Source: Acidobacteriota bacterium
Lineage (GTDB): Bacteria; Acidobacteriota; Thermoanaerobaculia; Multivoradales; J023
Direction of reading: 5' to 3'
NCBI GenBank assembly: GCA_029263395.1
Contig: JAJCXO010000184.1
Location: forward strand, 39,838-103,837
DNA: 64,000 nucleotides
Made by a program: the position numbers and the translations under genes. Of the stretch, positions 1 through 64,000 are shown piece after piece; within the stretch, counting starts at the first letter, position 1; each line of letters begins with the position of its first letter. Under the pieces are notes generated by a model that was not told the origin of the DNA, did not search any database, and saw nothing but the letters and a program-made list of their open reading frames with translations.

Positions 1-2315
1 TGCGGGTCCAAGGCCTCCGCAACATTTCCCCGATCGTAGAAGCTACGGTGGCAGCGGCGGACGACTCAGGGCGTACGTTCCAGCTCCTTGGCATCGATCT
101 TTTTGTCGACCCCCAGCTGCGCTCCTTCACTCCAAGGTTCGACAACAGCGGTGATCCAGCCGCCTTTCTGACCCGACCAGGGGGCACCTACCTCGGCCGC
201 GAGCTGGCGCAACAGCTCAACCTCGCCCCTGGTGACCATCTCGAGATCCGTGCGGCGGGCGTCCAGCGTGAACTCGAGGTCATTGGGCTCTTGGCGCCCC
301 CGGACCAACTCTCGCGCCAGGCCTTGAGAGACTTGCTGATCGTCGACATTTCCTCAGCGCAAGAGATCTTGGAGAAGGAGGGATACCTCAGCCGTATCGA
401 CCTCATCCTGCCAACTGATAATACGTTGGCCAAACGAGAGGCGGAGTTGGCGACTCAGCTACCAGCCGGAGTCGAGTTACAGTCCAAGTCAGCGCGCGCT
501 GGTGCGCTGGATCAGATGACTCGAGCGTTTCGCCTAAACCTCAGCGCTCTGAGCCTTCTCGCGCTGCTGGTTGGGATGTTCCTGATCTACAACACGATGA
601 CGTTTTCAGTCGTCCAGCGCCGTGCATTGATCGGGACCTTGCGTGCCTTGGGAGTCACCCGACGCCAGGTCTTCTCGCTGATCGCAGCCGAAGCACTGGT
701 GATCGGAGCCACTGGTTCAGCGTTGGGTATTGCTGCAGGCATAGTGCTCGCGCAAGGTTTGTTGACACTGGTCGCCCAAACTATCAACGACCTCTACTTC
801 GCGGTCTCTGTAACTTCGGTCGTGATCCCGACGAGCGGCTGGCTCAAAGGAGCGCTCCTGGGTGTTGGTGGGACCCTGCTGGCATGCCTGAAGCCGGCGA
901 GCGAAGCGACCTCCGCTCCACCTCGGCAGGTACTTGCCCGCTCGGAACTGGAACAGAAGGCACGCCGCGAAGTCACACAAGCCGCTGCAATCGGTAGCGG
1001 TCTACTGCTGATGTCGGCAGTGCTGGTGGCACTACCGTCCAAGAACTTGGTGTTGAGTTTCGCCGCCTTGTTCTTGTTTGTCATCGGTTTCGCCGCTTTG
1101 GTGCCTAGTGCCACCCTGGGTATGCTGCGGTTACTCAAGACACCGATGCGACACGGGTTCGGTTTGCTCGGTGTAATGGCGACCCGGGGCGTCGCGACCA
1201 CTTTGAGCCGGACCGGGGTGGCGATCGCGGCACTTGTCATCGCCGTCTCGGTCACGATCGGCGTTGGGGTGATGGTCGCCAGCTTCCGGTCGACCCTGAT
1301 CGAGTGGTTGGAGATCACATTGGCGGCGGACATCTACGTCGCACCGGCTGATCCAGGATCTCGCGGTGGCGCCAAGACGCTAGATCCCACGATGCTGTGG
1401 ACCATCGAAGCGGATCCGCGAGTCGCTTTCGCGAGCACGATACGACGGGTCAGGGTGAACTCACCGCTAGGTCCCGTCCTGGTCGGTGCGTTAAAGACCG
1501 AAAAGCTGGGTTTTACCGCTTATCGCTTCGCGCAAGGCGACCCCGACGACGCATGGCAACGCTTCCAGCATGAGGAGGCGGCGATCATCTCGGAATCGTT
1601 CGCTTATCACAAGGATCTCCAGATCGGTTCCACCGTCGAGCTATCGACCGACCGCGGGCCTGAGACGTTCGAGGTGGCGGGTGTCTATTACGACTACGGC
1701 TCCGACCAAGGCGTCGTCACCATGAGTCGGGCAACCTACAATCGTTATTGGGATGATCCTGCCATCTTTTCAATTGGGATTTTCACCCAACCTGGTGTCG
1801 ATCGAGAACGATTGATTGAGGACCTCAGGGGTAGGCTCGGGTTGCAAGAAAATGTGCGCTGGGTTTCCAACCGTGACCTGAGAGAAGCATCGTTGGAGAT
1901 CTTCGATCGGACGTTTGTGATTACCGAGGTACTGCGCTTACTCGCGGTTGTTGTCGCTTTCATCGGCGTACTGACCGCCTTGATGGCCTTGCAGTTGGAG
2001 CGGGCCCGAGAGTTCGGAGTGTTGCGCGCCAGTGGCCTGACACCCCGTCAAGTGTGGGGCCTGGTGACGGCACAGTGTGGCTTGATGGGGTGGGTGGCAG
2101 GGGTGCTCTCCCTGCCTCTTGGATCAGGCCTCGCGGTCCTCCTGATCCACATCATCAATCGTCGCTCTTTCGGCTGGACTCTGCAGATGGAGCTGCCATT
2201 GATGGTCTTGTTACAAGCCCTGGCGTTGGCGCTGGGAGCCGCCCTGATGGCTGGACTCTACCCAGCATTTCGGTTGTCCCGGGCCTCACCAGCCTTGGCG
2301 TTGAGGGAAGAATGA
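1..2315 (+). CDS. ABC transporter permease, FtsX family (MacB/AttF-G-like), 5'-partial
   Basis: The ORF track lists 48..2315, but the frame stays open to position 3 upstream, so the gene starts before the window. The product is very hydrophobic with FtsX-like TM segments (LIGTLRALGVTRRQVFSLI..., and again LRASGLTPRQVWGLV... near the C-terminus). That is two permease repeats, typical of about 800-aa LolE/MacB/AttFG-type permeases. Its stop overlaps the next start (ATGA). Confidence 0.8.
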   Translation, partial: RVQGLRNISPIVEATVAAADDSGRTFQLLGIDLFVDPQLRSFTPRFDNSGDPAAFLTRPGGTYLGRELAQQLNLAPGDHLEIRAAGVQRELEVIGLLAPPDQLSRQALRDLLIVDISSAQEILEKEGYLSRIDLILPTDNTLAKREAELATQLPAGVELQSKSARAGALDQMTRAFRLNLSALSLLALLVGMFLIYNTMTFSVVQRRALIGTLRALGVTRRQVFSLIAAEALVIGATGSALGIAAGIVLAQGLLTLVAQTINDLYFAVSVTSVVIPTSGWLKGALLGVGGTLLACLKPASEATSAPPRQVLARSELEQKARREVTQAAAIGSGLLLMSAVLVALPSKNLVLSFAALFLFVIGFAALVPSATLGMLRLLKTPMRHGFGLLGVMATRGVATTLSRTGVAIAALVIAVSVTIGVGVMVASFRSTLIEWLEITLAADIYVAPADPGSRGGAKTLDPTMLWTIEADPRVAFASTIRRVRVNSPLGPVLVGALKTEKLGFTAYRFAQGDPDDAWQRFQHEEAAIISESFAYHKDLQIGSTVELSTDRGPETFEVAGVYYDYGSDQGVVTMSRATYNRYWDDPAIFSIGIFTQPGVDRERLIEDLRGRLGLQENVRWVSNRDLREASLEIFDRTFVITEVLRLLAVVVAFIGVLTALMALQLERAREFGVLRASGLTPRQVWGLVTAQCGLMGWVAGVLSLPLGSGLAVLLIHIINRRSFGWTLQMELPLMVLLQALALALGAALMAGLYPAFRLSRASPALALREE

Positions 2316-3481
2316 GACACATCGCGATACGTTGGCGGACCTTCGGCTTGATCTGCGTCCTACTCTCCGGTTGTGACGACGGATCACTGCCCCCAACCAC
2401 GACAACAACCACTTCGCCTCCACCAGCTTCTGCAGTCGAAACGATGGCTGGCGGTGACACCGCCGGCTACCGAGCAGCCATCGAACCGCGTGAGTTCATC
2501 TTCCCGAGCGACCATGGTCCGCACCCAGACTTCAGATCCGAGTGGTGGTACTTCACAGGCCACTTGGAATCCGACGATGGCGAACGATTCGGTTATCAAC
2601 TGACGTTCTTTAGGCAAGCTCTAGCTCCACAGGCTCAGACCCGCTCGTCCTCATGGGCCACTCGCCAGTTGTATTTGGCACACTTTGCTCTCACCGACGT
2701 CGAGGCTGATGTCTTCCACAGCTTCGAGCGATTGAGTCGCGGCGCGGCAGGATTGGCCGGCGCTGGTGGCAATCGACCTTTTCGAGTCTGGGTGGAGGAC
2801 TGGTCTGCGGAATCGATAGGTGTCGAGGCATTTCCGCTTCGCCTTCGAGCCACTTCGCGGGAGTCGCCGACAATTGCACTTGACCTGACGCTCGAAAAGC
2901 ACAAGCCCGTGGTGCTACAAGGTGACCGGGGCCTCAGCCAGAAGGGCGAAGGTGCCGGGGATGCCTCTTATTACTACTCGCTGACTCGGATAGCGGCTCG
3001 CGGCACCATCAGACTAGGTGATCGCTCGGTGCCTGTTACGGGCATCAGTTGGCTCGACCGGGAATGGTCGACGAGTGCTCTTGGGAAAGGCCAAATAGGT
3101 TGGGATTGGTTCTCGATTCAGCTTGACGACCAACGCGAGTTGATGTTGTTTCAGCTGCGCAGAGCTGATGGCAGCATCGATCCGATCAGCCATGGTGTTT
3201 TGGTAGCAGTGGACGGATCTACTCGATCACTTAGGTACCAAGACTACTCGATCGAAGTGACTGCTACGTGGCGCAGTAGACATGGCACTGTCTACCCGTC
3301 CGGCTGGCTCCTAAACATCCCGACGGCCTCATTGGCTCTCGAACTCGCCCCCCTAGTAGCTGATCAGGAGCTCGATGTGTCCTTCCGCTACTGGGAAGGA
3401 GCCGTGTCGGTTGGTGGTACTGAGAACGACAAACCGGTGAGAGGCCTCGGCTACGTCGAATTAGTCGGCTACGCAGAGTAG
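2312..3481 (+). CDS. AttH-like lipoprotein (CrtC/hydroxyneurosporene-synthase-like, lipocalin-like domain)
   Basis: The track ORF 2054..3481 runs in the same frame. ATG at 2312 overlaps the upstream TGA. The N-terminus MRHIAIRWRTFGLICVLLSGC is a lipoprotein signal with a lipobox. The motif FIFPSDHGPHPDFRSEWWYFTGHL is the hallmark N-terminal motif of the AttH/CrtC family. The classic attEFGH gene order supports the call. Confidence 0.7.
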   Translation: MRHIAIRWRTFGLICVLLSGCDDGSLPPTTTTTTSPPPASAVETMAGGDTAGYRAAIEPREFIFPSDHGPHPDFRSEWWYFTGHLESDDGERFGYQLTFFRQALAPQAQTRSSSWATRQLYLAHFALTDVEADVFHSFERLSRGAAGLAGAGGNRPFRVWVEDWSAESIGVEAFPLRLRATSRESPTIALDLTLEKHKPVVLQGDRGLSQKGEGAGDASYYYSLTRIAARGTIRLGDRSVPVTGISWLDREWSTSALGKGQIGWDWFSIQLDDQRELMLFQLRRADGSIDPISHGVLVAVDGSTRSLRYQDYSIEVTATWRSRHGTVYPSGWLLNIPTASLALELAPLVADQELDVSFRYWEGAVSVGGTENDKPVRGLGYVELVGYAE

Positions 3482-3941
3482 TCGACTACGCAAGGCAGGC
3501 GGCTCCGCAATGCAGGCGGCTGCGCTGGTTGCGACCGGCGGCCACCAACCGTACAATCGGGCTCAGGTTGACGGATCGGTTAGCCGTAAACCGTCCTCGT
3601 TCAACCGGCCGTGTTACAATTGAGATCGGCGGATACATTGTTCCAGTCTCCGGCAGCAGCTGGACGCCCTTGCAAGGATTTGCCCATAGTGGCATTTTCT
3701 TGTCAGGATTTAGTGTATCCAAGGGTAAGTTTTGTCCATGAGGTCAGGTTCGGTCGAGCCTGCTTCTTACCGAGATGCTTCGGCAGATGGCCTAATCTGG
3801 GCCCTGCCAGGGCAGACGTTCATCATCGGAAGGAGCATTCGACGGAACGGTACCTAGCGGACAAGACCAAACTCACGGGGCGAGAAACCAGTCAGTGACG
3901 TCGACGTCAAGCAACGATCTTTAAGCCGCCCGGGAGAATCC

Positions 3942-5069
3942 ATGGACCGAAGAAAATTTGTTCAGCAGAGTATGTTGGGCGTCGCTGCCGTTGGAGCTGC
4001 CGCTTGTGGCTCAAACTCAGACGGTGACTCGACCGCAGACGGTGGCGCTCCGGCAGTCCACACCCAGAAGTCCGTAACCTGGAGGCTTGCTTCGAGCTTC
4101 CCACGCAGCTTAGACACTATTTACGGTAGCGCTGAAGTGCTGGCCGAACGCCTCGAGGCCATGTCCGAGGGGAGGTTTCGCCTCAGGTGCTATCCAGCGG
4201 GAGAAATTGTACCCGCGGACCGGGTGATGGACGCTGCCCAACAAGGCACCGTCCAGATTGGCCACACTGCTAGCTACTACTTTATCGGCAAGAATCCCGC
4301 CCTTGCTTTCGACTGCTGCGTTCCCTTCGGCCTGACAGCACGTCAACAGACCGCTTGGCTGGTCGAAGGCGGCGGTCTGGATCTGATGCGGAGTCTATTT
4401 GCTGACTTCAATCTCACCACCTTCCCAGCTGGCAACACTGGTTCCCAGATGGGAGGTTGGTTCCGGCGCGAGATCAACACTGCGGCAGATCTCCAAGGCC
4501 TCAGAATGCGGATCCCCGGTCTCGGCGGTGAAGTGATGAGTCGCCTCGGAGTCACGGTGCAAATGTTCGCTGGTGGTGAGATCTATCCAGCTCTCGAACG
4601 CGGCGCAATCGATGCTACCGAGTGGGTCGGCCCTTATGACGACGAAAAGCTAGGATTCCACAAAGTCGCCAAGTACTACTACTACCCAGGCTGGTGGGAG
4701 CCTGGGCCTTCGCTGTCTTACCAAGTCAACCTCGACGCCTGGGGCAAGTTGCCTAAGGCGTACCAGGAGATGTTCACCACAGCCGCCAGCGAATCAGCGA
4801 CGGTCATGCAGGCCAGATACGATCAGAGAAATCCAGCAGCCTTGTCTCGGTTGCTGACACAGGGTGTTGAGCTGCGCCCGTTCTCTGACGATCTCCTGCG
4901 TGCCGCCCGCAGCGCTTCTCTCGACATGCAAGAAGAGCAAGCCGCTGCCGATCCGACGTACCGCAAGATATACGAGACGTGGAAGTCGGTTCGCCGCGAC
5001 GCCTACCGTTGGTTCGGCACCGCGGAGTTGGCATACGCCCGCTTCGCATTCGAAGAGGAAGGAAAGTGA
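3942..5069 (+). CDS. dctP: TRAP transporter substrate-binding protein (DctP family)
   Basis: Twin-arginine signal (MDRRKFVQQSMLGVAAVGAAA). DctP-family motifs are present (WRLASSFP, PADRVMDAAQQGTVQ, EIYPALERGAIDATEW). DctQM genes lie divergent just downstream. Confidence 0.85.
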   Translation: MDRRKFVQQSMLGVAAVGAAACGSNSDGDSTADGGAPAVHTQKSVTWRLASSFPRSLDTIYGSAEVLAERLEAMSEGRFRLRCYPAGEIVPADRVMDAAQQGTVQIGHTASYYFIGKNPALAFDCCVPFGLTARQQTAWLVEGGGLDLMRSLFADFNLTTFPAGNTGSQMGGWFRREINTAADLQGLRMRIPGLGGEVMSRLGVTVQMFAGGEIYPALERGAIDATEWVGPYDDEKLGFHKVAKYYYYPGWWEPGPSLSYQVNLDAWGKLPKAYQEMFTTAASESATVMQARYDQRNPAALSRLLTQGVELRPFSDDLLRAARSASLDMQEEQAAADPTYRKIYETWKSVRRDAYRWFGTAELAYARFAFEEEGK

Positions 5070-5073
5070 TTAG

Positions 5074-5910
5074 ATGACACTCGTTCAATCGACCTCCAAG
5101 GTCGGCGTCTACTGCGACGTAGCAAATATGTACCGCAATGGCGGACAACGAATGCAATACGACAAGCTGCGTGAGTTCGCCTGCCGTGACTTTGCCGAGC
5201 CAGTGAGGCTCAATGCCTACGTCACCTTCGACGCGGAACGAGCGAAGACCGATTACACCTATCGCGACGGTGCCCGTAGTTTCCACTCCAAACTGAGAGA
5301 CTACGGTTACAAGGTGATCGTCAAGGAAATCAACTGGTATCGCGACGAATCAGGCAATCGCTACGGTAAGGCAGACGCCGATCTCGATCTAGCGGTTGAT
5401 GCCCTCCTGCAGTCCGAAAATCTGCACCGAGTCTTGATCGCTTCGGGTGACGGCGACTTTGTCAACGTGGTACGAGCCCTACAGAACAAGGGCTGCCGCG
5501 TCGAGATCGTCTCTCTAGACAACAGCTCTCACTTGTTACAGCAAGAGGCAGATCTGTGCATCTCGGGCTATTTGATCCCCAACCTGATTCCCCACAGCCG
5601 TGGGCCACAACGTCTCGAATGGGGTGAGATTGGTTCGCGGGTGCGTGGCTGGTGCTATTGGCATGAGGCCGAGCGCGGCTTTGGATATGTGCGATTCCTC
5701 AAACAGATTAGTGATGGCCTGTGGTTTACCGACGCTCGGCATCCCGAATCGCCATACGGTACCGCCTTCTTCCACGATTCGAATCTGCCCTCTGTGGTCC
5801 GCCCAGCATCGTTACCCAGCCGTCGCCTGGTACTCGAATTTGAGCTCGCCCCATCCGACAAATCGGACGGCTTACAGGCTCTCGATATCGAAATGATCAG
5901 CAAGGGCTAA
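5074..5910 (+). CDS. NYN (LabA-like PIN-fold) domain protein with C-terminal cold-shock (CSD/OB) domain
   Basis: The N-terminus VGVYCDVANMYRN...DADLDLAVDAL...LIASGDGDFVNVVRAL matches NYN/LabA catalytic motifs. The C-terminus GWCYWHEAERGFGYVRF...GTAFFHDSNL...LVLEFEL is CSD-like. It starts 4 nt after dctP. Confidence 0.6.
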   Translation: MTLVQSTSKVGVYCDVANMYRNGGQRMQYDKLREFACRDFAEPVRLNAYVTFDAERAKTDYTYRDGARSFHSKLRDYGYKVIVKEINWYRDESGNRYGKADADLDLAVDALLQSENLHRVLIASGDGDFVNVVRALQNKGCRVEIVSLDNSSHLLQQEADLCISGYLIPNLIPHSRGPQRLEWGEIGSRVRGWCYWHEAERGFGYVRFLKQISDGLWFTDARHPESPYGTAFFHDSNLPSVVRPASLPSRRLVLEFELAPSDKSDGLQALDIEMISKG

Positions 5911-5943
5911 CGGCGAAGCCGCTGACGCCTAAGCCACGCCCCT

Positions 5944-7266
5944 TCAGTCCAATAATCCCGTCACTAATGATGGGAAGACAATGATCAGGATCAGCCCGAT
6001 CAACTGAATGGCGATAAACGGCAGCGCTCCGCGGTAGATCTGGACGGTGCTGACCTCTTTTGGAGCAACGCCCCGGAGGTAGAACAGGGCGAAGCCAAAA
6101 GGTGGCGTCAAGAACGATGTCTGCAGATTGACGCCGAGCATCACCCCGAACCACACCATGTCGATGCCCAACAATTGGGCCGCTGGTGCAACCAGCGGGA
6201 TGATGATGAAGGCGATTTCGAAGAAGTCGATAAAAAAGCCCAGGATGAAAATCGACACATTGGCGACAACCAGCAGACCAATCTTGCCACCGGGAAGCCC
6301 GGTCAACAGATCCTCAATCCAGAAATCGCCTCCCAAGCCTCGGAAGACCAAAGCGAAGGCGGTTGAGCCGATGAGCAGAAACAGCACCATTGAGGTCAGC
6401 TTGGTGGTTTCGTCCATCGTCGCACGCAGCGCCTTGAGAGTCAGGCGACGGTGGCTGACGGCGAGCAGTATCGCCCCCAAGGCCCCCAAAGCACCCGCCT
6501 CGGTCGGCGTCGCAACACCGGCGAAGATACTTCCGAGAACTAGCAGAATCAGGACCAACGGTGGGATCAGCACCCACACGACCTGCCCGAGCAGCTCCAT
6601 TGAGGTCTGATTGCGTTCGTCAGCAGGTAAGGCAGGAGCTGCCGCCGGGTTGAACAGCGCAACACCAGCTACGTAGAGCGCATAGAGCCCAGCCAACAGG
6701 ATGCCCGGCAGGAGAGAGCCTACGAACAGATCCCCAACCGAAATGCCAAGTTGATCGGCTAGGACCACCAAGACAACACTTGGTGGGATAATCTGCCCCA
6801 GGGTACCGGCAGCACAAATGACCCCGGTAGCCAGCTCGGTCGAATAGCCATAACGCAGCATGACTGGCAGCGAGATCAACCCCATGGCAACAACGGAGGC
6901 CCCAACGACGCCGGTTGCCGCCGCCAACAAGGCCCCCACGAAGACCACCGCCAGGGCCAGCCCTCCTCGCAGCGAGCCAAACAGCTTGCCGATGGTTTTC
7001 AGCAAATCCTCAGCCAGCTTTGCCTTCTCGAGCATCGTGCCCATGAAAATGAAGAATGGAACTGCGAGCAGAACAAAATTCGACATGATCCCGAAAATGC
7101 GCTCCGGCAGAGCGTACAACAGGGCCCAGTCCATGATCCCCAGATGGACTCCGAGAGCGGCAAAAAACAGGGCTGCCCCACCGAGGGCGAACGCCACCGG
7201 ATAGCCGGTAAAGATCAGTGCAAAAGCTCCGACGAACATCCACGGCGCTAGGTCTTCACCACTCAC
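5944..7266 (-). CDS. dctM: TRAP transporter large permease (DctM)
   Basis: 440-aa polytopic membrane protein with DctM-type motifs (FFIFMGTMLEKAKLAEDLL, MGLISLPVMLRYGY, DFFEIAFIIIPL). It overlaps dctQ by 4 nt. Confidence 0.9.
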   Translation of the reverse strand: MSGEDLAPWMFVGAFALIFTGYPVAFALGGAALFFAALGVHLGIMDWALLYALPERIFGIMSNFVLLAVPFFIFMGTMLEKAKLAEDLLKTIGKLFGSLRGGLALAVVFVGALLAAATGVVGASVVAMGLISLPVMLRYGYSTELATGVICAAGTLGQIIPPSVVLVVLADQLGISVGDLFVGSLLPGILLAGLYALYVAGVALFNPAAAPALPADERNQTSMELLGQVVWVLIPPLVLILLVLGSIFAGVATPTEAGALGALGAILLAVSHRRLTLKALRATMDETTKLTSMVLFLLIGSTAFALVFRGLGGDFWIEDLLTGLPGGKIGLLVVANVSIFILGFFIDFFEIAFIIIPLVAPAAQLLGIDMVWFGVMLGVNLQTSFLTPPFGFALFYLRGVAPKEVSTVQIYRGALPFIAIQLIGLILIIVFPSLVTGLLD

Positions 7267-7835
7267 AGATGAATCTCCGAAGCTGAATCACTCGGTGGCG
7301 GATCGCTCGAGCCACGTAGGATCGCTACCTGGCGTACGAGATGTGCCATACCTTGAAGGAGCAGCAGCCCAAACGCGATCAGTACAACCGTTTTGATCGG
7401 ATACCGCGCCAAACCACCGGGATCGGAAGACACCTCGCGAACCGCCCACGAATTCCGCACTGCCGGCCACGACACCCACAGGGTAAAAACTGTGAAAGGC
7501 ATCATCAAAACAATCGTGCCAATCAGATCAATCCAGGCTCGACCGCGATCGGTCAGTCGCCCATAAACCAAATCCACTCGCACGTGCGCATTCCGTTGAA
7601 AAGAGTACGAGGACCCCAACAGAAATACCAGGCTGAACAAGTACCACTGCATCTCGAGGTAAGCATTGGAGCTCAGGTTGCCACCCAGATTGCGTCCCAA
7701 ATAGCGGACAATGGCATTGTACGAGCCAATCAAAACCATCGCCAACGTTAGCCAAGCGACGCAGTTGCCGATTTTCTCGATCAGGCGATCAATGACCTGC
7801 GAGAATGCCAACCAGAAACTCATGGGGCGCTCCAC
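7263..7835 (-). CDS. dctQ: TRAP transporter small permease (DctQ)
   Basis: 190 aa with four TM segments, sitting directly upstream of and overlapping dctM. This is the typical DctQ size and topology. Confidence 0.8.
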   Translation of the reverse strand: MERPMSFWLAFSQVIDRLIEKIGNCVAWLTLAMVLIGSYNAIVRYLGRNLGGNLSSNAYLEMQWYLFSLVFLLGSSYSFQRNAHVRVDLVYGRLTDRGRAWIDLIGTIVLMMPFTVFTLWVSWPAVRNSWAVREVSSDPGGLARYPIKTVVLIAFGLLLLQGMAHLVRQVAILRGSSDPPPSDSASEIHL

Positions 7836-7962
7836 GATTGATGAATGTGCGAGGCTAGCATGAATACTCCACAGCTATTCGACGTACCTGTAAGAGATCA
7901 GTTCTTGGAACCCAAGTCCAGCCTTGGGGTAACACGCAGCCAACGACGACGGGAGAGCACCC

Positions 7963-8532
7963 ATGGAAACCACCATCCTGAGTATTGCGATCGGCTTGGG
8001 CCTCGCTGCCGCCTGCGGCTTCAGGATTTTTGTGCCACTGTTGATCATTAGTTTGGCCAGCCGCGGAGGCCATCTGGCCCTTACTGAGAGCTTTGAGTGG
8101 ATGGCCTCGACACCCGCGATGGTCGCGTTTGGTTGCGCGACACTGGTCGAGATTGCAGCCTATTACATTCCCTTCTTCGACAACCTCCTCGACACCATTG
8201 CTACGCCAAGCGCAGTCGTCGCCGGTGTTGTCGCCACCGGCTCGCAGGTAACCGATCTCGATCCTCTGCTCGGCTGGAGCGTCGCTATCATCGCTGGCGG
8301 CGGCGCGGCAGGGTCTATCCAAGGCCTGACCACGGTCACTCGTCAGTTCTCGTCCGTGGCAACCGCGGGATTCGGCAATCCGATTCTCTCCACTGTCGAA
8401 GCTGGCGCTTCCATCGGTATGACAGTCCTGGCCATCGTCCTGCCCTTCGTCGCTGCCATCGGGGTGCTGTTGATGCTGTTCATCGCGATGAAGAAGATCT
8501 TCTTTCGCTCTGCTCCAGAGGGCGCGAGCTAG
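7963..8532 (+). CDS. DUF4126 family membrane protein
   Basis: Gly/Ala-rich polytopic protein (LAAACGFRIFVPLLIISLA ... GWSVAIIAGGGAAGSIQG ... VLAIVLPFVAAIGVLLMLFIAMKK), characteristic of DUF4126. Confidence 0.65.
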   Translation: METTILSIAIGLGLAAACGFRIFVPLLIISLASRGGHLALTESFEWMASTPAMVAFGCATLVEIAAYYIPFFDNLLDTIATPSAVVAGVVATGSQVTDLDPLLGWSVAIIAGGGAAGSIQGLTTVTRQFSSVATAGFGNPILSTVEAGASIGMTVLAIVLPFVAAIGVLLMLFIAMKKIFFRSAPEGAS

Positions 8533-8870
8533 CTAGATCCCGTCTAACAACGCCGGTCGTCCTGTCGCCCCCTGTGGACTGCGCGCACCGCTGCGTAACT
8601 CGCCTCGGCGCCTTAGTATCCTACAACTCTATTGGTTACAATCGTTTGGTGAGCTAGGATTTGTTCTCTTGCTCATACATACTCGCTGCGTGCTCGCTCC
8701 ACAGGGGGCTCCCTTACAGAGCCGAAAATGGCAAAACGGGACGAATTTCCCTAGATCGATCAGAACGTTTTCGGGGCACCGAAGTCAGCTCGTATTTGCT
8801 AGAATCAAAGACGGTTGATGCGTCATCGATCCCAGCGTCATCACGTTGAGATCGCCACGGACGGACCCCG

Positions 8871-9884
8871 ATGAGCCAGACCCCGAGCCTCAAACGCCAG
8901 CTGCTGCGCCAGGCGGTGGCTGATAATGTCTCCACGCTTCGAGGCGAGCTACCGCCAAAGCCCCAGGCTGCGGAGATACCTAGACGCCAAGTTCCGGGGC
9001 GGCTGCTGGCATTGGCAGCTCTTCCCGTTGTCGTGGGAGGCATACTCTTGTTGCTGCGGAGTTCACCAACTGCGCAGGCCAATCCTCCAGCCGGCCTCAA
9101 CTCGGACTCTCTGCCCGCGGCAGTAGCCACACGACCAGCGGAAGAACGACGCTTCACCGCTCCGCCACAGCCTATAGATTCAGACGTCTTCCCGCTGGAA
9201 GTGCGTCGTATTGTGGTCGATCCGGGGCATGGTGGCGACGATCACGGTACCGTCGACAACGATCTGGTTGAAAAAGACTTGACACTGGACATCGCCGGAC
9301 GTTTGGCCCAGCTCTTGCGCAAAGACGGCTTCGAGGTCAATCTCACCCGTGAAGACGACCGCAAGCTCTCATTGAAAGAGCGCGCCGACATCGCCAACGG
9401 CCAGCATAGTGATCTTTTTATCTCGATTCATGTCAACTGGATGAGCACCCGTCAAGTCAGAGGAGTCGAAACCTACTTCCTTGGAACCACCGAAGATCCT
9501 GAGCTCAAAGAGCTTACGCGGCGGGAGAATCGAGAGTCCGGCTACTCATTGGCCGATATGAAGTACTTGCTGGAGGGGATTTATACAGGTGTCCGGCGAG
9601 ATGCATCACGACAATTTGCCGACCGGGTGCAGCGTTCGCTTTTCGGCTCGCTCAAGCGAGTTAATCCAACTCTTGAAAACCGGGGCGTCAAAACAGCCCC
9701 ATTCGTGGTATTAGTATCCACTGAGATGCCAGCCATTCTTGCGGAAGTCTCCTGCCTCTCCAATCGGGACGAGGCCAGGCTCCTTTCGCGCCCACTTTAC
9801 CGAGACGGCATTGCTGAAGCGCTGGCCAGGGGCATTCGAGGATATGCTGATGACGTCCATCAAACAGAGGAAAAAGGGAGCTGA
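8871..9884 (+). CDS. N-acetylmuramoyl-L-alanine amidase (Amidase_3, AmiC-like)
   Basis: The catalytic domain carries IVVDPGHGGDDHGTV...EKDLTLDIAGRL...DLFISIHVN...GVETYFLG and ...PAILAEVSCLSN. The N-terminus has a signal/TM segment plus a Pro/Ala-rich linker. Confidence 0.85.
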   Translation: MSQTPSLKRQLLRQAVADNVSTLRGELPPKPQAAEIPRRQVPGRLLALAALPVVVGGILLLLRSSPTAQANPPAGLNSDSLPAAVATRPAEERRFTAPPQPIDSDVFPLEVRRIVVDPGHGGDDHGTVDNDLVEKDLTLDIAGRLAQLLRKDGFEVNLTREDDRKLSLKERADIANGQHSDLFISIHVNWMSTRQVRGVETYFLGTTEDPELKELTRRENRESGYSLADMKYLLEGIYTGVRRDASRQFADRVQRSLFGSLKRVNPTLENRGVKTAPFVVLVSTEMPAILAEVSCLSNRDEARLLSRPLYRDGIAEALARGIRGYADDVHQTEEKGS

Positions 9885-9887
9885 GGC

Positions 9888-10919
9888 ATGAGCGATAGCA
9901 GTGGGACCCTCAACGTAGGGATCGACCTCGGAACCTCACATTGTGCGGTTTCGGCATCGAACGGCCAGCGCCATGTGATCGAAAGCTATGTTGGCTGGCC
10001 GGTCGACATGGTGGCCCGCAAGGTGCTCAAGAAAGACGTGTTGGTCGGTACAGAGGCGGTCGAAAACCGAACTATGCTCGATCTTCACCGGCCTCTGGAG
10101 CGCGGACTGGTGAAAGAGGGTTCAGACAAAGATCTGGTAGCCGTGCAGGTGCTGTTGCGAACCCTGCTGGATCTCGCCGGGGTCGATCGCAAAGAAAAGA
10201 AGAGCAAAACGACTGTGCGCGCTGTTGTTGGTGTGCCGGCAGAAGCTATGCGAGTCAACAAGCAACAGCTGCGCGCCACACTCGACGGCGAAGTGGATGC
10301 CTTGATGATCGTGTCCGAACCCTTCGCTGTAGCCTATGGCCTCGACGCCCTACTCCACAGCCTGGTTGTCGACATCGGTGCCGGCACATCAGACTTCTGT
10401 GTCATGCGGGGCCGCTTTCCGACCGAAGACGACCAGCGCACTCTCACCAAGGCGGGGGACTCGGTTGATGAACTCCTGCTCAAACAGATCGGAGAAAAGC
10501 ATCCCGACGCTCAGGTTTCGATCTTCATGGCTCGAGAGTGGAAGGAAAAACACGGTTTCGTTGGCAAGCCCCAGCAGCGGGTCAAGGTCACCGCACCGGT
10601 CAAGGGGACGCCGACAACGCTCGACATCACCGACGAGATGCGCAACGCCTGTGAGTCGATCGTCGGACCGATCACCGAGACGATGCTCGACTTGCTACCC
10701 AGAGTATCGCCCGAGTTTCAGGAGAAGGTACGCAACAATATCATCCTCTCCGGTGGCAGCTCTCAGATCGCGGGCCTACGAGCAGCCCTAGAGGAAGGAC
10801 TGAAGCCAGTCGGCGGCGGCTCGATCCGGGGCGTCAAGAACCCGGTATTCGAAGGCTCCGATGGCGGCCTGGCTCTAGCTCTGGATGCGCCTGACGCTGA
10901 CTGGGACAAGCTGGGCTAA
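9888..10919 (+). CDS. mamK: MamK-family actin-like ATPase
   Basis: Collinear similarity to MamK along the whole length: GIDLGTSH, VVGVPA, VSEPF, DIGAGT, TLTKAG, FVG, SGGSS.I.GL, and a C-terminal W..LG. The actin-fold phosphate 1, connect 1, phosphate 2 and adenosine motifs are present. There is an RBS (AGGGAG) 7 nt upstream. No other mam genes are nearby. Confidence 0.75.
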   Translation: MSDSSGTLNVGIDLGTSHCAVSASNGQRHVIESYVGWPVDMVARKVLKKDVLVGTEAVENRTMLDLHRPLERGLVKEGSDKDLVAVQVLLRTLLDLAGVDRKEKKSKTTVRAVVGVPAEAMRVNKQQLRATLDGEVDALMIVSEPFAVAYGLDALLHSLVVDIGAGTSDFCVMRGRFPTEDDQRTLTKAGDSVDELLLKQIGEKHPDAQVSIFMAREWKEKHGFVGKPQQRVKVTAPVKGTPTTLDITDEMRNACESIVGPITETMLDLLPRVSPEFQEKVRNNIILSGGSSQIAGLRAALEEGLKPVGGGSIRGVKNPVFEGSDGGLALALDAPDADWDKLG

Positions 10920-12069
10920 CCTGTTGAGCCAACACTCGGAGGCAAAGCCGGAACCCGGCTCGGCCAAACACCTGACCCATCTGCGAGAGTCGATCGCCGA
11001 GGTCGACCGCTCGCTGCTTGAACTCCTCCACCGCCGTATGCAACTCGCAGCGGAGGTGGGTCGAGTGAAGGCACAGAAGGGCCAGCCGATTATGGTGCCC
11101 GAGGTTCATCATCGGGTGCTGACCAGAGCTCGGCAACACGCTGACGCCTGCGGGGTGTCGGAAGAGGTCATGGAATCGATCTTCCAGGCGGTCATGCGAG
11201 GCTCGGTCGAACGCCAGCATCGCGTCGGCGTAGCGGTCAGATCCGAGGGTGGCAGCCGCCTGTTGATCCTCGGCGGTGCGGGCGACATGGGACGATGGTT
11301 CCAGAGCTTCGCTCAGTTGCTCGGTCATCGGGTCGACCTTGTCGACCCGGCGATGGCGCCTCTCCCCCCCGCACCCGGCCGTTATGCGACCCTGGAAGAC
11401 GTCCCCAATCTCGACGACTACGAAGCGATCATCGTCTCGGTACCGCTCAACCGAATGCCGGTTGTCCTCGAGCAATTGATCAACCTCGGGCCACGTGGCC
11501 TCATCATCGAGATCTCATCGATCAAGGACGATCTGGCGCCGGTTCTAGACCAAGGGCGTCAAGCCGGCCTTCAGGTGTGCTCGCTGCACCCGATGTTCGG
11601 CCCCAAGAAATCGCCGTATGAATCCTTGACCTTCGTCCTCGCCTACACCGATGATCCGCAGCAGGAACGGTCACAGGTCGAAGAGTGGATCCGCCACCCG
11701 TACACCCATCTAGTGCCGGTTCCTTTTCATCACCATGATCGCCTGATGGGCTGGCTGCTGGGATTTGCTCATCTCTCCGGGATGCTGTTCGGCTGCGCCC
11801 TGACCCGTTCAGGTTTAGGCGCCGAGGAGCTCAAAGCGTGTGCGTCCACAACCTACAACCGCCAAACTTCGGCGGCACTCCACGTGCTCGGCGAAGATCC
11901 CGATCTCTACTTCGATATCCAGAATCTCAACCCTCACCGCGGCGAAGTCTATCGTGCTGCTAGCGAGGCGTTGAGTGAATTGGTGGAGGCAGTCGAAGAC
12001 GGAGACCGTGAGCGCTTCCGATCGGTGCTTTCCGACGCTCGACATTTTTTGATTTCAGAACCCGGCTAG
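10885..12069 (+). CDS. tyrA: bifunctional chorismate mutase / prephenate dehydrogenase (T-protein-like)
   Basis: The N-terminal AroQ chorismate mutase motif is LRESIAEVDRSLLELLHRRMQLAAEVGRVK. It is followed by a prephenate dehydrogenase domain (LLILGGAGDMGRWF, HPMFGP). The start is uncertain. The track ATG at 10885 overlaps mamK by 35 nt, and an in-frame TTG at 10924 would give a 5-nt gap instead. Confidence 0.75.
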   Translation: MRLTLTGTSWANLLSQHSEAKPEPGSAKHLTHLRESIAEVDRSLLELLHRRMQLAAEVGRVKAQKGQPIMVPEVHHRVLTRARQHADACGVSEEVMESIFQAVMRGSVERQHRVGVAVRSEGGSRLLILGGAGDMGRWFQSFAQLLGHRVDLVDPAMAPLPPAPGRYATLEDVPNLDDYEAIIVSVPLNRMPVVLEQLINLGPRGLIIEISSIKDDLAPVLDQGRQAGLQVCSLHPMFGPKKSPYESLTFVLAYTDDPQQERSQVEEWIRHPYTHLVPVPFHHHDRLMGWLLGFAHLSGMLFGCALTRSGLGAEELKACASTTYNRQTSAALHVLGEDPDLYFDIQNLNPHRGEVYRAASEALSELVEAVEDGDRERFRSVLSDARHFLISEPG

Positions 12070-12114
12070 TCATCCCTTCGATTCTGGGCTCGACTCGGCG
12101 GCTGGGCGAGACGG

Positions 12115-13464
12115 GTGTACGATATGTCCGGCAAGTCTGCCGGAGCTGGCATGAGCAAGCGTAACGATATTCCCCCCCGTCTTCCTCGTCGACCGCCAAG
12201 CGTACCGGCGACGGAGCAGGTTGCGCTCGAACCGACTGTGCCTTGGGTCCCCTCCGAGCCGAGAGCTTCCGGTACGACCCGTTTGCTTCCCGGTCATGTG
12301 CTGGCTGACCGGTATCAAGTTCGCAACCTCCTGGGGTCAGGAGGTATGGCGGATGTCTACGAGGCCTGGGACACCGAGCTCGAAGAAGCGGTGGCAATCA
12401 AGGTATTACATCCATCGATCGGAACGCGCGACCGCATGGTCGAGCGCTTCAAAAAAGAGATTCGGCTGGCACGCAGAGTCGTCCATCCCAACGTTTGCCG
12501 GATCTACGATTTTGGGGCCTCGAAGGATCTCAAGTTCGTCACGATGGAGTTGTTGCCAGGTACAACTCTTGAAGCTCACATTGCGAGCCATCCAGAACTG
12601 GATCTCGACAGTCGGCTCACGATGTTTCGTGAGATTCTTTCGGGGCTCGAAGCAGCTCACCAGCTGGGCATTATCCATCGCGATCTAAAACCACAGAATG
12701 TGATGGTGACGCCCGATGGGCGTCCGGTGATCACAGACTTCGGAATCGCCCGCGAGCTCGACACCGGAGACAACACGACAGCAATCGGGGAAGTGTTGGG
12801 AACTCCAGCCTACATGGCGCCGGAGCGCATGCTTGGTGGCAGGGTTGACCTACGTTCCGACATTTACTCCCTCGGCGTGATTCTGTTCGAGTTGGCGACC
12901 GGAGAGCGCCCGTTCTCGGGCGTCACGATCTTCGACATGGCTCGGAACCAACTCAGCATCGATCCCCCACTACCGACATCACTCGCTCCCAACCTACCGC
13001 TTTGGCTCGAGCAGCTGATCCTCAAGATGCTCGCCAAACAACCCGAAGACCGTCTCCAGAGTGTTGCGGCAATCTTGACGGAGTTGCCTCAGACCGGTCG
13101 CATCAAGACAGTGCTCCTGGTAGACGACGATTCGACAATGCTGAGCATTGTCGGCGTTCACCTGAATCAAGCCGGCATTTCAGTGATCACTGCCGACAAC
13201 GGGGGCGCCGGCATCGAGATGATGCAGAACAAGGCGCCAGACCTGCTCTGTCTCGACTTCACCATGCCCCAGATGGACGGCTTTCAGGTGGCTACTTATC
13301 TTCACCGCCTCGGTAGCAAAGTACCGATCTTCATGTTGACCGGAATGCAGGATCCACAGTACGAAAAGCAAGCGGCTCGCCTCGGCATCGAGCAGTTCTT
13401 CACGAAACCACTAGACATCGAGGCGTTTGTCGACGCGGTGTCTCGTCGCTTGTCTTCTCTTTGA
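12115..13464 (+). CDS. Ser/Thr protein kinase with C-terminal response-regulator receiver (REC) domain
   Basis: The kinase carries subdomains I, II, VIb and VII-VIII (LGSGGMADVY, AIKVL, HRDLKPQNVMV, DFGIA, GTPAYMAPE). The C-terminal REC domain is VLLVDDDSTML...LDFTMPQMDG...TKP. An alternative start lies at 12124. Confidence 0.8.
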   Translation: MYDMSGKSAGAGMSKRNDIPPRLPRRPPSVPATEQVALEPTVPWVPSEPRASGTTRLLPGHVLADRYQVRNLLGSGGMADVYEAWDTELEEAVAIKVLHPSIGTRDRMVERFKKEIRLARRVVHPNVCRIYDFGASKDLKFVTMELLPGTTLEAHIASHPELDLDSRLTMFREILSGLEAAHQLGIIHRDLKPQNVMVTPDGRPVITDFGIARELDTGDNTTAIGEVLGTPAYMAPERMLGGRVDLRSDIYSLGVILFELATGERPFSGVTIFDMARNQLSIDPPLPTSLAPNLPLWLEQLILKMLAKQPEDRLQSVAAILTELPQTGRIKTVLLVDDDSTMLSIVGVHLNQAGISVITADNGGAGIEMMQNKAPDLLCLDFTMPQMDGFQVATYLHRLGSKVPIFMLTGMQDPQYEKQAARLGIEQFFTKPLDIEAFVDAVSRRLSSL

Positions 13465-13475
13465 GAAGCGAGCCC

Positions 13476-14183
13476 CTACTTGATGCCCATCTTGGCCTTG
13501 AGTTCGGCTAACGAATCTGAGCCCGCCGAATCTCCAGGAAGCGCAAGGGCTTTATCGATTTGTTCGTCAACTGAATCTTCCGCGCTCGACAGCTCACCAT
13601 AAGCGTGAGCCAACGCTTCATCTTCTTCGACCTTATTCTTCATTCTCTCGAGCATTGCCAGGGTCGAAGAGGAATCAACATCTGCGAGTTGGCGATTGAT
13701 CTTCTTCATCGACTCTGCAGTACGAGCCCTTGCCCTCAAGGTGACCAATTCGTTGTCGAGTTTCGAAATGTCTCGACGTAGCTTTTCGACCTTACCCTGC
13801 AATCGATCCGCTGCCGCTTGCTGGGTGGTGTAGTCAGCAATGAATCCTTGAGCTTGCTCCAAGGCGTTATCTTTCTTGCCGAGCGCAGTGGTGGCTAACT
13901 GTTCGGCTTCGGCTTGTTCGAGACTGCCATCCTGTGCCCGTTGCAAGAGCAGCATCGCCTTGCGCTCGTACTCGGCGGCGCTTCTCTTGCGGTCGTCCGC
14001 GTCCTTCTTGAGACGGATGGCGACCGACTTGACCTGAGCCAGGCTTCCCATGGCCTCGGTCAAAGACTGCCTGAGCTCGCGCATACCCTGCTCACTCATC
14101 TTGATCGGATCTTCCATGCCATCGATAGCGGAATGAGCCTCCGCCTGTCCAATCCTGAACAATCTGGTAAAAAAACTTGCCAT
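13476..14183 (-). CDS. pspA: PspA/IM30 family protein
   Basis: 235-aa coiled-coil protein. N-terminus MASFFTRLFRI...IDGMEDPIKMSEQGMRELR matches the PspA/IM30 N-terminal helix and heptad repeats. Confidence 0.8.
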   Translation of the reverse strand: MASFFTRLFRIGQAEAHSAIDGMEDPIKMSEQGMRELRQSLTEAMGSLAQVKSVAIRLKKDADDRKRSAAEYERKAMLLLQRAQDGSLEQAEAEQLATTALGKKDNALEQAQGFIADYTTQQAAADRLQGKVEKLRRDISKLDNELVTLRARARTAESMKKINRQLADVDSSSTLAMLERMKNKVEEDEALAHAYGELSSAEDSVDEQIDKALALPGDSAGSDSLAELKAKMGIK

Positions 14184-14192
14184 GATGATCTC

Positions 14193-14606
14193 CTAGGCCT
14201 TCGCGAATCGCAGAAGCTCGTCGGCGTTTTCGGCCAGCGCCAGGGATAAGGCGCCGATCGAACCTTCGAGCTCGTTGAGATCGAGATTTTCAAGTTGCAG
14301 GGTGTCGCGGAAAAGGACTCGCTTGCCGTCTTCATCGAGCACGAAAGCACCGTGTACCAGGGTGCGGTTCATCTGGAGCAAGCGACGAAAGAAATTTCGA
14401 TTGTCGCCTCCTGGGGCATCCATAATCAACTGTTCCAAAACCAGGATTGGATCTTCACAGTCAACCACCAAGTTCTTGATACCACTGTCCTCATCTTCGA
14501 CCACAACCAGCTCTTCTGGTACGTTTTCTTCAGTTATTGTGAGATCGAGGTCGAGCAAGTAGCTCTTGACCCGATCAAACGCCACGGATGATCCGCTTTC
14601 AGTCAT
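14193..14606 (-). CDS. YbjN-domain protein (putative sensory-transduction regulator fold)
   Basis: 137-aa acidic protein with YbjN-like features. It sits 9 nt downstream of pspA in the same operon, an arrangement known for PspA/YjfJ neighbours. Confidence 0.55.
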   Translation of the reverse strand: MTESGSSVAFDRVKSYLLDLDLTITEENVPEELVVVEDEDSGIKNLVVDCEDPILVLEQLIMDAPGGDNRNFFRRLLQMNRTLVHGAFVLDEDGKRVLFRDTLQLENLDLNELEGSIGALSLALAENADELLRFAKA

Positions 14607-14649
14607 GTTCTAGCCTCCTTGGTACGTGTAGCAAGTCCGTCATTAGTTT

Positions 14650-15018
14650 TCAAGCCTTGTTTTGCAGGTGTAACCGTAGCTGCTCGTATGCATGGTTCAA
14701 CCCTTTAACTAGCTCGGTAGCCACTGCCTGGCGGTCCGGGTCAACTCCGTGTAGGTCTGGATGATAAGTACGTACGAGCCTCTTCCATGATTCGCGCACA
14801 GTCTTGAGATCGGAGCCGTAAGGTAGCTCGAGATTGGCATAATACCGCGCTAGTTTCGAGTCTTCGCTGGCTTCTGGCTCGTCTCTTGCCCCGGAATCCG
14901 TGGGATTATGCCGAGTGGAAGACTGGTGACGCCCCTCGGCGCGAGCCTCCCATTGGTCCAGACGGCCATCAACGTTGGCACGCAGAACATCCCAAGCGCG
15001 ACGAAAGACTGACGACAT
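14650..15018 (-). CDS. J-domain (DnaJ-like) protein
   Basis: YYANLELPYGSDLKTVRESWKRLVRTYHPDL contains the HPD motif and J-domain helices II-III. No Zn-finger or C-terminal domain is present, so this is a standalone J-domain protein. Confidence 0.7.
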   Translation of the reverse strand: MSSVFRRAWDVLRANVDGRLDQWEARAEGRHQSSTRHNPTDSGARDEPEASEDSKLARYYANLELPYGSDLKTVRESWKRLVRTYHPDLHGVDPDRQAVATELVKGLNHAYEQLRLHLQNKA

Positions 15019-15218
15019 GGTGGATTTCGGGGAGAGAAAGCCTCACCGAGGACACGCGGGCCTCGGACTCAAAATTCTTGGGAGTAGGCCAAAGCCAATT
15101 GACATGATGCGATGATACGCCAAATGCCATGAACTTTTGCATCGACGAAGAGCCAATGAACCAGTGGATTTTCTCCGCTGACTGTGAATAATGAACGACA
15201 TCTGGATGGTGGAGGAAA

Positions 15219-16106
15219 TTGATGCGATTGGTGACCCGAGCAGATCTCGATGGACTGGCCTGCGCCCTAATCATCACCCAGCATGAGGTGATCGACGAGA
15301 TCGTGCTGGTTCACCCGCAGGAGATAACCGACAAAACCGTCGAAATTCGCAGCGACGATGTCCTGGCTAATCTTCCCTACCATCCGAATTGCGGTCGTTG
15401 GTTTGATCACCATTTGCTGACTGAGTCTAACGAACAGCCGCCCAAGGACTTCAAAGGGCTCTATCGTGTAGCGCCGAGCGCCGCACAACTAGTTTGGGAG
15501 TACTACGGAGAGAAACCGGTGTACACCGATCTGGTGCGAGAAACCAACCGTTTCGATTCGGCCCAACTCGACGAGGATGACGTTCTACAGCCCAAGGGTT
15601 ATGTGCTCTTGGGATTTGCTCTAGATCCTCGGACCGGTCTCGGCGACGACGAAGGCTTCTTCTTGAAGTGCCTCGAGTGGTTGAAGCACAAACCGATCCG
15701 AGAGGTCCTGGTGGAAGACGAGGTCCGTCAACGGATCATCCGGATGTTCGAACAAAACGAAGACTTCTGTTGGACTCTGGTGCAGTACTCGCGGCTCAAC
15801 GACAACGTCGTCTTCTCAGACTTTCGCCGAACATCCGAACCGCCGGCTGGCAACCGCTTTCTGGTTTACACCATCTTCCCGGAAGCCAACGTCTCAGTGC
15901 GGGCTCAGTGGGGCCGCAACAAAGAGTGCGTCATGGTGACCGTCGGTCATTCGATCTTCAATCGCTCGTGCAAAACTTCGATCGGCGAGCTGATGTCCAC
16001 CTACGGCGGCGGTGGGCATCGCGGTGCGGGCTCGGCACCGCTGCCGGTGGTCGAAGCAGAAACCAAGCTCCTCGAAATCATCGAGACGCTGCGACGGAAC
16101 GGCTAA
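15219..16106 (+). CDS. DHH/DHHA1-family phosphoesterase
   Basis: An N-terminal DHH-like motif is present (RADLDGLACALII, DHH). A C-terminal GGGGH motif (STYGGGGHRGAGS) is typical of DHHA1. Confidence 0.55.
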   Translation: MMRLVTRADLDGLACALIITQHEVIDEIVLVHPQEITDKTVEIRSDDVLANLPYHPNCGRWFDHHLLTESNEQPPKDFKGLYRVAPSAAQLVWEYYGEKPVYTDLVRETNRFDSAQLDEDDVLQPKGYVLLGFALDPRTGLGDDEGFFLKCLEWLKHKPIREVLVEDEVRQRIIRMFEQNEDFCWTLVQYSRLNDNVVFSDFRRTSEPPAGNRFLVYTIFPEANVSVRAQWGRNKECVMVTVGHSIFNRSCKTSIGELMSTYGGGGHRGAGSAPLPVVEAETKLLEIIETLRRNG

Positions 16107-16209
16107 GCTAGGTCCCATCTCAAACGCATCGAGAATTCGGTTGATCTTGTGGGCTGCGCAGCAGCTCCAGAACTTGCCGGATCTCTTGCAGTATGCCTAG
16201 GCTAGGCTT

Positions 16210-17070
16210 CTAAAACATCCAAAGCCCACGGTTGGCACCACGAAGGGCAACCAGGCAGCGCACGGCTTGAACTCGCAGATCTTTGTCGCCTGTTTTGACT
16301 TGATCTTCGAGCGCCTCTTCGATCTCCATGATCTCTTCCGGGATCGAGGTCAGCGCCTCCAACATGTCAGCCAATCGACGCAGGTTGGACTCAGAGCGAA
16401 ACTCTTCACCATACTTGAGCCAATACTGCGTAAGGGCCACAACCGCCTGCACCCCGCCAATGCGAGTCAGCGCATCCGTCGCCAAGGGGGCAAGCAGCGG
16501 ATCCTCGAGCAATTCCGCGAGATCGGGCACAACTCGTGCCGAACCCAGCCGCCCCAGGGCTTCGACTGATGCCGTTTGCAGCCACGGCTCGCCCCTCAAG
16601 AAGGGCCTGATCGCCGGTAGAGCACGAACGTCTCCGAGGCGTCCCAAGGCTACAATCGCCTCTTGGACCACATTCGGGTCAGAGTGATCGAGCACCCTGA
16701 GCAGAGGTTCTAGCGCGTTGCGATCGCGCAGGTGGCTGAGGATCAAGACCGCCTGTAAGACAACTTCTGGATCGCGATCCTCCAACAGATAACAGGCGAG
16801 GTTGAATGATCTCTTGCGGCGCAGCTTGAGGATTTCGACCGCAGCGTTGCGGCGAACATCGTCCTCCTCACGCAAGTACTCGAGCAATCGATTGTTGGAC
16901 AGAATCGCTGCCCCCAAACCGAGGGCACGCGGCCGCACAGCCGGATTAGAACTCTTGATCACGCGCTCAAAAACTTCGAGCTGCTGATCCGGATTCATCG
17001 TCGGCAGCAAGTCAAGCAACTTGAAGTTGATGATCTGCGACTTGGTAGGAGACTTCCTCGATTGCCTCAA
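16210..17070 (-). CDS. HEAT-repeat (PBS-lyase-like) protein
   Basis: Multiple HEAT/PBS repeats (VRRNAAVEILKL, PEVVLQAVLILSHL, PNVVQEAIVALGRLGD, TASVEALGRLGS). Confidence 0.75.
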   Translation of the reverse strand: MRQSRKSPTKSQIINFKLLDLLPTMNPDQQLEVFERVIKSSNPAVRPRALGLGAAILSNNRLLEYLREEDDVRRNAAVEILKLRRKRSFNLACYLLEDRDPEVVLQAVLILSHLRDRNALEPLLRVLDHSDPNVVQEAIVALGRLGDVRALPAIRPFLRGEPWLQTASVEALGRLGSARVVPDLAELLEDPLLAPLATDALTRIGGVQAVVALTQYWLKYGEEFRSESNLRRLADMLEALTSIPEEIMEIEEALEDQVKTGDKDLRVQAVRCLVALRGANRGLWMF

Positions 17071-17280
17071 CGCCCTACTCCTCTCCTGACCGGGCGCGTT
17101 CCCGGTAGCTCCCTCGGCGACCTATATTATCATTTGTCAGCGAAAACTCTTGTACATACTATAGCGCTGAATGTAAGGCTCCGCCGATGGGAGCAGCCCA
17201 GCTTCTGCCAAAGCTTGGTGCCACGAATCCCGTTTCACTATACTTCAGGCCTCGGTGAATACTACTTCTTCTCAACTATC

Positions 17281-17343
17281 TTCTCAGTGAATACCGTCGT
17301 CTTCTCAGCGAATACCGTGGTCTTGTCAGCGAATACCGTGTCT
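17281..17343. repeat. 3 x 21-bp direct tandem repeat (TTCTCAGYGAATACCGTSGTC) ending 9 nt before the degT-like start codon
   Basis: Read directly: ttctcagtgaataccgtcgtc / ttctcagcgaataccgtggtc / ttgtcagcgaataccgtgtct. It lies in the divergent intergenic region between the HEAT gene and the DegT-like gene. Confidence 0.8.
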
Positions 17344-17351
17344 CCATCACG

Positions 17352-18467
17352 ATGAGCGTCCCATTTATCGATCTGAAACGCTTCGAGCCAGGCTTCCTGG
17401 ATCGCTGGGCTGAGGTTTGCCGAGAGGTTAGCGCCGCGACCCGCTTTGTCGGGGGGCCAGACGTCGTTCGATTCGAGAAACAGCTTGCTGCTGCCTGTGA
17501 AGTGGATGCTGCGGTCGGATGCGCAAATGGCACCGATGCACTACAACTCGCCTTACGTGGCCTCGGGATTGGTGTCGGTGATCGAGTACTGATTCCCGAT
17601 GCAACGTTCTGGGCGACGTTCGAGGCCGTCGTCAACTGCGGCGCTCAACCGATCACCATCGATATCGATGCCAACGATCTGCAGATGGACTTCGATCTCT
17701 TCCAGCAAGCAATCGAACGGTATCAGCCCAAAGCTGCGATCCTGGTGCATCTCTACGGCTGGGCTTCAGCCCGACTCGACGACTACCGCAACCTCTGCCG
17801 GGAGCGCGAGATCCACCTGATCGAGGACGCAGCGCAAGCTTACGGTGTGGAGTGGCGAGGCCAGTCGATCTTCCACCACTGCCAAGTCGCCACGTTGTCG
17901 TTTTACCCGGCCAAGGTACTCGGCGCTTGTGGCGATGCCGGTGCGGTCCTCACCAGCGATATCGAGTTGGCGGAGCGAGTACGCAAGCTCGGAAACCACG
18001 GCCGGACGGGTCATTACGACCACGGCATGGTTGGCTGGAATAGCCGTTTGGCTGGGTTTGATGCTGCCTACCTGAGCCTTTGTCTCGAGTATCTACCCGA
18101 GCGGATTGCAAGTCGGCAACGTGCGGCACAACGCTACCGCGAGCGGCTGATGGACCTGCCGGTACGTCTGGTAGCCCCTCCCACTGGAACTATCGAGAAC
18201 GGCTATCTCAATGTCACTCTGACAGACCCAGAAGATCGCGAACGGATCGAGGGGGTATTGAAAGAACACGGCATTGGCAGCGGCAGAACGTATCCAACAG
18301 CGGTTTCCAAACAATCCGGAGCGGTCGGCTATCTCGACTCCGCTGTCGGTGGCGAGAAGGCTGACCGGCTGGCACGGAGCATTCTCAACCTGCCACTGTT
18401 CGCCCATATTACCGATGCCGAGGTTGACGAAGTGATCAGCGCCATGCGAAAAGCCTTCGGCCACTGA
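17352..18467 (+). CDS. DegT/DnrJ/EryC1/StrS family PLP-dependent aminotransferase
   Basis: Family motifs are present (GCANGTDALQLALRGLGIG, IEDAAQAYG, LSFYPAKVLGACGDAGAV, GNHGRT). Lys in SFYPAK is the PLP-binding residue. Confidence 0.85.
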   Translation: MSVPFIDLKRFEPGFLDRWAEVCREVSAATRFVGGPDVVRFEKQLAAACEVDAAVGCANGTDALQLALRGLGIGVGDRVLIPDATFWATFEAVVNCGAQPITIDIDANDLQMDFDLFQQAIERYQPKAAILVHLYGWASARLDDYRNLCREREIHLIEDAAQAYGVEWRGQSIFHHCQVATLSFYPAKVLGACGDAGAVLTSDIELAERVRKLGNHGRTGHYDHGMVGWNSRLAGFDAAYLSLCLEYLPERIASRQRAAQRYRERLMDLPVRLVAPPTGTIENGYLNVTLTDPEDRERIEGVLKEHGIGSGRTYPTAVSKQSGAVGYLDSAVGGEKADRLARSILNLPLFAHITDAEVDEVISAMRKAFGH

Positions 18468-18539
18468 GCCTCAAACCAGCGGCGGTTTTGACTTCGGGCC
18501 CCCCTCAACGTCGGTTGGTTAGCGAAGCAACCGGATCGT

Positions 18540-18612
18540 CAGAAACACGGTCCTCAGAAACACGGTCCCAAGAAACACGGTTCTTCAGAAGCATGGTTCT
18601 TCAGAAACAGAA
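18540..18612. repeat. 5 x about 15-bp direct tandem repeat (TCAGAAACACGGTCC) spanning the start codon of the GH172-like gene
   Basis: Read directly: tcagaaacacggtcc tcagaaacacggtcc caagaaacacggttc ttcagaagcatggttc ttcagaaacagaatc. It covers the most likely start (ATG at 18593). Confidence 0.75.
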
Positions 18613-20626
18613 TCGAACTCTGTATGCCACCGCGTTTCTGTTGGCTGCATTCACCGTAAGCCACCCCCTCTTTAGCGCTCCCTTACCCTGGGAGACCTGG
18701 CAAGATCTCCACCGCCTGCCCGTGCTCCACCAGGGTAGCCAGACATTGTTGCGCTCGAGCCACTGCCCGGATGGCTGCCGTTTCGACCGCCACTCGGAGG
18801 GTGATTGGCGATACATCTATGTCGACGGCGAAGAAGGGACTATTTTCGAAGAGTCTGGAGCCGGCGCCATCACCCGCCTCTGGATGACCACCGGCATCGG
18901 TGGGGTCAGCACGCCGCTCGATTCCGATGTACGACTCAGAATCTACCTCGACGGCTCGTCGAGCCCGACGCTCGACGTTCCCTTACCCGCACTTTTCGAC
19001 GGCTCAACCCCACCCTTTGTGTCGCCATTGGTCGGCGACCGTCTGACCTCGAGTGGCGGCAACTTCAGCTACGTTCCGATCCCTTACCGCGACGGATGTC
19101 GGGTAAGCCTGGTCGGAGCCGACAAGACAAGGCTCTGGTACCAAGTCAACTTCCATCGACTTGGCGAAGCCGAGGACGTCACTAGCTTCACCGGCGACGA
19201 AGATCTTTCGACATTCGCCGACCTCCTGTCCCAGCAAGGCACCGATCCCTGGCCCCCTGGCAGTGGCAGTTTCAGCTCCGGCTCGGTGGTTCTCGAACCG
19301 GGTACCCAACATAACCTCCAAACCATCGAGGGACACGGATCCCTGACTGCCCTGATTCTCGGAGTCGATCCAGCTCAATGGTCGGACGTCGAGCTGCGGT
19401 TGACGTTCGACGATCAGCCAACAGTCCAGATGCGACTAGAAGATTTTTTCGCAATCGGCAGGGTTGGCCCGATACCCACCCGCTCCCTATTGATTGGGCT
19501 CGACGCGGTTGACAACCTCTACTCCTACTTTCCAATGCCGTTCTTCGAGAACGCCCGTATCGGGCTGTTCCACCATGGCTCTGCGGCCACTACGGCGAAC
19601 TATCAAGTACGGATCGACAACACTGAGCCGCTGGCAACAAGTGGCCTATTTGGTGCTCAGTTTAGACGCACCGAGGCCACCACAACCGGCATCGACTTCC
19701 CGACGATGGTGCTCGATGGGCACGGTAAGTTAGTTGGGACTTTTCTCGAGCTTGGTGCGACTATCCCTGGCCTGCGGGACTATCTAGAAGGCGATGAGCG
19801 CATCTTTGTCGATCACTCTCCGCACCCAGTGATTTACGGAACCGGCGTAGAAGATGCCTTCAACGGCGGCTTCTACTTCGATGCAGGTCCGTTCTCGAGG
19901 GCGCTTCACGGCGCTCCCTACACCGAGCTCGAGGTTGAAGGCCTACCCTACACCGCTGCCTACCGCTTGATGCTGACCGACGGTCCCACCTTCGAAAGCC
20001 GGCTCGCGGCAGGTCTCGAGAGTGGGCCGACAGGCAATGTCTCGATGGCCGCACGATCGGTCACTTGGTTCTACCGCCAACAGCCGACGCGGCTCCACCT
20101 CTGGGACGGTGTCGATCTAGGGAGTCCGACCGATCGCCTGAACCATCGCTACAAGGTAGACGGGCCACACACGTTCAAGCCGCTCGACGCGCTGTTCGAG
20201 GGTGAGCCACCTGTTTCGGCCACCGGAAGCGGTGTTTACCGGCCTCCTGGAACCGCCAGTTTTGTGCTTACCACTCACCCGACATCAACGCGTTTTCGTA
20301 TAAGGCAGCGACTCGACGCTGGCATGGGAGGCCAACGGGCAACGATCCTAGTTGGCGGCAAAGTAGCAGGTCGCTTTCCCGCGGTTGACATCAACAATGC
20401 TCGTCGGTGGCGTGAGGTCGACATCGATCTAAGCTCCCTGGCTCCAGCTCCGACAGAGCTTCAGATCACAGTCGTCGCCGAGGCAGGACCACCGGACGGA
20501 GATTCAGACACGTTTACCGCATTCCGCTACGAACTGTGGGCGGATGGCGAAGGATCGATTTTCGCCGACGGCTTCGAGTCAGGGGACCTGCTGGCGTGGA
20601 GCGGCTCCGGCTCAGCCAAAAACTGA
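18593..20626 (+). CDS. secreted DUF2961 / glycoside hydrolase family 172-like protein
   Basis: The track ORF starts at 18488 inside the repeat array. ATG at 18593 gives a clean signal peptide (MVLQKQNRTLYATAFLLAAFTVSHPLFSA). DUF2961-like motifs are present (WRYIYVDGEEG, GAGAITRLWMTT, GDERIFVDHSPHPVIYGTGVEDAFNGGFYF). It ends with DGFESGDLLAWSGSG. Confidence 0.55.
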   Translation: MVLQKQNRTLYATAFLLAAFTVSHPLFSAPLPWETWQDLHRLPVLHQGSQTLLRSSHCPDGCRFDRHSEGDWRYIYVDGEEGTIFEESGAGAITRLWMTTGIGGVSTPLDSDVRLRIYLDGSSSPTLDVPLPALFDGSTPPFVSPLVGDRLTSSGGNFSYVPIPYRDGCRVSLVGADKTRLWYQVNFHRLGEAEDVTSFTGDEDLSTFADLLSQQGTDPWPPGSGSFSSGSVVLEPGTQHNLQTIEGHGSLTALILGVDPAQWSDVELRLTFDDQPTVQMRLEDFFAIGRVGPIPTRSLLIGLDAVDNLYSYFPMPFFENARIGLFHHGSAATTANYQVRIDNTEPLATSGLFGAQFRRTEATTTGIDFPTMVLDGHGKLVGTFLELGATIPGLRDYLEGDERIFVDHSPHPVIYGTGVEDAFNGGFYFDAGPFSRALHGAPYTELEVEGLPYTAAYRLMLTDGPTFESRLAAGLESGPTGNVSMAARSVTWFYRQQPTRLHLWDGVDLGSPTDRLNHRYKVDGPHTFKPLDALFEGEPPVSATGSGVYRPPGTASFVLTTHPTSTRFRIRQRLDAGMGGQRATILVGGKVAGRFPAVDINNARRWREVDIDLSSLAPAPTELQITVVAEAGPPDGDSDTFTAFRYELWADGEGSIFADGFESGDLLAWSGSGSAKN

Positions 20627-20926
20627 CTCGTGCCGCATCCCCTCGTCGCCGGGTCCCAGTGTCACGAGGAAAATCCCAATCTCACCGAGGGTCTCGTTAG
20701 CCACCGTGAAGGTCCCTTGCTGAAGCTGGACGTCTTTAGGTCCACGAAAAATCACCGAGAAGGGCTGTCGCAGGTCGAGGCTGGCATCGGGGGCGGTCAG
20801 CCCACGCACCTCGATCAACTCGGTCTCGACTGGTTCCTGTTCATTGACGTAAATCAAGAACTTCTGATTAAGGCACTTGGAAAAGTCTTCCTTCGTCAGC
20901 TTTTCGAGGTGTACGGCTTCAGCCAT
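20612..20926 (-). CDS. hypothetical protein (104 aa)
   Basis: An ORF 8 nt-overlapped with the upstream GNAT gene on the same strand, suggesting an operon. No recognisable motif. Confidence 0.4.
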   Translation of the reverse strand: MAEAVHLEKLTKEDFSKCLNQKFLIYVNEQEPVETELIEVRGLTAPDASLDLRQPFSVIFRGPKDVQLQQGTFTVANETLGEIGIFLVTLGPGDEGMRHESVFG

Positions 20927-21437
20927 CGGTACGAATCTCCTTGGGGCTAGTTCCCGGGGTCCATTCCATGAGGTGATAGACGCCTTGTTCCTCGATCTTT
21001 TCGAAGCCTAACCGAAGATAAAGGCGCATCGCAGGATTGTTTTCTTCGACATGGATCCGCACTAGCAAATTGGCTGCTGCGCCTTCTGCAAGGATGTCCT
21101 GCATGATGGCACCACCGAGCCCGCTGCCACGGTGATCCGGTAGCAAAGCGATATCGATCAATCGAATCTCGTCTTCGCGCCGATCGATATACAAGCGTCC
21201 TATCGGCTTGTCGTCCAGCAGGATGAGGTCAAATTCCGCTTGTGGAAAATGCTCCATGTAGTACTTGTGCTGAGCATCAAACTGGAATAGCAGGAAATCC
21301 GCTTTCTCCTGCTCGGTCCACGGCACCATGGCCATCTCGTCAGCACGCGTCGAAGCGTAAACTTTGCGCAGGAAAAAGCGATCGGCATCGGTGATCGAGC
21401 GCAGCTTGACGGGCGCTTGTTTTGATCGCGAATTCAC
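20919..21437 (-). CDS. GNAT family N-acetyltransferase
   Basis: The acetyl-CoA binding motif A (LLPDHRGSGLGGAIM) and the GNAT fold pattern (IHVEENNPAMRLYLRLGF) are present. Confidence 0.8.
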   Translation of the reverse strand: MNSRSKQAPVKLRSITDADRFFLRKVYASTRADEMAMVPWTEQEKADFLLFQFDAQHKYYMEHFPQAEFDLILLDDKPIGRLYIDRREDEIRLIDIALLPDHRGSGLGGAIMQDILAEGAAANLLVRIHVEENNPAMRLYLRLGFEKIEEQGVYHLMEWTPGTSPKEIRTDG

Positions 21438-21565
21438 AACGAACGAAGACTACACCGTCATCGCCAGAGGGTCCACTAGGCGACTAGCCAACCCTCAATT
21501 TCGACTCGGTCATCCAATGAATTCGGTCTAGCTGATCATTCGCTTTACCTTTGCACCTGCTGTAC

Positions 21566-21760
21566 TGGTCGAGATAGTCATTGACTCGACCAGTACAGCA
21601 GGTGCATTGGTCTAGCTAGTCATTGGCTCGACCGTTATATCCGTTGATTTGGTCTAGCTAGTCATTGGCTCGACCGTTACATCCGTTGATTTGGTCGAGC
21701 TAGTCATTGGCTCGACCGTTACATCCGTTGCATTGGTCGAGCGAGTCATTTGGCAGACCC
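21566..21760. promoter_or_regulatory. tandem array of about 5 x 42-bp units, each containing the palindrome GGTCGAGC-N9-GCTCGACC (putative operator array)
   Basis: Read directly. Units start near 21566, 21608, 21650, 21692 and 21734. The array sits about 130 bp upstream of the GNAT start on the minus strand and 3' of the secreted protein gene 21839..22519. Confidence 0.7.
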
Positions 21761-21838
21761 TTACCTGCCACGAATCGGTCAAGCCAAAGCTGCCTTCAGA
21801 TCATGCGTTAATCGGAGAATCCCCTGACAACGTGTCTG

Positions 21839-22519
21839 TCAGTTCCAGCCCGAGACATCTCCCGATTCAAAACTGTCTGTGAAGATATCAACCCGCAGAA
21901 TCTGCAGACCATTGAGCGCAGCGCCAAGAGACTCATCCGCACCTGGGACGATGCCGGAGTGAAGGTCGAGACTCCCCTCCGCATCGACGACCGCAAGGTG
22001 TCTGGAGTAGGAGATCAGTTCGTCGTGCTGCCCTGACCAGACGCCACCGACGATGGAAAACGGATTCCCCGCTTCTTGATCAACGTCGGAATAACTCGAC
22101 ACCGCTGGATCCGGCATCCGGGCGTAAACCAAGACTTCATAGGTGCCAGGCTCGAGGTTGTTCATGAAGATGCAGGACTCGAGCCCGGCATTAAAGGTGA
22201 TGAGGAAGTCGTCGAGCAGTTCGGCATCGTCACCAGTGACCGTAGGATCTGGTAGGTCCATCAAGTCCAAGCCGCCGATCTGGGTCAGGGTGACGGCGGT
22301 CGGGTTTCCATGGATATCAACCAACTCTGGACTGGTCGCACCATGCGTCGCCGGGTCGACGTTCCACACCCCGGCTCGACCAGCGGCAGCGTAGGTTGCG
22401 GGCGGCCCTGTCCCGGGCTCCCCAACGTCGAGATTGATCGATTGCCCGCTCGCCATCGCTCCCGTCGAGAGCCAGACGAGCATGCAAGAACAACAAGCAA
22501 CAACTCGCGAGGAGATCAT
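21839..22519 (-). CDS. secreted hypothetical protein (226 aa) with C-terminal FESGD..W motif
   Basis: Signal peptide MISSRVVACCSCMLVWLSTGAMASG. The C-terminus DIFTDSFESGDVSGWN resembles the C-terminus of the GH172-like protein. Confidence 0.5.
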   Translation of the reverse strand: MISSRVVACCSCMLVWLSTGAMASGQSINLDVGEPGTGPPATYAAAGRAGVWNVDPATHGATSPELVDIHGNPTAVTLTQIGGLDLMDLPDPTVTGDDAELLDDFLITFNAGLESCIFMNNLEPGTYEVLVYARMPDPAVSSYSDVDQEAGNPFSIVGGVWSGQHDELISYSRHLAVVDAEGSLDLHSGIVPGADESLGAALNGLQILRVDIFTDSFESGDVSGWN

Positions 22520-22582
22520 CTTTGAATTGTATCAAAGGCAACAGGTCCCGCCTCGGGTAGCGAATCTGCTAGAGATTGCTCT

Positions 22583-24004
22583 CTAGAGTTCGCCTTCCAC
22601 CTCGACGACGGCTGCGGGACTCATGGTGACCGTCAGGTAAGTCGGCCGAACACCACCATGCCGGTCGCGGTCTTGCTGGGGAGAAACCGACTGGCCAGGG
22701 AATCGCAACTCACAACTCGTCACCTCGATCGAGGACTCGAGGGAGGCTTCACTTCCCGCGAGCTGAACAATACACGGTGCCTGCAGGCGTACCCAGGCAT
22801 GCCCCTCGCCGGTCAAGGTCAACGAGGGCTTTCCGCTGACACCGCGCAGATCCAGATCGAGCTCCGAACCAACCATCTCGAGAGTTTTCAGTTGGGCGAT
22901 GCGACGAATCGAAACTTCCGCTCCAGATCCATTCAGGGTCAGCTGGTCGATCTCGTCTGCTTCCAGACGCGCATCGGTGACTTTGGCGTCGATTGCGCCC
23001 TGGACCCCACTGAGCCAACCTTCCGCTCCATCCGATAGATCCAGATTGAGGCTGCCGTGGATCCCCACAAACTCGACTCGGGTACCGGACCACGCGGTGG
23101 CTTGGATTGCGGCGTTCAACTCGGTACCCCGCAGGCTACCGCCTTCGAGACTTGCCGTGACCGTGCCCCAGACCCGTTCCAGGTCGAGTTCGAGGTCGCT
23201 TCCTTCCACTGTCCAACGTTTGCGGACCTCCGCCCCTCGAACTTCGAGGACCGAATTGCGGGCCGCGATCTCAACATCACCGCGCCATGCGTCGAAGGCA
23301 AGATGTGCACCACTTGCTGTGCCCTGAACGGTTCCCTCGCCACCCGCGATCTCGAGACTGCCGCCTTCGAGATGCGTCACGATCTCGCCAGCGTGGTCAG
23401 CAATCACGAGATTAGACTCACCAGCTGTAGCCTCTAGACGGCCGCTATGGCCATTCACTTGCGCCAAGCTGTCGTCGAGCGTCACGAGGAGCATCCCGTC
23501 CGTGCCGGTCAACGATACCGTACTGGCAACACTTTTGACTTCGGAGACCCGGACCCCGGATAGGTCCGCCGTCGACTGCTCGAGGTCGAGACGGTAAGCC
23601 GTATGCCCAGAGCCTTCTGGCAGCCCATGTTCGGCGTGGACCGAGAGATCGGCGCCCTGGATGTGCACGGACCGCCCTGGCCCGAGCGCCACGTCGAGAC
23701 GTAGGCGCGGCAAGTCGGCATCGTGGCCAACATCGGTTCGGCGGATGGTCAAGGTACCGCCTGAAGACACTGCTTCCAGGCTGGTGCTCTCCCCCACCGT
23801 CGTGACTCGAGCTCGCATCACCGGCAGGTGGTCAACCCGACCTGTAAAGTAGAGGTCCGCGTGATTCAACTCCAAAACAAGCTTCGAGTCGACACCCAGC
23901 GGTAACTCCCCCGGCAGTTCCAAGGTTGTGGCTCCTAGCCAACTTGGGGCCGCCGAGACCAAGGTCAGAAGCGCGGCGAGATGAAGGCCAAAGCAGAATC
24001 GCAA
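22583..24004 (-). CDS. secreted repetitive beta-rich protein (DUF4097/adhesin-like)
   Basis: Signal peptide (MRFCFGLHLAALLTLVSAAPS). Degenerate repeated segments are present (LEGGSL.G., GSDLELDLERV, GSELDLDLRGV), typical of beta-helical putative adhesin domains. Confidence 0.45.
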   Translation of the reverse strand: MRFCFGLHLAALLTLVSAAPSWLGATTLELPGELPLGVDSKLVLELNHADLYFTGRVDHLPVMRARVTTVGESTSLEAVSSGGTLTIRRTDVGHDADLPRLRLDVALGPGRSVHIQGADLSVHAEHGLPEGSGHTAYRLDLEQSTADLSGVRVSEVKSVASTVSLTGTDGMLLVTLDDSLAQVNGHSGRLEATAGESNLVIADHAGEIVTHLEGGSLEIAGGEGTVQGTASGAHLAFDAWRGDVEIAARNSVLEVRGAEVRKRWTVEGSDLELDLERVWGTVTASLEGGSLRGTELNAAIQATAWSGTRVEFVGIHGSLNLDLSDGAEGWLSGVQGAIDAKVTDARLEADEIDQLTLNGSGAEVSIRRIAQLKTLEMVGSELDLDLRGVSGKPSLTLTGEGHAWVRLQAPCIVQLAGSEASLESSIEVTSCELRFPGQSVSPQQDRDRHGGVRPTYLTVTMSPAAVVEVEGEL

Positions 24005-24060
24005 ACAGTCTCTCCATCGGTTTCAGTAAAACCGGGCGCTGTTAGTAAAACCGGACGCTG

Positions 24061-27000
24061 TTGAGTTTACTCGACTCGAGACGTTTCGACCGCTGCTATG
24101 ATGCGCCGGTGAAACTCGACCCGCGGTTCCTACTCCTGATCGCCTGTTTTGTCCTCTCGGGTTTCGCCGGCCTGATCTACGAAACGGTCTGGACGCAACA
24201 GTTCGCCGTCGTCTTCGGCACCTCTGAACTAGCGTTGTCGATGGTGCTTGCGGCCTACATGGCGGGACTGGCCTTGGGAGCCGCGCTCGCCGCACGCTGG
24301 GCCAGCCGAGTCCGGCGGCCGATTCTGATCTACGCCGTCCTCGAACTAGGTATCGGTCTCGCGGCACTGGCGGTGCCAGCCCTGATCGAAGCCGCTAGCT
24401 GGCTCCAGGTCGTGCTGCTGGGAGGTACTGAGCTGCCGGCGGCAGCGTCCACCGGGTCGGCTCTCTATGTGCTGGTCTCGTCGTTTCTCATCCTCCTGCT
24501 GCCGACCACGATGATGGGCGCCACGCTGCCGCTGCTGGTACGCCAGGCGGTGCGCCAGCCGCAGGAGATCGGCCGACGGATCAGTGCGCTGTATGCCGCC
24601 AATACCGCTGGCGCCGCGGCCGGGACTCTGGTGGCGGCATTTCTTCTTATGCCTCGAATCGGCCTCGGGCCCACGGTGTGGTGTGCTGCGGCGGTGAACC
24701 TCGCAGTTTTTCTGCTGGCGGCTGTCCTGGCTCGCGGAACGCCCCAAGAACTGGTCGCAGCGGACCGGATCGACGGCACACCCACCAGCCACTCACCCAC
24801 CAACGGGTGGATCCTGCCATTGATCCTGATCTCGGGTGCGGTCTCATTTACTTGGGAGATCCTCTGGACTCGGCTCTTGGGTCACATCCTCGGCGGCAGT
24901 GTCTACGCCTTCGCCACCATGCTCGCGACCTTCCTAACCGGTCTGGCTCTTGGATCGGCGGCGGCAGCCAAGATGACGTCGACTCCGGAACGGGCACGAC
25001 GTGGCTTCGTCGCTGCCCAACTCGCCATCGCAGGCCTGTCGTGCGCCGCGTTCTCGACCGTGGATCACCTTCCTGCCCTGGCGCGCCGGCTCCACGCGGC
25101 GGATAACCTTTTCAGCAGCGGAGCGATACTCTCCGCTGCTACTCTCTTGCCGGGGGCGATTGCTATCGGTGCAACCTTCCCCCTGGCGGTCCGCATGCTG
25201 GCTCGCGACACCCACGACGCCACCCGAGCCAGCGCTCGTGTGATGGTCTGGAATACGCTCGGAGCCATCACAGGCTCGCTGGCAGCCGGTTACGTCTTGC
25301 TGCCGGCTCTGCAATTCGCCACCACAGCCGCGGTCGCCACCGCGGTCAGTCTAATACTGGCGCTGAGTGTCGCGCTCGTCCGGCCTCGGCGACACATCTT
25401 GGCTGCGATGGCGTTGGTTGGCTTCGTGATGCTCGCAGCGATACAACCCACAACGCCGTGGTCGATTCTCCGTCGTGGCCCGCTGTCTCCCGACGAGGCT
25501 CCGGGTGAGGTTGTCCACTACGGTGTCGGCCAGAGTGCGACGGTGCTGTTGCTCGACCAACGTAGCGGGTGGCGGCTGACCACCAATGGGCTGCCAGAGT
25601 CGATCATCGACACGCCTTGGATGCGGCCAGGAAGAACCTTCATAGCCCATTGGTTGACCCTACTACCCTTCGCCGTGCGGCCCGAAACCCAGTCGCTAGT
25701 GGTCATTGGACTGGGGGGTGGAGTCACCGCGGAGGACGTCCCTCGGGCGGCCCAGGAGATCCACGTTATTGAACTCGAACCGGAGGTCATCCGAGCCAAC
25801 CAGTGGGCGGCGGCACGCCGACGTGTCGACCCTTTGGCAGATCCCCGGTTGCGGCTGACGGTCAACGACGCCCGGGGAGCTCTCAGGCTGACCAGACGAA
25901 GTTTTGACGCTATCGTTTCGCAACCCTCTCATCCTTGGACCTCCGGTGCGTCCCACCTCTTCACTCGCGAGTTCTTGCAGTTGGTGCGCGAGCGTTTGAC
26001 GCCGACTGGCGTCTTTGTTCAATGGATGGGTTTGCCATTCGTCGATGAGGCCTTGCTGAACTCCTTTGTCGCCACCGCGGTCGAAGTTTTCCCACACGTC
26101 GAGCTTTACCGTCCTGGGCCTGGAGCATTCTTGCTGCTGGCGTCTCCCGCCTCGCTCGAGATCGAACAGACCGCGGCGCGGACGATTGCCGACAGCCCTC
26201 ACCTGTGGTCCCGTCTGGGGGTCCTATGTCGTGAAGATATCCTCGCCGCTCGCGTGCTCGACAGCTCAGGCTCTCGACGCTTCGCCACTCAAGGCCAAGT
26301 CAGCACCGACGTCTTCAACCTGTTCCGCAACCGCTCTCCCAAGATCCTTGGTCACGCCCTGCAGCCCATCACTGCTGATCGAATGCTGGGCCCTTACGAA
26401 CCCTTGCTCGAAGTTTCCGCCGACATCGATCCACTCTACTTGGTACGGCGACTGATGCGCCAAGGCGCTGCTGGACGGGCCAGTCGGTTGGCCGAAGCGC
26501 AACAAGATCCAGGGATGCGTCAGGCGGCGATCGGTCTGGTCAAGCTAACGTCCAGAGCCCGCCAAGCCGGAGAGCAGGGCGCCAGTGAACAAAATGCAGG
26601 CGAGCTAGCCATGCGGCAGGCTCTCAGCCGGGTTTCCGACGCCGACAATTCGAGCACCGTCGAAGCGCTCCACGGGTTGCTTCTAGCGCGTTACCGGCAG
26701 CCCATCATCAACGGTGAGCCGGTATCGTTCACCAAGCGCTTTCCGAATGACCCGGCGGCGGCGGTGATCGCGGGTTGGCGCGCCTTGGGTGCGGAAGCTT
26801 GGGAGGAACTCGGGAGGCTCGAGCAACGCCTGGCGTTGGTGCAGCCACGCCACGCGTTGTTCCCGGAAGCAACGCGCCTGCGTGCCAGCTGGCGGACCGA
26901 AAGCGGCGATACAGCGATCGCTAGCCAAGCGTCCGCTCTACTCGAGCCGCTGCTGTCGCCTGTGCCGCGCCCTGCAGACCTCTTGCTCCTCGCTCGAGCC

Positions 27001-27198
27001 AGCGCCGCCGCCGACGAGCCACGGAAGGCATTGGCAGCACTCGACGAAGTGCTGCCCAGGCTTCCTCGCGGCTCTAAGTTGGCCAGCGAGGCGAGCCAGA
27101 TCCTTCGTTCCCTCCCCGCTGAACCTGGAGTCGAAACATGGCGGCAAGAGCTCAGGGAGCGCCTTCGTCGACCGATGAGCCCTCGTCCGCGGAGCTGA
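24061..27198 (+). CDS. fused MFS-like membrane domain / spermidine-synthase-like protein with long C-terminal helical extension
   Basis: The N-terminal roughly 450 aa are polytopic. The middle carries a spermidine-synthase-like SAM-fold (LVVIGLGGGVTAED...IHVIELEPEV...LTVNDARGAL...FDAIVSQPSHPWTSG). The C-terminal 400 aa are Ala/Leu/Arg-rich and helical. The start codon is uncertain. Confidence 0.7.
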   Translation: MSLLDSRRFDRCYDAPVKLDPRFLLLIACFVLSGFAGLIYETVWTQQFAVVFGTSELALSMVLAAYMAGLALGAALAARWASRVRRPILIYAVLELGIGLAALAVPALIEAASWLQVVLLGGTELPAAASTGSALYVLVSSFLILLLPTTMMGATLPLLVRQAVRQPQEIGRRISALYAANTAGAAAGTLVAAFLLMPRIGLGPTVWCAAAVNLAVFLLAAVLARGTPQELVAADRIDGTPTSHSPTNGWILPLILISGAVSFTWEILWTRLLGHILGGSVYAFATMLATFLTGLALGSAAAAKMTSTPERARRGFVAAQLAIAGLSCAAFSTVDHLPALARRLHAADNLFSSGAILSAATLLPGAIAIGATFPLAVRMLARDTHDATRASARVMVWNTLGAITGSLAAGYVLLPALQFATTAAVATAVSLILALSVALVRPRRHILAAMALVGFVMLAAIQPTTPWSILRRGPLSPDEAPGEVVHYGVGQSATVLLLDQRSGWRLTTNGLPESIIDTPWMRPGRTFIAHWLTLLPFAVRPETQSLVVIGLGGGVTAEDVPRAAQEIHVIELEPEVIRANQWAAARRRVDPLADPRLRLTVNDARGALRLTRRSFDAIVSQPSHPWTSGASHLFTREFLQLVRERLTPTGVFVQWMGLPFVDEALLNSFVATAVEVFPHVELYRPGPGAFLLLASPASLEIEQTAARTIADSPHLWSRLGVLCREDILAARVLDSSGSRRFATQGQVSTDVFNLFRNRSPKILGHALQPITADRMLGPYEPLLEVSADIDPLYLVRRLMRQGAAGRASRLAEAQQDPGMRQAAIGLVKLTSRARQAGEQGASEQNAGELAMRQALSRVSDADNSSTVEALHGLLLARYRQPIINGEPVSFTKRFPNDPAAAVIAGWRALGAEAWEELGRLEQRLALVQPRHALFPEATRLRASWRTESGDTAIASQASALLEPLLSPVPRPADLLLLARASAAADEPRKALAALDEVLPRLPRGSKLASEASQILRSLPAEPGVETWRQELRERLRRPMSPRPRS

Positions 27199-28984
27199 CG
27201 GGTCCATCTCCAGGCGGCGCCAAGAGCTGTCGCAAGACCTCTTCTGCGAAAACGAAGCCAGCTTCCCCGAGCCGCTGCTCAGCAATCTGACCGTAAACCT
27301 CTTGCCCAAAGCGGGCCTCGTAGTCACTGCGGACTCGGTCCCTCGCCGCTTCGAAATCCAGTGGTTCAGGCTCCTGCCGTTGCACCAGCTCGATCAGGTG
27401 AAGGGCATCCCCCTGCTGGTAGGGCACGCTGAAGCCGCTGGCGCCAACCTCCAGCAGGTAAGTCAGCGCCTTGGCGGGAATCTCCTTGGTAAAGGCGTCG
27501 AAGTCCTGCCAACCGAGCTCGCCGAGACTGCCGCCGAGTTGGCTGGCAGCAGCCGCGAGATCGAGCTCACCCGTGGTCAATTGCTCGCGCAGGGTCTCCA
27601 TCCGGTGCAGCTGCCCCGGGGGATCATCACCGAACGGCAGGCTCCAGATTTGCACTTCGAAACGCAGCGGGCTCTGATAGTGGTGGCGGTTGTCTTCGAA
27701 GTAGCCGCGGAGCGTCGCTTCATCGTTCTCGATATGCTGGCCTATCTCGTCTTGCAGCCGGTTCTCCACCCACCGCGCCACGGCTTCTTCACGCAGGTGC
27801 TCCTCAGCTACGTCCCGTTGCTCCAGCTCGGCCGCCTCGACCAGCTCGAGGGCTAGCAGTTGCTGCTCTCGCTGGCGGAAATAGACTTCTCTTAGCCGAT
27901 CGCGCTCGACCTCGTCGAACTCGCTGGCCAAGCCGGTTCCCAGCTGTGCCAAGCGTCGCAATTCCGCTACGCTCAGCGAATCACCGTCGATCTCCAAGAC
28001 TGGGCGTTCCGGATCCCCACTGTCGAGAGTCTCGATCAACTCTTCGAACTCCAACGTCAACGCATTCGCCGGCAGCTCACGCCCGGCAACCCGCTCGGAA
28101 ACCATGTTTTGGATACGTTCCGTTGCCAGCTCACGTCGGATCTGTTCACGGGCTCCGGCGAGAGTTGGCGCAACGCCTGCGATGACATTGTCAACATGGA
28201 GCAGCACGGCGCCGCCTTTGACCAGAATCGGGTCGCTCACATCCCCTTCTCCGAGGCCAAACGCAACCTTCTCCAGACGCGCCGGCAGTTTCCCTTCCAC
28301 AACCTGCCCTACCTTACCTCCGCGCAGTCTAGTTTCGGAGTGGGAAGCCTCTCTCGCTAAAGCGTCGAAGGTTTCGCCAGCTTCAAAGCGCTCCTTCAGG
28401 GCACGCAGAAACTTCACCGTTTCCTGCGGTAGCTTGGGGTCTGCGTGGCGTCGAAAGATGTTGGCGAGATGAATCGACCCGGGACGTTGGAAACGTGCGC
28501 GATCCGCCTCGAATCGCAACTCGATCTCGGCATCTTGAATCTCGATCGTTTCTTGCAACTGGCGCAGGTAGGTCTCGACATAGGCGTGGCGCCGCAGCTG
28601 GTCGTAGTCTTCGAGATCAGAGATCGCGGCCTCGACGTCAGCCACCTCTGCCAGCACCAGTTGCTCGAGCGCCAACCCTTCCGCCAACTCCCGATAACAC
28701 GACACCAATTCTTCGATACCACCGCCACGGCGAGCCCGTTGACAAGCCCGCGAACGGGCCTCCGCTAGAGCGTTCTCGAGGTCCGGCAAAAACAGGGCGC
28801 CGCCGTTCCAAGTTGCCACTGCATCCGTTGGCGGAAGCGTAGGCTCAGGTGACTCTCCAGCACAGGCGACGAGCAACACAAACATGGGCAGCCAAGCGGT
28901 TGCCCAACCTTTGAAAGCCCGGTCGCTGTTCGGGTGCTCCGCTGGCATGTCCAGCTCGATCGTCATGTTTGTTGTCCTCGTCAA
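27152..28984 (-). CDS. peptidyl-prolyl cis-trans isomerase (SurA/PpiD-like, parvulin domain)
   Basis: Lipoprotein-like N-terminus (LLVACAG). A parvulin-type segment is present (GSIHLANIFRRH...GGKVGQV..GKLPARLEKVAFGLGEGDVSDPI). The flanking helical regions resemble SurA/PpiD chaperone domains. Confidence 0.65.
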   Translation of the reverse strand: MTRTTNMTIELDMPAEHPNSDRAFKGWATAWLPMFVLLVACAGESPEPTLPPTDAVATWNGGALFLPDLENALAEARSRACQRARRGGGIEELVSCYRELAEGLALEQLVLAEVADVEAAISDLEDYDQLRRHAYVETYLRQLQETIEIQDAEIELRFEADRARFQRPGSIHLANIFRRHADPKLPQETVKFLRALKERFEAGETFDALAREASHSETRLRGGKVGQVVEGKLPARLEKVAFGLGEGDVSDPILVKGGAVLLHVDNVIAGVAPTLAGAREQIRRELATERIQNMVSERVAGRELPANALTLEFEELIETLDSGDPERPVLEIDGDSLSVAELRRLAQLGTGLASEFDEVERDRLREVYFRQREQQLLALELVEAAELEQRDVAEEHLREEAVARWVENRLQDEIGQHIENDEATLRGYFEDNRHHYQSPLRFEVQIWSLPFGDDPPGQLHRMETLREQLTTGELDLAAAASQLGGSLGELGWQDFDAFTKEIPAKALTYLLEVGASGFSVPYQQGDALHLIELVQRQEPEPLDFEAARDRVRSDYEARFGQEVYGQIAEQRLGEAGFVFAEEVLRQLLAPPGDGPVSSADEGSSVDEGAP

Positions 28985-31140
28985 AGTCGATCTTCGGGGT
29001 CAGCGCTGGCCAACACATCTGCCGCCTCCACCCGTATTTCCCGATTTCGGCAGCGCTCCTGCATCTGCTCCAACGCGACCACTGCATTTGGACGGCGTCC
29101 AAGCTCAACCAACGCTGTCACCCGCTCGAGATGGGCATCGCAGGCGCCCGGGGCGAGCCGCAACACCCGCTCTAGCCGCTCGAGCGCCTGTTCTTCGCGA
29201 CTGTCCGCGCGCAGCACTCGAGCGTAAGCGAGGTGCCCTTCCAAATCGACCGGGTACTCCTCTAGCAATTGTTGGAGCTCGCCCTCAGCACGCTTCAGCT
29301 CGCCCGCCTCTAGAAGGTATCGTGTCAACTCCAAGCGCGCCCCCCGATGTTTCGAATCGAGCTCGAGAGCGCGCCCGATAGCTGCCTCAAAAGCCGCATT
29401 TTCGCCAGTCTCCCGCAGCATTCGTCCGAGTGCCAACTGACCGCCTGCAGTTTCTGAGACGCTGACCAGCCGCTGCGCCAGCTCGAGGCCCGTCTGCTGC
29501 TCTCCAGAATCGAAAACGGCTGCAGCGACTCGCAGGAACTGCTCGAGACTAGCCTCCGAGATGTCTTCGGTATCATCGACCACCTGTGCCGCTTCAGCCA
29601 GTTTTTCTAGGCCAACTAGGGCAGCAGCCAGGGACGCCCGATAGAAAGGATTCTGGGGCGACAGCTCCATCAGTCGTCGGGCAGTACGCTCAGCTTGCCG
29701 GAACTGCCTGCCACCGAGCTCACGCCGCAATCGGTTTTGGAGGTTGATATCGCCCACCCGATCCTGCGGAGCCTCACCATCGCCACGCAACGCTTCGGTA
29801 ACCGTTTGTCCATCCTCGGTGCCAGTCGAGAGGTAGCCTAGAGCGGCCAGTCGACGCCGGGTTTCTTCGCTGGCTTCATAAGCTGCATCGGCGGCGTCGG
29901 GGCTGGCGTGAGCATCGAGGAAGCTTTGCAGGGCAGATTCCATACGCTGTCGCTCTTCGGGGTGTGTTGCCGAAAGATCCTTTAGCTCTTGCGGGTCGTC
30001 CGCCAGATTGAAGAGCTCCGGCCGCGGCCCGTGGACATATTTCCATGGCCCCAGAAAAAGCGCTCTCAGTTCGCCGATACCGTGGGAAAGGCGCGGCGAC
30101 ATGCTCTCCGAGTAATACGGGCGTCGATTCTGGACCGAACCGCTGTCATTCCCGCCAGCCATGAGACCTACCAGCGAGCGCCCCTGCAACTCGGTTGGGC
30201 CCTCGAGCCCCAGAAGATCGAGAATGGTAGGCACAATGTCAACGGTACCAACCCGTTCCGCTAGCCGACGCCCACCTTCCCACTTCGGCACCAGCACGAT
30301 TAGCGGCACGTGAATCGTGGTGTCATAGGCCAGGAAGGCGTGTGTCACCTCACGATGCTCGTGCCGGCCTTCGCCGTGATCGGCGGTCATGACGATCACG
30401 GTACGATCGAGCTCACCGAGTTCCTCGAGTTCGCGCAGGATCGCGCCAAGGCTCTGATCCGCGTACGCAATCTCTCCCTGGTAAGGGTCGTGGGCAAAAA
30501 GCTGATTGTAGGGCGGCAACGCGATGTGAGGCTCATGCGGATCCCAATAGTGCAGCCACGCGAAGAAGGGCTGGCTTCGGGGCTGACGCAACCAGGGCAA
30601 GATGGCGTCGTTGACGTGGCCCGCAGGCCGCTCGTCATACCAAGTGTCGAAGCGTCGTTGGGCGAGTCGGCCACGGAAGTCGCTACTGGCGGCAGTGAGG
30701 TTGTCGTCGTAAAAGTCGAAACCTTGGGCGGTACCAAACTCTTTGGTGAGTGGGAATCCGCCGACCGCAGCACCGGTAGCATATCCAGCATCCCGCAGCA
30801 GTTCGGCCAGGGTTTGGCGCACGTCCGGCAAGTGGAAGAACGTGTTGTCACGCACTCCGTGGACCATTGGATAGACCCCAGTGAGAATGGTCGAGTGCGC
30901 AGCCTGAGTTACTGGGTTGGAGGCATAAGCGTGTTCGAAAAGAAACCCTTCCGCCGCCAATTGGTCGAGATGAGGCGTGCGCGCAGAGTCCTTGCCGTAA
31001 CAACCAATAAAGTCGGCACGTGTGGTGTCGAACGTAAAGAGCAGGACGTTTAGTGGCTGCTCGCGTCCGCACCCAGCGAGAACCAGGGCGCCTGCAGAAC
31101 AGAGAGAGGCGATGAGAACTCGGCAATTCATGAGTAGCAA
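28981..31140 (-). CDS. sulfatase-like hydrolase (alkaline-phosphatase superfamily) fused to C-terminal TPR repeats
   Basis: The N-terminus NVLLFTFDTTRADFIGCYG ... HVPLIVLVPKW matches the sulfatase N-domain, with Thr in the DTTRAD motif. The C-terminal 300 aa carry TPR-like repeats. It has a lipoprotein signal (LVLAGCG). Its stop overlaps the SurA-like gene start. Confidence 0.75.
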   Translation of the reverse strand: MLLMNCRVLIASLCSAGALVLAGCGREQPLNVLLFTFDTTRADFIGCYGKDSARTPHLDQLAAEGFLFEHAYASNPVTQAAHSTILTGVYPMVHGVRDNTFFHLPDVRQTLAELLRDAGYATGAAVGGFPLTKEFGTAQGFDFYDDNLTAASSDFRGRLAQRRFDTWYDERPAGHVNDAILPWLRQPRSQPFFAWLHYWDPHEPHIALPPYNQLFAHDPYQGEIAYADQSLGAILRELEELGELDRTVIVMTADHGEGRHEHREVTHAFLAYDTTIHVPLIVLVPKWEGGRRLAERVGTVDIVPTILDLLGLEGPTELQGRSLVGLMAGGNDSGSVQNRRPYYSESMSPRLSHGIGELRALFLGPWKYVHGPRPELFNLADDPQELKDLSATHPEERQRMESALQSFLDAHASPDAADAAYEASEETRRRLAALGYLSTGTEDGQTVTEALRGDGEAPQDRVGDINLQNRLRRELGGRQFRQAERTARRLMELSPQNPFYRASLAAALVGLEKLAEAAQVVDDTEDISEASLEQFLRVAAAVFDSGEQQTGLELAQRLVSVSETAGGQLALGRMLRETGENAAFEAAIGRALELDSKHRGARLELTRYLLEAGELKRAEGELQQLLEEYPVDLEGHLAYARVLRADSREEQALERLERVLRLAPGACDAHLERVTALVELGRRPNAVVALEQMQERCRNREIRVEAADVLASADPEDRL

Positions 31141-31311
31141 ATCAAGAAAAGCGAGCTGCTCAGTGTTGTCGACCCTCTGACGTTGTTGATCCGGCTGACG
31201 AAACGCCCGTCTCCTCGGAGGCCATCACCCGGAAGACTCGGTATGGAGTCTCCTCGCACAGATCATCAAGGCGCCTGACCGTCGGCAGCAGAGTCAACGA
31301 CGAACGCGCGT

Positions 31312-31710
31312 CTATTCTTCGTCGCTCAAACCAGAGTCCTGATTGTCTTCGACGGAGAACTCCATCAGCTCGACCGGCAGGTCGACGTTCGTGATGGTGA
31401 CCGTGCCACAGGCACAAGCCCATGCGCAGGTTGGGCTCACAGCGGTGGTGAAGGCGGCACCAGAGAGAAAAGAAGTAGAGGCGCTGGGATTCGGATCGCA
31501 GTCGATCATATTCATCTGCATCGTCAACGTGCATTGCTCAGCAGAGGACAGAATCTTGGCACCGTATCGGTAGTTCATGCCTCCCTGGGTACCTGTTCCC
31601 ATGCTGGTCGAAGCGGTTATGCACTGAGCTTCGATGGCCATTGGCTGCAGGGCCAGACAAATCACCAACAAAATCGAGCCAAGCCAAAACTTAGATCCAT
31701 GGATGTGCAC
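31312..31710 (-). CDS. small secreted Cys-rich protein (about 132 aa) with acidic C-terminal tail
   Basis: The track ORF extends to 31797. An internal GTG is preceded by GGAGGA (5-nt spacer) and gives the signal peptide VHIHGSKFWLGSILLVICLALQPMAIEA. The mature part has 7 Cys (QCITAS, EQCTL, IDCDP, SPTCAWACACG) and ends VELMEFSVEDNQDSGLSDEE. It lies in a locally AT-richer region. Confidence 0.45.
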   Translation of the reverse strand: MHIHGSKFWLGSILLVICLALQPMAIEAQCITASTSMGTGTQGGMNYRYGAKILSSAEQCTLTMQMNMIDCDPNPSASTSFLSGAAFTTAVSPTCAWACACGTVTITNVDLPVELMEFSVEDNQDSGLSDEE

Positions 31711-31954
31711 GTCGTTCCTCCGTATGATCCGCCGAGTACCGCGAAAAGCGTTCTCAAATCTTCTGTTTAACTTTAACGCTCGCAATTTATCAGCCACCGT
31801 GCGTTGCCGTCAATCGGCTGTCAACCGCTCGCTACTCGAGTCAACTGTCGAGGCCAAACGACGTAGTCTAGACCGTAAACACTGGTTTCAAGGATGATAA
31901 GATCTGCTCTCCGGGGCACAATCAAAGGATGGAATCAACAAAGGAGGCGCGCGC

Positions 31955-32470
31955 ATGAGTGAACCCTTTCTAGCCGAGGTCAGGATCGTCGGCTTCAACT
32001 TCGCACCAAGAGGCTGGGCTTTTTGTGATGGGCAGATTCTGCCTATCAACCAAAATCAGTCTTTGTACTCCCTGCTTGGCACCACCTACGGCGGCGATGG
32101 TAGAACCAGCTTCGCCCTACCCGATTTGCGTAGCCGGACACCGATTCACAGGTCCGATGGTCACACGCTGGGTCAGAAAAGCGGTGCCGAAACTGTCACC
32201 CTGACAGCTGCACAGATCGCCGCGCACACTCACACCGCCAAAGCCAGTTCAACCGCTGGCAACGAAAACACCCCAACGGGCAGAGTCTTGGCACAATCTG
32301 CTCCTGCCGGTGACCTGGCCTACCGGGATCCGCAAGCTGCCAGCACCACGGCACTCCGATCTGGCACCGTCACCAATGCCGGCGGCGGCCAAGCTCACAA
32401 CAACATGCAGCCGTACCTCACGGTCAGCTTCGTTATTGCTCTCCGGGGTCTCTTCCCCTCCAGAAACTAG
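31955..32470 (+). CDS. phage tail-collar domain protein (MdpB-like), paralog 1 of 3
   Basis: Motifs MSEPFLAEVRIVGFNFAPRGWAFCDGQIL...LYSLLGTTYGGDGRTSFALPDLRSRTPIH...GGGQAHNNMQPYL match the tail-collar (microcystin-dependent protein) family. RBS AAAGGAGG. Confidence 0.8.
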   Translation: MSEPFLAEVRIVGFNFAPRGWAFCDGQILPINQNQSLYSLLGTTYGGDGRTSFALPDLRSRTPIHRSDGHTLGQKSGAETVTLTAAQIAAHTHTAKASSTAGNENTPTGRVLAQSAPAGDLAYRDPQAASTTALRSGTVTNAGGGQAHNNMQPYLTVSFVIALRGLFPSRN

Positions 32471-32494
32471 TCTCCGACCTCAGAGGAAATCAAC

Positions 32495-33013
32495 ATGTCT
32501 GAACCCTTTGTCGGAGAGATCCGCATGTTCGCCGGTAACTTTGCTCCTCGAGGCTGGGCTTTCTGTGATGGCCAGCTTCTCGCTGTGTCTCAAAATGACG
32601 CGCTATTCAGTCTTTTGGGCACCATTTATGGCGGCGACGGTCGCACCACATTCGGGCTACCTGATCTCAGAGGCCGAATTCCCCTCCACCAGGGCACTGG
32701 GCCGGGGCTTTCAGCGCGCAGACTAGGATCCAAGGGTGGCGCAGAGAGGGAGACCCTGACCACCAACCAGCTAGCGAGTCACACGCATGATTGGAACGCC
32801 AATACCGCTGACGCGACAACCGCAGCCCCCGCTGGCAAAGTGCTTGCCAAGGCGGTGAACTTTCGGTTTTGGGAACCAGCAAACCCAAACACTGACCTCG
32901 CCTCGACCACCATCGCCAACACAGGTGGATCCCAGCCCCACAACAACTTGATGCCGACCCTTTGTATCAATTTCATTATCGCCCTTGTCGGCATTTACCC
33001 GTCGCGCCAGTAA
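32495..33013 (+). CDS. phage tail-collar domain protein (MdpB-like), paralog 2 of 3
   Basis: Same motif set as paralog 1 (MSEPFVGEIRMFAGNFAPRGWAFCDGQLL...LFSLLGTIYGGDGRTTFGLPDLRGRIPLH...GGSQPHNNLMP). Confidence 0.8.
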   Translation: MSEPFVGEIRMFAGNFAPRGWAFCDGQLLAVSQNDALFSLLGTIYGGDGRTTFGLPDLRGRIPLHQGTGPGLSARRLGSKGGAERETLTTNQLASHTHDWNANTADATTAAPAGKVLAKAVNFRFWEPANPNTDLASTTIANTGGSQPHNNLMPTLCINFIIALVGIYPSRQ

Positions 33014-33023
33014 GGAGATCAGC

Positions 33024-33554
33024 ATGTCCGAACCATTTACTGCCGAGATCAGAATCTTCGCTGGCAATTTTGCCCCTCGTGGCTGGGCGTTTTGCGACGG
33101 CCAGCTATTGCCGGTCGCTGAAAACACGGCCCTTTTTTCGCTTATCGGAACCACCTACGGCGGTGACGGTAGAACAACGACAGCCCTACCTAATCTTCAG
33201 GGGCGTGCGCCGATGCACCCGGGACGGGGCCCAGGACTCACCTCGCGCAGGCTCGGTGAGAAGGTTGGTGCCGAAACCGTGACGTTGTCTGAATCTCAGA
33301 TTCCGTCACACAGTCACACCGCACGTGCCCAGACAGCTGCCGGCAACGCCGGTTTAGCCCCCTCCAATACCACCGCAATCGGTCGCGCAGCACAAGGGGA
33401 CCTCTACCAATCCAACACGAGCGCCAACCTCGTCGACCTAGCCTCTTCGACCCTCGCCACGACAGGCGGCAGCCAATCGCACACCAACCTGCAGCCCTTC
33501 CTGACACTGAACTACATCATTGCGTTAGTGGGTTTGTATCCCTCTCGCAGCTGA
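33024..33554 (+). CDS. phage tail-collar domain protein (MdpB-like), paralog 3 of 3
   Basis: The track ORF starts at 32985. ATG at 33024 is preceded by AAGGAG and gives MSEPFTAEIRIFAGNFAPRGWAFCDGQLL, homologous to paralogs 1 and 2. Confidence 0.8.
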   Translation: MSEPFTAEIRIFAGNFAPRGWAFCDGQLLPVAENTALFSLIGTTYGGDGRTTTALPNLQGRAPMHPGRGPGLTSRRLGEKVGAETVTLSESQIPSHSHTARAQTAAGNAGLAPSNTTAIGRAAQGDLYQSNTSANLVDLASSTLATTGGSQSHTNLQPFLTLNYIIALVGLYPSRS

Positions 33555-33564
33555 GGACGATGCT

Positions 33565-34230
33565 GTGACCCGTCCTCTGAGTACTCAGGAGTCGCCGCTG
33601 CTCGCGCCGCGGCGGCGGGATATCCTCATGTATGGTGGTGCCTTGGCACTCCTACCTCGTCTGTCATGGGCTGGTGAGCAACAGTCTGAGTCCATCGCGA
33701 TCGGATACTGCCCGGAGTTACCGAGCGCTGAAGACCTCGACCACTGCCTGCTACCACGCAGCGTTGTGGCAGCTACTCGACTCGATGCTGGTGAAGCACG
33801 GCTGGCCCGGCGTGAAACCCGCATCACCGTCCACGGCCTATTCGGCACCGGGAGACTGTCGAAGCTCGGTATTCGAGCGGCCGAGCTACGCGTTAGATTC
33901 CCAGTGGCCAGTGTTGATGCTTCCGAGGTCGAATTCCAAGCCTGGAGTCATCAGATCTTGCCGGTAGAGAACGTCGGTTCAGCTAACGCCTTCACCGTAC
34001 CGATCGACCGTGGCCTTCAACTTGCTCTCGAACTGGATACTGCGATGGCAACGCAGCGCTTCGAAACGTTGCTTGTGACCGACAGCGAACCGGGCGCCGC
34101 GAAGCTTCGGAGCGGTTTTTACCTGATCGCTCCTGGGGCAACGGCATTTCGAGCTGAACGCTTCGATCCAACGGGACCCGAGCCGTTGATCGCCTTGTCT
34201 GTTCAGCTACTGGACGACCACACCGCCTGA
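33565..34230 (+). CDS. hypothetical protein with Tat-like signal (221 aa)
   Basis: N-terminus RRRDILMYGGALALLPRLSWAG. It sits 10 nt after the third tail-collar gene. No recognisable domain. Confidence 0.5.
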   Translation: MTRPLSTQESPLLAPRRRDILMYGGALALLPRLSWAGEQQSESIAIGYCPELPSAEDLDHCLLPRSVVAATRLDAGEARLARRETRITVHGLFGTGRLSKLGIRAAELRVRFPVASVDASEVEFQAWSHQILPVENVGSANAFTVPIDRGLQLALELDTAMATQRFETLLVTDSEPGAAKLRSGFYLIAPGATAFRAERFDPTGPEPLIALSVQLLDDHTA

Positions 34231-34382
34231 CTGGCCGTTCGGCTGGCCTTACCTGGATACCTCGAGTCGCGTAGTAGCGAACGGCTCGAGGCATTTATCT
34301 CCAGCACCCCTGTTGAGATTCACTGAATCCGAGATTCACCGGTTCGTAATACGCACGGTTATATAAGCGCATGTAAGATAAA

Positions 34383-35681
34383 GTGTTTCCTTCTGAAGCA
34401 CTAGCCATGCCCGTAAACTACACATCCGGAACCTTTCCAGAAGACAAGCTGGCCGCGCGTACGTGTCGAGACACGGATCTCCTCCAAGCCTTCGTCGAAG
34501 CTAACATCAGCGTCAACGCATGGCCAATTCACTCCCGGCCTCTGCTCAAGTTGATCCACCGCCGAGGACTCAACCTGCGGACAGCCCGCGAGTTCACCCC
34601 GTCCTTCGACACCCTTCTGGCCCTGATGCGCCGTATGCACACCGCATCACTCCGAGTCGAACGTCAATTATCGATCGACAACGCCTTCCATACCACACTG
34701 CACAACTATGAAGTGTTGCTTCGTCTCTTACTCCTCGAATGGCCCAGTAGCCAACCGATGCCATGGGAGATGCGACACGCAGTAGATCATGCGTACGATT
34801 CTTTCGATACGCTCGAGCCTCTCCTAGCCGACCTGATCAGCCAACTCCTCGACCGTGGTGTCCCCAGCTGGCGCCTAGCCCGAGATATTCTGGCCGCCGG
34901 TGGCCATGATTACGGCCACAGTGGAGATACCGACCGCTTGGGGCCGGACGGCGCTCCCCTACCCTTGACCCACGAAGAGACCGCCGAACGGCACGTCGCC
35001 AAGTTCGGTATCACCTTCGGATTTCCTCCGTCGTTGATCCTTGAAAGCCTGGCTGGGATCCGTGCCACCACATTGCATGTCCGCCAAGATCGTCAGAAAG
35101 TTCAAGCTAGCAATGACTTCGAACGCAAGATGACTCTGGCCGACGTCGCTGGCTGTGTCATGCGTCCAGATCAATGGATGATCCACGTCGCAATTCCGGT
35201 GTTACACGAACGTATGCAGCCATGGCAGCAGCGGCTGTCAGAGATCAGCGTCGAGATCGAGCAATTAACCCGCCAGATCGAGCGACTACCGCCCGATCAT
35301 GCCGAGCGCGAGCACAAAACCGCTCAACTAGCCGAGCTCGAAGCCGAAGAGGTCGCTCCGATCCAAACCGTCTCCGACGCTTTCGACAACGAGTTACGGT
35401 TCCTCAGTTTCATCCGCTCGAACCGTCTCGAACCCGTCGCCACCGGTTCCCGCCTCTGGGGCGAACGCATCGATAGGCGCATCGAACTCATCAAACGCCT
35501 TCTCAACCGCCGGGACCTCCTCGAACCCCTCGACGGACACGGTTTCCCCCTAGTCGAAACTCTAACCGAGAAGCTCGCCAACGCCGACAGCCTGCAACGA
35601 TCGCTCGCCCAAGATGGCGTCGATCCCAATCTTAGAGAACTCTTCTCCGAGTTCATCCCAGACGCGCCCCTCGGAGCCTAG
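34383..35681 (+). CDS. hypothetical protein (432 aa; possible HD-like His/Asp cluster)
   Basis: An ORF of long helical regions. The cluster GGHDYGHSGDTD is weakly reminiscent of a metal-binding site. It starts at GTG 34383 or ATG 34407. No confident family assignment. Confidence 0.45.
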   Translation: MFPSEALAMPVNYTSGTFPEDKLAARTCRDTDLLQAFVEANISVNAWPIHSRPLLKLIHRRGLNLRTAREFTPSFDTLLALMRRMHTASLRVERQLSIDNAFHTTLHNYEVLLRLLLLEWPSSQPMPWEMRHAVDHAYDSFDTLEPLLADLISQLLDRGVPSWRLARDILAAGGHDYGHSGDTDRLGPDGAPLPLTHEETAERHVAKFGITFGFPPSLILESLAGIRATTLHVRQDRQKVQASNDFERKMTLADVAGCVMRPDQWMIHVAIPVLHERMQPWQQRLSEISVEIEQLTRQIERLPPDHAEREHKTAQLAELEAEEVAPIQTVSDAFDNELRFLSFIRSNRLEPVATGSRLWGERIDRRIELIKRLLNRRDLLEPLDGHGFPLVETLTEKLANADSLQRSLAQDGVDPNLRELFSEFIPDAPLGA

Positions 35682-35704
35682 AACCCAGCTGTCTCGTCCA
35701 CCCA

Positions 35705-35935
35705 AACGCGAGCGAAGCAAGCCGTCAGGGGCTCAGTCAACAACGCGAGCGAAGCAAGCCGTCAGGGGCTCAGTCAACAACGCGAGCGAAGCAAGCCGTC
35801 AGGGGCTCAGTCAACAACGCGAGCGAAGCGAGCCATCAGGGGCTCAGTCAACAACGCGAGCGAAGCAAGCCGTCAGGTTGGAGCTGCTGGAGTACAGATC
35901 TCGTACGCCCGAACGCGAGCGAAGCGAGCCGTGAG
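35705..35935. repeat. 37-bp direct tandem repeat x 5 plus a degenerate copy (ACGCGAGCGAAGCAAGCCGTCAGGGGCTCAGTCAACA), abutting the tRNA-Lys 3' end
   Basis: Read directly. The period is 37 bp (not a multiple of 3). The overlapping track ORF 35614..35934 is therefore likely spurious. Confidence 0.85.
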
Positions 35936-35980
35936 GCCGCCGAGACCTGTCGGAACACCAGAGCGACTGAAAGGAGCGAA

Positions 35981-36056
35981 TGGTGGGCCGTACAGGTCTC
36001 GAACCTGTGACCCGCGGATTAAAAGTCCGCTGCTCTACCAACTGAGCTAACGGCCC
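35981..36056 (-). tRNA. tRNA-Lys (anticodon UUU)
   Basis: The reverse complement folds as a canonical cloverleaf: acceptor GGGCCGT/ACGGCCC, U8, D-arm GCTC..GAGC, anticodon stem GCGGA/TCCGC with loop CTTTTAA, T-arm ACAGG-TTCGAGA-CCTGT, discriminator A and an encoded CCA. Confidence 0.9.
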
Positions 36057-36135
36057 CACCGGGGACGGAGTATACCCAATTCTGCCATCGTGTGGCACGC
36101 CAAAGACAATCGAAAAACAATCGAAAAACGATTGT

Positions 36136-36549
36136 TCAACGAGCCTTCAAAGGGTCAAACGTCACCGGAGTCCATTCGACCACCCGCGGAGGTACAAAGT
36201 CGCTGAGCTGGACAACCACCTCGACCGAGCGGCCGGCGTTGCCGTAAACCACCGTCACCAGGACAATCCGGGTCAGCGCCCGCTCTCCCATCCTGACCCT
36301 GGCCTCCACTGTGCCGTCTCCGACTCCATGCTCCGCCACACCAGCCCACGAATGCGACAAAGAAAAACGGTCGAGAGCCTGCGCCACCCCAGCATCGATC
36401 AGAGCACTGAGGTGGATATCCTGGGCCTCTTGCCGGAGCAACCACATGCGAAACTGTAGCGAGCCTGCGAGTAGAGTACCGGCGGCCATCATCAAGACAA
36501 TGACCATCAAGACCGTGATCAGCACATACCCTGGATCACGCCTCACCAT
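36136..36549 (-). CDS. pseudopilin-like protein (T2SS/T4P minor pilin-like, GspK-like position)
   Basis: An N-terminal hydrophobic segment (GYVLITVLMVIVLMMAAGTLLAG) lies in an operon with two prepilin-motif genes. It overlaps the upstream gene by 7 nt. Confidence 0.5.
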   Translation of the reverse strand: MVRRDPGYVLITVLMVIVLMMAAGTLLAGSLQFRMWLLRQEAQDIHLSALIDAGVAQALDRFSLSHSWAGVAEHGVGDGTVEARVRMGERALTRIVLVTVVYGNAGRSVEVVVQLSDFVPPRVVEWTPVTFDPLKAR

Positions 36550-37142
36550 CCATCCTTCCCCCCGGCTCGACGCGGACTGGCTGCCACTCGATGGCGACGA
36601 GTGATCGGTACAATTGCTATTCGTTCACCGCCAGCACTGAACGATCCCAGGCGAGGCGTTTCGCGATGCCCGAGCTCGATCTCAACCAACTGTAAAGGTG
36701 CCGTAGGATCAATACGCCAACGCCACACCGTGACATCTCGCAGAACCGTCCGTTCACTCGACGGCTGACCACCCATACCGCCGATGCGTCTGACCAGATC
36801 ACTGCCAACCTTCTGGTAACGTACCGAGCCAACCGGGTGCCCTACCAGGCTCAGCGGATCCCAACTCCACTCGGAATCTGTGGCCGACACCGCCACAGAG
36901 GCACGTATGTCGGCGCGCAGCAGTTTCAAGGCCAATGTCGATTGAGGGTCTAGGGCTCGCTCTGCCGAGTGCGCCAGCCTCAGCTGTGCCTCGAGCAGCA
37001 ACTGAGCCGCAATCGACATTGCGATGGACAAGATCGCTAGCGAGAACAAGAGCTCGAGCAGCGAGAAACCGGCCGTCCGGCGCCTATCGGGAATTCCCCT
37101 CACGGCTGCCATACCCGTGTTTCCAACGCCCGGTTGTACCAC
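36543..37142 (-). CDS. prepilin-type N-terminal cleavage/methylation domain protein (pseudopilin)
   Basis: Motif GFSLLELLFSLAILSIAM is the class III signal-peptide motif (G/FxxxE). The leader is unusually long, so the true start may be internal. Confidence 0.65.
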   Translation of the reverse strand: MVQPGVGNTGMAAVRGIPDRRRTAGFSLLELLFSLAILSIAMSIAAQLLLEAQLRLAHSAERALDPQSTLALKLLRADIRASVAVSATDSEWSWDPLSLVGHPVGSVRYQKVGSDLVRRIGGMGGQPSSERTVLRDVTVWRWRIDPTAPLQLVEIELGHRETPRLGSFSAGGERIAIVPITRRHRVAASPRRAGGKDGW

Positions 37143-37534
37143 TGACTACCGACCCGATAGCGGGCGACTAGGGTAAGCCGAAAGAGCCCACTCCCACTCT
37201 CTTCCGAGCTCTCAGTCCACAATCGCAGGTCTTGCACGACTGCACCGTCCGGTAAGGAAATGGCTCCCGGATCAACAGGTTGTCTCCCGCTCGGCACCGT
37301 CAGACCGGCTCGTATGCCTTCCAGAACCTGCTCCATTGCTCGCAACACTTCACGGTGAGCCTCGAGACGCTGCAACGCTCTAGGTTCTTGCATCAGTAGC
37401 GAAAGAGTTAGCAGCATCGCGACGCCGAGCAAGCTCAAGGCGACCAAGGACTCGATCAATGTGAAGCCGTGGCTTGACCGCCCAGGGTGGACAGAAGCCA
37501 AGAGACGGGCTGCCGGGGGCTTCGAACACGTCAT
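37100..37534 (-). CDS. prepilin-type N-terminal cleavage/methylation domain protein (pseudopilin)
   Basis: Motif GFTLIESLVALSLLGVAML matches the prepilin motif with the conserved Glu at +5. Confidence 0.7.
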   Translation of the reverse strand: MTCSKPPAARLLASVHPGRSSHGFTLIESLVALSLLGVAMLLTLSLLMQEPRALQRLEAHREVLRAMEQVLEGIRAGLTVPSGRQPVDPGAISLPDGAVVQDLRLWTESSEESGSGLFRLTLVARYRVGSQWYNRALETRVWQP

Positions 37535-37686
37535 AGCTGACTCAGCATGCTACCAAAGAGTCCCGTCGAAAGAGCGGCCTTGACAAACTTCGAAAATCAA
37601 ACAACAATACATCCGGATGGACGGATACAAAACCTCATACATGATCCAAACGCCGGTACTAGCAGCTACTCGATAGGCCCGACACC

Positions 37687-38679
37687 ATGAACTCGAAACC
37701 TACAATTCTCGACCACGCGGCGGTGTTGTCAGACGCCACCCGTTGTCGCATCTTACAGCTCTTGGATCGTCAAGAGCTGACGGTCTCGGAGTTGGTGAGG
37801 GTTCTGCAACTGCCCCAGTCGACGGCCAGTCGTCACCTCAAGGTGCTGTCGGATGGCGGGTGGCTGCACTCTCACCGTGATGGTACGAGTCATCTCTATC
37901 AGTTGGCCTCCGACACGATCGGTGAAGCGGCCAAACGGCTATGGGAGCTGATCCGAGATCAGCTAGCGGAGACTCCGACATCGCAACAAGATCTTCGTCG
38001 CCTGGAAGGGCTGTTACAAGAGCGTCGTTCCAGGTCGCAAGCGTTCTTTACCGAATCGGCGAGTGATTGGGACCGGGTTCGTGACGAGCTGTTTGGTCAC
38101 CGCTTCGACCTCCAGGCTCTGCTGGCGCTGATCGACCCAAGGTCGGTTGTAGGGGATCTCGGTTGTGGTACCGGTCGCACCAGTGAAGCACTGGCACCTC
38201 ACGTCGCACGGGTTTATGCCGTCGACGGCTCATCCTCCATGCTGGAAGCAGCCAGAGACAGACTCTCCGGCCACAGCAATATCAAGTTTCGCGAGGGCGA
38301 GCTCGAGCGGCTACCGCTCGAAGACCAATGTTTGGACGCGGCGATCCTTTTTTTGGCGCTGCACCACACCCCCGAACCAGGTCGCGTGTTGGCCGAGGTT
38401 CGGCGCGTTACCAAGCCCGACGGTCGCCTACTGATCGTCGACATGTTGCCCCACGACCGTGAAGACTACCGCCGCCAGATGGGGCACGTTTGGCTGGGAT
38501 TTGGCCAGGAGCAAATCCTTCGCGCCCTGCAGTCCGCAGGGTTTGACAATCCGTCCTTCAGTGCTCTCCCCGCTGACGCCGAGGCCAAAGGGCCGACTCT
38601 TTTTGTCGCCACCGCTTCGAGAGGCTTTGACTTGCCGCAGCCGGTCGAGCAGACCGGGCAAGCAGCAGCCGAAGCTTGA
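37687..38679 (+). CDS. ArsR-family HTH regulator fused to class I SAM-dependent methyltransferase
   Basis: The N-terminal ArsR wHTH is [11 protein letters not shown]...[24 protein letters not shown]. The C-terminal methyltransferase has motif [11 protein letters not shown] and post-I/II motifs (VYAVDGS, LLIVD). It sits upstream of ahcY. Confidence 0.8.
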
Positions 38680-38768
38680 TTCCAACCCTTTGCGAGCAAC
38701 GAGCTATCCAGCTCCATCGTTCAAACACCATACAACCCACAACTGATCCATACCCAGGAGATAACACA

Positions 38769-40262
<1,494 letters not shown>

Positions 40263-40283
40263 TCGCTAGCTGCTAATCGAAAA

Positions 40284-40313
40284 ACGGGCGGGCTTGGGCC
40301 CGCCCTTTTGCTT
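40284..40313. terminator. bidirectional Rho-independent terminator between convergent ahcY and the kinase gene
   Basis: aaaaacGGGCGGGCttggGCCCGCCCttttgc: an 8-bp GC stem and 4-nt loop, flanked by an A-tract and a T-tract. Confidence 0.75.
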
Positions 40314-40332
40314 TGGTACAGCAGATCACTGG

Positions 40333-41775
40333 CTAGCTCTGGCTAAACCGTCTGGTTCTAGCCAAGGTTGACCTAGCTGGCGAAGCAAAGCGAGTTGCTG
40401 GCTGTGCCTGCGGGCTCGGAGCCGATGGTGCGGTCGGCATAAGTTCAAGCCCGATCGCTTCACTAAACTTGGCCGCAAATTCCCGCGCCGTTGGTCTTCG
40501 CGCAGGATCTTTCTCGAGGGCCTGGAGTACCACCGTTTGAACTTCCTTCGTCAATTCAGGACGCAACGTCTGCATGCTTGGCGGCGCCTCATATTGATGC
40601 ATCAGGGCCAGTTTGATCAGATTGCCATCTGATACTGCAAACGGCAGCTCGCCAGTAACCATCTTGAACACCATCACACCGAGACTGTAGACATCAGTGC
40701 GTCCATCACAAGATTTCTTGGATGAGAATCGCTCCGGCGCCATGTAGGCTGGCGTCCCCGGCCCCGCCCCCCCCTGGGTCAGTCGACTGCTCGCTACCGA
40801 ATCCCCGATCAGTTTGGCGATTCCGAAATCGAGTACTTTGACCACTTCGCCCCGTGGCGATTCATGCAGAAAAATATTCTGCGGCTTGATGTCCCGATGC
40901 ACGATGCCCAAAGCGTGGGCTTCTGCCAGAACATCACATATGGGCAACAAAACTTCGGCGCACCTTGAAGGTGACAGTACCTTGTGCTCCTTGAGCATGG
41001 CTTCGAGCGTGGTGCCAGTCAGTAGTTCGGTAACCAAGTAAGGTACTCCGTCAGGCGTGACACTCGCATCTAACACCGAAACTGCATTCGGGTGCTCTAT
41101 CCGACACGTCGAACGGCCTTCTCGAAGAAAGCGCTCACGTAACTCGGCTTCATCGTCGCCACCGGCGCGAAGCAATTTGACCGCGACTTTTCGGTCGAGA
41201 TTGACGTGGGTCGCCTGATATACCTCCGCAAAATTGCCCCGGCCAATGTGTTCATCGAGCCGATAGCTACCATCCAACATCGCTCCTACTGCGATGCCAG
41301 TCCACGGATTGGAATCGGACGGCAACTCCGGCTGCAACCGGCGCGGAGTTCGGGTCCTCAGCCGCGAGTGTAGCCGAGCCAGAACCACCGGAAAATCCAA
41401 TGGTTTGGTGATGTAATCACTTGCCCCGAGCTCGAACGCACGGATGATCTGCTCGCTGCCGCTGCTGGCCGTCGCCATGACGATGACGAGATCCTCTTCA
41501 GAATGAGAAGCTCGGAGCTTTTCTAGGACCTGGAGACCGCTCATTCCGGGCATCATGACGTCGAGGATCACCAGGTCGACGTGGGCGTCAACCTTGCGAA
41601 GTGCCTCGGCCCCATCTCGGGCTTCGATCACCTCGAAGCCCTCGAGGGTCAGAAATCGCGCTAGTGGACGAAGGACGAACTCATTGTCGTCAACCAGCAA
41701 AATGGTGAAAGACTCGTCACTCATATCGGATGGAGCTTCGCACCCCAGGGTGTCGTTGCAGATGATCGCGTGCAC
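40333..41775 (-). CDS. response-regulator receiver (REC) domain fused to Ser/Thr protein kinase
   Basis: The N-terminal REC domain is ILLVDDNEFV...LVILDVMMPGMSG...ITKP. The kinase carries IGRGNFAEVY, VAVKLL, HRDIKPQNIFL, DFGIAK, GTPAYMAPE. An alternative start lies at MSDESF. Confidence 0.8.
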   Translation of the reverse strand: MHAIICNDTLGCEAPSDMSDESFTILLVDDNEFVLRPLARFLTLEGFEVIEARDGAEALRKVDAHVDLVILDVMMPGMSGLQVLEKLRASHSEEDLVIVMATASSGSEQIIRAFELGASDYITKPLDFPVVLARLHSRLRTRTPRRLQPELPSDSNPWTGIAVGAMLDGSYRLDEHIGRGNFAEVYQATHVNLDRKVAVKLLRAGGDDEAELRERFLREGRSTCRIEHPNAVSVLDASVTPDGVPYLVTELLTGTTLEAMLKEHKVLSPSRCAEVLLPICDVLAEAHALGIVHRDIKPQNIFLHESPRGEVVKVLDFGIAKLIGDSVASSRLTQGGAGPGTPAYMAPERFSSKKSCDGRTDVYSLGVMVFKMVTGELPFAVSDGNLIKLALMHQYEAPPSMQTLRPELTKEVQTVVLQALEKDPARRPTAREFAAKFSEAIGLELMPTAPSAPSPQAQPATRFASPARSTLARTRRFSQS

Positions 41776-43374
41776 AATCAGCTTGCAAGGCAGTTTAAGC
41801 TACCTACATTAAGGCCATTGTTACGATTCTATCGCTCCCTGGCGTGCCATTCCCAGGCATCCTTTCCTGATAGCTTCTATCCAATGCCTCAACACGCTTC
41901 ACCTGATCGGCATCAGTCGGACATCAGAACGATCCCGACCTGGACGCTGTCAATCCTTGGTGTGCTGTCCCTCGCCGGCTATTGGACGGTGACCTCGAGC
42001 CTCGACGGTTCCGGCTCTGCGACTGATATTCGCACCTTCTTGTTGCTCTTTGGCGGCTTGTTTTTGCTTTACCTGTTCGCCATTGCACGCCTCCAACGCT
42101 TCGCGTTTTTGACGACGCAGATTATCGTCTGGGGCGCGCTTTTCCGGCTTGCGATGCTGCCCTCAGGTTTGCCGTCCGACACCTGGCTCGAAGGATTGTC
42201 AGCGGACGTTCGGTCTCGAGAAGTTGCCTATGAGAGCTTTCTGCTCTACGACAACGACGTTTGGCGTTATCTTTGGGACGGGCATGTGTTCCATCACGGC
42301 ATGAACCCATATGCGAGTTCCCCTGCCGAACTCGAGCGCCGAATGGAGGCAGAAGAACCTCGCGCTGAAGCTCTGTTCGAAGACGAGATCTGGCAAGACA
42401 TTTTCGATCGAATCACCTACGAGACGTACCACACGGTCTATCCACCGGTGGCTCAGTGGCTCTTCCGAGGTTCTCGAAGTTTTGCACCGGGTAGTGTTTT
42501 CACCTGGAAGCTGCTGCTGACAGGTTTTGATCTTGCAACTTGCTGGCTACTCGTGCTGCTGTTGCGACGCCGTCACCAGTCGCCTGCCACTGTCTTGATT
42601 TATGCCTGGAATCCCTTACTGATCAAAGAGATTGCTGGCTCAGGCCACGTCGATGTTGTGATGATTTTTTTCTTGATGCTCGCGGTGTACTGGTGCGAGC
42701 GAGGCAAGCCGCGGCTGAGTCTCTTGGCCTACGGCCTGGCGGTGCTCTCGAAGTTAATCCCCATTCTCCTATTACCCCTATTTCTGCGGCGGACGCCCCT
42801 TCGACACTGGTGGGTCTTGGGAGCCACCGCGGTTGCTGGCTATTTGCCGTTCGCTAGCTCTCTCGAGACCATGCTGCGAGCCACCCTCGCTTTCTCTCGC
42901 GAGTGGGTCTTCAATCCGGGGCCCTGGCTGCTGGTTTACAACTCGGCCGAGCTCGTCGGTATCCCTGGCCGAACAGCCGCCAGTCTCGTGTCGCTGGGTA
43001 TCACTCTCGGGCTGGTCGCCTGGTCAACGGTACGAGACGACCAATCGACCGCTCACCTGGTCAAAGCTGCCATGATGATCCTGGCCGGTTTCCTGATTTT
43101 CAGTGCAGCCGTCATGCCGTGGTACTTGTTGTGGGTGCTGCCCCTCGCGGTCGTCAGCTACTCGCCTTCCGGGCGGCTCGAAAGCCGCCCGCTGATCCTG
43201 GCCTGGGTTGTCCTGACGGGCCTGAGCCTGCTCTCTTACCAAATCTACATTGATCAGATCGAGCACCGTTGGTGGCTGTGGGTCGAGTACCTGGGGTTCT
43301 TCGGAACCTTCGGCCTAGCCACCATCTGGACTCGCAAACACCGCTCAAGTCTTCTTCAGAACCCTGATCCGTAA
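41770..43374 (+). CDS. polytopic membrane protein, DUF2029/GT87-like glycosyltransferase family
   Basis: Many TM segments are present. Motif LLYDNDVWRYLWDGHVFHHGMNPYASSP resembles the DV..Y...G...G.NPY signature of DUF2029/MptB-like mannosyltransferases. The start is probably internal (MPQHASP at 41881). Confidence 0.5.
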   Translation: MHNQLARQFKLPTLRPLLRFYRSLACHSQASFPDSFYPMPQHASPDRHQSDIRTIPTWTLSILGVLSLAGYWTVTSSLDGSGSATDIRTFLLLFGGLFLLYLFAIARLQRFAFLTTQIIVWGALFRLAMLPSGLPSDTWLEGLSADVRSREVAYESFLLYDNDVWRYLWDGHVFHHGMNPYASSPAELERRMEAEEPRAEALFEDEIWQDIFDRITYETYHTVYPPVAQWLFRGSRSFAPGSVFTWKLLLTGFDLATCWLLVLLLRRRHQSPATVLIYAWNPLLIKEIAGSGHVDVVMIFFLMLAVYWCERGKPRLSLLAYGLAVLSKLIPILLLPLFLRRTPLRHWWVLGATAVAGYLPFASSLETMLRATLAFSREWVFNPGPWLLVYNSAELVGIPGRTAASLVSLGITLGLVAWSTVRDDQSTAHLVKAAMMILAGFLIFSAAVMPWYLLWVLPLAVVSYSPSGRLESRPLILAWVVLTGLSLLSYQIYIDQIEHRWWLWVEYLGFFGTFGLATIWTRKHRSSLLQNPDP

Positions 43375-43722
43375 CACCTCGCCGTTAGCCTGACGCTGGA
43401 CTACCTTGAGATGCTGACCGACCTGCAGATCGGCAATCTCGAGTTCTTTGCGGCCGCCGAAAGCTTTCTTGTCCTGCGCTGAGAGCTTGGTGCTGTGACT
43501 GAAAGACAGGATATGGCTGGTTTCTTTCTTGCTGTCGCGGACCATGACGGTACCGTCTGGCTTGATCTCGGTGACAACACATTTCATTGTCTCAGTGACT
43601 TTATAAGGGTCCACCGAGGAACCACCACTAGGCACCCCAGAAGATCCCGACGAACCGGATGCCAAAGCAAGCGTCGAGGCTAGGAGGGACGTCGCTGCAA
43701 ACATCAAAAGAACTTTCTTCAC
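43345..43722 (-). CDS. small secreted hypothetical protein (125 aa)
   Basis: Signal peptide MKKVLLMFAATSLLASTLALASG followed by a Gly/Ser linker. No recognisable family. Confidence 0.5.
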   Translation of the reverse strand: MKKVLLMFAATSLLASTLALASGSSGSSGVPSGGSSVDPYKVTETMKCVVTEIKPDGTVMVRDSKKETSHILSFSHSTKLSAQDKKAFGGRKELEIADLQVGQHLKVVQRQANGEVLRIRVLKKT

Positions 43723-44109
43723 GGAGCTGCTCCTTGCGTTTCAGAGTGAATATGACTCTTCTACGAACGAAGCTCCAGCCTGGTTTTCCAGACCGCTTAG
43801 ACTGGGGCCAGAAAGGGGCCAATGGCTGGCACGCGGTGGCAGACCACCCTCTAGTTCCCACAGAGCTAGATTCTAATCAACACGGCATTAGTTGGATCCC
43901 GTCTCGTTTTGCCATCTTCGGCTCAGTGAGGGAGGTCTTGTGGAGCGAGCAAGCAGCGAGCATGTTTGAGCTTCGCACCTGTTCGCATCTCGTATCCGAT
44001 AGCACCAAAAAGGGCTTAGGCTTCTCGTAACAGATCCGGCGAGTTCTGGAGCTGCGGCGCAGCTCACAAGATCGACCGAGCTCTCGATGCGTTGGTAGAT
44101 GGGATCCAA

Positions 44110-46899
44110 TTAGTCGGACTCCAACATCTCATGCACTTTGTCGATCAGATCCTGCGGTCGGAACGGCTTGTGCAAGAATCCCTTCAGCCCCATATCCATG
44201 ATCTGACGCGACACCCGTTTCTTGCTGTACCCACTCATGATCGCGATCCGTGCTTTGGGATCGATCCGACGCAGGGCCCGAAAGACTGCTTCACCATCCA
44301 TCTCAGGCATCGTCATATCCAACACCACAGCATCAATCGTGTCTTGGTGTTGCCTGAAAATCTCAACCGCTTCGACGCCCCCCGAGACTGGCAAAACTTT
44401 CCAGCCTCGGCTCTCGAGGATCTCTTGCGTGACTTCCAGCACCAGCTCTTCGTCATCCACGACGAGAATTGTCGCATCGGCTCGTGGCTCGTCGACAATC
44501 CGTGGCCGGGCTGTCGTCTCGGGTTTGGCAGAAGCTGGAAACAGAACTTCGAAGGTTGTGCCTCTGCCGGGATCGCTGTAGACCTTGATAGCGCCGCCAT
44601 GTGCACCGATGATCCCCAAGGCGGTTGCCAGCCCTAGACCTCGACCCGCAGATTTTGTAGTGAAAAATGGATCGAACATCCGGGCTCGTGTCTCTTCATC
44701 GATGCCAATCCCGGAATCCGAGACCTCGAAGAATACATAGTTACCGGGCGGATGGTCACCAGTGGGTTGCGCCGACTGGAAATAACTTGCGGCTGCCTTG
44801 ACCTGGCTGGTACGAATTGTGATGACGCCAGGCGCCGGTCCTACCGCATCCGCAGCATTTGTTACCAAACGCAGCACAACCCGGCGCAATTGATCCGAAT
44901 CGACGTCGATCGGCGGTAGTGTCTTCTTGAGCTGAAATTGCAACACCACCTTCTCGGGAATCCGTTCTTCTAGCTGAGGCGCCAACGCCTGGAGCAGATC
45001 ATTGAGCTGCAGTGTTTCGCGCTCTGGCTCTTCCTCCCCCGCAAAGGCTAGGAGCTCGTCGGACAGATCCGCTGCCCGCTCGGCCGTTCGTTCGATCAGG
45101 CGGATCTTGTCGTAGGCCGAGGACCCTGGATCAATCTCCCTCAGCGCAAGATCGGCGTGCACCATCACACCGGTCAGCAGGTTGTTGTAATCATGGGCGA
45201 TACCGGCAGCCAGGTCCGCCAAGCTCTCCAGCTTGGCGGCTTGCTGAAGCCGAGTCTCGAGTTTCAGCTGTTCTTCCTCACTCTGGCGCCGCTGAGAAAT
45301 GTCGCGTGCGATGGCGACAATACCCACCGGTTGCCCTTCCAGATCACGCAAGAGATTGACGGTCATCCAGGTTTGGAAGGTCGAACCATCTTGGTGACGG
45401 TGGCCAACTTCACCATCAAAACTGTCCTGCTCCCGAACCTGCGTCAGCAACGGATAAACCTCTAGCTGCATCTGTTCCCGGGTGTGGAACAGATTCAGGT
45501 CGTAGCCGAGCACCTCCGGCACCTCATAACCATGCATGCGGGCCCACGCCTCATTGAGGAACTGTGTCGAACCCGCCAGGTCGGCGACTATGATGCCGTC
45601 GATCGACTGCTCAACGGCACGCTCCAACATCCGCATCGACTCCTCGGCCAGTTGCCGTTCGGCATTCTCCGCCCGGAGCTGATCGTTGGCAGCCAAAAGT
45701 TCGGTGGTCGCTTCGTCCACTTTCTGCTCGAGTTGAAATCGCATCGAGTCGAGCTCTAGATGCAGACGGCTGTATCTATTGGAAAGCGAAACCGCCATCG
45801 ACAAGCCGAAGATTCCGAATGCCCAGGCCGGTAGTGGATACGTGGTACCGCGTCCCAGAACCTGGAAGGTGAGCTCGGCAACACCAGCTCCCACCACCAT
45901 CAAACCTCCGAGCCCAATCGTCCGGGCGTCTTGATCACCCTGCCACGATCTGACTGCCAACAACTGGCCGAGCCCACCAAGCAGAGGTAGAACCCAGATC
46001 CAACGGATCGTATTGGATCTGACAACCCATTCGATCGGCAGTACGACCACCGCAGCTGCGATCAGCAGATGCGAGAGTTGATAACGCCGGATCCAGGTGT
46101 TGATCGGTTGCTCGAGGTACTTCCACAATAATTGGATCAGGAAAACCACTGCCAGGTGGATCGTCGCTGAGCTGAGCCGACGACCGACCGCAAACGAATC
46201 GGTCAGGCTGTAACTCAAGCGAACCGCAAAAACTACCGCGGCGAAATCGAGCGCTGTCAAACCGAACCACAGGTACTCCACGCTCTCACGGCGTCGACTG
46301 AACAGCTGGAGATGGTAGAGACCGGCGGCCACCAAGAGGACGGCGATCAGAATCGAATGGAGAGCGCTCTGTCGTGATTTCTGCAGGTCCCGTTCGGCAA
46401 TCGCAGCCATCGTCTCCAGATCACCCAACAGCAAACGCTTCCCTGCCGGTCCAGAGTTACCCACCAGATCACTCGCCCACCCCACTCGATGAAACGTCAG
46501 TTCGAGAGTCAGCTCCCCCGCTGCGCTGACGGCACTCAACGGCACGACAAACACCTGAGCCGATGGCGCTGGTAACAACCCGCTGCCATAACCGCCAAGC
46601 GGCTGGTCTCCAGCCATCAAGCTATAGGCCCCGTACTTGGCCTCGTCGATCAACAGCGCCAAGCCACTAGGAGCCAGCTTGGTTCTCCACTCTGACGGCA
46701 GCACTAACTCACGACGCAAACGAACAGGCCCCTCATACCCCATCAGCTCGAGCTCCCGCCAGCTTGCTGGAAAGGTGATCGTGGAGACAGAAACCTCGAG
46801 TGCACCGCCCACACCGTCACCAGCGTGACCTTCCACCGTCAGTTGCCAAGGTCCCGTCAGATCCATGACGCCTGGCATCGGACCATCAGCGGCCAGCAA
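44110..46899 (-). CDS. hybrid sensor histidine kinase (7TMR-DISM-type: extracytoplasmic sensor + 7TM + PAS + HisKA/HATPase + REC)
   Basis: The N-terminal periplasmic domain is homologous to its neighbour paralog (LTGPWQ..., SGLALLIDEAKYGAYSL). Seven TM segments follow. A PAS domain, HisKA (AAGIAHDYNNLLTGV), HATPase (DSGIGIDE...GRGLGLA) and REC (ILVVDDEELV...LDMTMPEMDG) complete the architecture. The annotated TTG start lacks a signal peptide. The upstream in-frame sequence encodes one, but without a canonical start codon. Confidence 0.85.
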   Translation of the reverse strand: MLAADGPMPGVMDLTGPWQLTVEGHAGDGVGGALEVSVSTITFPASWRELELMGYEGPVRLRRELVLPSEWRTKLAPSGLALLIDEAKYGAYSLMAGDQPLGGYGSGLLPAPSAQVFVVPLSAVSAAGELTLELTFHRVGWASDLVGNSGPAGKRLLLGDLETMAAIAERDLQKSRQSALHSILIAVLLVAAGLYHLQLFSRRRESVEYLWFGLTALDFAAVVFAVRLSYSLTDSFAVGRRLSSATIHLAVVFLIQLLWKYLEQPINTWIRRYQLSHLLIAAAVVVLPIEWVVRSNTIRWIWVLPLLGGLGQLLAVRSWQGDQDARTIGLGGLMVVGAGVAELTFQVLGRGTTYPLPAWAFGIFGLSMAVSLSNRYSRLHLELDSMRFQLEQKVDEATTELLAANDQLRAENAERQLAEESMRMLERAVEQSIDGIIVADLAGSTQFLNEAWARMHGYEVPEVLGYDLNLFHTREQMQLEVYPLLTQVREQDSFDGEVGHRHQDGSTFQTWMTVNLLRDLEGQPVGIVAIARDISQRRQSEEEQLKLETRLQQAAKLESLADLAAGIAHDYNNLLTGVMVHADLALREIDPGSSAYDKIRLIERTAERAADLSDELLAFAGEEEPERETLQLNDLLQALAPQLEERIPEKVVLQFQLKKTLPPIDVDSDQLRRVVLRLVTNAADAVGPAPGVITIRTSQVKAAASYFQSAQPTGDHPPGNYVFFEVSDSGIGIDEETRARMFDPFFTTKSAGRGLGLATALGIIGAHGGAIKVYSDPGRGTTFEVLFPASAKPETTARPRIVDEPRADATILVVDDEELVLEVTQEILESRGWKVLPVSGGVEAVEIFRQHQDTIDAVVLDMTMPEMDGEAVFRALRRIDPKARIAIMSGYSKKRVSRQIMDMGLKGFLHKPFRPQDLIDKVHEMLESD

Positions 46900-46971
46900 T
46901 TCTGTCGCCAGAAGGAAGCACGCCGCGAGGCCAAAACTACGAGCAATGGAACGGATAGTGACCTCCTAAAC

Positions 46972-49842
46972 CTAGCCTCTCGGCTCGGGCTCGAGAATAC
47001 CTTGCACTTTGGCCAACAACTCCTCAGGACGAAACGGCTTCGGTAGAAATCCTGAGATCCCGGGAGCGGTCTCGCGCTGCGTCGTACTGTCCAATTCGTA
47101 GCCGCTCATCAGCAGAACCTGAGCTTGCTGGTTGAGTGCCAGGATACCTTCGAGTACGTCCAGACCCGACAAATCGGGCATCGTGCGATCGAGCAAAACC
47201 AATCGGATGTTGGTCCAGTGCTCACGATAGAGTTCTAAAGCCTGCTGGCCGCCTTCCGCGGTCAGCACCTCGAAACCACAGCCTTCGAGAATGCTGCGGG
47301 AGACCTCACGCATCAACTGCTCGTCGTCCACCACCAACACGACGCCGCTGCTGCGCCAGGTCTGATTGGACGGCCCAGCTTTGGCAACCTCCTCGACCGA
47401 CTCTCGAATTCTCGGGAAAAGCAATTCGAAACTCGCTCCCTGCCCCAGAGCACTCTCGAGTTTGATCGTACCGCCGTGTGCTCGGACCGTGCTCAAGACC
47501 GAGGCTAGGCCAAGGCCTCGCCCCGCCAGCTTGGTCGTAAAAAACGGATCAAAAACCCGAGCACGAATTTTTCGTTCGATCCCAATACCGGTGTCCGACA
47601 CCGACACAAAGACACAATCGTCCGCCGGCAACTCCTCGGTCGGATAGGCCCCGGAGAGATAGCTCGCGTCCACTGAGATCTCGCCGGTTCGAACCTCGAC
47701 CACTCCGCCGCCGGCAGCCAACGACTCCATCGCGTTGTTCACCAGGTTGGTGATGGCCTGGCTAACCAATTGTTCATCGATCAAGATCTCAGGGAGATCA
47801 TTGCCTAGATGGATATCAACTTGGACTCCATCCGGTGCACACTCCAACCATCCTCTGGACGACGCTGCGACCAACTTGTTGAGATCGACAGAGTGCCTTC
47901 GCGACGGACCAGCGCCGGCGTAACTCAGCAGTTGGGCCGTCAAGTCAGCAGCCCGATCGGCCGCTGTTCCGATATGAACCAATTTCTCTGCCGCAGGAGA
48001 AGCCGCTGGCAGGGCACTGAAGGCCAAACTGGCATTGCCCAAGACTCCGGTCAGCAAATTGTTGTAGTCATGGGCGATACCACCGGCAAGCTTGGCTAGG
48101 CTACTGAGTTTCTCGGCTTCTTGAATGCGAGCTTCGATGCGCTGTTTCTCGGCCGCAGCACGCTGACGTTCCGTGATGTCCCGAGCGACAGCCACAAAAC
48201 CGACCGGCTCCCCCGCTGGATCGCGCAGAAGGGTGATACTCATCCACGTGGGAAATACTGAACCGTCTTTACGACGGTGATCGATCTGACCGTCCCAAGA
48301 ACCTTCTTCCCTGACGTGAATCAATGCTGGGCGAAGCTCACCCGTCATCTGTTCCGGTGAGTGGAAAATCTCCAGTCGCCGCCCGAAGATCTCAAAACCT
48401 TCGCGACCATGCATGTCGGCCCAGGCATCGTTGGTGAACACAATGTCTTCATCGAGACCGGTGACTAAGATGCCGTCGATCGACTGTTCTACAGCGCGCT
48501 CAAGCATCCGCATCGCTTCTTGCGCCAGTTCACGCTCTGCAATCTGTGACTGCAGCCGTTCGTTGGCTGTAGATAGCTCCCCGGTACGGTCGACCACCAT
48601 TTCCTCGAGCTGCAAGCGTAAAGCATCGAGATCGCCATGCACTCGACTAAAACGGTTCGACAAAGAGAAGGCCATCGACAAAGCGAACACAGTAAAAGCG
48701 ACCGATTGGAGAGGGAAAGTTGACCCGTATCCCAGTAGCTGCGAGGACATTTCGATACTCCCCGCGGTCGCAATCGCCAAACCACCAACAGCGATCGTCC
48801 GTGCCTCGGCATTACCTCGCCATGCCTTTCGGATCACCAGACTCACCACAGCTGGCAAGAAAGGCAAGCTCCAGAGTTTGCTCAGAGCTTCGATCCGAAC
48901 TGCCCAGACAGATTCCGGTGCGATTGAAATGATCAAGGCCCAGCCCAGGAAGGACAGCTGATAGGCCCGGAGCCAGGGACCGATGCGCTGCAACAGAAAT
49001 GGCCACAAGAACTGGATCGAAGCGACCAACATCAAGTTGCCCGTGACGTCGTAAAGCCGCCGAATCGCGACGTAGTGATCCGTAATTCCACTGATCCAGT
49101 GGGTGAAGAGTAGCGTATTGATCGCGACCAGCAGAGCGGTCAAGCCAAACCAAAGGTACTCACCGCACCGCCGATCACGACGAAACAGTTGCAAGTGATA
49201 GAGACCGATCGCAGTGTAGAGCAGCACCAGGATGGCCAACGGCAAGTCGGCGTTGAGCTGCTCCGCTCGCCGGAGCTCAGCCTGCATCTCGAGACGATTT
49301 TTGTCTCCGACCAGCCAGCCATCGCCGATGGGGCTCGCGTGTCGCGAGCGTTCGGGCACCCACTCTTGCCAAGTCCAGTGCAAATCCAGTCGTAACCGTC
49401 CGTCTCGATCGATCGCCTTCTCGGGCACTGCAAAAACCTGGGGAGGAGGGGGAGCAATGTCCGGTGGCGGCCCTGACCAGGAGCCGATCAGCTCGCCATC
49501 AGCCAGCACCTGGAAGTCACCATACTGAGCCCTGGTGATGAGCAACGCCAGCCCCGAGGGAGCTAGCTCGGTCTCCCATGCTTTACCGAGGACAATTTCC
49601 CGACGCAGCCAGAGTGAGTCATCGTCGTCCGAGATCTGGATCGAGGAGGCCTGAGTCGGAAGCGACACACCTCGCCATACGACCGTATCTCCTGCCGCTG
49701 CCACGCCACCGATTCGGTAGTGCCAAGTGCCCGCGAGATCGACGACCCCAGGACGGTTGACCTGAGCCGCGACACAAGGCGCGAACAGCAGGGCGATCAA
49801 CGCCCACAGTAGTTTTCGGTAATCCATCCGCTTCAGACACAA
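46972..49842 (-). CDS. hybrid sensor histidine kinase (7TMR-DISM-type), tandem paralog
   Basis: Same architecture as the neighbouring kinase. Signal peptide (MDYRKLLWALIALLFAPCVAAQ). HisKA GGIAHDYNNLLTGV, HATPase SDTGIGIE...GRGLGLA, REC VLVVDDEQLM...LDRTMPDLSG. Confidence 0.85.
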   Translation of the reverse strand: MCLKRMDYRKLLWALIALLFAPCVAAQVNRPGVVDLAGTWHYRIGGVAAAGDTVVWRGVSLPTQASSIQISDDDDSLWLRREIVLGKAWETELAPSGLALLITRAQYGDFQVLADGELIGSWSGPPPDIAPPPPQVFAVPEKAIDRDGRLRLDLHWTWQEWVPERSRHASPIGDGWLVGDKNRLEMQAELRRAEQLNADLPLAILVLLYTAIGLYHLQLFRRDRRCGEYLWFGLTALLVAINTLLFTHWISGITDHYVAIRRLYDVTGNLMLVASIQFLWPFLLQRIGPWLRAYQLSFLGWALIISIAPESVWAVRIEALSKLWSLPFLPAVVSLVIRKAWRGNAEARTIAVGGLAIATAGSIEMSSQLLGYGSTFPLQSVAFTVFALSMAFSLSNRFSRVHGDLDALRLQLEEMVVDRTGELSTANERLQSQIAERELAQEAMRMLERAVEQSIDGILVTGLDEDIVFTNDAWADMHGREGFEIFGRRLEIFHSPEQMTGELRPALIHVREEGSWDGQIDHRRKDGSVFPTWMSITLLRDPAGEPVGFVAVARDITERQRAAAEKQRIEARIQEAEKLSSLAKLAGGIAHDYNNLLTGVLGNASLAFSALPAASPAAEKLVHIGTAADRAADLTAQLLSYAGAGPSRRHSVDLNKLVAASSRGWLECAPDGVQVDIHLGNDLPEILIDEQLVSQAITNLVNNAMESLAAGGGVVEVRTGEISVDASYLSGAYPTEELPADDCVFVSVSDTGIGIERKIRARVFDPFFTTKLAGRGLGLASVLSTVRAHGGTIKLESALGQGASFELLFPRIRESVEEVAKAGPSNQTWRSSGVVLVVDDEQLMREVSRSILEGCGFEVLTAEGGQQALELYREHWTNIRLVLLDRTMPDLSGLDVLEGILALNQQAQVLLMSGYELDSTTQRETAPGISGFLPKPFRPEELLAKVQGILEPEPRG

Positions 49843-49950
49843 ACTATTGTTTCAAAGCGGTTCAGTCTACATCACACAAGCACCGACAGGACACGATGTC
49901 GGACGGGGCTCAAGGCCGCTAGCACAATCTGATGATCAAGGACTACCAGG

Positions 49951-50030
49951 CCGGTCAACACGGTTCGGTCAACACGGTTCGGTCAGCACGCCTCGGTCAA
50001 CACGCCTCGGTCAACACGGTTCGAGCAACG
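49951..50030. repeat. about 6 x 14-bp direct tandem repeat (CGGTCAACACGSYT) upstream of the second histidine kinase, overlapping the amidohydrolase stop
   Basis: Read directly: ccggtcaacacggtt cggtcaacacggtt cggtcagcacgcct cggtcaacacgcct cggtcaacacggtt cgagcaacgcc. Confidence 0.8.
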
Positions 50031-51201
50031 CCCACAGCGGATGGCGCGCCAGCACCGTCGAGCCGACCGCCGCCTCGATCCTCTGCCGCAATCTGACGGG
50101 CGAGCCGCAAAGCCAGCGTGGTTCCCCTGCTAGCCGCACGTTCGGCGGGCCTAGACCAAGCTCGGCCGCAAACTCTGGACGTGCCAGGCCCACTTTGCCC
50201 CCTGCCAGCACCAGGGCTGGATCGGCTGGAGATGACCGCAGCAGGCGATCAGCTGGCGAGTCACCAGGGTCGGCAACGATCAGTAGGTCGGCATGATTTC
50301 CGACGACGATCCGTCCTCGGCCGCTGAGGTGAAAGATGTCGGCAGCAGTGGCCGTAACCATCTCGAGCACCTCCGAGCCATTCGCCAAGCCGGTTGCAAC
50401 CGCTGCTCGCATCTCGTCAAACAACGTGGTGGAGCCGGTCAACGTCGAATCCGTGCCCAGGGCGATCCGCACCTCGCTCCCGAACTGGTCAATTGCTGCC
50501 GTTCGACCGTAGAGCCGCAGATTCGATACCGGACACCATACTAGGCTAGCTCGAGCCCGCGCCATCAAACGAAGCTGTTCGTTAGTCATCGCGATCCCAT
50601 GCACGATGACCGTCCGTGAACTCAGCATTCCGAGCTCGTGCAGACGCGTAATCTCTTGGTGGGAGGCAGCGTCGACGCCTTCCGCAGCGTGAATGATGAA
50701 CGGTAGGTCAGCGCAAGCCTCGAAGGCCGCGGCTGGGTTGTCGCCAAAATGGAGCGAGTGTGACCAACCGTACCGGCGTAAAACGTGGACAGGAAACCCT
50801 GGGTGCAGCAGGACCCGACGAGGGAACGGGTCGTGGTGAACAACGGTGGTTACGCCGGAAATCAGATTTTTGTAACCACCCCACCACAGCCGGTCAGCCA
50901 CCGACGCGCTCTGCGTCTCGCGGACTGGAGACTCACCTGGATCGTGGACCGCTTCGGCGAAGTGATAAAGCGACGCATAAGGCGGGTCGCCGAGATGAGG
51001 CAGCAGATTGAGTGAGAGATGATCGTGGGCGTTGATCAGACCCGGCAAGGCGCGGAAGCCTTGTAGATCGAGCACACGCTCCCAGCGCCTGGGACACAAA
51101 CCACGACCTGAGGCGAGGATGCGCCCGCGGGCCAGCCGTAGATCACCCGCGTGGTCCCCTTCTCGATCGTGCCAGACCACGTTCTTGAGCAACAACCTCA
51201 C
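50011..51201 (-). CDS. amidohydrolase-family metal-dependent hydrolase
   Basis: The GLINAHDHL metal-binding HxH motif, HAAEG, VIVHGI and the terminal Asp region (LGTDS) match the amidohydrolase superfamily (chlorohydrolase/deaminase-like). Confidence 0.75.
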   Translation of the reverse strand: MRLLLKNVVWHDREGDHAGDLRLARGRILASGRGLCPRRWERVLDLQGFRALPGLINAHDHLSLNLLPHLGDPPYASLYHFAEAVHDPGESPVRETQSASVADRLWWGGYKNLISGVTTVVHHDPFPRRVLLHPGFPVHVLRRYGWSHSLHFGDNPAAAFEACADLPFIIHAAEGVDAASHQEITRLHELGMLSSRTVIVHGIAMTNEQLRLMARARASLVWCPVSNLRLYGRTAAIDQFGSEVRIALGTDSTLTGSTTLFDEMRAAVATGLANGSEVLEMVTATAADIFHLSGRGRIVVGNHADLLIVADPGDSPADRLLRSSPADPALVLAGGKVGLARPEFAAELGLGPPNVRLAGEPRWLCGSPVRLRQRIEAAVGSTVLARHPLWALLEPC

Positions 51202-51216
51202 GAGCCGCCCCTTCGG

Positions 51217-52587
51217 TCACTCGACGTACCCAAGAGACCTCAACTGTTCCAATACCTCTGATGGGGCCGCGTCAACCAAGGGCGTTGCGGGCTCCTTCGG
51301 GAACCGACGCTCCCAGTCCGCCAGGTACTTGCGAAGTTCCGCGGCAATTGTGGGATGGCCTCGAAGTCGATCGGTTTTCCTGCCATTCTCGACCACACCT
51401 ACCGGTTGCAACTCGAGCGCATCAACTCCCTGATGGCGCCGCCGATTCTCGATGAATATCCATTCAGGAGAGTACACCGCAACCTTTTCCCGCCGACGGT
51501 ACTCGGTCTCAGCAACCAGGAACTCTGGCAACCCCACCTCAGCCTCTTCGTCATCCATCAAGGGGAGCAAGGAGACACCTTGCGCACCCCGTGGGATAGG
51601 TAACTGCAAATAATCCAACACTGTTGGCACCATATCGAGCAGACGGACATCTCTTGTCACCGTGCGCGGCTCCAAGTATCCGGGATGGTAGAGCATCCAC
51701 GGCACCCGCAAATTCGACTCGTACAACACGCTGCCATGTCCCCGTGAGTATTGGACACCGGGATGATCCTCGAGTCCTTCACCATGGTCACTGAGCAGAA
51801 TGAACAAGGTGTTGCGCAGCTGTGGCTTGGCCAACCACCTCTCGACGAAGGCGCCAACATCCGCAGAAACTTGGCGAACAGTCTGAAGATAGGCACGATC
51901 CGGCACGCCTTCGAACGCGGCTTTGTATTCATCGCGCACCATGTTGCGGACACCGGTCCGCATGTGCTCGTGGACCTCCATAAGGTCGAGCTGTAGGTAG
52001 AATGGGCCCCCTCGCCCAGAGCCAACCCAATCGAACGCCGTCGCGAAAAGCTCATTGGCGGACTGAAGAGCCTGCTGTTTGTTGGTCGGCTTGTCGGGTT
52101 CGGCCTCCATCCACCGCCATCGCACCGTGCTATCGAGGTACCGATCGAAACCTTGATCGAAGTTGAAAACACTGTTGATGTTGGGATTGGCAGTCAGGCC
52201 AAAGGTCTTGTAGCCGTTGGCCTTCAACACTTCTGCCAACGTCTGAAAACGATCCGCAAAGGCTTGATCGCGCTCGTCATACAAGCCGAGTGAACGCGGG
52301 TACCGCGACGTCAACAAGGAACCGACGGACGGCCGGGTCCAACTCGACTGAGCCAGTACCCGTTCGAAGAGCACACCATCCCGGGCGATGGCGTCTAGTT
52401 CCGGCGAGACCGCTTCGGGATGACCGTAGGCACCGAGTTTGTCAGCGCGCAAGGTGTCGATGATGATCAGGACCACGTTCGGCTGGTCCGGCGCCCCGCA
52501 ACCCGCCAACCCGAACAGCGCCAACAAGATCGGCACCCAAAAGCTCATCGCGAGCAACAGCTTGGATCTCGACCTGCTGCGCTTCAT
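51217..52587 (-). CDS. sulfatase-like hydrolase/transferase (alkaline-phosphatase superfamily)
   Basis: Signal peptide. Motifs NVVLIIIDTLRADKLGAYG, SSWTRPSVGSLLTSRYP and LLSDHGEG match the sulfatase N-domain with non-canonical nucleophile context. Confidence 0.75.
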   Translation of the reverse strand: MKRSRSRSKLLLAMSFWVPILLALFGLAGCGAPDQPNVVLIIIDTLRADKLGAYGHPEAVSPELDAIARDGVLFERVLAQSSWTRPSVGSLLTSRYPRSLGLYDERDQAFADRFQTLAEVLKANGYKTFGLTANPNINSVFNFDQGFDRYLDSTVRWRWMEAEPDKPTNKQQALQSANELFATAFDWVGSGRGGPFYLQLDLMEVHEHMRTGVRNMVRDEYKAAFEGVPDRAYLQTVRQVSADVGAFVERWLAKPQLRNTLFILLSDHGEGLEDHPGVQYSRGHGSVLYESNLRVPWMLYHPGYLEPRTVTRDVRLLDMVPTVLDYLQLPIPRGAQGVSLLPLMDDEEAEVGLPEFLVAETEYRRREKVAVYSPEWIFIENRRRHQGVDALELQPVGVVENGRKTDRLRGHPTIAAELRKYLADWERRFPKEPATPLVDAAPSEVLEQLRSLGYVE

Positions 52588-52599
52588 CGACTCCCCTTG

Positions 52600-55500
52600 C
52601 TAGCTGGCCTTCGCTGCTCCGTCGCGGAATCCTCGGAAACTGACGCGGAAGAACAGGGAATAGAGGATCGGCACGACACCCAGAGTCAGCATCGTGGCGA
52701 AGGCCAGGCCGAAGATGATCGAAATCGCCATGGGTTCCCACATCGCCCCGCCACCAAACCACAGTGGCAGCATGCCGCCGACCGTAGTGCAGGTCGTCAG
52801 CAGAATCGGTCGCAAACGCTTCTGGGCCGATTCCAGAATCGCCAATTGCGGCGTGAGCCCATTGTCTTCAATCTCAATACGGATGCGATCGAGTAACACA
52901 ATCGCGTTGTTGATCACGATCCCAGCGAGCGAAATGATTCCCAGCAAGGTCATGAATCCGAAGTACGAGCCCGCTAGAAGCAAACCGATCACCACTCCAA
53001 TCACCCCCAGGGGAATCGTGATCAGAATGATCAAGGGCCGTCGTAATGAGTTGAACTGTGCAACCAACAGCATCACGATAATCAGACCAGCAATCGGCAA
53101 CTTGGCGCCAATTGACGCATTGGCCTCACCTGAAGACTCGTTCTCACCGCCCATTTCGAAGCTGTAGCCGGGTGCCCATCCCGCAGCCTGCTCTTCCAGC
53201 CAAGGCACCAGCAGGGCATCCACCTCCGAAGCAGTGGTCCCGGGCTGGACCCAACATTCCACAACAACGGTCCGCAACCGATCGCGACGCTTGACCTTCG
53301 CCGGCTCCCAAGCGACCTCGACGTCCGCAATCTGTTTCAGGGGAACCGCTTCCCCCGTCGCTTGAGCGTAAATGTGGAGGGCCTCGATCTGATCGATGTT
53401 GTTGCGCTCTTTAGCAACCGACCGCAACGTCACCGGGATCAACTGATCCCCTTCACGGTACTCCGTCGTCTCGAGTCCTTCGAGAAAAGTCTGCAACGAA
53501 ATCGCAACGTCCTGATTGGACACTCCAGCCCGGCGAGCGCGAGGTCCATCCACCTCGACGATCAACTTTTTAGATCGCGCCCCCCAATCGTCGTCGATCA
53601 GCTTCGTACCCGGAATCTCGCGCATCTTGTCTTTGACCTGATCGACCAGATCGAACAACACGTCCGTTTCGCGGCCCGACAGCCTGACTTCGACCGACGG
53701 CCCAGCGCCCGGCCCATTGGACAGCGGACGGACCGTGACCTTGGCATCGGGATAACCCTGCCTGGCAAAGGTCTCGAGCTCTGGAATGATCTCGTCGACG
53801 GCGCTGCGAGTAACCGTGTTGATCAACAGAATCCCGTACTCTGGACTCTGCAGCCCAGGGTTGTAGCCCAAGGTAAATTTCGGCCCACCGTTACCGATAA
53901 ACGTCGCCCAGTTGATTACACCATCAGGGCGTGCCTCCTTGCCCGTCAAACGGCTCCACAGGCCGAGCCGTTCCTTTTCAGGCCAGGCGCCGACCACCAG
54001 CTTCTCGGCAATAAAGTCCTCGAGCTCTTTCACCACCGTTTCGGTCCGTTCGATCGGCGTTCCGACCGGCAGGGCAACCTCGGCGGTGAAGGTTGGTCGG
54101 TCGTTGGGTGGGAAAAATAGATTGGGTACCCAACCGAAGGCTTTGATTGCCAAAGCAAAGATCATCGCAACAACAATCAAGGACACCGTCCGGTACTTCA
54201 GGCACGCGGTCAAGAGCCCTCGATAGACCCGATAAAACCTCGAACCGTAGGGATCATCTCCCGAAGGCTCGACTCGCAAGAACACGGCACAGAGCATCGG
54301 AATCATGGTCAAGGACAGCACCCACGAACAAAGCAATGTCAGGGTAACGACCTTGAACAACGGTGCGGTGTACTCCCCGACCGCCGACTCCGCCAAAAAA
54401 ATTGGCAAAAACGCAGCAGCAGTGGTCAGTGAAGAGGTCAACAAGGGGATCCTGAGCTCCGCCGCTGACTCGACAGCCGCTGGAATCGGCTTCTTGCCGC
54501 TAGCCATCGACACCATGATGGATTCCGACATGACAATTGCGTTGTCGACCAACATGCCGAGCGCAATGATCAGCGAGGCGATCGACATCTGATCGAGCCC
54601 GATCGAGAACAAATTCATCATCGCCAGGGTTGCCAACATCGCCATCGGGATCAACGTCGCCACCACCAGACCGGTGCGCATGCCGAGGCTGAACAGCATC
54701 ACCAACGTGACAATCGTGACCGACTGATAGAGGTTGACCACAAACCCATCCACCAAGTCGGCGACGGTGTCGGGCGCAAACTGCACCCAGTCGAACTCGA
54801 CGCCGATGGGATAAAACGCTTGCAGCCGTTCGAGGGTCGGCCGCACCACATCTCCGAGCTCGACAATGTTGCCGCCTTGCCGCATCGAGATCGCCAGCGC
54901 CAAACACCCACCCGACCGGTCGCGGGCGATCGACTGCGGTGGATCGATATATCCGCGACTGATCTCGGCCAGATCTTCCAGGTACACCACCTGGCTCGAC
55001 CCCGGGATCTGCAACACCGTGCGGCGAATACCCTCGAGGGATTCGAAATTGCCCGACGGCTCCAACACAATCTTCTCGAATTCGGTGGTAATCGAACCGC
55101 CGGGGATAATGATGTTCTGCGCCTGGAGCAGCTGCTGAAGCTGGATCGGTGACAGGCCATACTCCGCCAACCTGGCATTGTTGTATTCGACGAAGACGCG
55201 CTCTTCCTGAGCGCCAAAAATTTCCACCTTGGCAACATCTTCGAGCAGCAACAGCTCGTCGCGCACCTCGTCTGCCACCTCTTTGATCTCGGCGTAGGTA
55301 AAGCCGTCACCACTGATCGTCACAACGATCCCGAACACGTCGCCAAACTCGTCGTTGACAAAGGGGCCACTGATATCTGCCGGCAGATCGGGGCGGGCAT
55401 CTTCGATCTTGCGCCGCAACTTGTCCCAAATAGGCTGGAGCTCAGTCACATCTTCCCGCAGGTTGACGTTGATGATCGAGACACCGGTTTTCGATTGGCT

Positions 55501-55743
55501 AGCGACAAAATCGAGCTCGGGGATCTCCTGGATCACCTTCTCCAGCTTGTCGGTCACCAATTGTTCGACGCGCTCAGGACTCGCGCCAGGAAAAATCGTC
55601 TGGACAACCGCGACCCGGATCAGAAAACCCGGATCTTCACTCTGCGGTAGGCCTAGAAACGCTGAAATTCCTGCGGCAGCAACAACCAACAACGCAACTG
55701 CGGTGACTCGGTTCTTCTCGATTGCCAGCTGTGTGATATTCAT
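52600..55743 (-). CDS. efflux RND transporter permease (AcrB/HAE family)
   Basis: 1047 aa with 12 TM segments and two large periplasmic loops. Typical N-terminus (MNITQLAIEKNRVTAVALLVVAAAGISAF) and AcrB motifs throughout. Confidence 0.9.
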   Translation of the reverse strand: MNITQLAIEKNRVTAVALLVVAAAGISAFLGLPQSEDPGFLIRVAVVQTIFPGASPERVEQLVTDKLEKVIQEIPELDFVASQSKTGVSIINVNLREDVTELQPIWDKLRRKIEDARPDLPADISGPFVNDEFGDVFGIVVTISGDGFTYAEIKEVADEVRDELLLLEDVAKVEIFGAQEERVFVEYNNARLAEYGLSPIQLQQLLQAQNIIIPGGSITTEFEKIVLEPSGNFESLEGIRRTVLQIPGSSQVVYLEDLAEISRGYIDPPQSIARDRSGGCLALAISMRQGGNIVELGDVVRPTLERLQAFYPIGVEFDWVQFAPDTVADLVDGFVVNLYQSVTIVTLVMLFSLGMRTGLVVATLIPMAMLATLAMMNLFSIGLDQMSIASLIIALGMLVDNAIVMSESIMVSMASGKKPIPAAVESAAELRIPLLTSSLTTAAAFLPIFLAESAVGEYTAPLFKVVTLTLLCSWVLSLTMIPMLCAVFLRVEPSGDDPYGSRFYRVYRGLLTACLKYRTVSLIVVAMIFALAIKAFGWVPNLFFPPNDRPTFTAEVALPVGTPIERTETVVKELEDFIAEKLVVGAWPEKERLGLWSRLTGKEARPDGVINWATFIGNGGPKFTLGYNPGLQSPEYGILLINTVTRSAVDEIIPELETFARQGYPDAKVTVRPLSNGPGAGPSVEVRLSGRETDVLFDLVDQVKDKMREIPGTKLIDDDWGARSKKLIVEVDGPRARRAGVSNQDVAISLQTFLEGLETTEYREGDQLIPVTLRSVAKERNNIDQIEALHIYAQATGEAVPLKQIADVEVAWEPAKVKRRDRLRTVVVECWVQPGTTASEVDALLVPWLEEQAAGWAPGYSFEMGGENESSGEANASIGAKLPIAGLIIVMLLVAQFNSLRRPLIILITIPLGVIGVVIGLLLAGSYFGFMTLLGIISLAGIVINNAIVLLDRIRIEIEDNGLTPQLAILESAQKRLRPILLTTCTTVGGMLPLWFGGGAMWEPMAISIIFGLAFATMLTLGVVPILYSLFFRVSFRGFRDGAAKAS

Positions 55744-55758
55744 GAATCGACGACCACC

Positions 55759-56925
55759 CTAAGCCCCGGCATTCGGTAACACACGAACTTGCTGACCGTC
55801 ACGCAAGCGACGCACACCGGCGGTGATCAACAAATCGCCATGGGACAAACCGTCGAGGACTTCGATCCCTTCCGGGGTCAAATCGCCAACCGTCACCGCA
55901 CGCCGACCGGCTTGTCCATCCTCGCTAGTCTCACCGCTTCGTTCGAGTACAAACACGAAACGACCATCACGATCTTCCCCTACGGCCTCGGCCGGCACGA
56001 AGATATGCTCCAGCTCGTCGCTCGACGCAAACCGAAAGTCGACACTGGCCGCCATACCGGATCGTACCTGGCTGTCATCGCTGCTCAGCCGCACCGTCAC
56101 TGGATAGCTCGCACCGGCACTGGTCGCCGCAACACCAACCTCAGTGACGACACCTGAGAACTTCCCATCTGGCAGCGCGTCGAAGGTCACGTCGACCTTG
56201 TCGCCCTCCCGGACACGAGCGATCAATACTTCGGGCATCGCAACTTCGACCTCGGGCTGGGCGCCAGAGGCCAACAAGGCTACCGCCTGGCCTACCCCTA
56301 CATTCTCGTTCTCTTCAATCAAGACAGAGGCGATGGCCCCCGCAACGGGCGCCGTCAATCGCGCATAGCCGAGCTGCCGGCGAGCCAACTCGCGGCGTTG
56401 GTTGGCCACCGTAACCTGTGCTCGGCTGGACTCGGACTGAGCACGAGCCGCATCGAGATCGCTTTTGGCGGCGTTTTGATTCTCGTAAAGACCCCGCATT
56501 CGATCGTAGTCGGCGTCAGCTTTGCGTTCGGAAGCCCGGGCCTGAGCCAACGTAGCTTCAGCCTCCTTGAGCTGCAAATCGAGATCGGTGGCATCTATGC
56601 GAGCGAGCTCCTGACCCTTCCGCACCGTTTCGCCAACCACCATCGAAACCGACTCGACGGTGCCTCCCACCCGAAAACTCAGCTGCGATTCGACGCCAGC
56701 GCGGGCTGTGCCGGAGAACGTCCGTACGCGTCGTTCGCCGCTGACGACTACTTCTTGATATCGGACTGGACGCAACTCGACTTTGACCTCTGCAGTGTCG
56801 CCACCACAGCCAGATCCCAACCCAGCCAACAGGGCAGCCCCTAGCAGGGTCATTGGGCCGCGAAACTGTGATCGTTCGCGACCCTGTGCCCGTTCGCAGA
56901 CCTGTGATCGTTGCCTGATCATCAT
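55759..56925 (-). CDS. efflux RND periplasmic adaptor subunit (MFP/HlyD family)
   Basis: The track ORF reaches 57045. ATG at 56925 overlaps the TolC stop as ATGA, consistent with translational coupling. A lipoprotein signal MTLLGAALLAGLGSGC is present. Coiled-coil, lipoyl and beta-barrel adaptor motifs are present (ARIDATDLDLQLKEAEA..., ARLTAPVAGAIASV). Confidence 0.8.
   Translation of the reverse strand: MMIRQRSQVCERAQGRERSQFRGPMTLLGAALLAGLGSGCGGDTAEVKVELRPVRYQEVVVSGERRVRTFSGTARAGVESQLSFRVGGTVESVSMVVGETVRKGQELARIDATDLDLQLKEAEATLAQARASERKADADYDRMRGLYENQNAAKSDLDAARAQSESSRAQVTVANQRRELARRQLGYARLTAPVAGAIASVLIEENENVGVGQAVALLASGAQPEVEVAMPEVLIARVREGDKVDVTFDALPDGKFSGVVTEVGVAATSAGASYPVTVRLSSDDSQVRSGMAASVDFRFASSDELEHIFVPAEAVGEDRDGRFVFVLERSGETSEDGQAGRRAVTVGDLTPEGIEVLDGLSHGDLLITAGVRRLRDGQQVRVLPNAGA

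Positions 56926-64000: not shown

What the first reader, a model, noticed from the sequence alone, without database searches (positions are those of the whole stretch)
8871..10919. MamK-family actin-like protein directly coupled to a cell-wall amidase, with no magnetosome genes
The 343-aa protein aligns along its full length with MamK (all actin-fold ATPase motifs plus MamK-specific blocks such as TLTKAG and the C-terminal W..LG). Nothing resembling mamA/B/E/I/J/L/M/O/P/Q is within about 10 kb. It starts 3 nt after an Amidase_3 gene, with an AGGGAG RBS in the amidase 3' end. It is followed, possibly overlapped, by a chorismate mutase/prephenate dehydrogenase and then a Ser/Thr kinase-REC fusion. 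A MamK-like filament operonic with a peptidoglycan amidase is not a described pairing. It could be a cytoskeletal positioning module for septal or polar wall hydrolysis.
Basis: partly seen in the sequence, partly recalled or inferred. Interest (0 to 1): 0.6.

Follow-up and report, generated by a model that had tools for sequence, protein, structure and literature searches.

The report
Actin-like filament gene paired with wall amidase
A close relative of the magnetosome actin MamK sits next to a membrane-anchored cell-wall amidase gene in every related genome examined, none from a lineage known to be magnetotactic, which points to an undescribed cytoskeleton-guided wall-cutting module.

Summary
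Window 8871-9884 encodes an Amidase_3 peptidoglycan amidase. Three nucleotides later, 9888-10919 encodes a 343-aa actin-fold protein whose closest characterised relative is MamK (40% identity; model TM 0.90-0.95 to the MamK filament subunit). No magnetosome-type gene was found among 40 scanned genes of the 64-kb window. The host is an Acidobacteriota MAG.

The new result is the conservation of the pair. The amidase lies directly upstream on the same strand in 79 of 79 genome loci and 63 of 64 metagenome loci. The one exception keeps a truncated amidase. The median gap is 3 nt. No third gene is shared. Other MamK-family branches lack the amidase.

The amidase is predicted to cross the membrane once. 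Its cytoplasmic N-terminal helix carries a conserved motif (LKRQLLRQAVx[ED]N), followed by a variable disordered linker and an AmiA/B/C-type catalytic domain with intact zinc and catalytic residues.

Best explanation (inferred, not shown): the filament binds this tail and positions or clusters the amidase, analogous to bactofilin BacA and the hydrolase LmdC. No paper in the searched library describes the pairing. I rate it a new variant of a known kind, interest about 0.7.

The parts
8871..9884 (+). Peptidoglycan amidase gene (337 aa). Predicted single-pass membrane protein with the N-terminus in the cytoplasm and the Amidase_3 domain in the periplasm.
   Evidence: Pfam Amidase_3, E 3.6e-48. 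AF2 model with mean pLDDT 80.7. Foldseek matches to AmiA 8c2o, AmiB 3ne8, CwlD 7rag and AmiC2 5emi. Present directly upstream of the actin gene in 142 of 143 testable loci.
8886..8945 (+). Conserved cytoplasmic N-terminal helix motif of the amidase (residues 6-25: SLKRQLLRQAVADNVSTLRG). Candidate docking peptide for the actin-like filament.
   Evidence: AF2 predicts a helix at residues 5-23. N19 is invariant; L12, V16 and G25 are at least 90% conserved. The motif occurs in 72 of 72 locus amidases and 114 of 115 database homologues, against 6 of 3553 control ORFs. Mean p-distance is 0.56 for the tail and 0.84 for the following linker and TM segment. The motif is also present in the divergent L081 amidase.
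9000..9056 (+). Predicted transmembrane helix or signal anchor (residues 44-62), followed by a variable, disordered periplasmic linker (residues 63-~103, nt 9057-9179).
   Evidence: AF2 predicts a helix at 44-62 and pLDDT below 50 for 68-89. The alignment shows a hydrophobic stretch in all homologues with poorly conserved sequence. There are 7 K+R residues in 1-42 on the N-terminal side. A twin-arginine motif is not conserved.
9207..9872 (+). Amidase_3 catalytic domain (residues 113-334). Zinc and catalytic residues are H120, E134, H187 and E292. It carries an AmiA/B/C-type insert at about residues 206-265 (nt 9486-9665).
   Evidence: H120, E134, H187 and E292 are invariant. phmmer aligns the domain continuously with E. 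coli AmiA, Bartonella AmiB and E. coli AmiC across the insert, but in two pieces with the insert-less AmiC2. Foldseek TMq is highest (0.56) for AmiA and AmiB.
9875..9880 (+). Shine-Dalgarno-like AGGGAG inside the 3' end of the amidase gene, 7 nt before the actin ATG. This arrangement fits translational coupling.
   Evidence: Read directly from the sequence. The median gap between amidase stop and actin start is 3 nt, and 76 of 80 gaps are 30 nt or less.
9888..10919 (+). MamK-family actin-like ATPase gene (343 aa), belonging to the amidase-coupled clade.
   Evidence: NCBIfam MamK NF040964 gives 371 bits against a cut-off of 400. PDB MamK gives 259 bits. The AF2 model has pLDDT 86.9. Foldseek to the MamK filament subunit 5ljv_A gives TM 0.90/0.95, rmsd 1.8 A and 40% identity; BeeR gives 0.84 and 29%. 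E144 and D162 align with MamK E143 and D161. The clade has 100% bootstrap support in the NJ tree.

Best explanation
This is a conserved two-gene module. A MamK-family actin-like ATPase is co-expressed with a single-pass membrane peptidoglycan amidase.

Proposed mechanism:
1. The actin-like protein polymerises in the cytoplasm.
2. The amidase's conserved N-terminal cytoplasmic helix (LKRQLLRQAVx[ED]N...G) binds the polymer.
3. The transmembrane helix and a long flexible periplasmic linker then let the catalytic domain cut stem peptides from glycan strands only where the filament lies.

The filament would supply the positional information that AMIN domains supply for AmiB and AmiC. In turn the amidase would give the filament, which has no membrane-binding motif of its own, a membrane and cell-wall anchor.

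Shown here: the gene pair and its conservation, the domain architecture, intact catalytic residues in both proteins, and a MamK-like fold.

Inferred: polymerisation, tail-filament binding, membrane topology, and where in the cell the module acts (septum, pole or side wall).
For: **Adjacency**
- The amidase is directly upstream on the same strand in 79 of 79 genome loci (63-94% actin identity). Their record labels include Acidobacteriota, Binatia, Methylomirabilota, 'Deltaproteobacteria', Entotheonellaceae, Eisenbacteria and Chloroflexota.
- It is also directly upstream in 63 of 64 metagenome loci. The exception carries a truncated amidase.
- The more divergent P0125 (49%) and P0133 (42%) lineages show the same arrangement.
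- The median gap is 3 nt, with an RBS inside the amidase gene.
- De novo clustering of neighbouring ORFs finds no third shared gene.

**Specificity**
- Six other MamK-family representatives (P0130, P0131, P0139, P0144, and the Planctomycetota proteins P0430 and P0445) have no amidase next to them. A seventh, P0129, shows none downstream, but only about 160-240 nt upstream of it is held.

**The tail**
- It is a predicted helix at residues 5-23, with invariant N19 and at least 90% conservation at L12, V16 and G25.
- It is nearly as conserved as the catalytic domain (p-distance 0.56 against 0.45), while the adjoining linker and TM segment are not (0.84).
- The least conserved helix positions (10, 14, 17, 21) fall on one face.

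**The enzyme**
- H120, E134, H187 and E292 are invariant.
- There is no AMIN domain and no conserved Tat motif.

**The actin**
- It shares the MamK fold in the filament-like conformation, and equivalents of E143 and D161 are present.
- A non-magnetotactic MamK relative, saltatorellin, forms filaments in E. coli (bioRxiv 10.1101/817700).

**Precedent**
- Bactofilin BacA binds the N-terminal cytoplasmic tail of the bitopic M23 hydrolase LmdC, which is encoded next to it (PMC10945521).
Against: - No direct test of binding, polymerisation or localisation was possible here, and no complex prediction could be run.
- In the window protein and its closest relatives the hydrophobic segment ends in A-Q-A. 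That could be a signal-peptidase site, and cleavage would separate the tail from the enzyme.
- The amidase has the AmiA/B/C-type insert, which in those enzymes auto-inhibits and needs a LytM activator. No such activator is encoded nearby, so control could work through activation rather than position.
- The residue equivalent to MamK A278 (A278D blocks MamK polymerisation) is Glu here. However, this position varies across the whole family.
- Deep branches of the actin tree are unresolved, so a single origin of the amidase-linked lineages is not established.
Confidence: 0.55

Rival explanations
1. The dependence runs the other way. The amidase mainly acts as a trans-envelope anchor that fixes the filament to the membrane and wall. 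The filament's real job would be to organise some cytoplasmic cargo, much as MamK organises magnetosomes.
For: MamK itself is a cargo-organising filament (PMC11929497 introduction). The actin has no membrane-binding motif of its own. Other MamK-family branches pair with soluble, heptad-rich (probably coiled-coil) proteins or with che genes, which suggests adaptor-and-cargo logic.
Against: No third conserved gene that could encode a cargo or adaptor was found. All zinc and catalytic residues of the amidase are invariant, so enzyme activity is under selection, not just wall binding.
Confidence: 0.15
2. The filament controls amidase activity rather than position. ATP-dependent assembly on the tail would switch the auto-inhibited enzyme on across the membrane, comparable to FtsEX-EnvC activating AmiA and AmiB.
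For: The catalytic domain carries the AmiA/B/C-type regulatory insert. No LytM-type activator gene is adjacent. The partner is an ATPase.
Against: A single transmembrane helix followed by about 40 poorly conserved residues predicted to be disordered is a poor conduit for a conformational signal. LytM activators could be encoded elsewhere in the genome.
Confidence: 0.12
3. The two genes share only an operon and a process, for example daughter-cell separation or another wall-remodelling event, and make no physical contact.
For: Operon neighbours need not interact. No binding data exist.
Against: Adjacency in fixed order with a 3-nt gap holds down to 42% actin identity and across loci labelled with several different phyla. 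The conserved cytoplasmic motif on a periplasmic enzyme has no other obvious role. The two proteins' pairwise distances correlate (r = 0.77), although shared ancestry alone could produce this.
Confidence: 0.13
4. It is a genuine magnetosome MamK whose magnetosome gene cluster lies elsewhere in the genome.
For: It is the closest sequence and structure match to MamK among characterised proteins.
Against: It scores below the NCBIfam MamK cut-off and forms a clade with 100% support, separate from canonical MamK. No mam-type genes occur in the 64 kb. The pair recurs in at least 143 loci from groups for which I found no report of magnetotaxis, always with an amidase. The single paper in the library that mentions both MamK and Acidobacteriota names the phylum only as a component of the sampled soil community.
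Confidence: 0.02
5. It is a ParM/Alp-type DNA-segregation actin of a plasmid or prophage.
For: Many orphan bacterial actins are of this kind (general knowledge).
Against: There are no tblastn hits at E <= 1e-10 in 72,556 plasmid or 50,697 phage records. No repeat array or ParR-like gene is present. The locus sits among housekeeping genes (TRAP transporter, tyrA, PspA) whose order is kept in relatives. Composition is uniform across the window.
Confidence: 0.01

Closest known systems
MamK (magnetosome actin; PDB 5ljv, 5ljw, 5jyg)
   Same: Same fold, with TM 0.90-0.95 to the filament subunit. 40% identity along the full length. ATPase residues equivalent to E143 and D161 are present. The TLTKAG block and the C-terminal W..LG are shared.
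   Different: It lies in a separate clade with 100% support, and it scores below the NCBIfam cut-off (371 against 400). It is not in a magnetosome gene cluster. It is always preceded by an amidase gene. The hosts are Acidobacteriota, Binatia and other groups for which I found no report of magnetotaxis.
Bactofilin BacA with the M23 endopeptidase LmdC (Hyphomonas, Rhodospirillum; PMC10945521)
   Same: A cytoskeletal polymer gene sits next to a gene for a bitopic wall hydrolase, and the adjacency is conserved over many taxa. [quoted passage not shown]
   Different: Here the polymer is an actin-fold ATPase, not a bactofilin. The enzyme is an Amidase_3, not an M23 peptidase. The tail is a predicted helix, not a beta-hairpin. 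Binding is shown for BacA-LmdC and only inferred here.
E. coli AmiA/AmiB/AmiC and Bartonella AmiB (cell-separation amidases)
   Same: Same Amidase_3 fold with the regulatory insert and the same zinc and catalytic residues. Identity to AmiA is about 31%.
   Different: There is no AMIN targeting domain and no conserved Tat signal. Instead there is a conserved cytoplasmic helix, a membrane anchor and a flexible linker. All NCBIfam AmiA/B/C/CwlD equivalog cut-offs are missed.
Non-magnetosome MamK relatives: BeeR (Verrucomicrobiota; PMC11929497) and saltatorellin (Saltatorellota; bioRxiv 10.1101/817700)
   Same: These are MamK-related actins in non-magnetotactic bacteria. BeeR polymerises with ATP and saltatorellin forms filaments in E. 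coli.
   Different: BeeR is more distant (29% identity, 193 bits on its model) and forms a three-stranded tube. Saltatorellin's primer-encoded C-terminus (YWEQLK) matches the Planctomycetota branch, where the three contexts I checked have no amidase. The saltatorellin preprint never uses the word amidase, and the passages of the BeeR paper I read do not mention one.
MreB/MreBH-guided wall hydrolases and RodZ (general knowledge, not tested here)
   Same: The concept is the same: an actin homologue under the membrane organises periplasmic or extracellular wall enzymes through a membrane-spanning link.
   Different: MreB is only about 23% identical (Foldseek; 68 bits on the NCBIfam MreB model). 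The link here would be the hydrolase's own tail rather than RodZ or the elongasome, and the genes are fused into one two-gene unit.

Membership tests
MamK family actin-like protein (NCBIfam NF040964) | Whole-protein score at or above the curated cut-off of 400 bits | tested here: not met
   371.1 bits, E 4.4e-111, covering 8-343 of the protein and 1-331 of 335 in the model. This is a near miss. NCBI names the clade 'rod shape-determining protein'.
MamK family actin-like protein (NCBIfam NF040964) | Actin fold closest to MamK, with the ATPase residues (MamK E143 and D161) | tested here: met
   Foldseek to 5ljv_A gives TM 0.90/0.95 and rmsd 1.8 A. E144 and D162 align with E143 and D161.
MamK family actin-like protein (NCBIfam NF040964) | Encoded in a magnetosome gene cluster and organises magnetosome chains | tested here: not met
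   No mam-type Pfam families among 40 genes of the 64-kb window. The constant neighbour is an amidase. The rest of the genome could not be searched.
MamK family actin-like protein (NCBIfam NF040964) | ATP-dependent polymerisation into double-stranded filaments | not testable with these tools
   Only inferred from 40% identity and the filament-like predicted conformation.
Amidase_3 N-acetylmuramoyl-L-alanine amidase (PF01520) | Pfam gathering score, plus zinc ligands (His, Glu, His) and the catalytic Glu | tested here: met
   164.3 bits against a cut-off of 27. H120, E134, H187 and E292 are invariant in 56 homologues.
AmiA/AmiB/AmiC-type cell-division amidases | Regulatory (auto-inhibitory) insert within the catalytic domain | tested here: met
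   The alignment with AmiA 8c2o, AmiB 3ne8 and AmiC 4bin is continuous through residues ~206-265, and is split in two with the insert-less AmiC2 5emi. Whether the helix actually occludes the active site was not examined.
AmiA/AmiB/AmiC-type cell-division amidases | Tat or Sec export as a soluble periplasmic enzyme; AMIN targeting domain in AmiB and AmiC; NCBIfam equivalog score | tested here: not met
   No AMIN domain. The twin arginine is not conserved. A 19-residue hydrophobic helix is predicted. Scores of 78-104 bits fall far short of the cut-offs of 400-700.
Cytoskeleton-hydrolase morphogenetic module (BacA-LmdC type) | Conserved adjacency of a polymer gene and a bitopic hydrolase gene | tested here: met
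   142 of 143 loci.
Cytoskeleton-hydrolase morphogenetic module (BacA-LmdC type) | Conserved N-terminal cytoplasmic region of the hydrolase binds the polymer directly | not testable with these tools
   Conservation of the tail is shown. Binding is not tested.
Cytoskeleton-hydrolase morphogenetic module (BacA-LmdC type) | The polymer is a bactofilin and the hydrolase an M23 peptidase | tested here: not met
   Here the pair is an actin fold and an Amidase_3. This is an analogue, not a member.
ParM/Alp plasmid-segregation actins | Located on a mobile replicon with an adjacent adaptor gene and centromere repeats | tested here: not met
   No plasmid or phage hits, no repeat arrays, and conserved chromosomal gene order.

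The most novel reading that the evidence does not exclude
A widespread, previously unrecognised actin cytoskeleton exists whose dedicated client is a peptidoglycan amidase. It occurs in Acidobacteriota, Binatia, Methylomirabilota and other groups. The filament would hold the enzyme through a 20-residue cytoplasmic helix and so write a spatial pattern of wall cleavage from inside the cell. By extension, 'MamK' would be one specialised branch of a large family of client-specific positioning actins with different partners: an amidase here, che proteins, probable coiled-coil adaptors, or a ParA-like protein in other branches.
Probability: 0.45. Interest if true: 0.8.

Novelty: new variant of a known kind. 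Interest (0 to 1): 0.7.

Why it matters
How bacteria aim wall-cutting enzymes from the cytoplasm is known for only a few systems: FtsEX-EnvC, MreB with RodZ, and bactofilin with LmdC. This pair would add an actin-family example reduced to two genes and one short peptide, which makes it unusually easy to test in vitro.

It also changes how MamK should be seen. Its closest relatives are common in soil and sediment bacteria outside the known magnetotactic groups and are tied to cell-wall hydrolysis. That bears on where the magnetosome cytoskeleton came from.

There is a practical point for annotation. These proteins are currently named 'rod shape-determining protein', a label that hides the family.

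Tried and rejected
- **Exact lookup of the window protein:** no gene with this exact product was on record.
- **First tree attempt:** a BLOSUM-distance tree in Biopython timed out. I replaced it with a Kimura-corrected NJ tree with 100 bootstraps. The window clade, the canonical MamK core and the long-extension clade are well supported, but the backbone is not (<50%). I therefore do not claim a sister relationship to MamK, or a single origin for the P0125, P0133 and window lineages.
- **Third conserved gene:** rejected. All other ORF clusters shared by many loci were shadow ORFs inside the two genes or lineage-specific neighbours.
- **tyrA and the kinase-REC gene as module parts:** rejected. 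tyrA follows only in the 23 closest loci and the kinase in 3.
- **First tail-motif pattern:** it was too strict (54 of 72). The misses clearly carried variant forms, and a relaxed pattern gave 72 of 72 against 6 of 3553 controls.
- **Tat export:** rejected, because the RR pair is not conserved.
- **MamK A278 equivalent (Glu here) as a sign of non-polymerisation:** rejected, because the position varies across the family.
- **Promoter and terminator scan:** uninformative. Promoter-like matches were no more frequent than in shuffled sequence, and none of the terminator-like matches lies between the amidase, actin and tyrA genes.
- **Rfam:** found only a tRNA.
- **Saltatorellin:** I tried to locate it among the retrieved proteins. 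Only its primer-encoded termini are known and no exact match was found. C-termini ending ...WEQLK occur in the Planctomycetota branch.
- **Coevolution analysis:** I considered a tail-versus-actin analysis but did not run it, because about 140 related pairs are too few to separate contact signal from shared ancestry.
Full report
**1. What is in the window**

ORF 8871-9884 (+) encodes a 337-aa protein with a Pfam Amidase_3 domain (E 3.6e-48). Three nucleotides after its stop codon, ORF 9888-10919 (+) encodes a 343-aa actin-fold protein. An AGGGAG lies 7 nt before its ATG, inside the end of the amidase gene.

Against NCBIfam, the actin-fold protein scores 371 bits on the MamK family model (cut-off 400). 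It scores 193 bits on BeeR and 68 bits on MreB. Against PDB sequences it aligns over its full length with M. magneticum MamK at 259 bits. The alignment includes the TLTKAG block, the C-terminal W..LG, and the equivalents of the ATPase residues E143 and D161, which are E144 and D162 here.

Downstream are a chorismate mutase/prephenate dehydrogenase gene and a Ser/Thr kinase-receiver fusion. Upstream are a DUF4126 gene and a TRAP transporter. One correction: the overlap with the downstream gene is probably not real, because homologues align only from residue 14, where a TTG sits at 10924.

**2. Host and wider context**

The nearest database proteins and loci come from Acidobacteriota MAGs, mostly Thermoanaerobaculia. 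Pfam scans of 40 genes across the 64 kb found ordinary housekeeping, transport and signalling genes. They found nothing resembling magnetosome genes. There is no MreB in the window. The protein has no relatives at E <= 1e-10 in plasmid or phage collections, and there are no centromere-like repeats.

**3. The pair is a conserved unit**

- *Genomes.* A scan of one genome per species found 185 loci encoding relatives, of which 80 were kept (63-94% identity). By record label, 50 are Acidobacteriota, 9 Binatia, 10 'Deltaproteobacteria' or similar, 2 Methylomirabilota, 1 each Entotheonellaceae, Chloroflexota and Eisenbacteria, and 6 unclassified. In 79 of them an amidase homologue lies directly upstream on the same strand. 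The 80th contig begins at the actin gene.
- *Spacing.* The median gap is 3 nt, and 76 of 80 gaps are 30 nt or less.
- *No third gene.* Clustering all neighbouring ORFs de novo gave no third gene shared across the set. The tyrA gene follows only in the 23 closest loci.
- *Metagenomes.* An independent metagenome scan gave 80 more loci. Of the 64 with at least 700 nt upstream, 63 have the amidase in place. The exception has the first part of the amidase catalytic domain fused just before the actin gene, so it is a truncated copy or a misassembly.
- *Divergent lineages.* Two more distant lineages, P0125 (49% identity) and P0133 (42%), also have an Amidase_3 gene directly upstream.
- *Reverse direction.* The top amidase homologues come from contigs of the same lengths as the top actin homologues.

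**4. The coupling is specific to one part of the MamK family**

A search of 1.84 billion cluster representatives gave 1010 relatives, 174 of them below E 1e-30. In an NJ tree the window clade has 100% bootstrap support. It is separate from canonical MamK (AMB-1 with P0210 and P0154). The backbone is unresolved.

Other branches have different neighbours:
- P0130 sits inside a chemotaxis operon.
- P0131 and P0139 lie next to soluble, heptad-rich proteins without predicted membrane segments, probably coiled coils.
- P0129 has a similar protein about 0.9 kb downstream, but too little upstream DNA is held to judge.
- A large Planctomycetota branch, which NCBI already names 'MamK family actin-like protein', has a ParA-like or a GGDEF neighbour and no amidase.

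Saltatorellin, the published MamK-like filament former of Saltatorellota, has a primer-encoded C-terminus YWEQLK. That matches the Planctomycetota branch.

**5. Anatomy of the amidase**

The AF2 model (mean pLDDT 80.7) has four parts: a helix at residues 5-23, a hydrophobic helix at 44-62, a low-confidence segment up to about residue 103, and a compact catalytic domain at 113-334.

The N-terminal helix carries a motif, L-K-R-Q-L-L-R-Q-A-V-x-[E/D]-N-[L/V/I]-x4-G. N19 is invariant, and L12, V16 and G25 are at least 90% conserved.
- A relaxed pattern finds the motif in 72 of 72 locus amidases and 114 of 115 database homologues, against 6 of 3553 control ORFs.
- It is recognisable even in the divergent L081 amidase (QRQAVLRAVGEDN).
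- The tail is almost as conserved as the catalytic domain (mean p-distance 0.56 against 0.45). The following linker and membrane segment are not (0.84).
- The least conserved helix positions (10, 14, 17, 21) fall on one face, which suggests that most of the helix surface is buried in a partner.
- Seven Lys and Arg residues precede the hydrophobic helix, which fits a cytoplasmic N-terminus.

The catalytic domain keeps H120, E134, H187 and E292 invariant. Its nearest solved structures are the E. coli AmiA and Bartonella AmiB catalytic domains, CwlD and AmiC2. It aligns without a break through the insert that AmiA, AmiB and AmiC carry and AmiC2 lacks. There is no AMIN domain and no conserved twin-arginine signal.

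**6. Anatomy of the actin**

The AF2 model (pLDDT 86.9) superposes best on the MamK filament subunit 5ljv_A (TM 0.90/0.95, rmsd 1.8 A, 40% identity). BeeR comes next (0.84, 29% identity), followed by actins and MreB. There is no N-terminal amphipathic helix or other obvious membrane-binding element.

The residue equivalent to MamK A278 is Glu here; the A278D mutation blocks MamK polymerisation. However, that position is E, A, D, P or S across the family, so it predicts nothing.

**7. Most likely mechanism**

The simplest reading of these facts is a cytoskeleton-hydrolase module. The facts are fixed gene order, translational coupling, and a periplasmic enzyme carrying a strongly conserved cytoplasmic helix. 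There is also a flexible tether, and no targeting domain.

In this reading the filament binds the tail and so decides where the amidase acts. The amidase in turn ties the filament to the membrane and wall. The experimentally established parallel is bactofilin BacA binding the N-terminal cytoplasmic tail of the neighbouring bitopic M23 peptidase LmdC (PMC10945521).

Polymerisation, binding, topology and the site of action are all inferred. I put 0.55 on this mechanism and about 0.9 on the weaker claim that the two genes form one functional unit.

The rivals are:
- the amidase as an anchor for a cargo-moving filament;
- control of amidase activity across the membrane rather than control of position;
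- co-regulation without physical contact.

A true magnetosome role and a plasmid-segregation role are essentially excluded by context and distribution, although whole genomes could not be searched.

**8. Novelty**

Full-text searches combining MamK or MamK-like with amidase, or bacterial actin with amidase and gene neighbourhood, found nothing relevant. The one paper mentioning both MamK and Acidobacteriota names the phylum only as part of the sampled soil community. The known non-magnetosome MamK relatives, BeeR and saltatorellin, lie on other branches. Their papers do not report an amidase partner in the passages read, and the saltatorellin preprint does not contain the word.

The general principle, a cytoplasmic polymer recruiting a wall hydrolase through its tail, is known. 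This actin-amidase version appears to be undescribed. I therefore file it as a new variant of a known kind.

Noticed in passing
P0134-P0161 (for example P0144 at L172:4864-8562; P0146): A clade with 100% support has a MamK-like domain at the C-terminus of 500-1232-aa proteins. The two N-terminal extensions I read (P0144, P0146) are charged and low in complexity; P0144's is very acidic and rich in E, P, I and V. The ten scanned extensions have no Pfam match. In L172 the gene is followed by a second actin, three Roadblock/LC7 genes and an Arf/Ras-like GTPase.
   Followed up: partly
P0196 (from the representatives; no locus fetched): A single 768-aa protein fuses a complete FtsZ (Tubulin plus FtsZ_C) to a MamK-like domain that is 48% identical to AMB-1 MamK.
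   Followed up: no
L084:1-4507: A MamK-family actin (P0130, 44% identical to the window protein) sits inside a chemotaxis operon, in the order CheA/CheW, CheC, CheD, actin, unknown 291-aa protein, CheC. This suggests yet another client for this actin family.
   Followed up: no
L085:32-895, L088:7161-7697, L086:2144-2650: Other MamK-family branches have soluble, heptad-rich proteins of 170-290 aa next to or near the actin gene. They look like coiled coils, with no predicted membrane segment and no Pfam match. They are possible adaptors, but I did not compare them with each other.
   Followed up: partly
window:12115-13464 (+) and window:40333-41775 (-): The window holds two Ser/Thr kinase and receiver-domain fusions with opposite domain order: kinase-REC at 12115 and REC-kinase at 40333. 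There are also two large 7TMR-DISM/PAS hybrid histidine kinases in tandem at 44110-49842.
   Followed up: no
window:8567-8709: An imperfect inverted repeat (25-nt arms, 76% complementary, 93 nt apart) lies in the 338-nt intergenic region between the DUF4126 gene and the amidase gene. Nothing in Rfam reached its gathering score there.
   Followed up: partly
window:13476-15018 (-): A PspA/IM30 gene, a YbjN/CesT-like gene and a small DnaJ-domain gene sit together just downstream on the opposite strand. The trio is kept in several related loci (L001, L009, L015, L016).
   Followed up: no
window:24061-27198 (+): A 1045-aa ORF combines an MFS-like membrane region (below the Pfam cut-off) with a spermine/spermidine synthase domain.
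   Followed up: no
L162:900-1100: This is the only metagenome locus without an intact amidase. It keeps just the start of the catalytic domain (IDLAVIPLGVKKIALDPGHGG...) immediately before the actin gene. It is either a natural truncation or an assembly artefact.
   Followed up: partly

Follow-up and report, generated by a model that had tools for sequence, protein, structure and literature searches.

Beside a tRNA-Lys gene in an Acidobacteriota genome stand three consecutive genes for short proteins of the phage tail-collar type. Did this cluster arrive recently as a mobile island, and what might a bacterium build from three collar proteins? We analysed the whole stretch of 64,000 nt around the cluster (the window), in which a sequence-only reading had proposed a horizontally acquired, mobile island bordered by the tRNA. 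The features of the cluster are as follows.

31312-31710, minus strand: Cys-rich protein, 132 aa; GTG start with GGAGGA 6 nt upstream
31711-31954, no strand: divergent intergenic region; lowest GC of the cluster
31955-32470, plus strand: collar paralog 1, 171 aa; PF07484 E 7e-28, Gp10_C 28.1 bits
32495-33013, plus strand: collar paralog 2, 172 aa; PF07484 E 1.8e-30
33024-33554, plus strand: collar paralog 3, 176 aa; PF07484 E 1.8e-27
33565-34230, plus strand: Tat-signal protein f221, 221 aa; starts 10 bp past collar 3
34407-35681, plus strand: class-I-PDE-like HD-superfamily enzyme, 424 aa (432 aa from a GTG at 34383)
35705-35877, no strand: 37-bp tandem repeat, 4.7 copies, intergenic; degenerate copy at 35913-35936
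35981-36056, minus strand: tRNA-Lys(UUU)

The gene content first described for the cluster was borne out. The three tandem paralogs, said to be about 50% identical and to have a ribosome-binding site each, matched the Collar family (PF07484) at E-values of 1e-27 to 1e-30 (96.8, 105.1 and 95.5 bits for paralogs 1, 2 and 3; Pfam cut-off 24) and were 51-53% identical in pairs; for Gp10_C, only paralog 1 exceeded the cut-off of 27 bits. They are consecutive genes of similar length on one strand, spaced by 24 bp and then 10 bp. A Shine-Dalgarno motif precedes each of the five module genes (the triad, the Cys-rich gene and f221), as claimed; the further statement that such signals are otherwise weak in this genome holds only in a relative sense, about a dozen other long ORFs of the window having one too. 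The Cys-rich protein, transcribed divergently from the triad, has the features attributed to it: a Sec signal peptide (ending AIEA, before QC), an acidic tail, and seven Cys, of which six belong to the mature protein. The 221-aa protein does carry a Tat signal (RRRDIL). In its family the RR is invariant inside a conserved RRRD[ILVF] and is followed by a hydrophobic stretch, e.g. AYGAGLALLP in close homologs.

The tRNA-Lys, with its 3' end facing the cluster, and the tandem repeat are indeed located at the right border, and GC is slightly lower in 31550-32000, all of which would suit a genomic island or integrative element recently inserted at the tRNA. Yet GC in the supposed AT-richer patch is 0.52 where the window averages about 0.58, and elsewhere in the window 1-kb bins go down to 0.53-0.54; the patch consists of the divergent intergenic/promoter region (with a sigma-70-like site on the minus strand at 31813-31784) together with the signal-peptide coding sequence. 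GC3 is 0.61-0.67 in the cluster genes and 0.67 +/- 0.034 in the background, a difference within about 1.7 SD, and the tetranucleotide distance over 30-37 kb is equal to or below the window mean; both argue for native composition. A search of the window for an att-like repeat of the 3' part of the tRNA was negative, with no exact 14-mer and no 16-18-mer at up to one mismatch recurring anywhere. The flanking genes that were scanned in the window, and the precomputed gene tables for the relatives, likewise contained no integrase or other mobility family.

Synteny around the tRNA-Lys had been set beforehand as the refuting comparison. In three relatives (loci L001, L002 and L142) the gene order and left flank are as in the window, with a PDE-like ortholog 64-81% identical and, in L001, a collar 1 ortholog 85% identical; in a fourth (L008) the module is kept and its flanks are rearranged. 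Of the relatives, only L002 has the tRNA-Lys in this position; L142 and L008 lack it within 10 kb. All four relatives recovered, a small sample, carry the module, and no empty site was seen among them. With order conserved at native composition, the island fails, and we consider a recent insertion at the tRNA very improbable. One further point in its favour, that collar 1 is 70-76% identical to Proteobacteria proteins and so above many Acidobacteriota, points instead to an old transfer of triads between phyla. The cluster is a native chromosomal copy, next to which the tRNA-Lys is incidentally placed. Like the tRNA, the 37-bp repeat is a neighbour with no functional link to the module; it was not found in the relatives, had no Rfam match and gave no RNA structure signal (z +1.17).

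The gene between f221 and the repeat also proved to be a neighbour of this sort. Described earlier as a 432-aa helical protein of no family, it does lack a match at threshold to Pfam and NCBIfam, but it has the catalytic-domain fold of class I PDE type. Its identity to class I PDEs (PDE9A, PDE4 and others) is 12-16%, it has an additional C-terminal helical region, and Pfam PDEase_I was matched by two of 50 family members (best E 0.0017), the window protein not among them. Homologs occur in other gene contexts, and the gene has no functional link to the module. In one of these contexts (L005) an operon for cNMP-binding proteins is overlapped by the homolog gene, a contextual hint at cAMP or cGMP hydrolysis.

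Two genes that do belong to the module lie outside the interval flagged as compact, which also had enclosed the unrelated 432-aa gene.

20612-20926, minus strand: DUF6916 protein, 104 aa; PF21880 E 3.7e-24
20919-21437, minus strand: GNAT acetyltransferase, 172 aa; PF00583 E 2.8e-12, neighbour HMM 2.3e-76

The nearest families of this GNAT are RimI and N-terminal acetyltransferases, matched weakly and below their cut-offs. Across the loci whose neighbours were clustered, a GNAT flanks the triad in 72 and DUF6916 in 66, which by gene neighbourhood makes the two its usual, near-universal partners. In the window they are not immediately adjacent to the triad, being about 10 kb away with five genes between, and at that distance co-regulation is not evident. 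The rearranged relative L008 has the compact order DUF6916<-GNAT<-MTase<-365aa<-Cys-rich, then collar x3 -> f221, with some 2.3 kb between the Cys-rich gene and the GNAT/DUF6916 pair; in the window's lineage a rearrangement has probably split the pair from the triad.

That collar triads recur in bacterial genomes without an assigned function had been stated from the outset, and a scan of species-representative genomes agreed, returning at least 597 collar loci. In the 80 that we kept, spanning at least 12 phyla, collar genes come almost always in threes, with sixes in three loci; the exceptions are L067, which is truncated by its contig, and L086, with two genes. For 77 triads, the best match in another locus was at the same position in 5384 of 5852 comparisons for position 1, 5251 of 5852 for position 2 and 5340 of 5852 for position 3, i.e. 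about 91% position-specific orthology. Identity within a locus (median 50%) is lower than identity at the same position across loci (56-58%). Among 231 collar chains H91, H93, H148 and N150 are invariant, the first two forming an HxH motif, and residues ~95-140, the head, are hypervariable. From these comparisons the window triad is one instance of a widespread bacterial unit conserved across many phyla.

Such genes could be the leftover tail-fibre genes of a prophage or tailocin, since the Collar domain and all PHROG matches are phage tail-fibre families and PGAP labels such genes 'tail fiber protein'. Against this, the genes scanned near the triad, both in the window and in the relatives, yielded no further phage family, and a scan of viral contigs gave only 12 matches, of which the full-length ones were triads again, one with a GNAT and DUF6916. 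The strict triad order has been kept with non-phage partners across at least 12 phyla. We regard a phage remnant as highly implausible.

Three genes of this kind might also encode three independent homotrimeric lectins of differing specificity. Phage collar fibres such as gp12 and gp37 consist of three identical chains, every paralog here comes with a Shine-Dalgarno site and a hypervariable head of its own, and positive selection has been reported on collar paralogs of Solibacter (PMC3174227). However, independent lectins should vary in number, with lineage-specific duplications, whereas almost all loci have three copies or six; order and position-specific orthology are conserved across phyla, and a virophage triad has been shown to be a heterotrimer (PMC12724248). 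We think separate lectins decidedly unlikely. The comparative data and the virophage analogue together suggest that the collar proteins most likely form a heterotrimer.

None of the 231 collar chains starts with a signal peptide (the N-termini are MSEPF or MAEPF), and GNAT and DUF6916, the partners met with most regularly, are usually signal-less too. The complex might therefore be intracellular, e.g. a GNAT-linked target or regulator that is never exported, with the secreted neighbours there by coincidence. Yet those neighbours recur: a giant Ig-like surface protein adjoins the triad in 40 loci, mostly upstream on the same strand; a Tat-signal protein, either an f221 relative or a DUF6916 with an RR signal, adjoins it in about 20 of 85 loci, often at 2-11 bp; and there is the Cys-rich family. 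A hypervariable head of the receptor-binding type also suits an extracellular ligand. We judge a wholly intracellular role unlikely, while giving it some weight.

The two secreted proteins of the window have narrower distributions. The Cys-rich family comprises 415 clusters, has no Pfam entry, and shows six conserved Cys and an invariant LPVELM.F motif. In the four module-bearing relatives (L001, L002, L008 and L142), in L007 and in seven of 40 metagenome loci (L089, L094, L104, L107, L110, L116 and L124) its members stand beside collar, GNAT or DUF6916 genes, in keeping with the link to the triad proposed earlier, while at least 11 metagenome loci with a flank of 1.5 kb or more have no module gene nearby. 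Judged from these neighbourhoods the link is real, yet only partial. For f221 there are nine close homologs and the family flanks triads in eight loci; L001 has no f221 gene. The f221 gene is possibly translationally coupled to collar 3. The Sec-exported, putatively beta-sandwich Cys-rich protein and f221 are each most likely a lineage-restricted accessory partner of the triad.

Taking these results together, we consider it probable, though well short of assured, that the cluster is a native copy of a widespread module in which the triad most likely forms a 1:1:1 heterotrimeric fibre and the Cys-rich protein and f221 are accessory. In long tail-fibre families of phages, it is the tips alone that the collar proteins match. 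The three ~170-aa chains would assemble into a short fibre resembling the T4 gp37/gp12 tip, with a conserved collar domain and, on the threefold axis, a metal site to which the HxH of each chain contributes. The hypervariable distal head would bind a ligand, probably a glycan or other surface structure. Lacking signals, the trimer would fold and bind metal in the cytoplasm, might be exported by hitch-hiking on a Tat-signal partner (the Tat piggy-back is a guess), and would then come together with the Cys-rich protein once in the envelope. As most triad loci are without a Tat-signal neighbour, such hitch-hiking cannot be the general route.

A bolder version extends this assembly to many phyla: the receptor-binding tip of a phage fibre would have been domesticated there and turned into an obligate heterotrimer, assembled and loaded with metal in the cytoplasm, exported with a Tat partner in the absence of a signal of its own, and docking on secreted partners in the envelope. 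The linked GNAT would possibly acetylate the conserved Ser/Ala-Glu-Pro-Phe start at its N-terminus, the Tat carrier would be f221 here and a Tat-DUF6916 elsewhere, and docking would be on the Cys-rich LPVELMEF protein or on the giant Ig-like adhesins. We offer this as a long shot; if true, such devices for modular recognition at the cell surface would be a class not recognised before.

Free-standing collar genes, labelled 'MdpB' or 'tail fiber protein', are annotated in hundreds of bacterial species or more and have had no assigned function since RhiB and MrpB were described. For the window itself the outcome is mostly corrective (the island is rejected, one of the 'unknown' genes is PDE-like, and the flagged interval misses two genes of the module). 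The comparative picture, i.e. a strict triad with position-specific orthology, an invariant metal motif, a hypervariable head, GNAT and DUF6916, and Tat-signal or secreted neighbours, turns a vague recurring triad into specific hypotheses on assembly and export.

Among known systems, the C-terminal domains of T4 gp37 (the tip), gp12 and gp10 have in common with the window chains their Collar/Gp10_C profile matches and the HxH, through which these phage domains bind metal on the threefold axis. The T4 domains are the C-terminal parts of long homotrimeric fibres, whereas the window chains correspond to the tip only and are three distinct proteins. Three distinct chains are also encoded by the triad of the virophage DSLV2, with three consecutive collar genes on one strand, of similar size, each with a collar domain and a variable head. 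Its PF07484 proteins co-purify as a complex of ~55 kDa (theoretical 58.3 kDa), a 1:1:1 tripartite 16-nm fibre that binds Synechococcus cells (PMC12724248; J Virol 2025). The DSLV2 genes are virion genes beside a minor capsid gene, whereas the window triad is chromosomal. Its neighbours are cellular, with no viral family among the genes scanned around it, and its partners (GNAT, DUF6916, the Cys-rich protein and the Tat-signal protein) differ from the DSLV2 setting.

The collar domain is also found in RhiB of the Rhizobium rhiABC operon (PMC13133039), to which MrpB of Microcystis is highly similar (PMC3328848); neither has been given a function. RhiB and MrpB are single collar genes paired with RhiA and MrpA, in contrast to the triad here. 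RhiA/MrpA, whose beta-sandwich fold is of another kind, use that fold to bind plant metabolites (PMC13490719); by annotation, none of the neighbours resembles the fold as described. Collar 1 is 53-76% identical to the free-standing collar proteins of triads labelled 'tail fiber protein' by PGAP, which we take to be COG4675 'MdpB', and the megaplasmid locus TM1040_RS01850-RS01860 of Ruegeria sp. TM1040 shares with the window the family, size and triad order as well as GNAT and DUF6916. In the canonical loci a giant Ig-like or 'choice-of-anchor D' protein stands by the triad, and GNAT and DUF6916 are adjacent, usually downstream; in the window that pair stands 10 kb off, and the triad has the small Cys-rich gene upstream and the Tat-signal gene downstream.

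The gene content that the sequence-only reading had listed for this interval proved correct: a Cys-rich ORF, three collar paralogs, 221-aa and 432-aa ORFs, a repeat and a tRNA-Lys gene. The genes considered here, including two outside the flagged interval, are:

20612-20926, minus strand: DUF6916 protein, outside the flagged interval
20919-21437, minus strand: GNAT acetyltransferase, outside the flagged interval
31315-31710, minus strand: Cys-rich protein, 132 aa, GTG start, GGAGGA 6 nt before the start
31955-32470, plus strand: collar paralog 1, 171 aa
32495-33013, plus strand: collar paralog 2, 172 aa, after a 24-bp spacing
33024-33554, plus strand: collar paralog 3, 176 aa, after a 10-bp spacing
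33565-34230, plus strand: 221-aa protein (family f221), starting 10 bp 3' of collar 3, twin-arginine N-terminus (…PRRRDILMYGGALALL…)
34383-35681, plus strand: 432-aa protein, after a 150-bp gap; an identical database copy begins 8 codons further in (34407) and has 424 aa
35981-36056, minus strand: tRNA-Lys(UUU), by ARAGORN and Rfam

In a Pfam scan all three paralogs matched PF07484 (Collar; E 1e-27 to 1e-30), with weaker matches to Gp10_C, and their pairwise identity is 51-53%. They clearly belong to PF07484, among the free-standing bacterial proteins named 'tail fiber protein' by PGAP.

The cluster had been read as a horizontally acquired, tRNA-linked island, in part because of an AT-rich patch. 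Its composition does not support this. The window has a GC content of ~0.58 (1-kb bins, 0.53-0.64), with bins over the cluster at 0.55-0.60, and the minimum of 0.52 (31550-32000) corresponds to the divergent intergenic region together with the sequence coding for the signal peptide. The cluster genes have a GC3 of 0.61-0.67, compared with 0.67 ± 0.034 in 23 other genes. Tetranucleotide distance at 30-37 kb is 0.13-0.14 and does not exceed the window mean (0.146 ± 0.023); usage is most deviant at 24-30 kb, i.e. outside the cluster. A search for att repeats found no recurrence anywhere in the window of 14-18-nt pieces of the tRNA region, and the scanned flanking genes of the window contained neither integrase nor phage families; the cluster adjoins a sulfatase-TPR gene on its left and pseudopilin genes on its right. 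PADLOC, run on ten proteins, gave zero defence-system matches. The strong Shine-Dalgarno motifs noted earlier are indeed present ahead of all five module genes, but about a dozen other long ORFs in the window have them as well, so that the pattern at most indicates a series of well-translated genes.

We also compared gene order in three related Acidobacteriota contigs reached via homologs of the 432-aa protein. In L001 (homolog 81% identical) the order is rotamase, sulfatase-TPR, Cys-rich (minus strand), three collar genes and the 432-aa homolog. L142 (65%) reads 227-aa, 477-aa, rotamase, sulfatase, Cys-rich, three collar genes, 223-aa and the 432-aa homolog, matching the window across 11 kb; its right flank differs and there is no tRNA within 10 kb. 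L002 (64%) keeps both the gene order and the right flank of the window (tRNA-Lys, pseudopilins, ArsR-methyltransferase, AdoHcy hydrolase), with an additional 371-aa gene ahead of the tRNA where the window has its 37-bp repeat. In L008, a circular 9.3-Mb genome, the Cys-rich gene, three collar genes and a 206-aa gene are found with rearranged flanks, without the 432-aa homolog or the tRNA. The sequence-only reading had itself named a shared order in relatives with native GC content as evidence against an island, and this is what we observed. With composition, att repeat search and synteny all negative, a mobile or genomic island is largely ruled out, and the adjacency of tRNA-Lys to the cluster is incidental.

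Some local features were recorded alongside. In the long-read metagenome contig L002, reading-frame breaks affect both the Cys-rich and the collar 1 gene (6885-7436 and 7625-8170), which could reflect pseudogenisation or assembly indels. Between the 432-aa ORF and tRNA-Lys, TRF found a 37-bp unit (AACGCGAGCGAAGCAAGCCGTCAGGGGCTCAGTCAAC) repeated 4.7 times at 35705-35877 with 97% identity; a sixth, degenerate copy lies at 35913-35936, and there is no other copy in the window and none in the related loci examined. As a known RNA the repeat was rejected, the Rfam search giving the tRNA alone, and as a structured RNA likewise, since folding was not better than for shuffles. Just upstream of the tRNA-Lys gene, at 36102-36129, an 11-bp unit (AAAAACAATCG) is present in 2.5 copies and overlaps sigma-70-like sites on the minus strand.

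The recurrence of collar triads in bacterial genomes was borne out. With the collar alignment as query, at least 597 loci were matched in a set of one genome per species; the 80 that were kept (53-76% identical to collar 1) include Proteobacteria, Acidobacteriota, Chloroflexota, Verrucomicrobiota, Planctomycetota, Bacteroidota, Actinomycetota, Gemmatimonadota, Calditrichia, Desulfobacterota and others. By HMM scan, the tandem collar genes number three in essentially all kept loci and six in 3 loci, the exceptions being L067 (truncated by a contig end) and L086 (two genes). Each of the six-gene loci (L044, L058 and L066) consists of two tandem triads, which suggests that the whole three-gene unit was duplicated rather than single genes. 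Plasmid copies are annotated 'tail fiber protein', most records having three. A scan of viral contigs gave just 12 matches, amongst which the full-length ones are triads too, one with GNAT and DUF6916. Long phage tail-fibre families were matched by the collar proteins in distal parts only. Viral contigs from IMG/VR (L133-L138; e.g. L134 5001-5234) also encode ~78-aa 'mini-collar' proteins, which align only to positions 1-60 of the triad proteins (the N-terminal collar) and the last ~13 residues, and have neither the HxH motif nor the head.

For 77 cleanly parsed triads (231 chains), the best cross-locus match fell at the same position in 5384/5852, 5251/5852 and 5340/5852 comparisons for positions 1, 2 and 3, respectively, and the median identity of 50% within a locus is below the 56-58% between same-position proteins across loci. 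H91-x-H93, H148 and N150 are kept in 231/231 chains, whilst residues ~95-140 are hypervariable. An ancient triplication in fixed order, with a metal motif in each chain, is not to be expected of three independent lectins. The same fixed order and the predicted position of the metal motif on a threefold axis fit an obligate 1:1:1 heterotrimer, which is most likely what the triad forms, judging from sequence and by analogy with the virophage proteins discussed below.

Clustering of neighbouring genes gave a ~176-aa GNAT acetyltransferase in 72 triad loci and a ~104-aa DUF6916 protein in 66. A giant (~1860 aa) protein adjoins the triad in 40 loci, mostly directly upstream on the same strand; the example in L083 has He_PIG, Big_9 and Cadherin_5 domains. 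In an annotated genome, the Ruegeria sp. TM1040 megaplasmid has the pattern too (TM1040_RS01850-RS01875): its three 'tail fiber protein' genes follow one for a 'choice-of-anchor D' protein and precede those for a hypothetical protein, the GNAT and a second hypothetical protein of 97 aa. Sulfidibacter corallicola and Acanthopleuribacter pedis are further cultured carriers. L008 has a compact layout in which the Cys-rich, 365-aa, methyltransferase, GNAT and DUF6916 genes run in that order away from the three collar genes and the f221 gene. A 473-aa ORF in the window (22583-24004, minus strand) is a homolog of the L008 365-aa gene (L008 6366-7463), and therefore the left arm has been opened in the window lineage by the rotamase, sulfatase and MFS-spermine-synthase genes. 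The last of these (24061-27198, plus strand) encodes 1045 aa, with an MFS-like membrane domain fused to a spermine/spermidine-synthase domain; it lies within the deviant 24-30 kb, and L001 has one too. Further homologs of the 473-aa ORF occur at L002 3277-4749 and L142 1167-2600. This internally repetitive family (365-490 aa; 37-51% identity where compared; no Pfam or NCBIfam match) is conserved in the lineage of the window, close to the GNAT/DUF6916 pair or to the module, and may be a further lineage-specific component. The GNAT protein is weakly nearest to RimI-type and N-terminal acetyltransferases, under their cut-offs, and most collar chains begin M-(S/A)-(E/D/Q)-P-(F/Y); from these motifs and matches, N-terminal acetylation of the collar chains by GNAT is a possibility.

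Tat signals recur beside triads. The f221 family has 9 close homologs, and its remoter members adjoin triads elsewhere in Acidobacteriota and in Chloroflexia (8 loci in total); its RRRD[ILVF] motif is conserved, with an invariant RR, and a hydrophobic stretch follows. In seven gammaproteobacterial loci a 118-aa family lies 3 bp past the triad, with an RR signal at the start of 7/7, and is a DUF6916 homolog (hhalign probability 96.6%). The usual DUF6916 form of ~100 aa is without a signal. Proteins that combine a Tat signal with DUF6916 also lie beside triads in Verrucomicrobiota, Pyrinomonadaceae, Paraglaciecola and others. DUF6916 proteins with a fused N-terminal twin-arginine signal beside a triad include:

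L046, 5273-5788
L059, 5310-5813
L061, 5306-5857
L070, 5549-5995
L086, 5458-5892

Hhalign probabilities of <1% led us to reject kinship between f221 and DUF6916 and between the Cys-rich family and these two. Overall a Tat-signal protein adjoins the triad in ~20/85 loci, several at just 2-11 bp. Lacking a signal peptide, the collar chains would require assembly with a metal in the cytoplasm; it is a reasonable hypothesis, inferred from these features, that the assembled chains would be exported by hitch-hiking on the Tat-signal partner. Such export could not be general, because most triad loci are without a Tat-signal neighbour.

The Cys-rich protein has a signal peptide (…LVICLALQPMAIEA/QC, the slash marking its end), an acidic tail and seven Cys, of which one is in the signal and six are in the mature part. 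A word-indexed search gave 9 relatives and a full profile search 415 representative clusters, 191 of them with E<=1e-10; nearly all of the 150 matches listed are 100-200 aa long. The family, which has no match in Pfam or NCBIfam, shares a signal peptide, (A/S)QC at the predicted mature N-terminus, a variable acidic tail, five invariant Cys and one nearly so, and an invariant L-P-x-E-L…F inside DGLPVELM(D/E)F. Regex and relaxed HMM searches over all locus ORFs found LPVELMEF in the Cys-rich family only, so that sharing with giant adhesins or other neighbours was rejected. Its proposed co-occurrence with collar genes holds in part: collar genes adjoin it in L001, L002 (frameshifted), L007, L008, L142, L089, L094, L110 and L124, and GNAT and/or DUF6916 in L094, L104, L107, L116 and L124. 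At least 11 metagenome loci with flanks of at least 1.5 kb, however, have no module gene. The linkage is thus real yet partial, and in our reading the protein serves some lineages as a secreted accessory partner, with its conserved C-terminal peptide a candidate docking element.

The 432-aa protein, described as having no family, indeed has no Pfam domain, but its fold is recognisable and it is a bystander rather than a module member. Its 84 homologs (~420 aa; Acidobacteriota and Polyangia) are all unnamed and without Pfam domains, and those at or below 57% identity (four loci, 43-57%) have unrelated surroundings with no collar genes. H95, H99, N100, G166-H167-D168, H171, H189-E190 and D246 are invariant. 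A few members match HD and PDEase_I weakly, and in a PDB profile search the HNxxH and GHDxGHxG motifs aligned with yeast PDE2 (E 0.079). The protein is most likely to be a divergent cyclic-nucleotide phosphodiesterase that has no relationship to the collar genes.

The window cluster is a native, rearranged variant of a known, functionally unassigned gene set, not a mobile island, and the Cys-rich family and f221 are two undescribed accessory families; our literature search found nothing on either, or on the bacterial triad-GNAT-DUF6916 neighbourhood. The window is nothing unusual in its lineage, but the pattern across loci turns the long-standing question of the role of the triad into one that can be tested directly. 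Unlike the window triad, the collar genes of RhiB and MrpB stand singly, each with a RhiA/MrpA partner of a different fold. The closer comparison is with virophage DSLV2, where a 2025 study showed a heterotrimer of three consecutive PF07484 proteins that co-purify, run at ~55 kDa on a native gel, form 16-nm fibres and, as a complex, bind Synechococcus cells (PMC12724248). The window triad has this gene architecture in common with DSLV2, but is not part of a virion.
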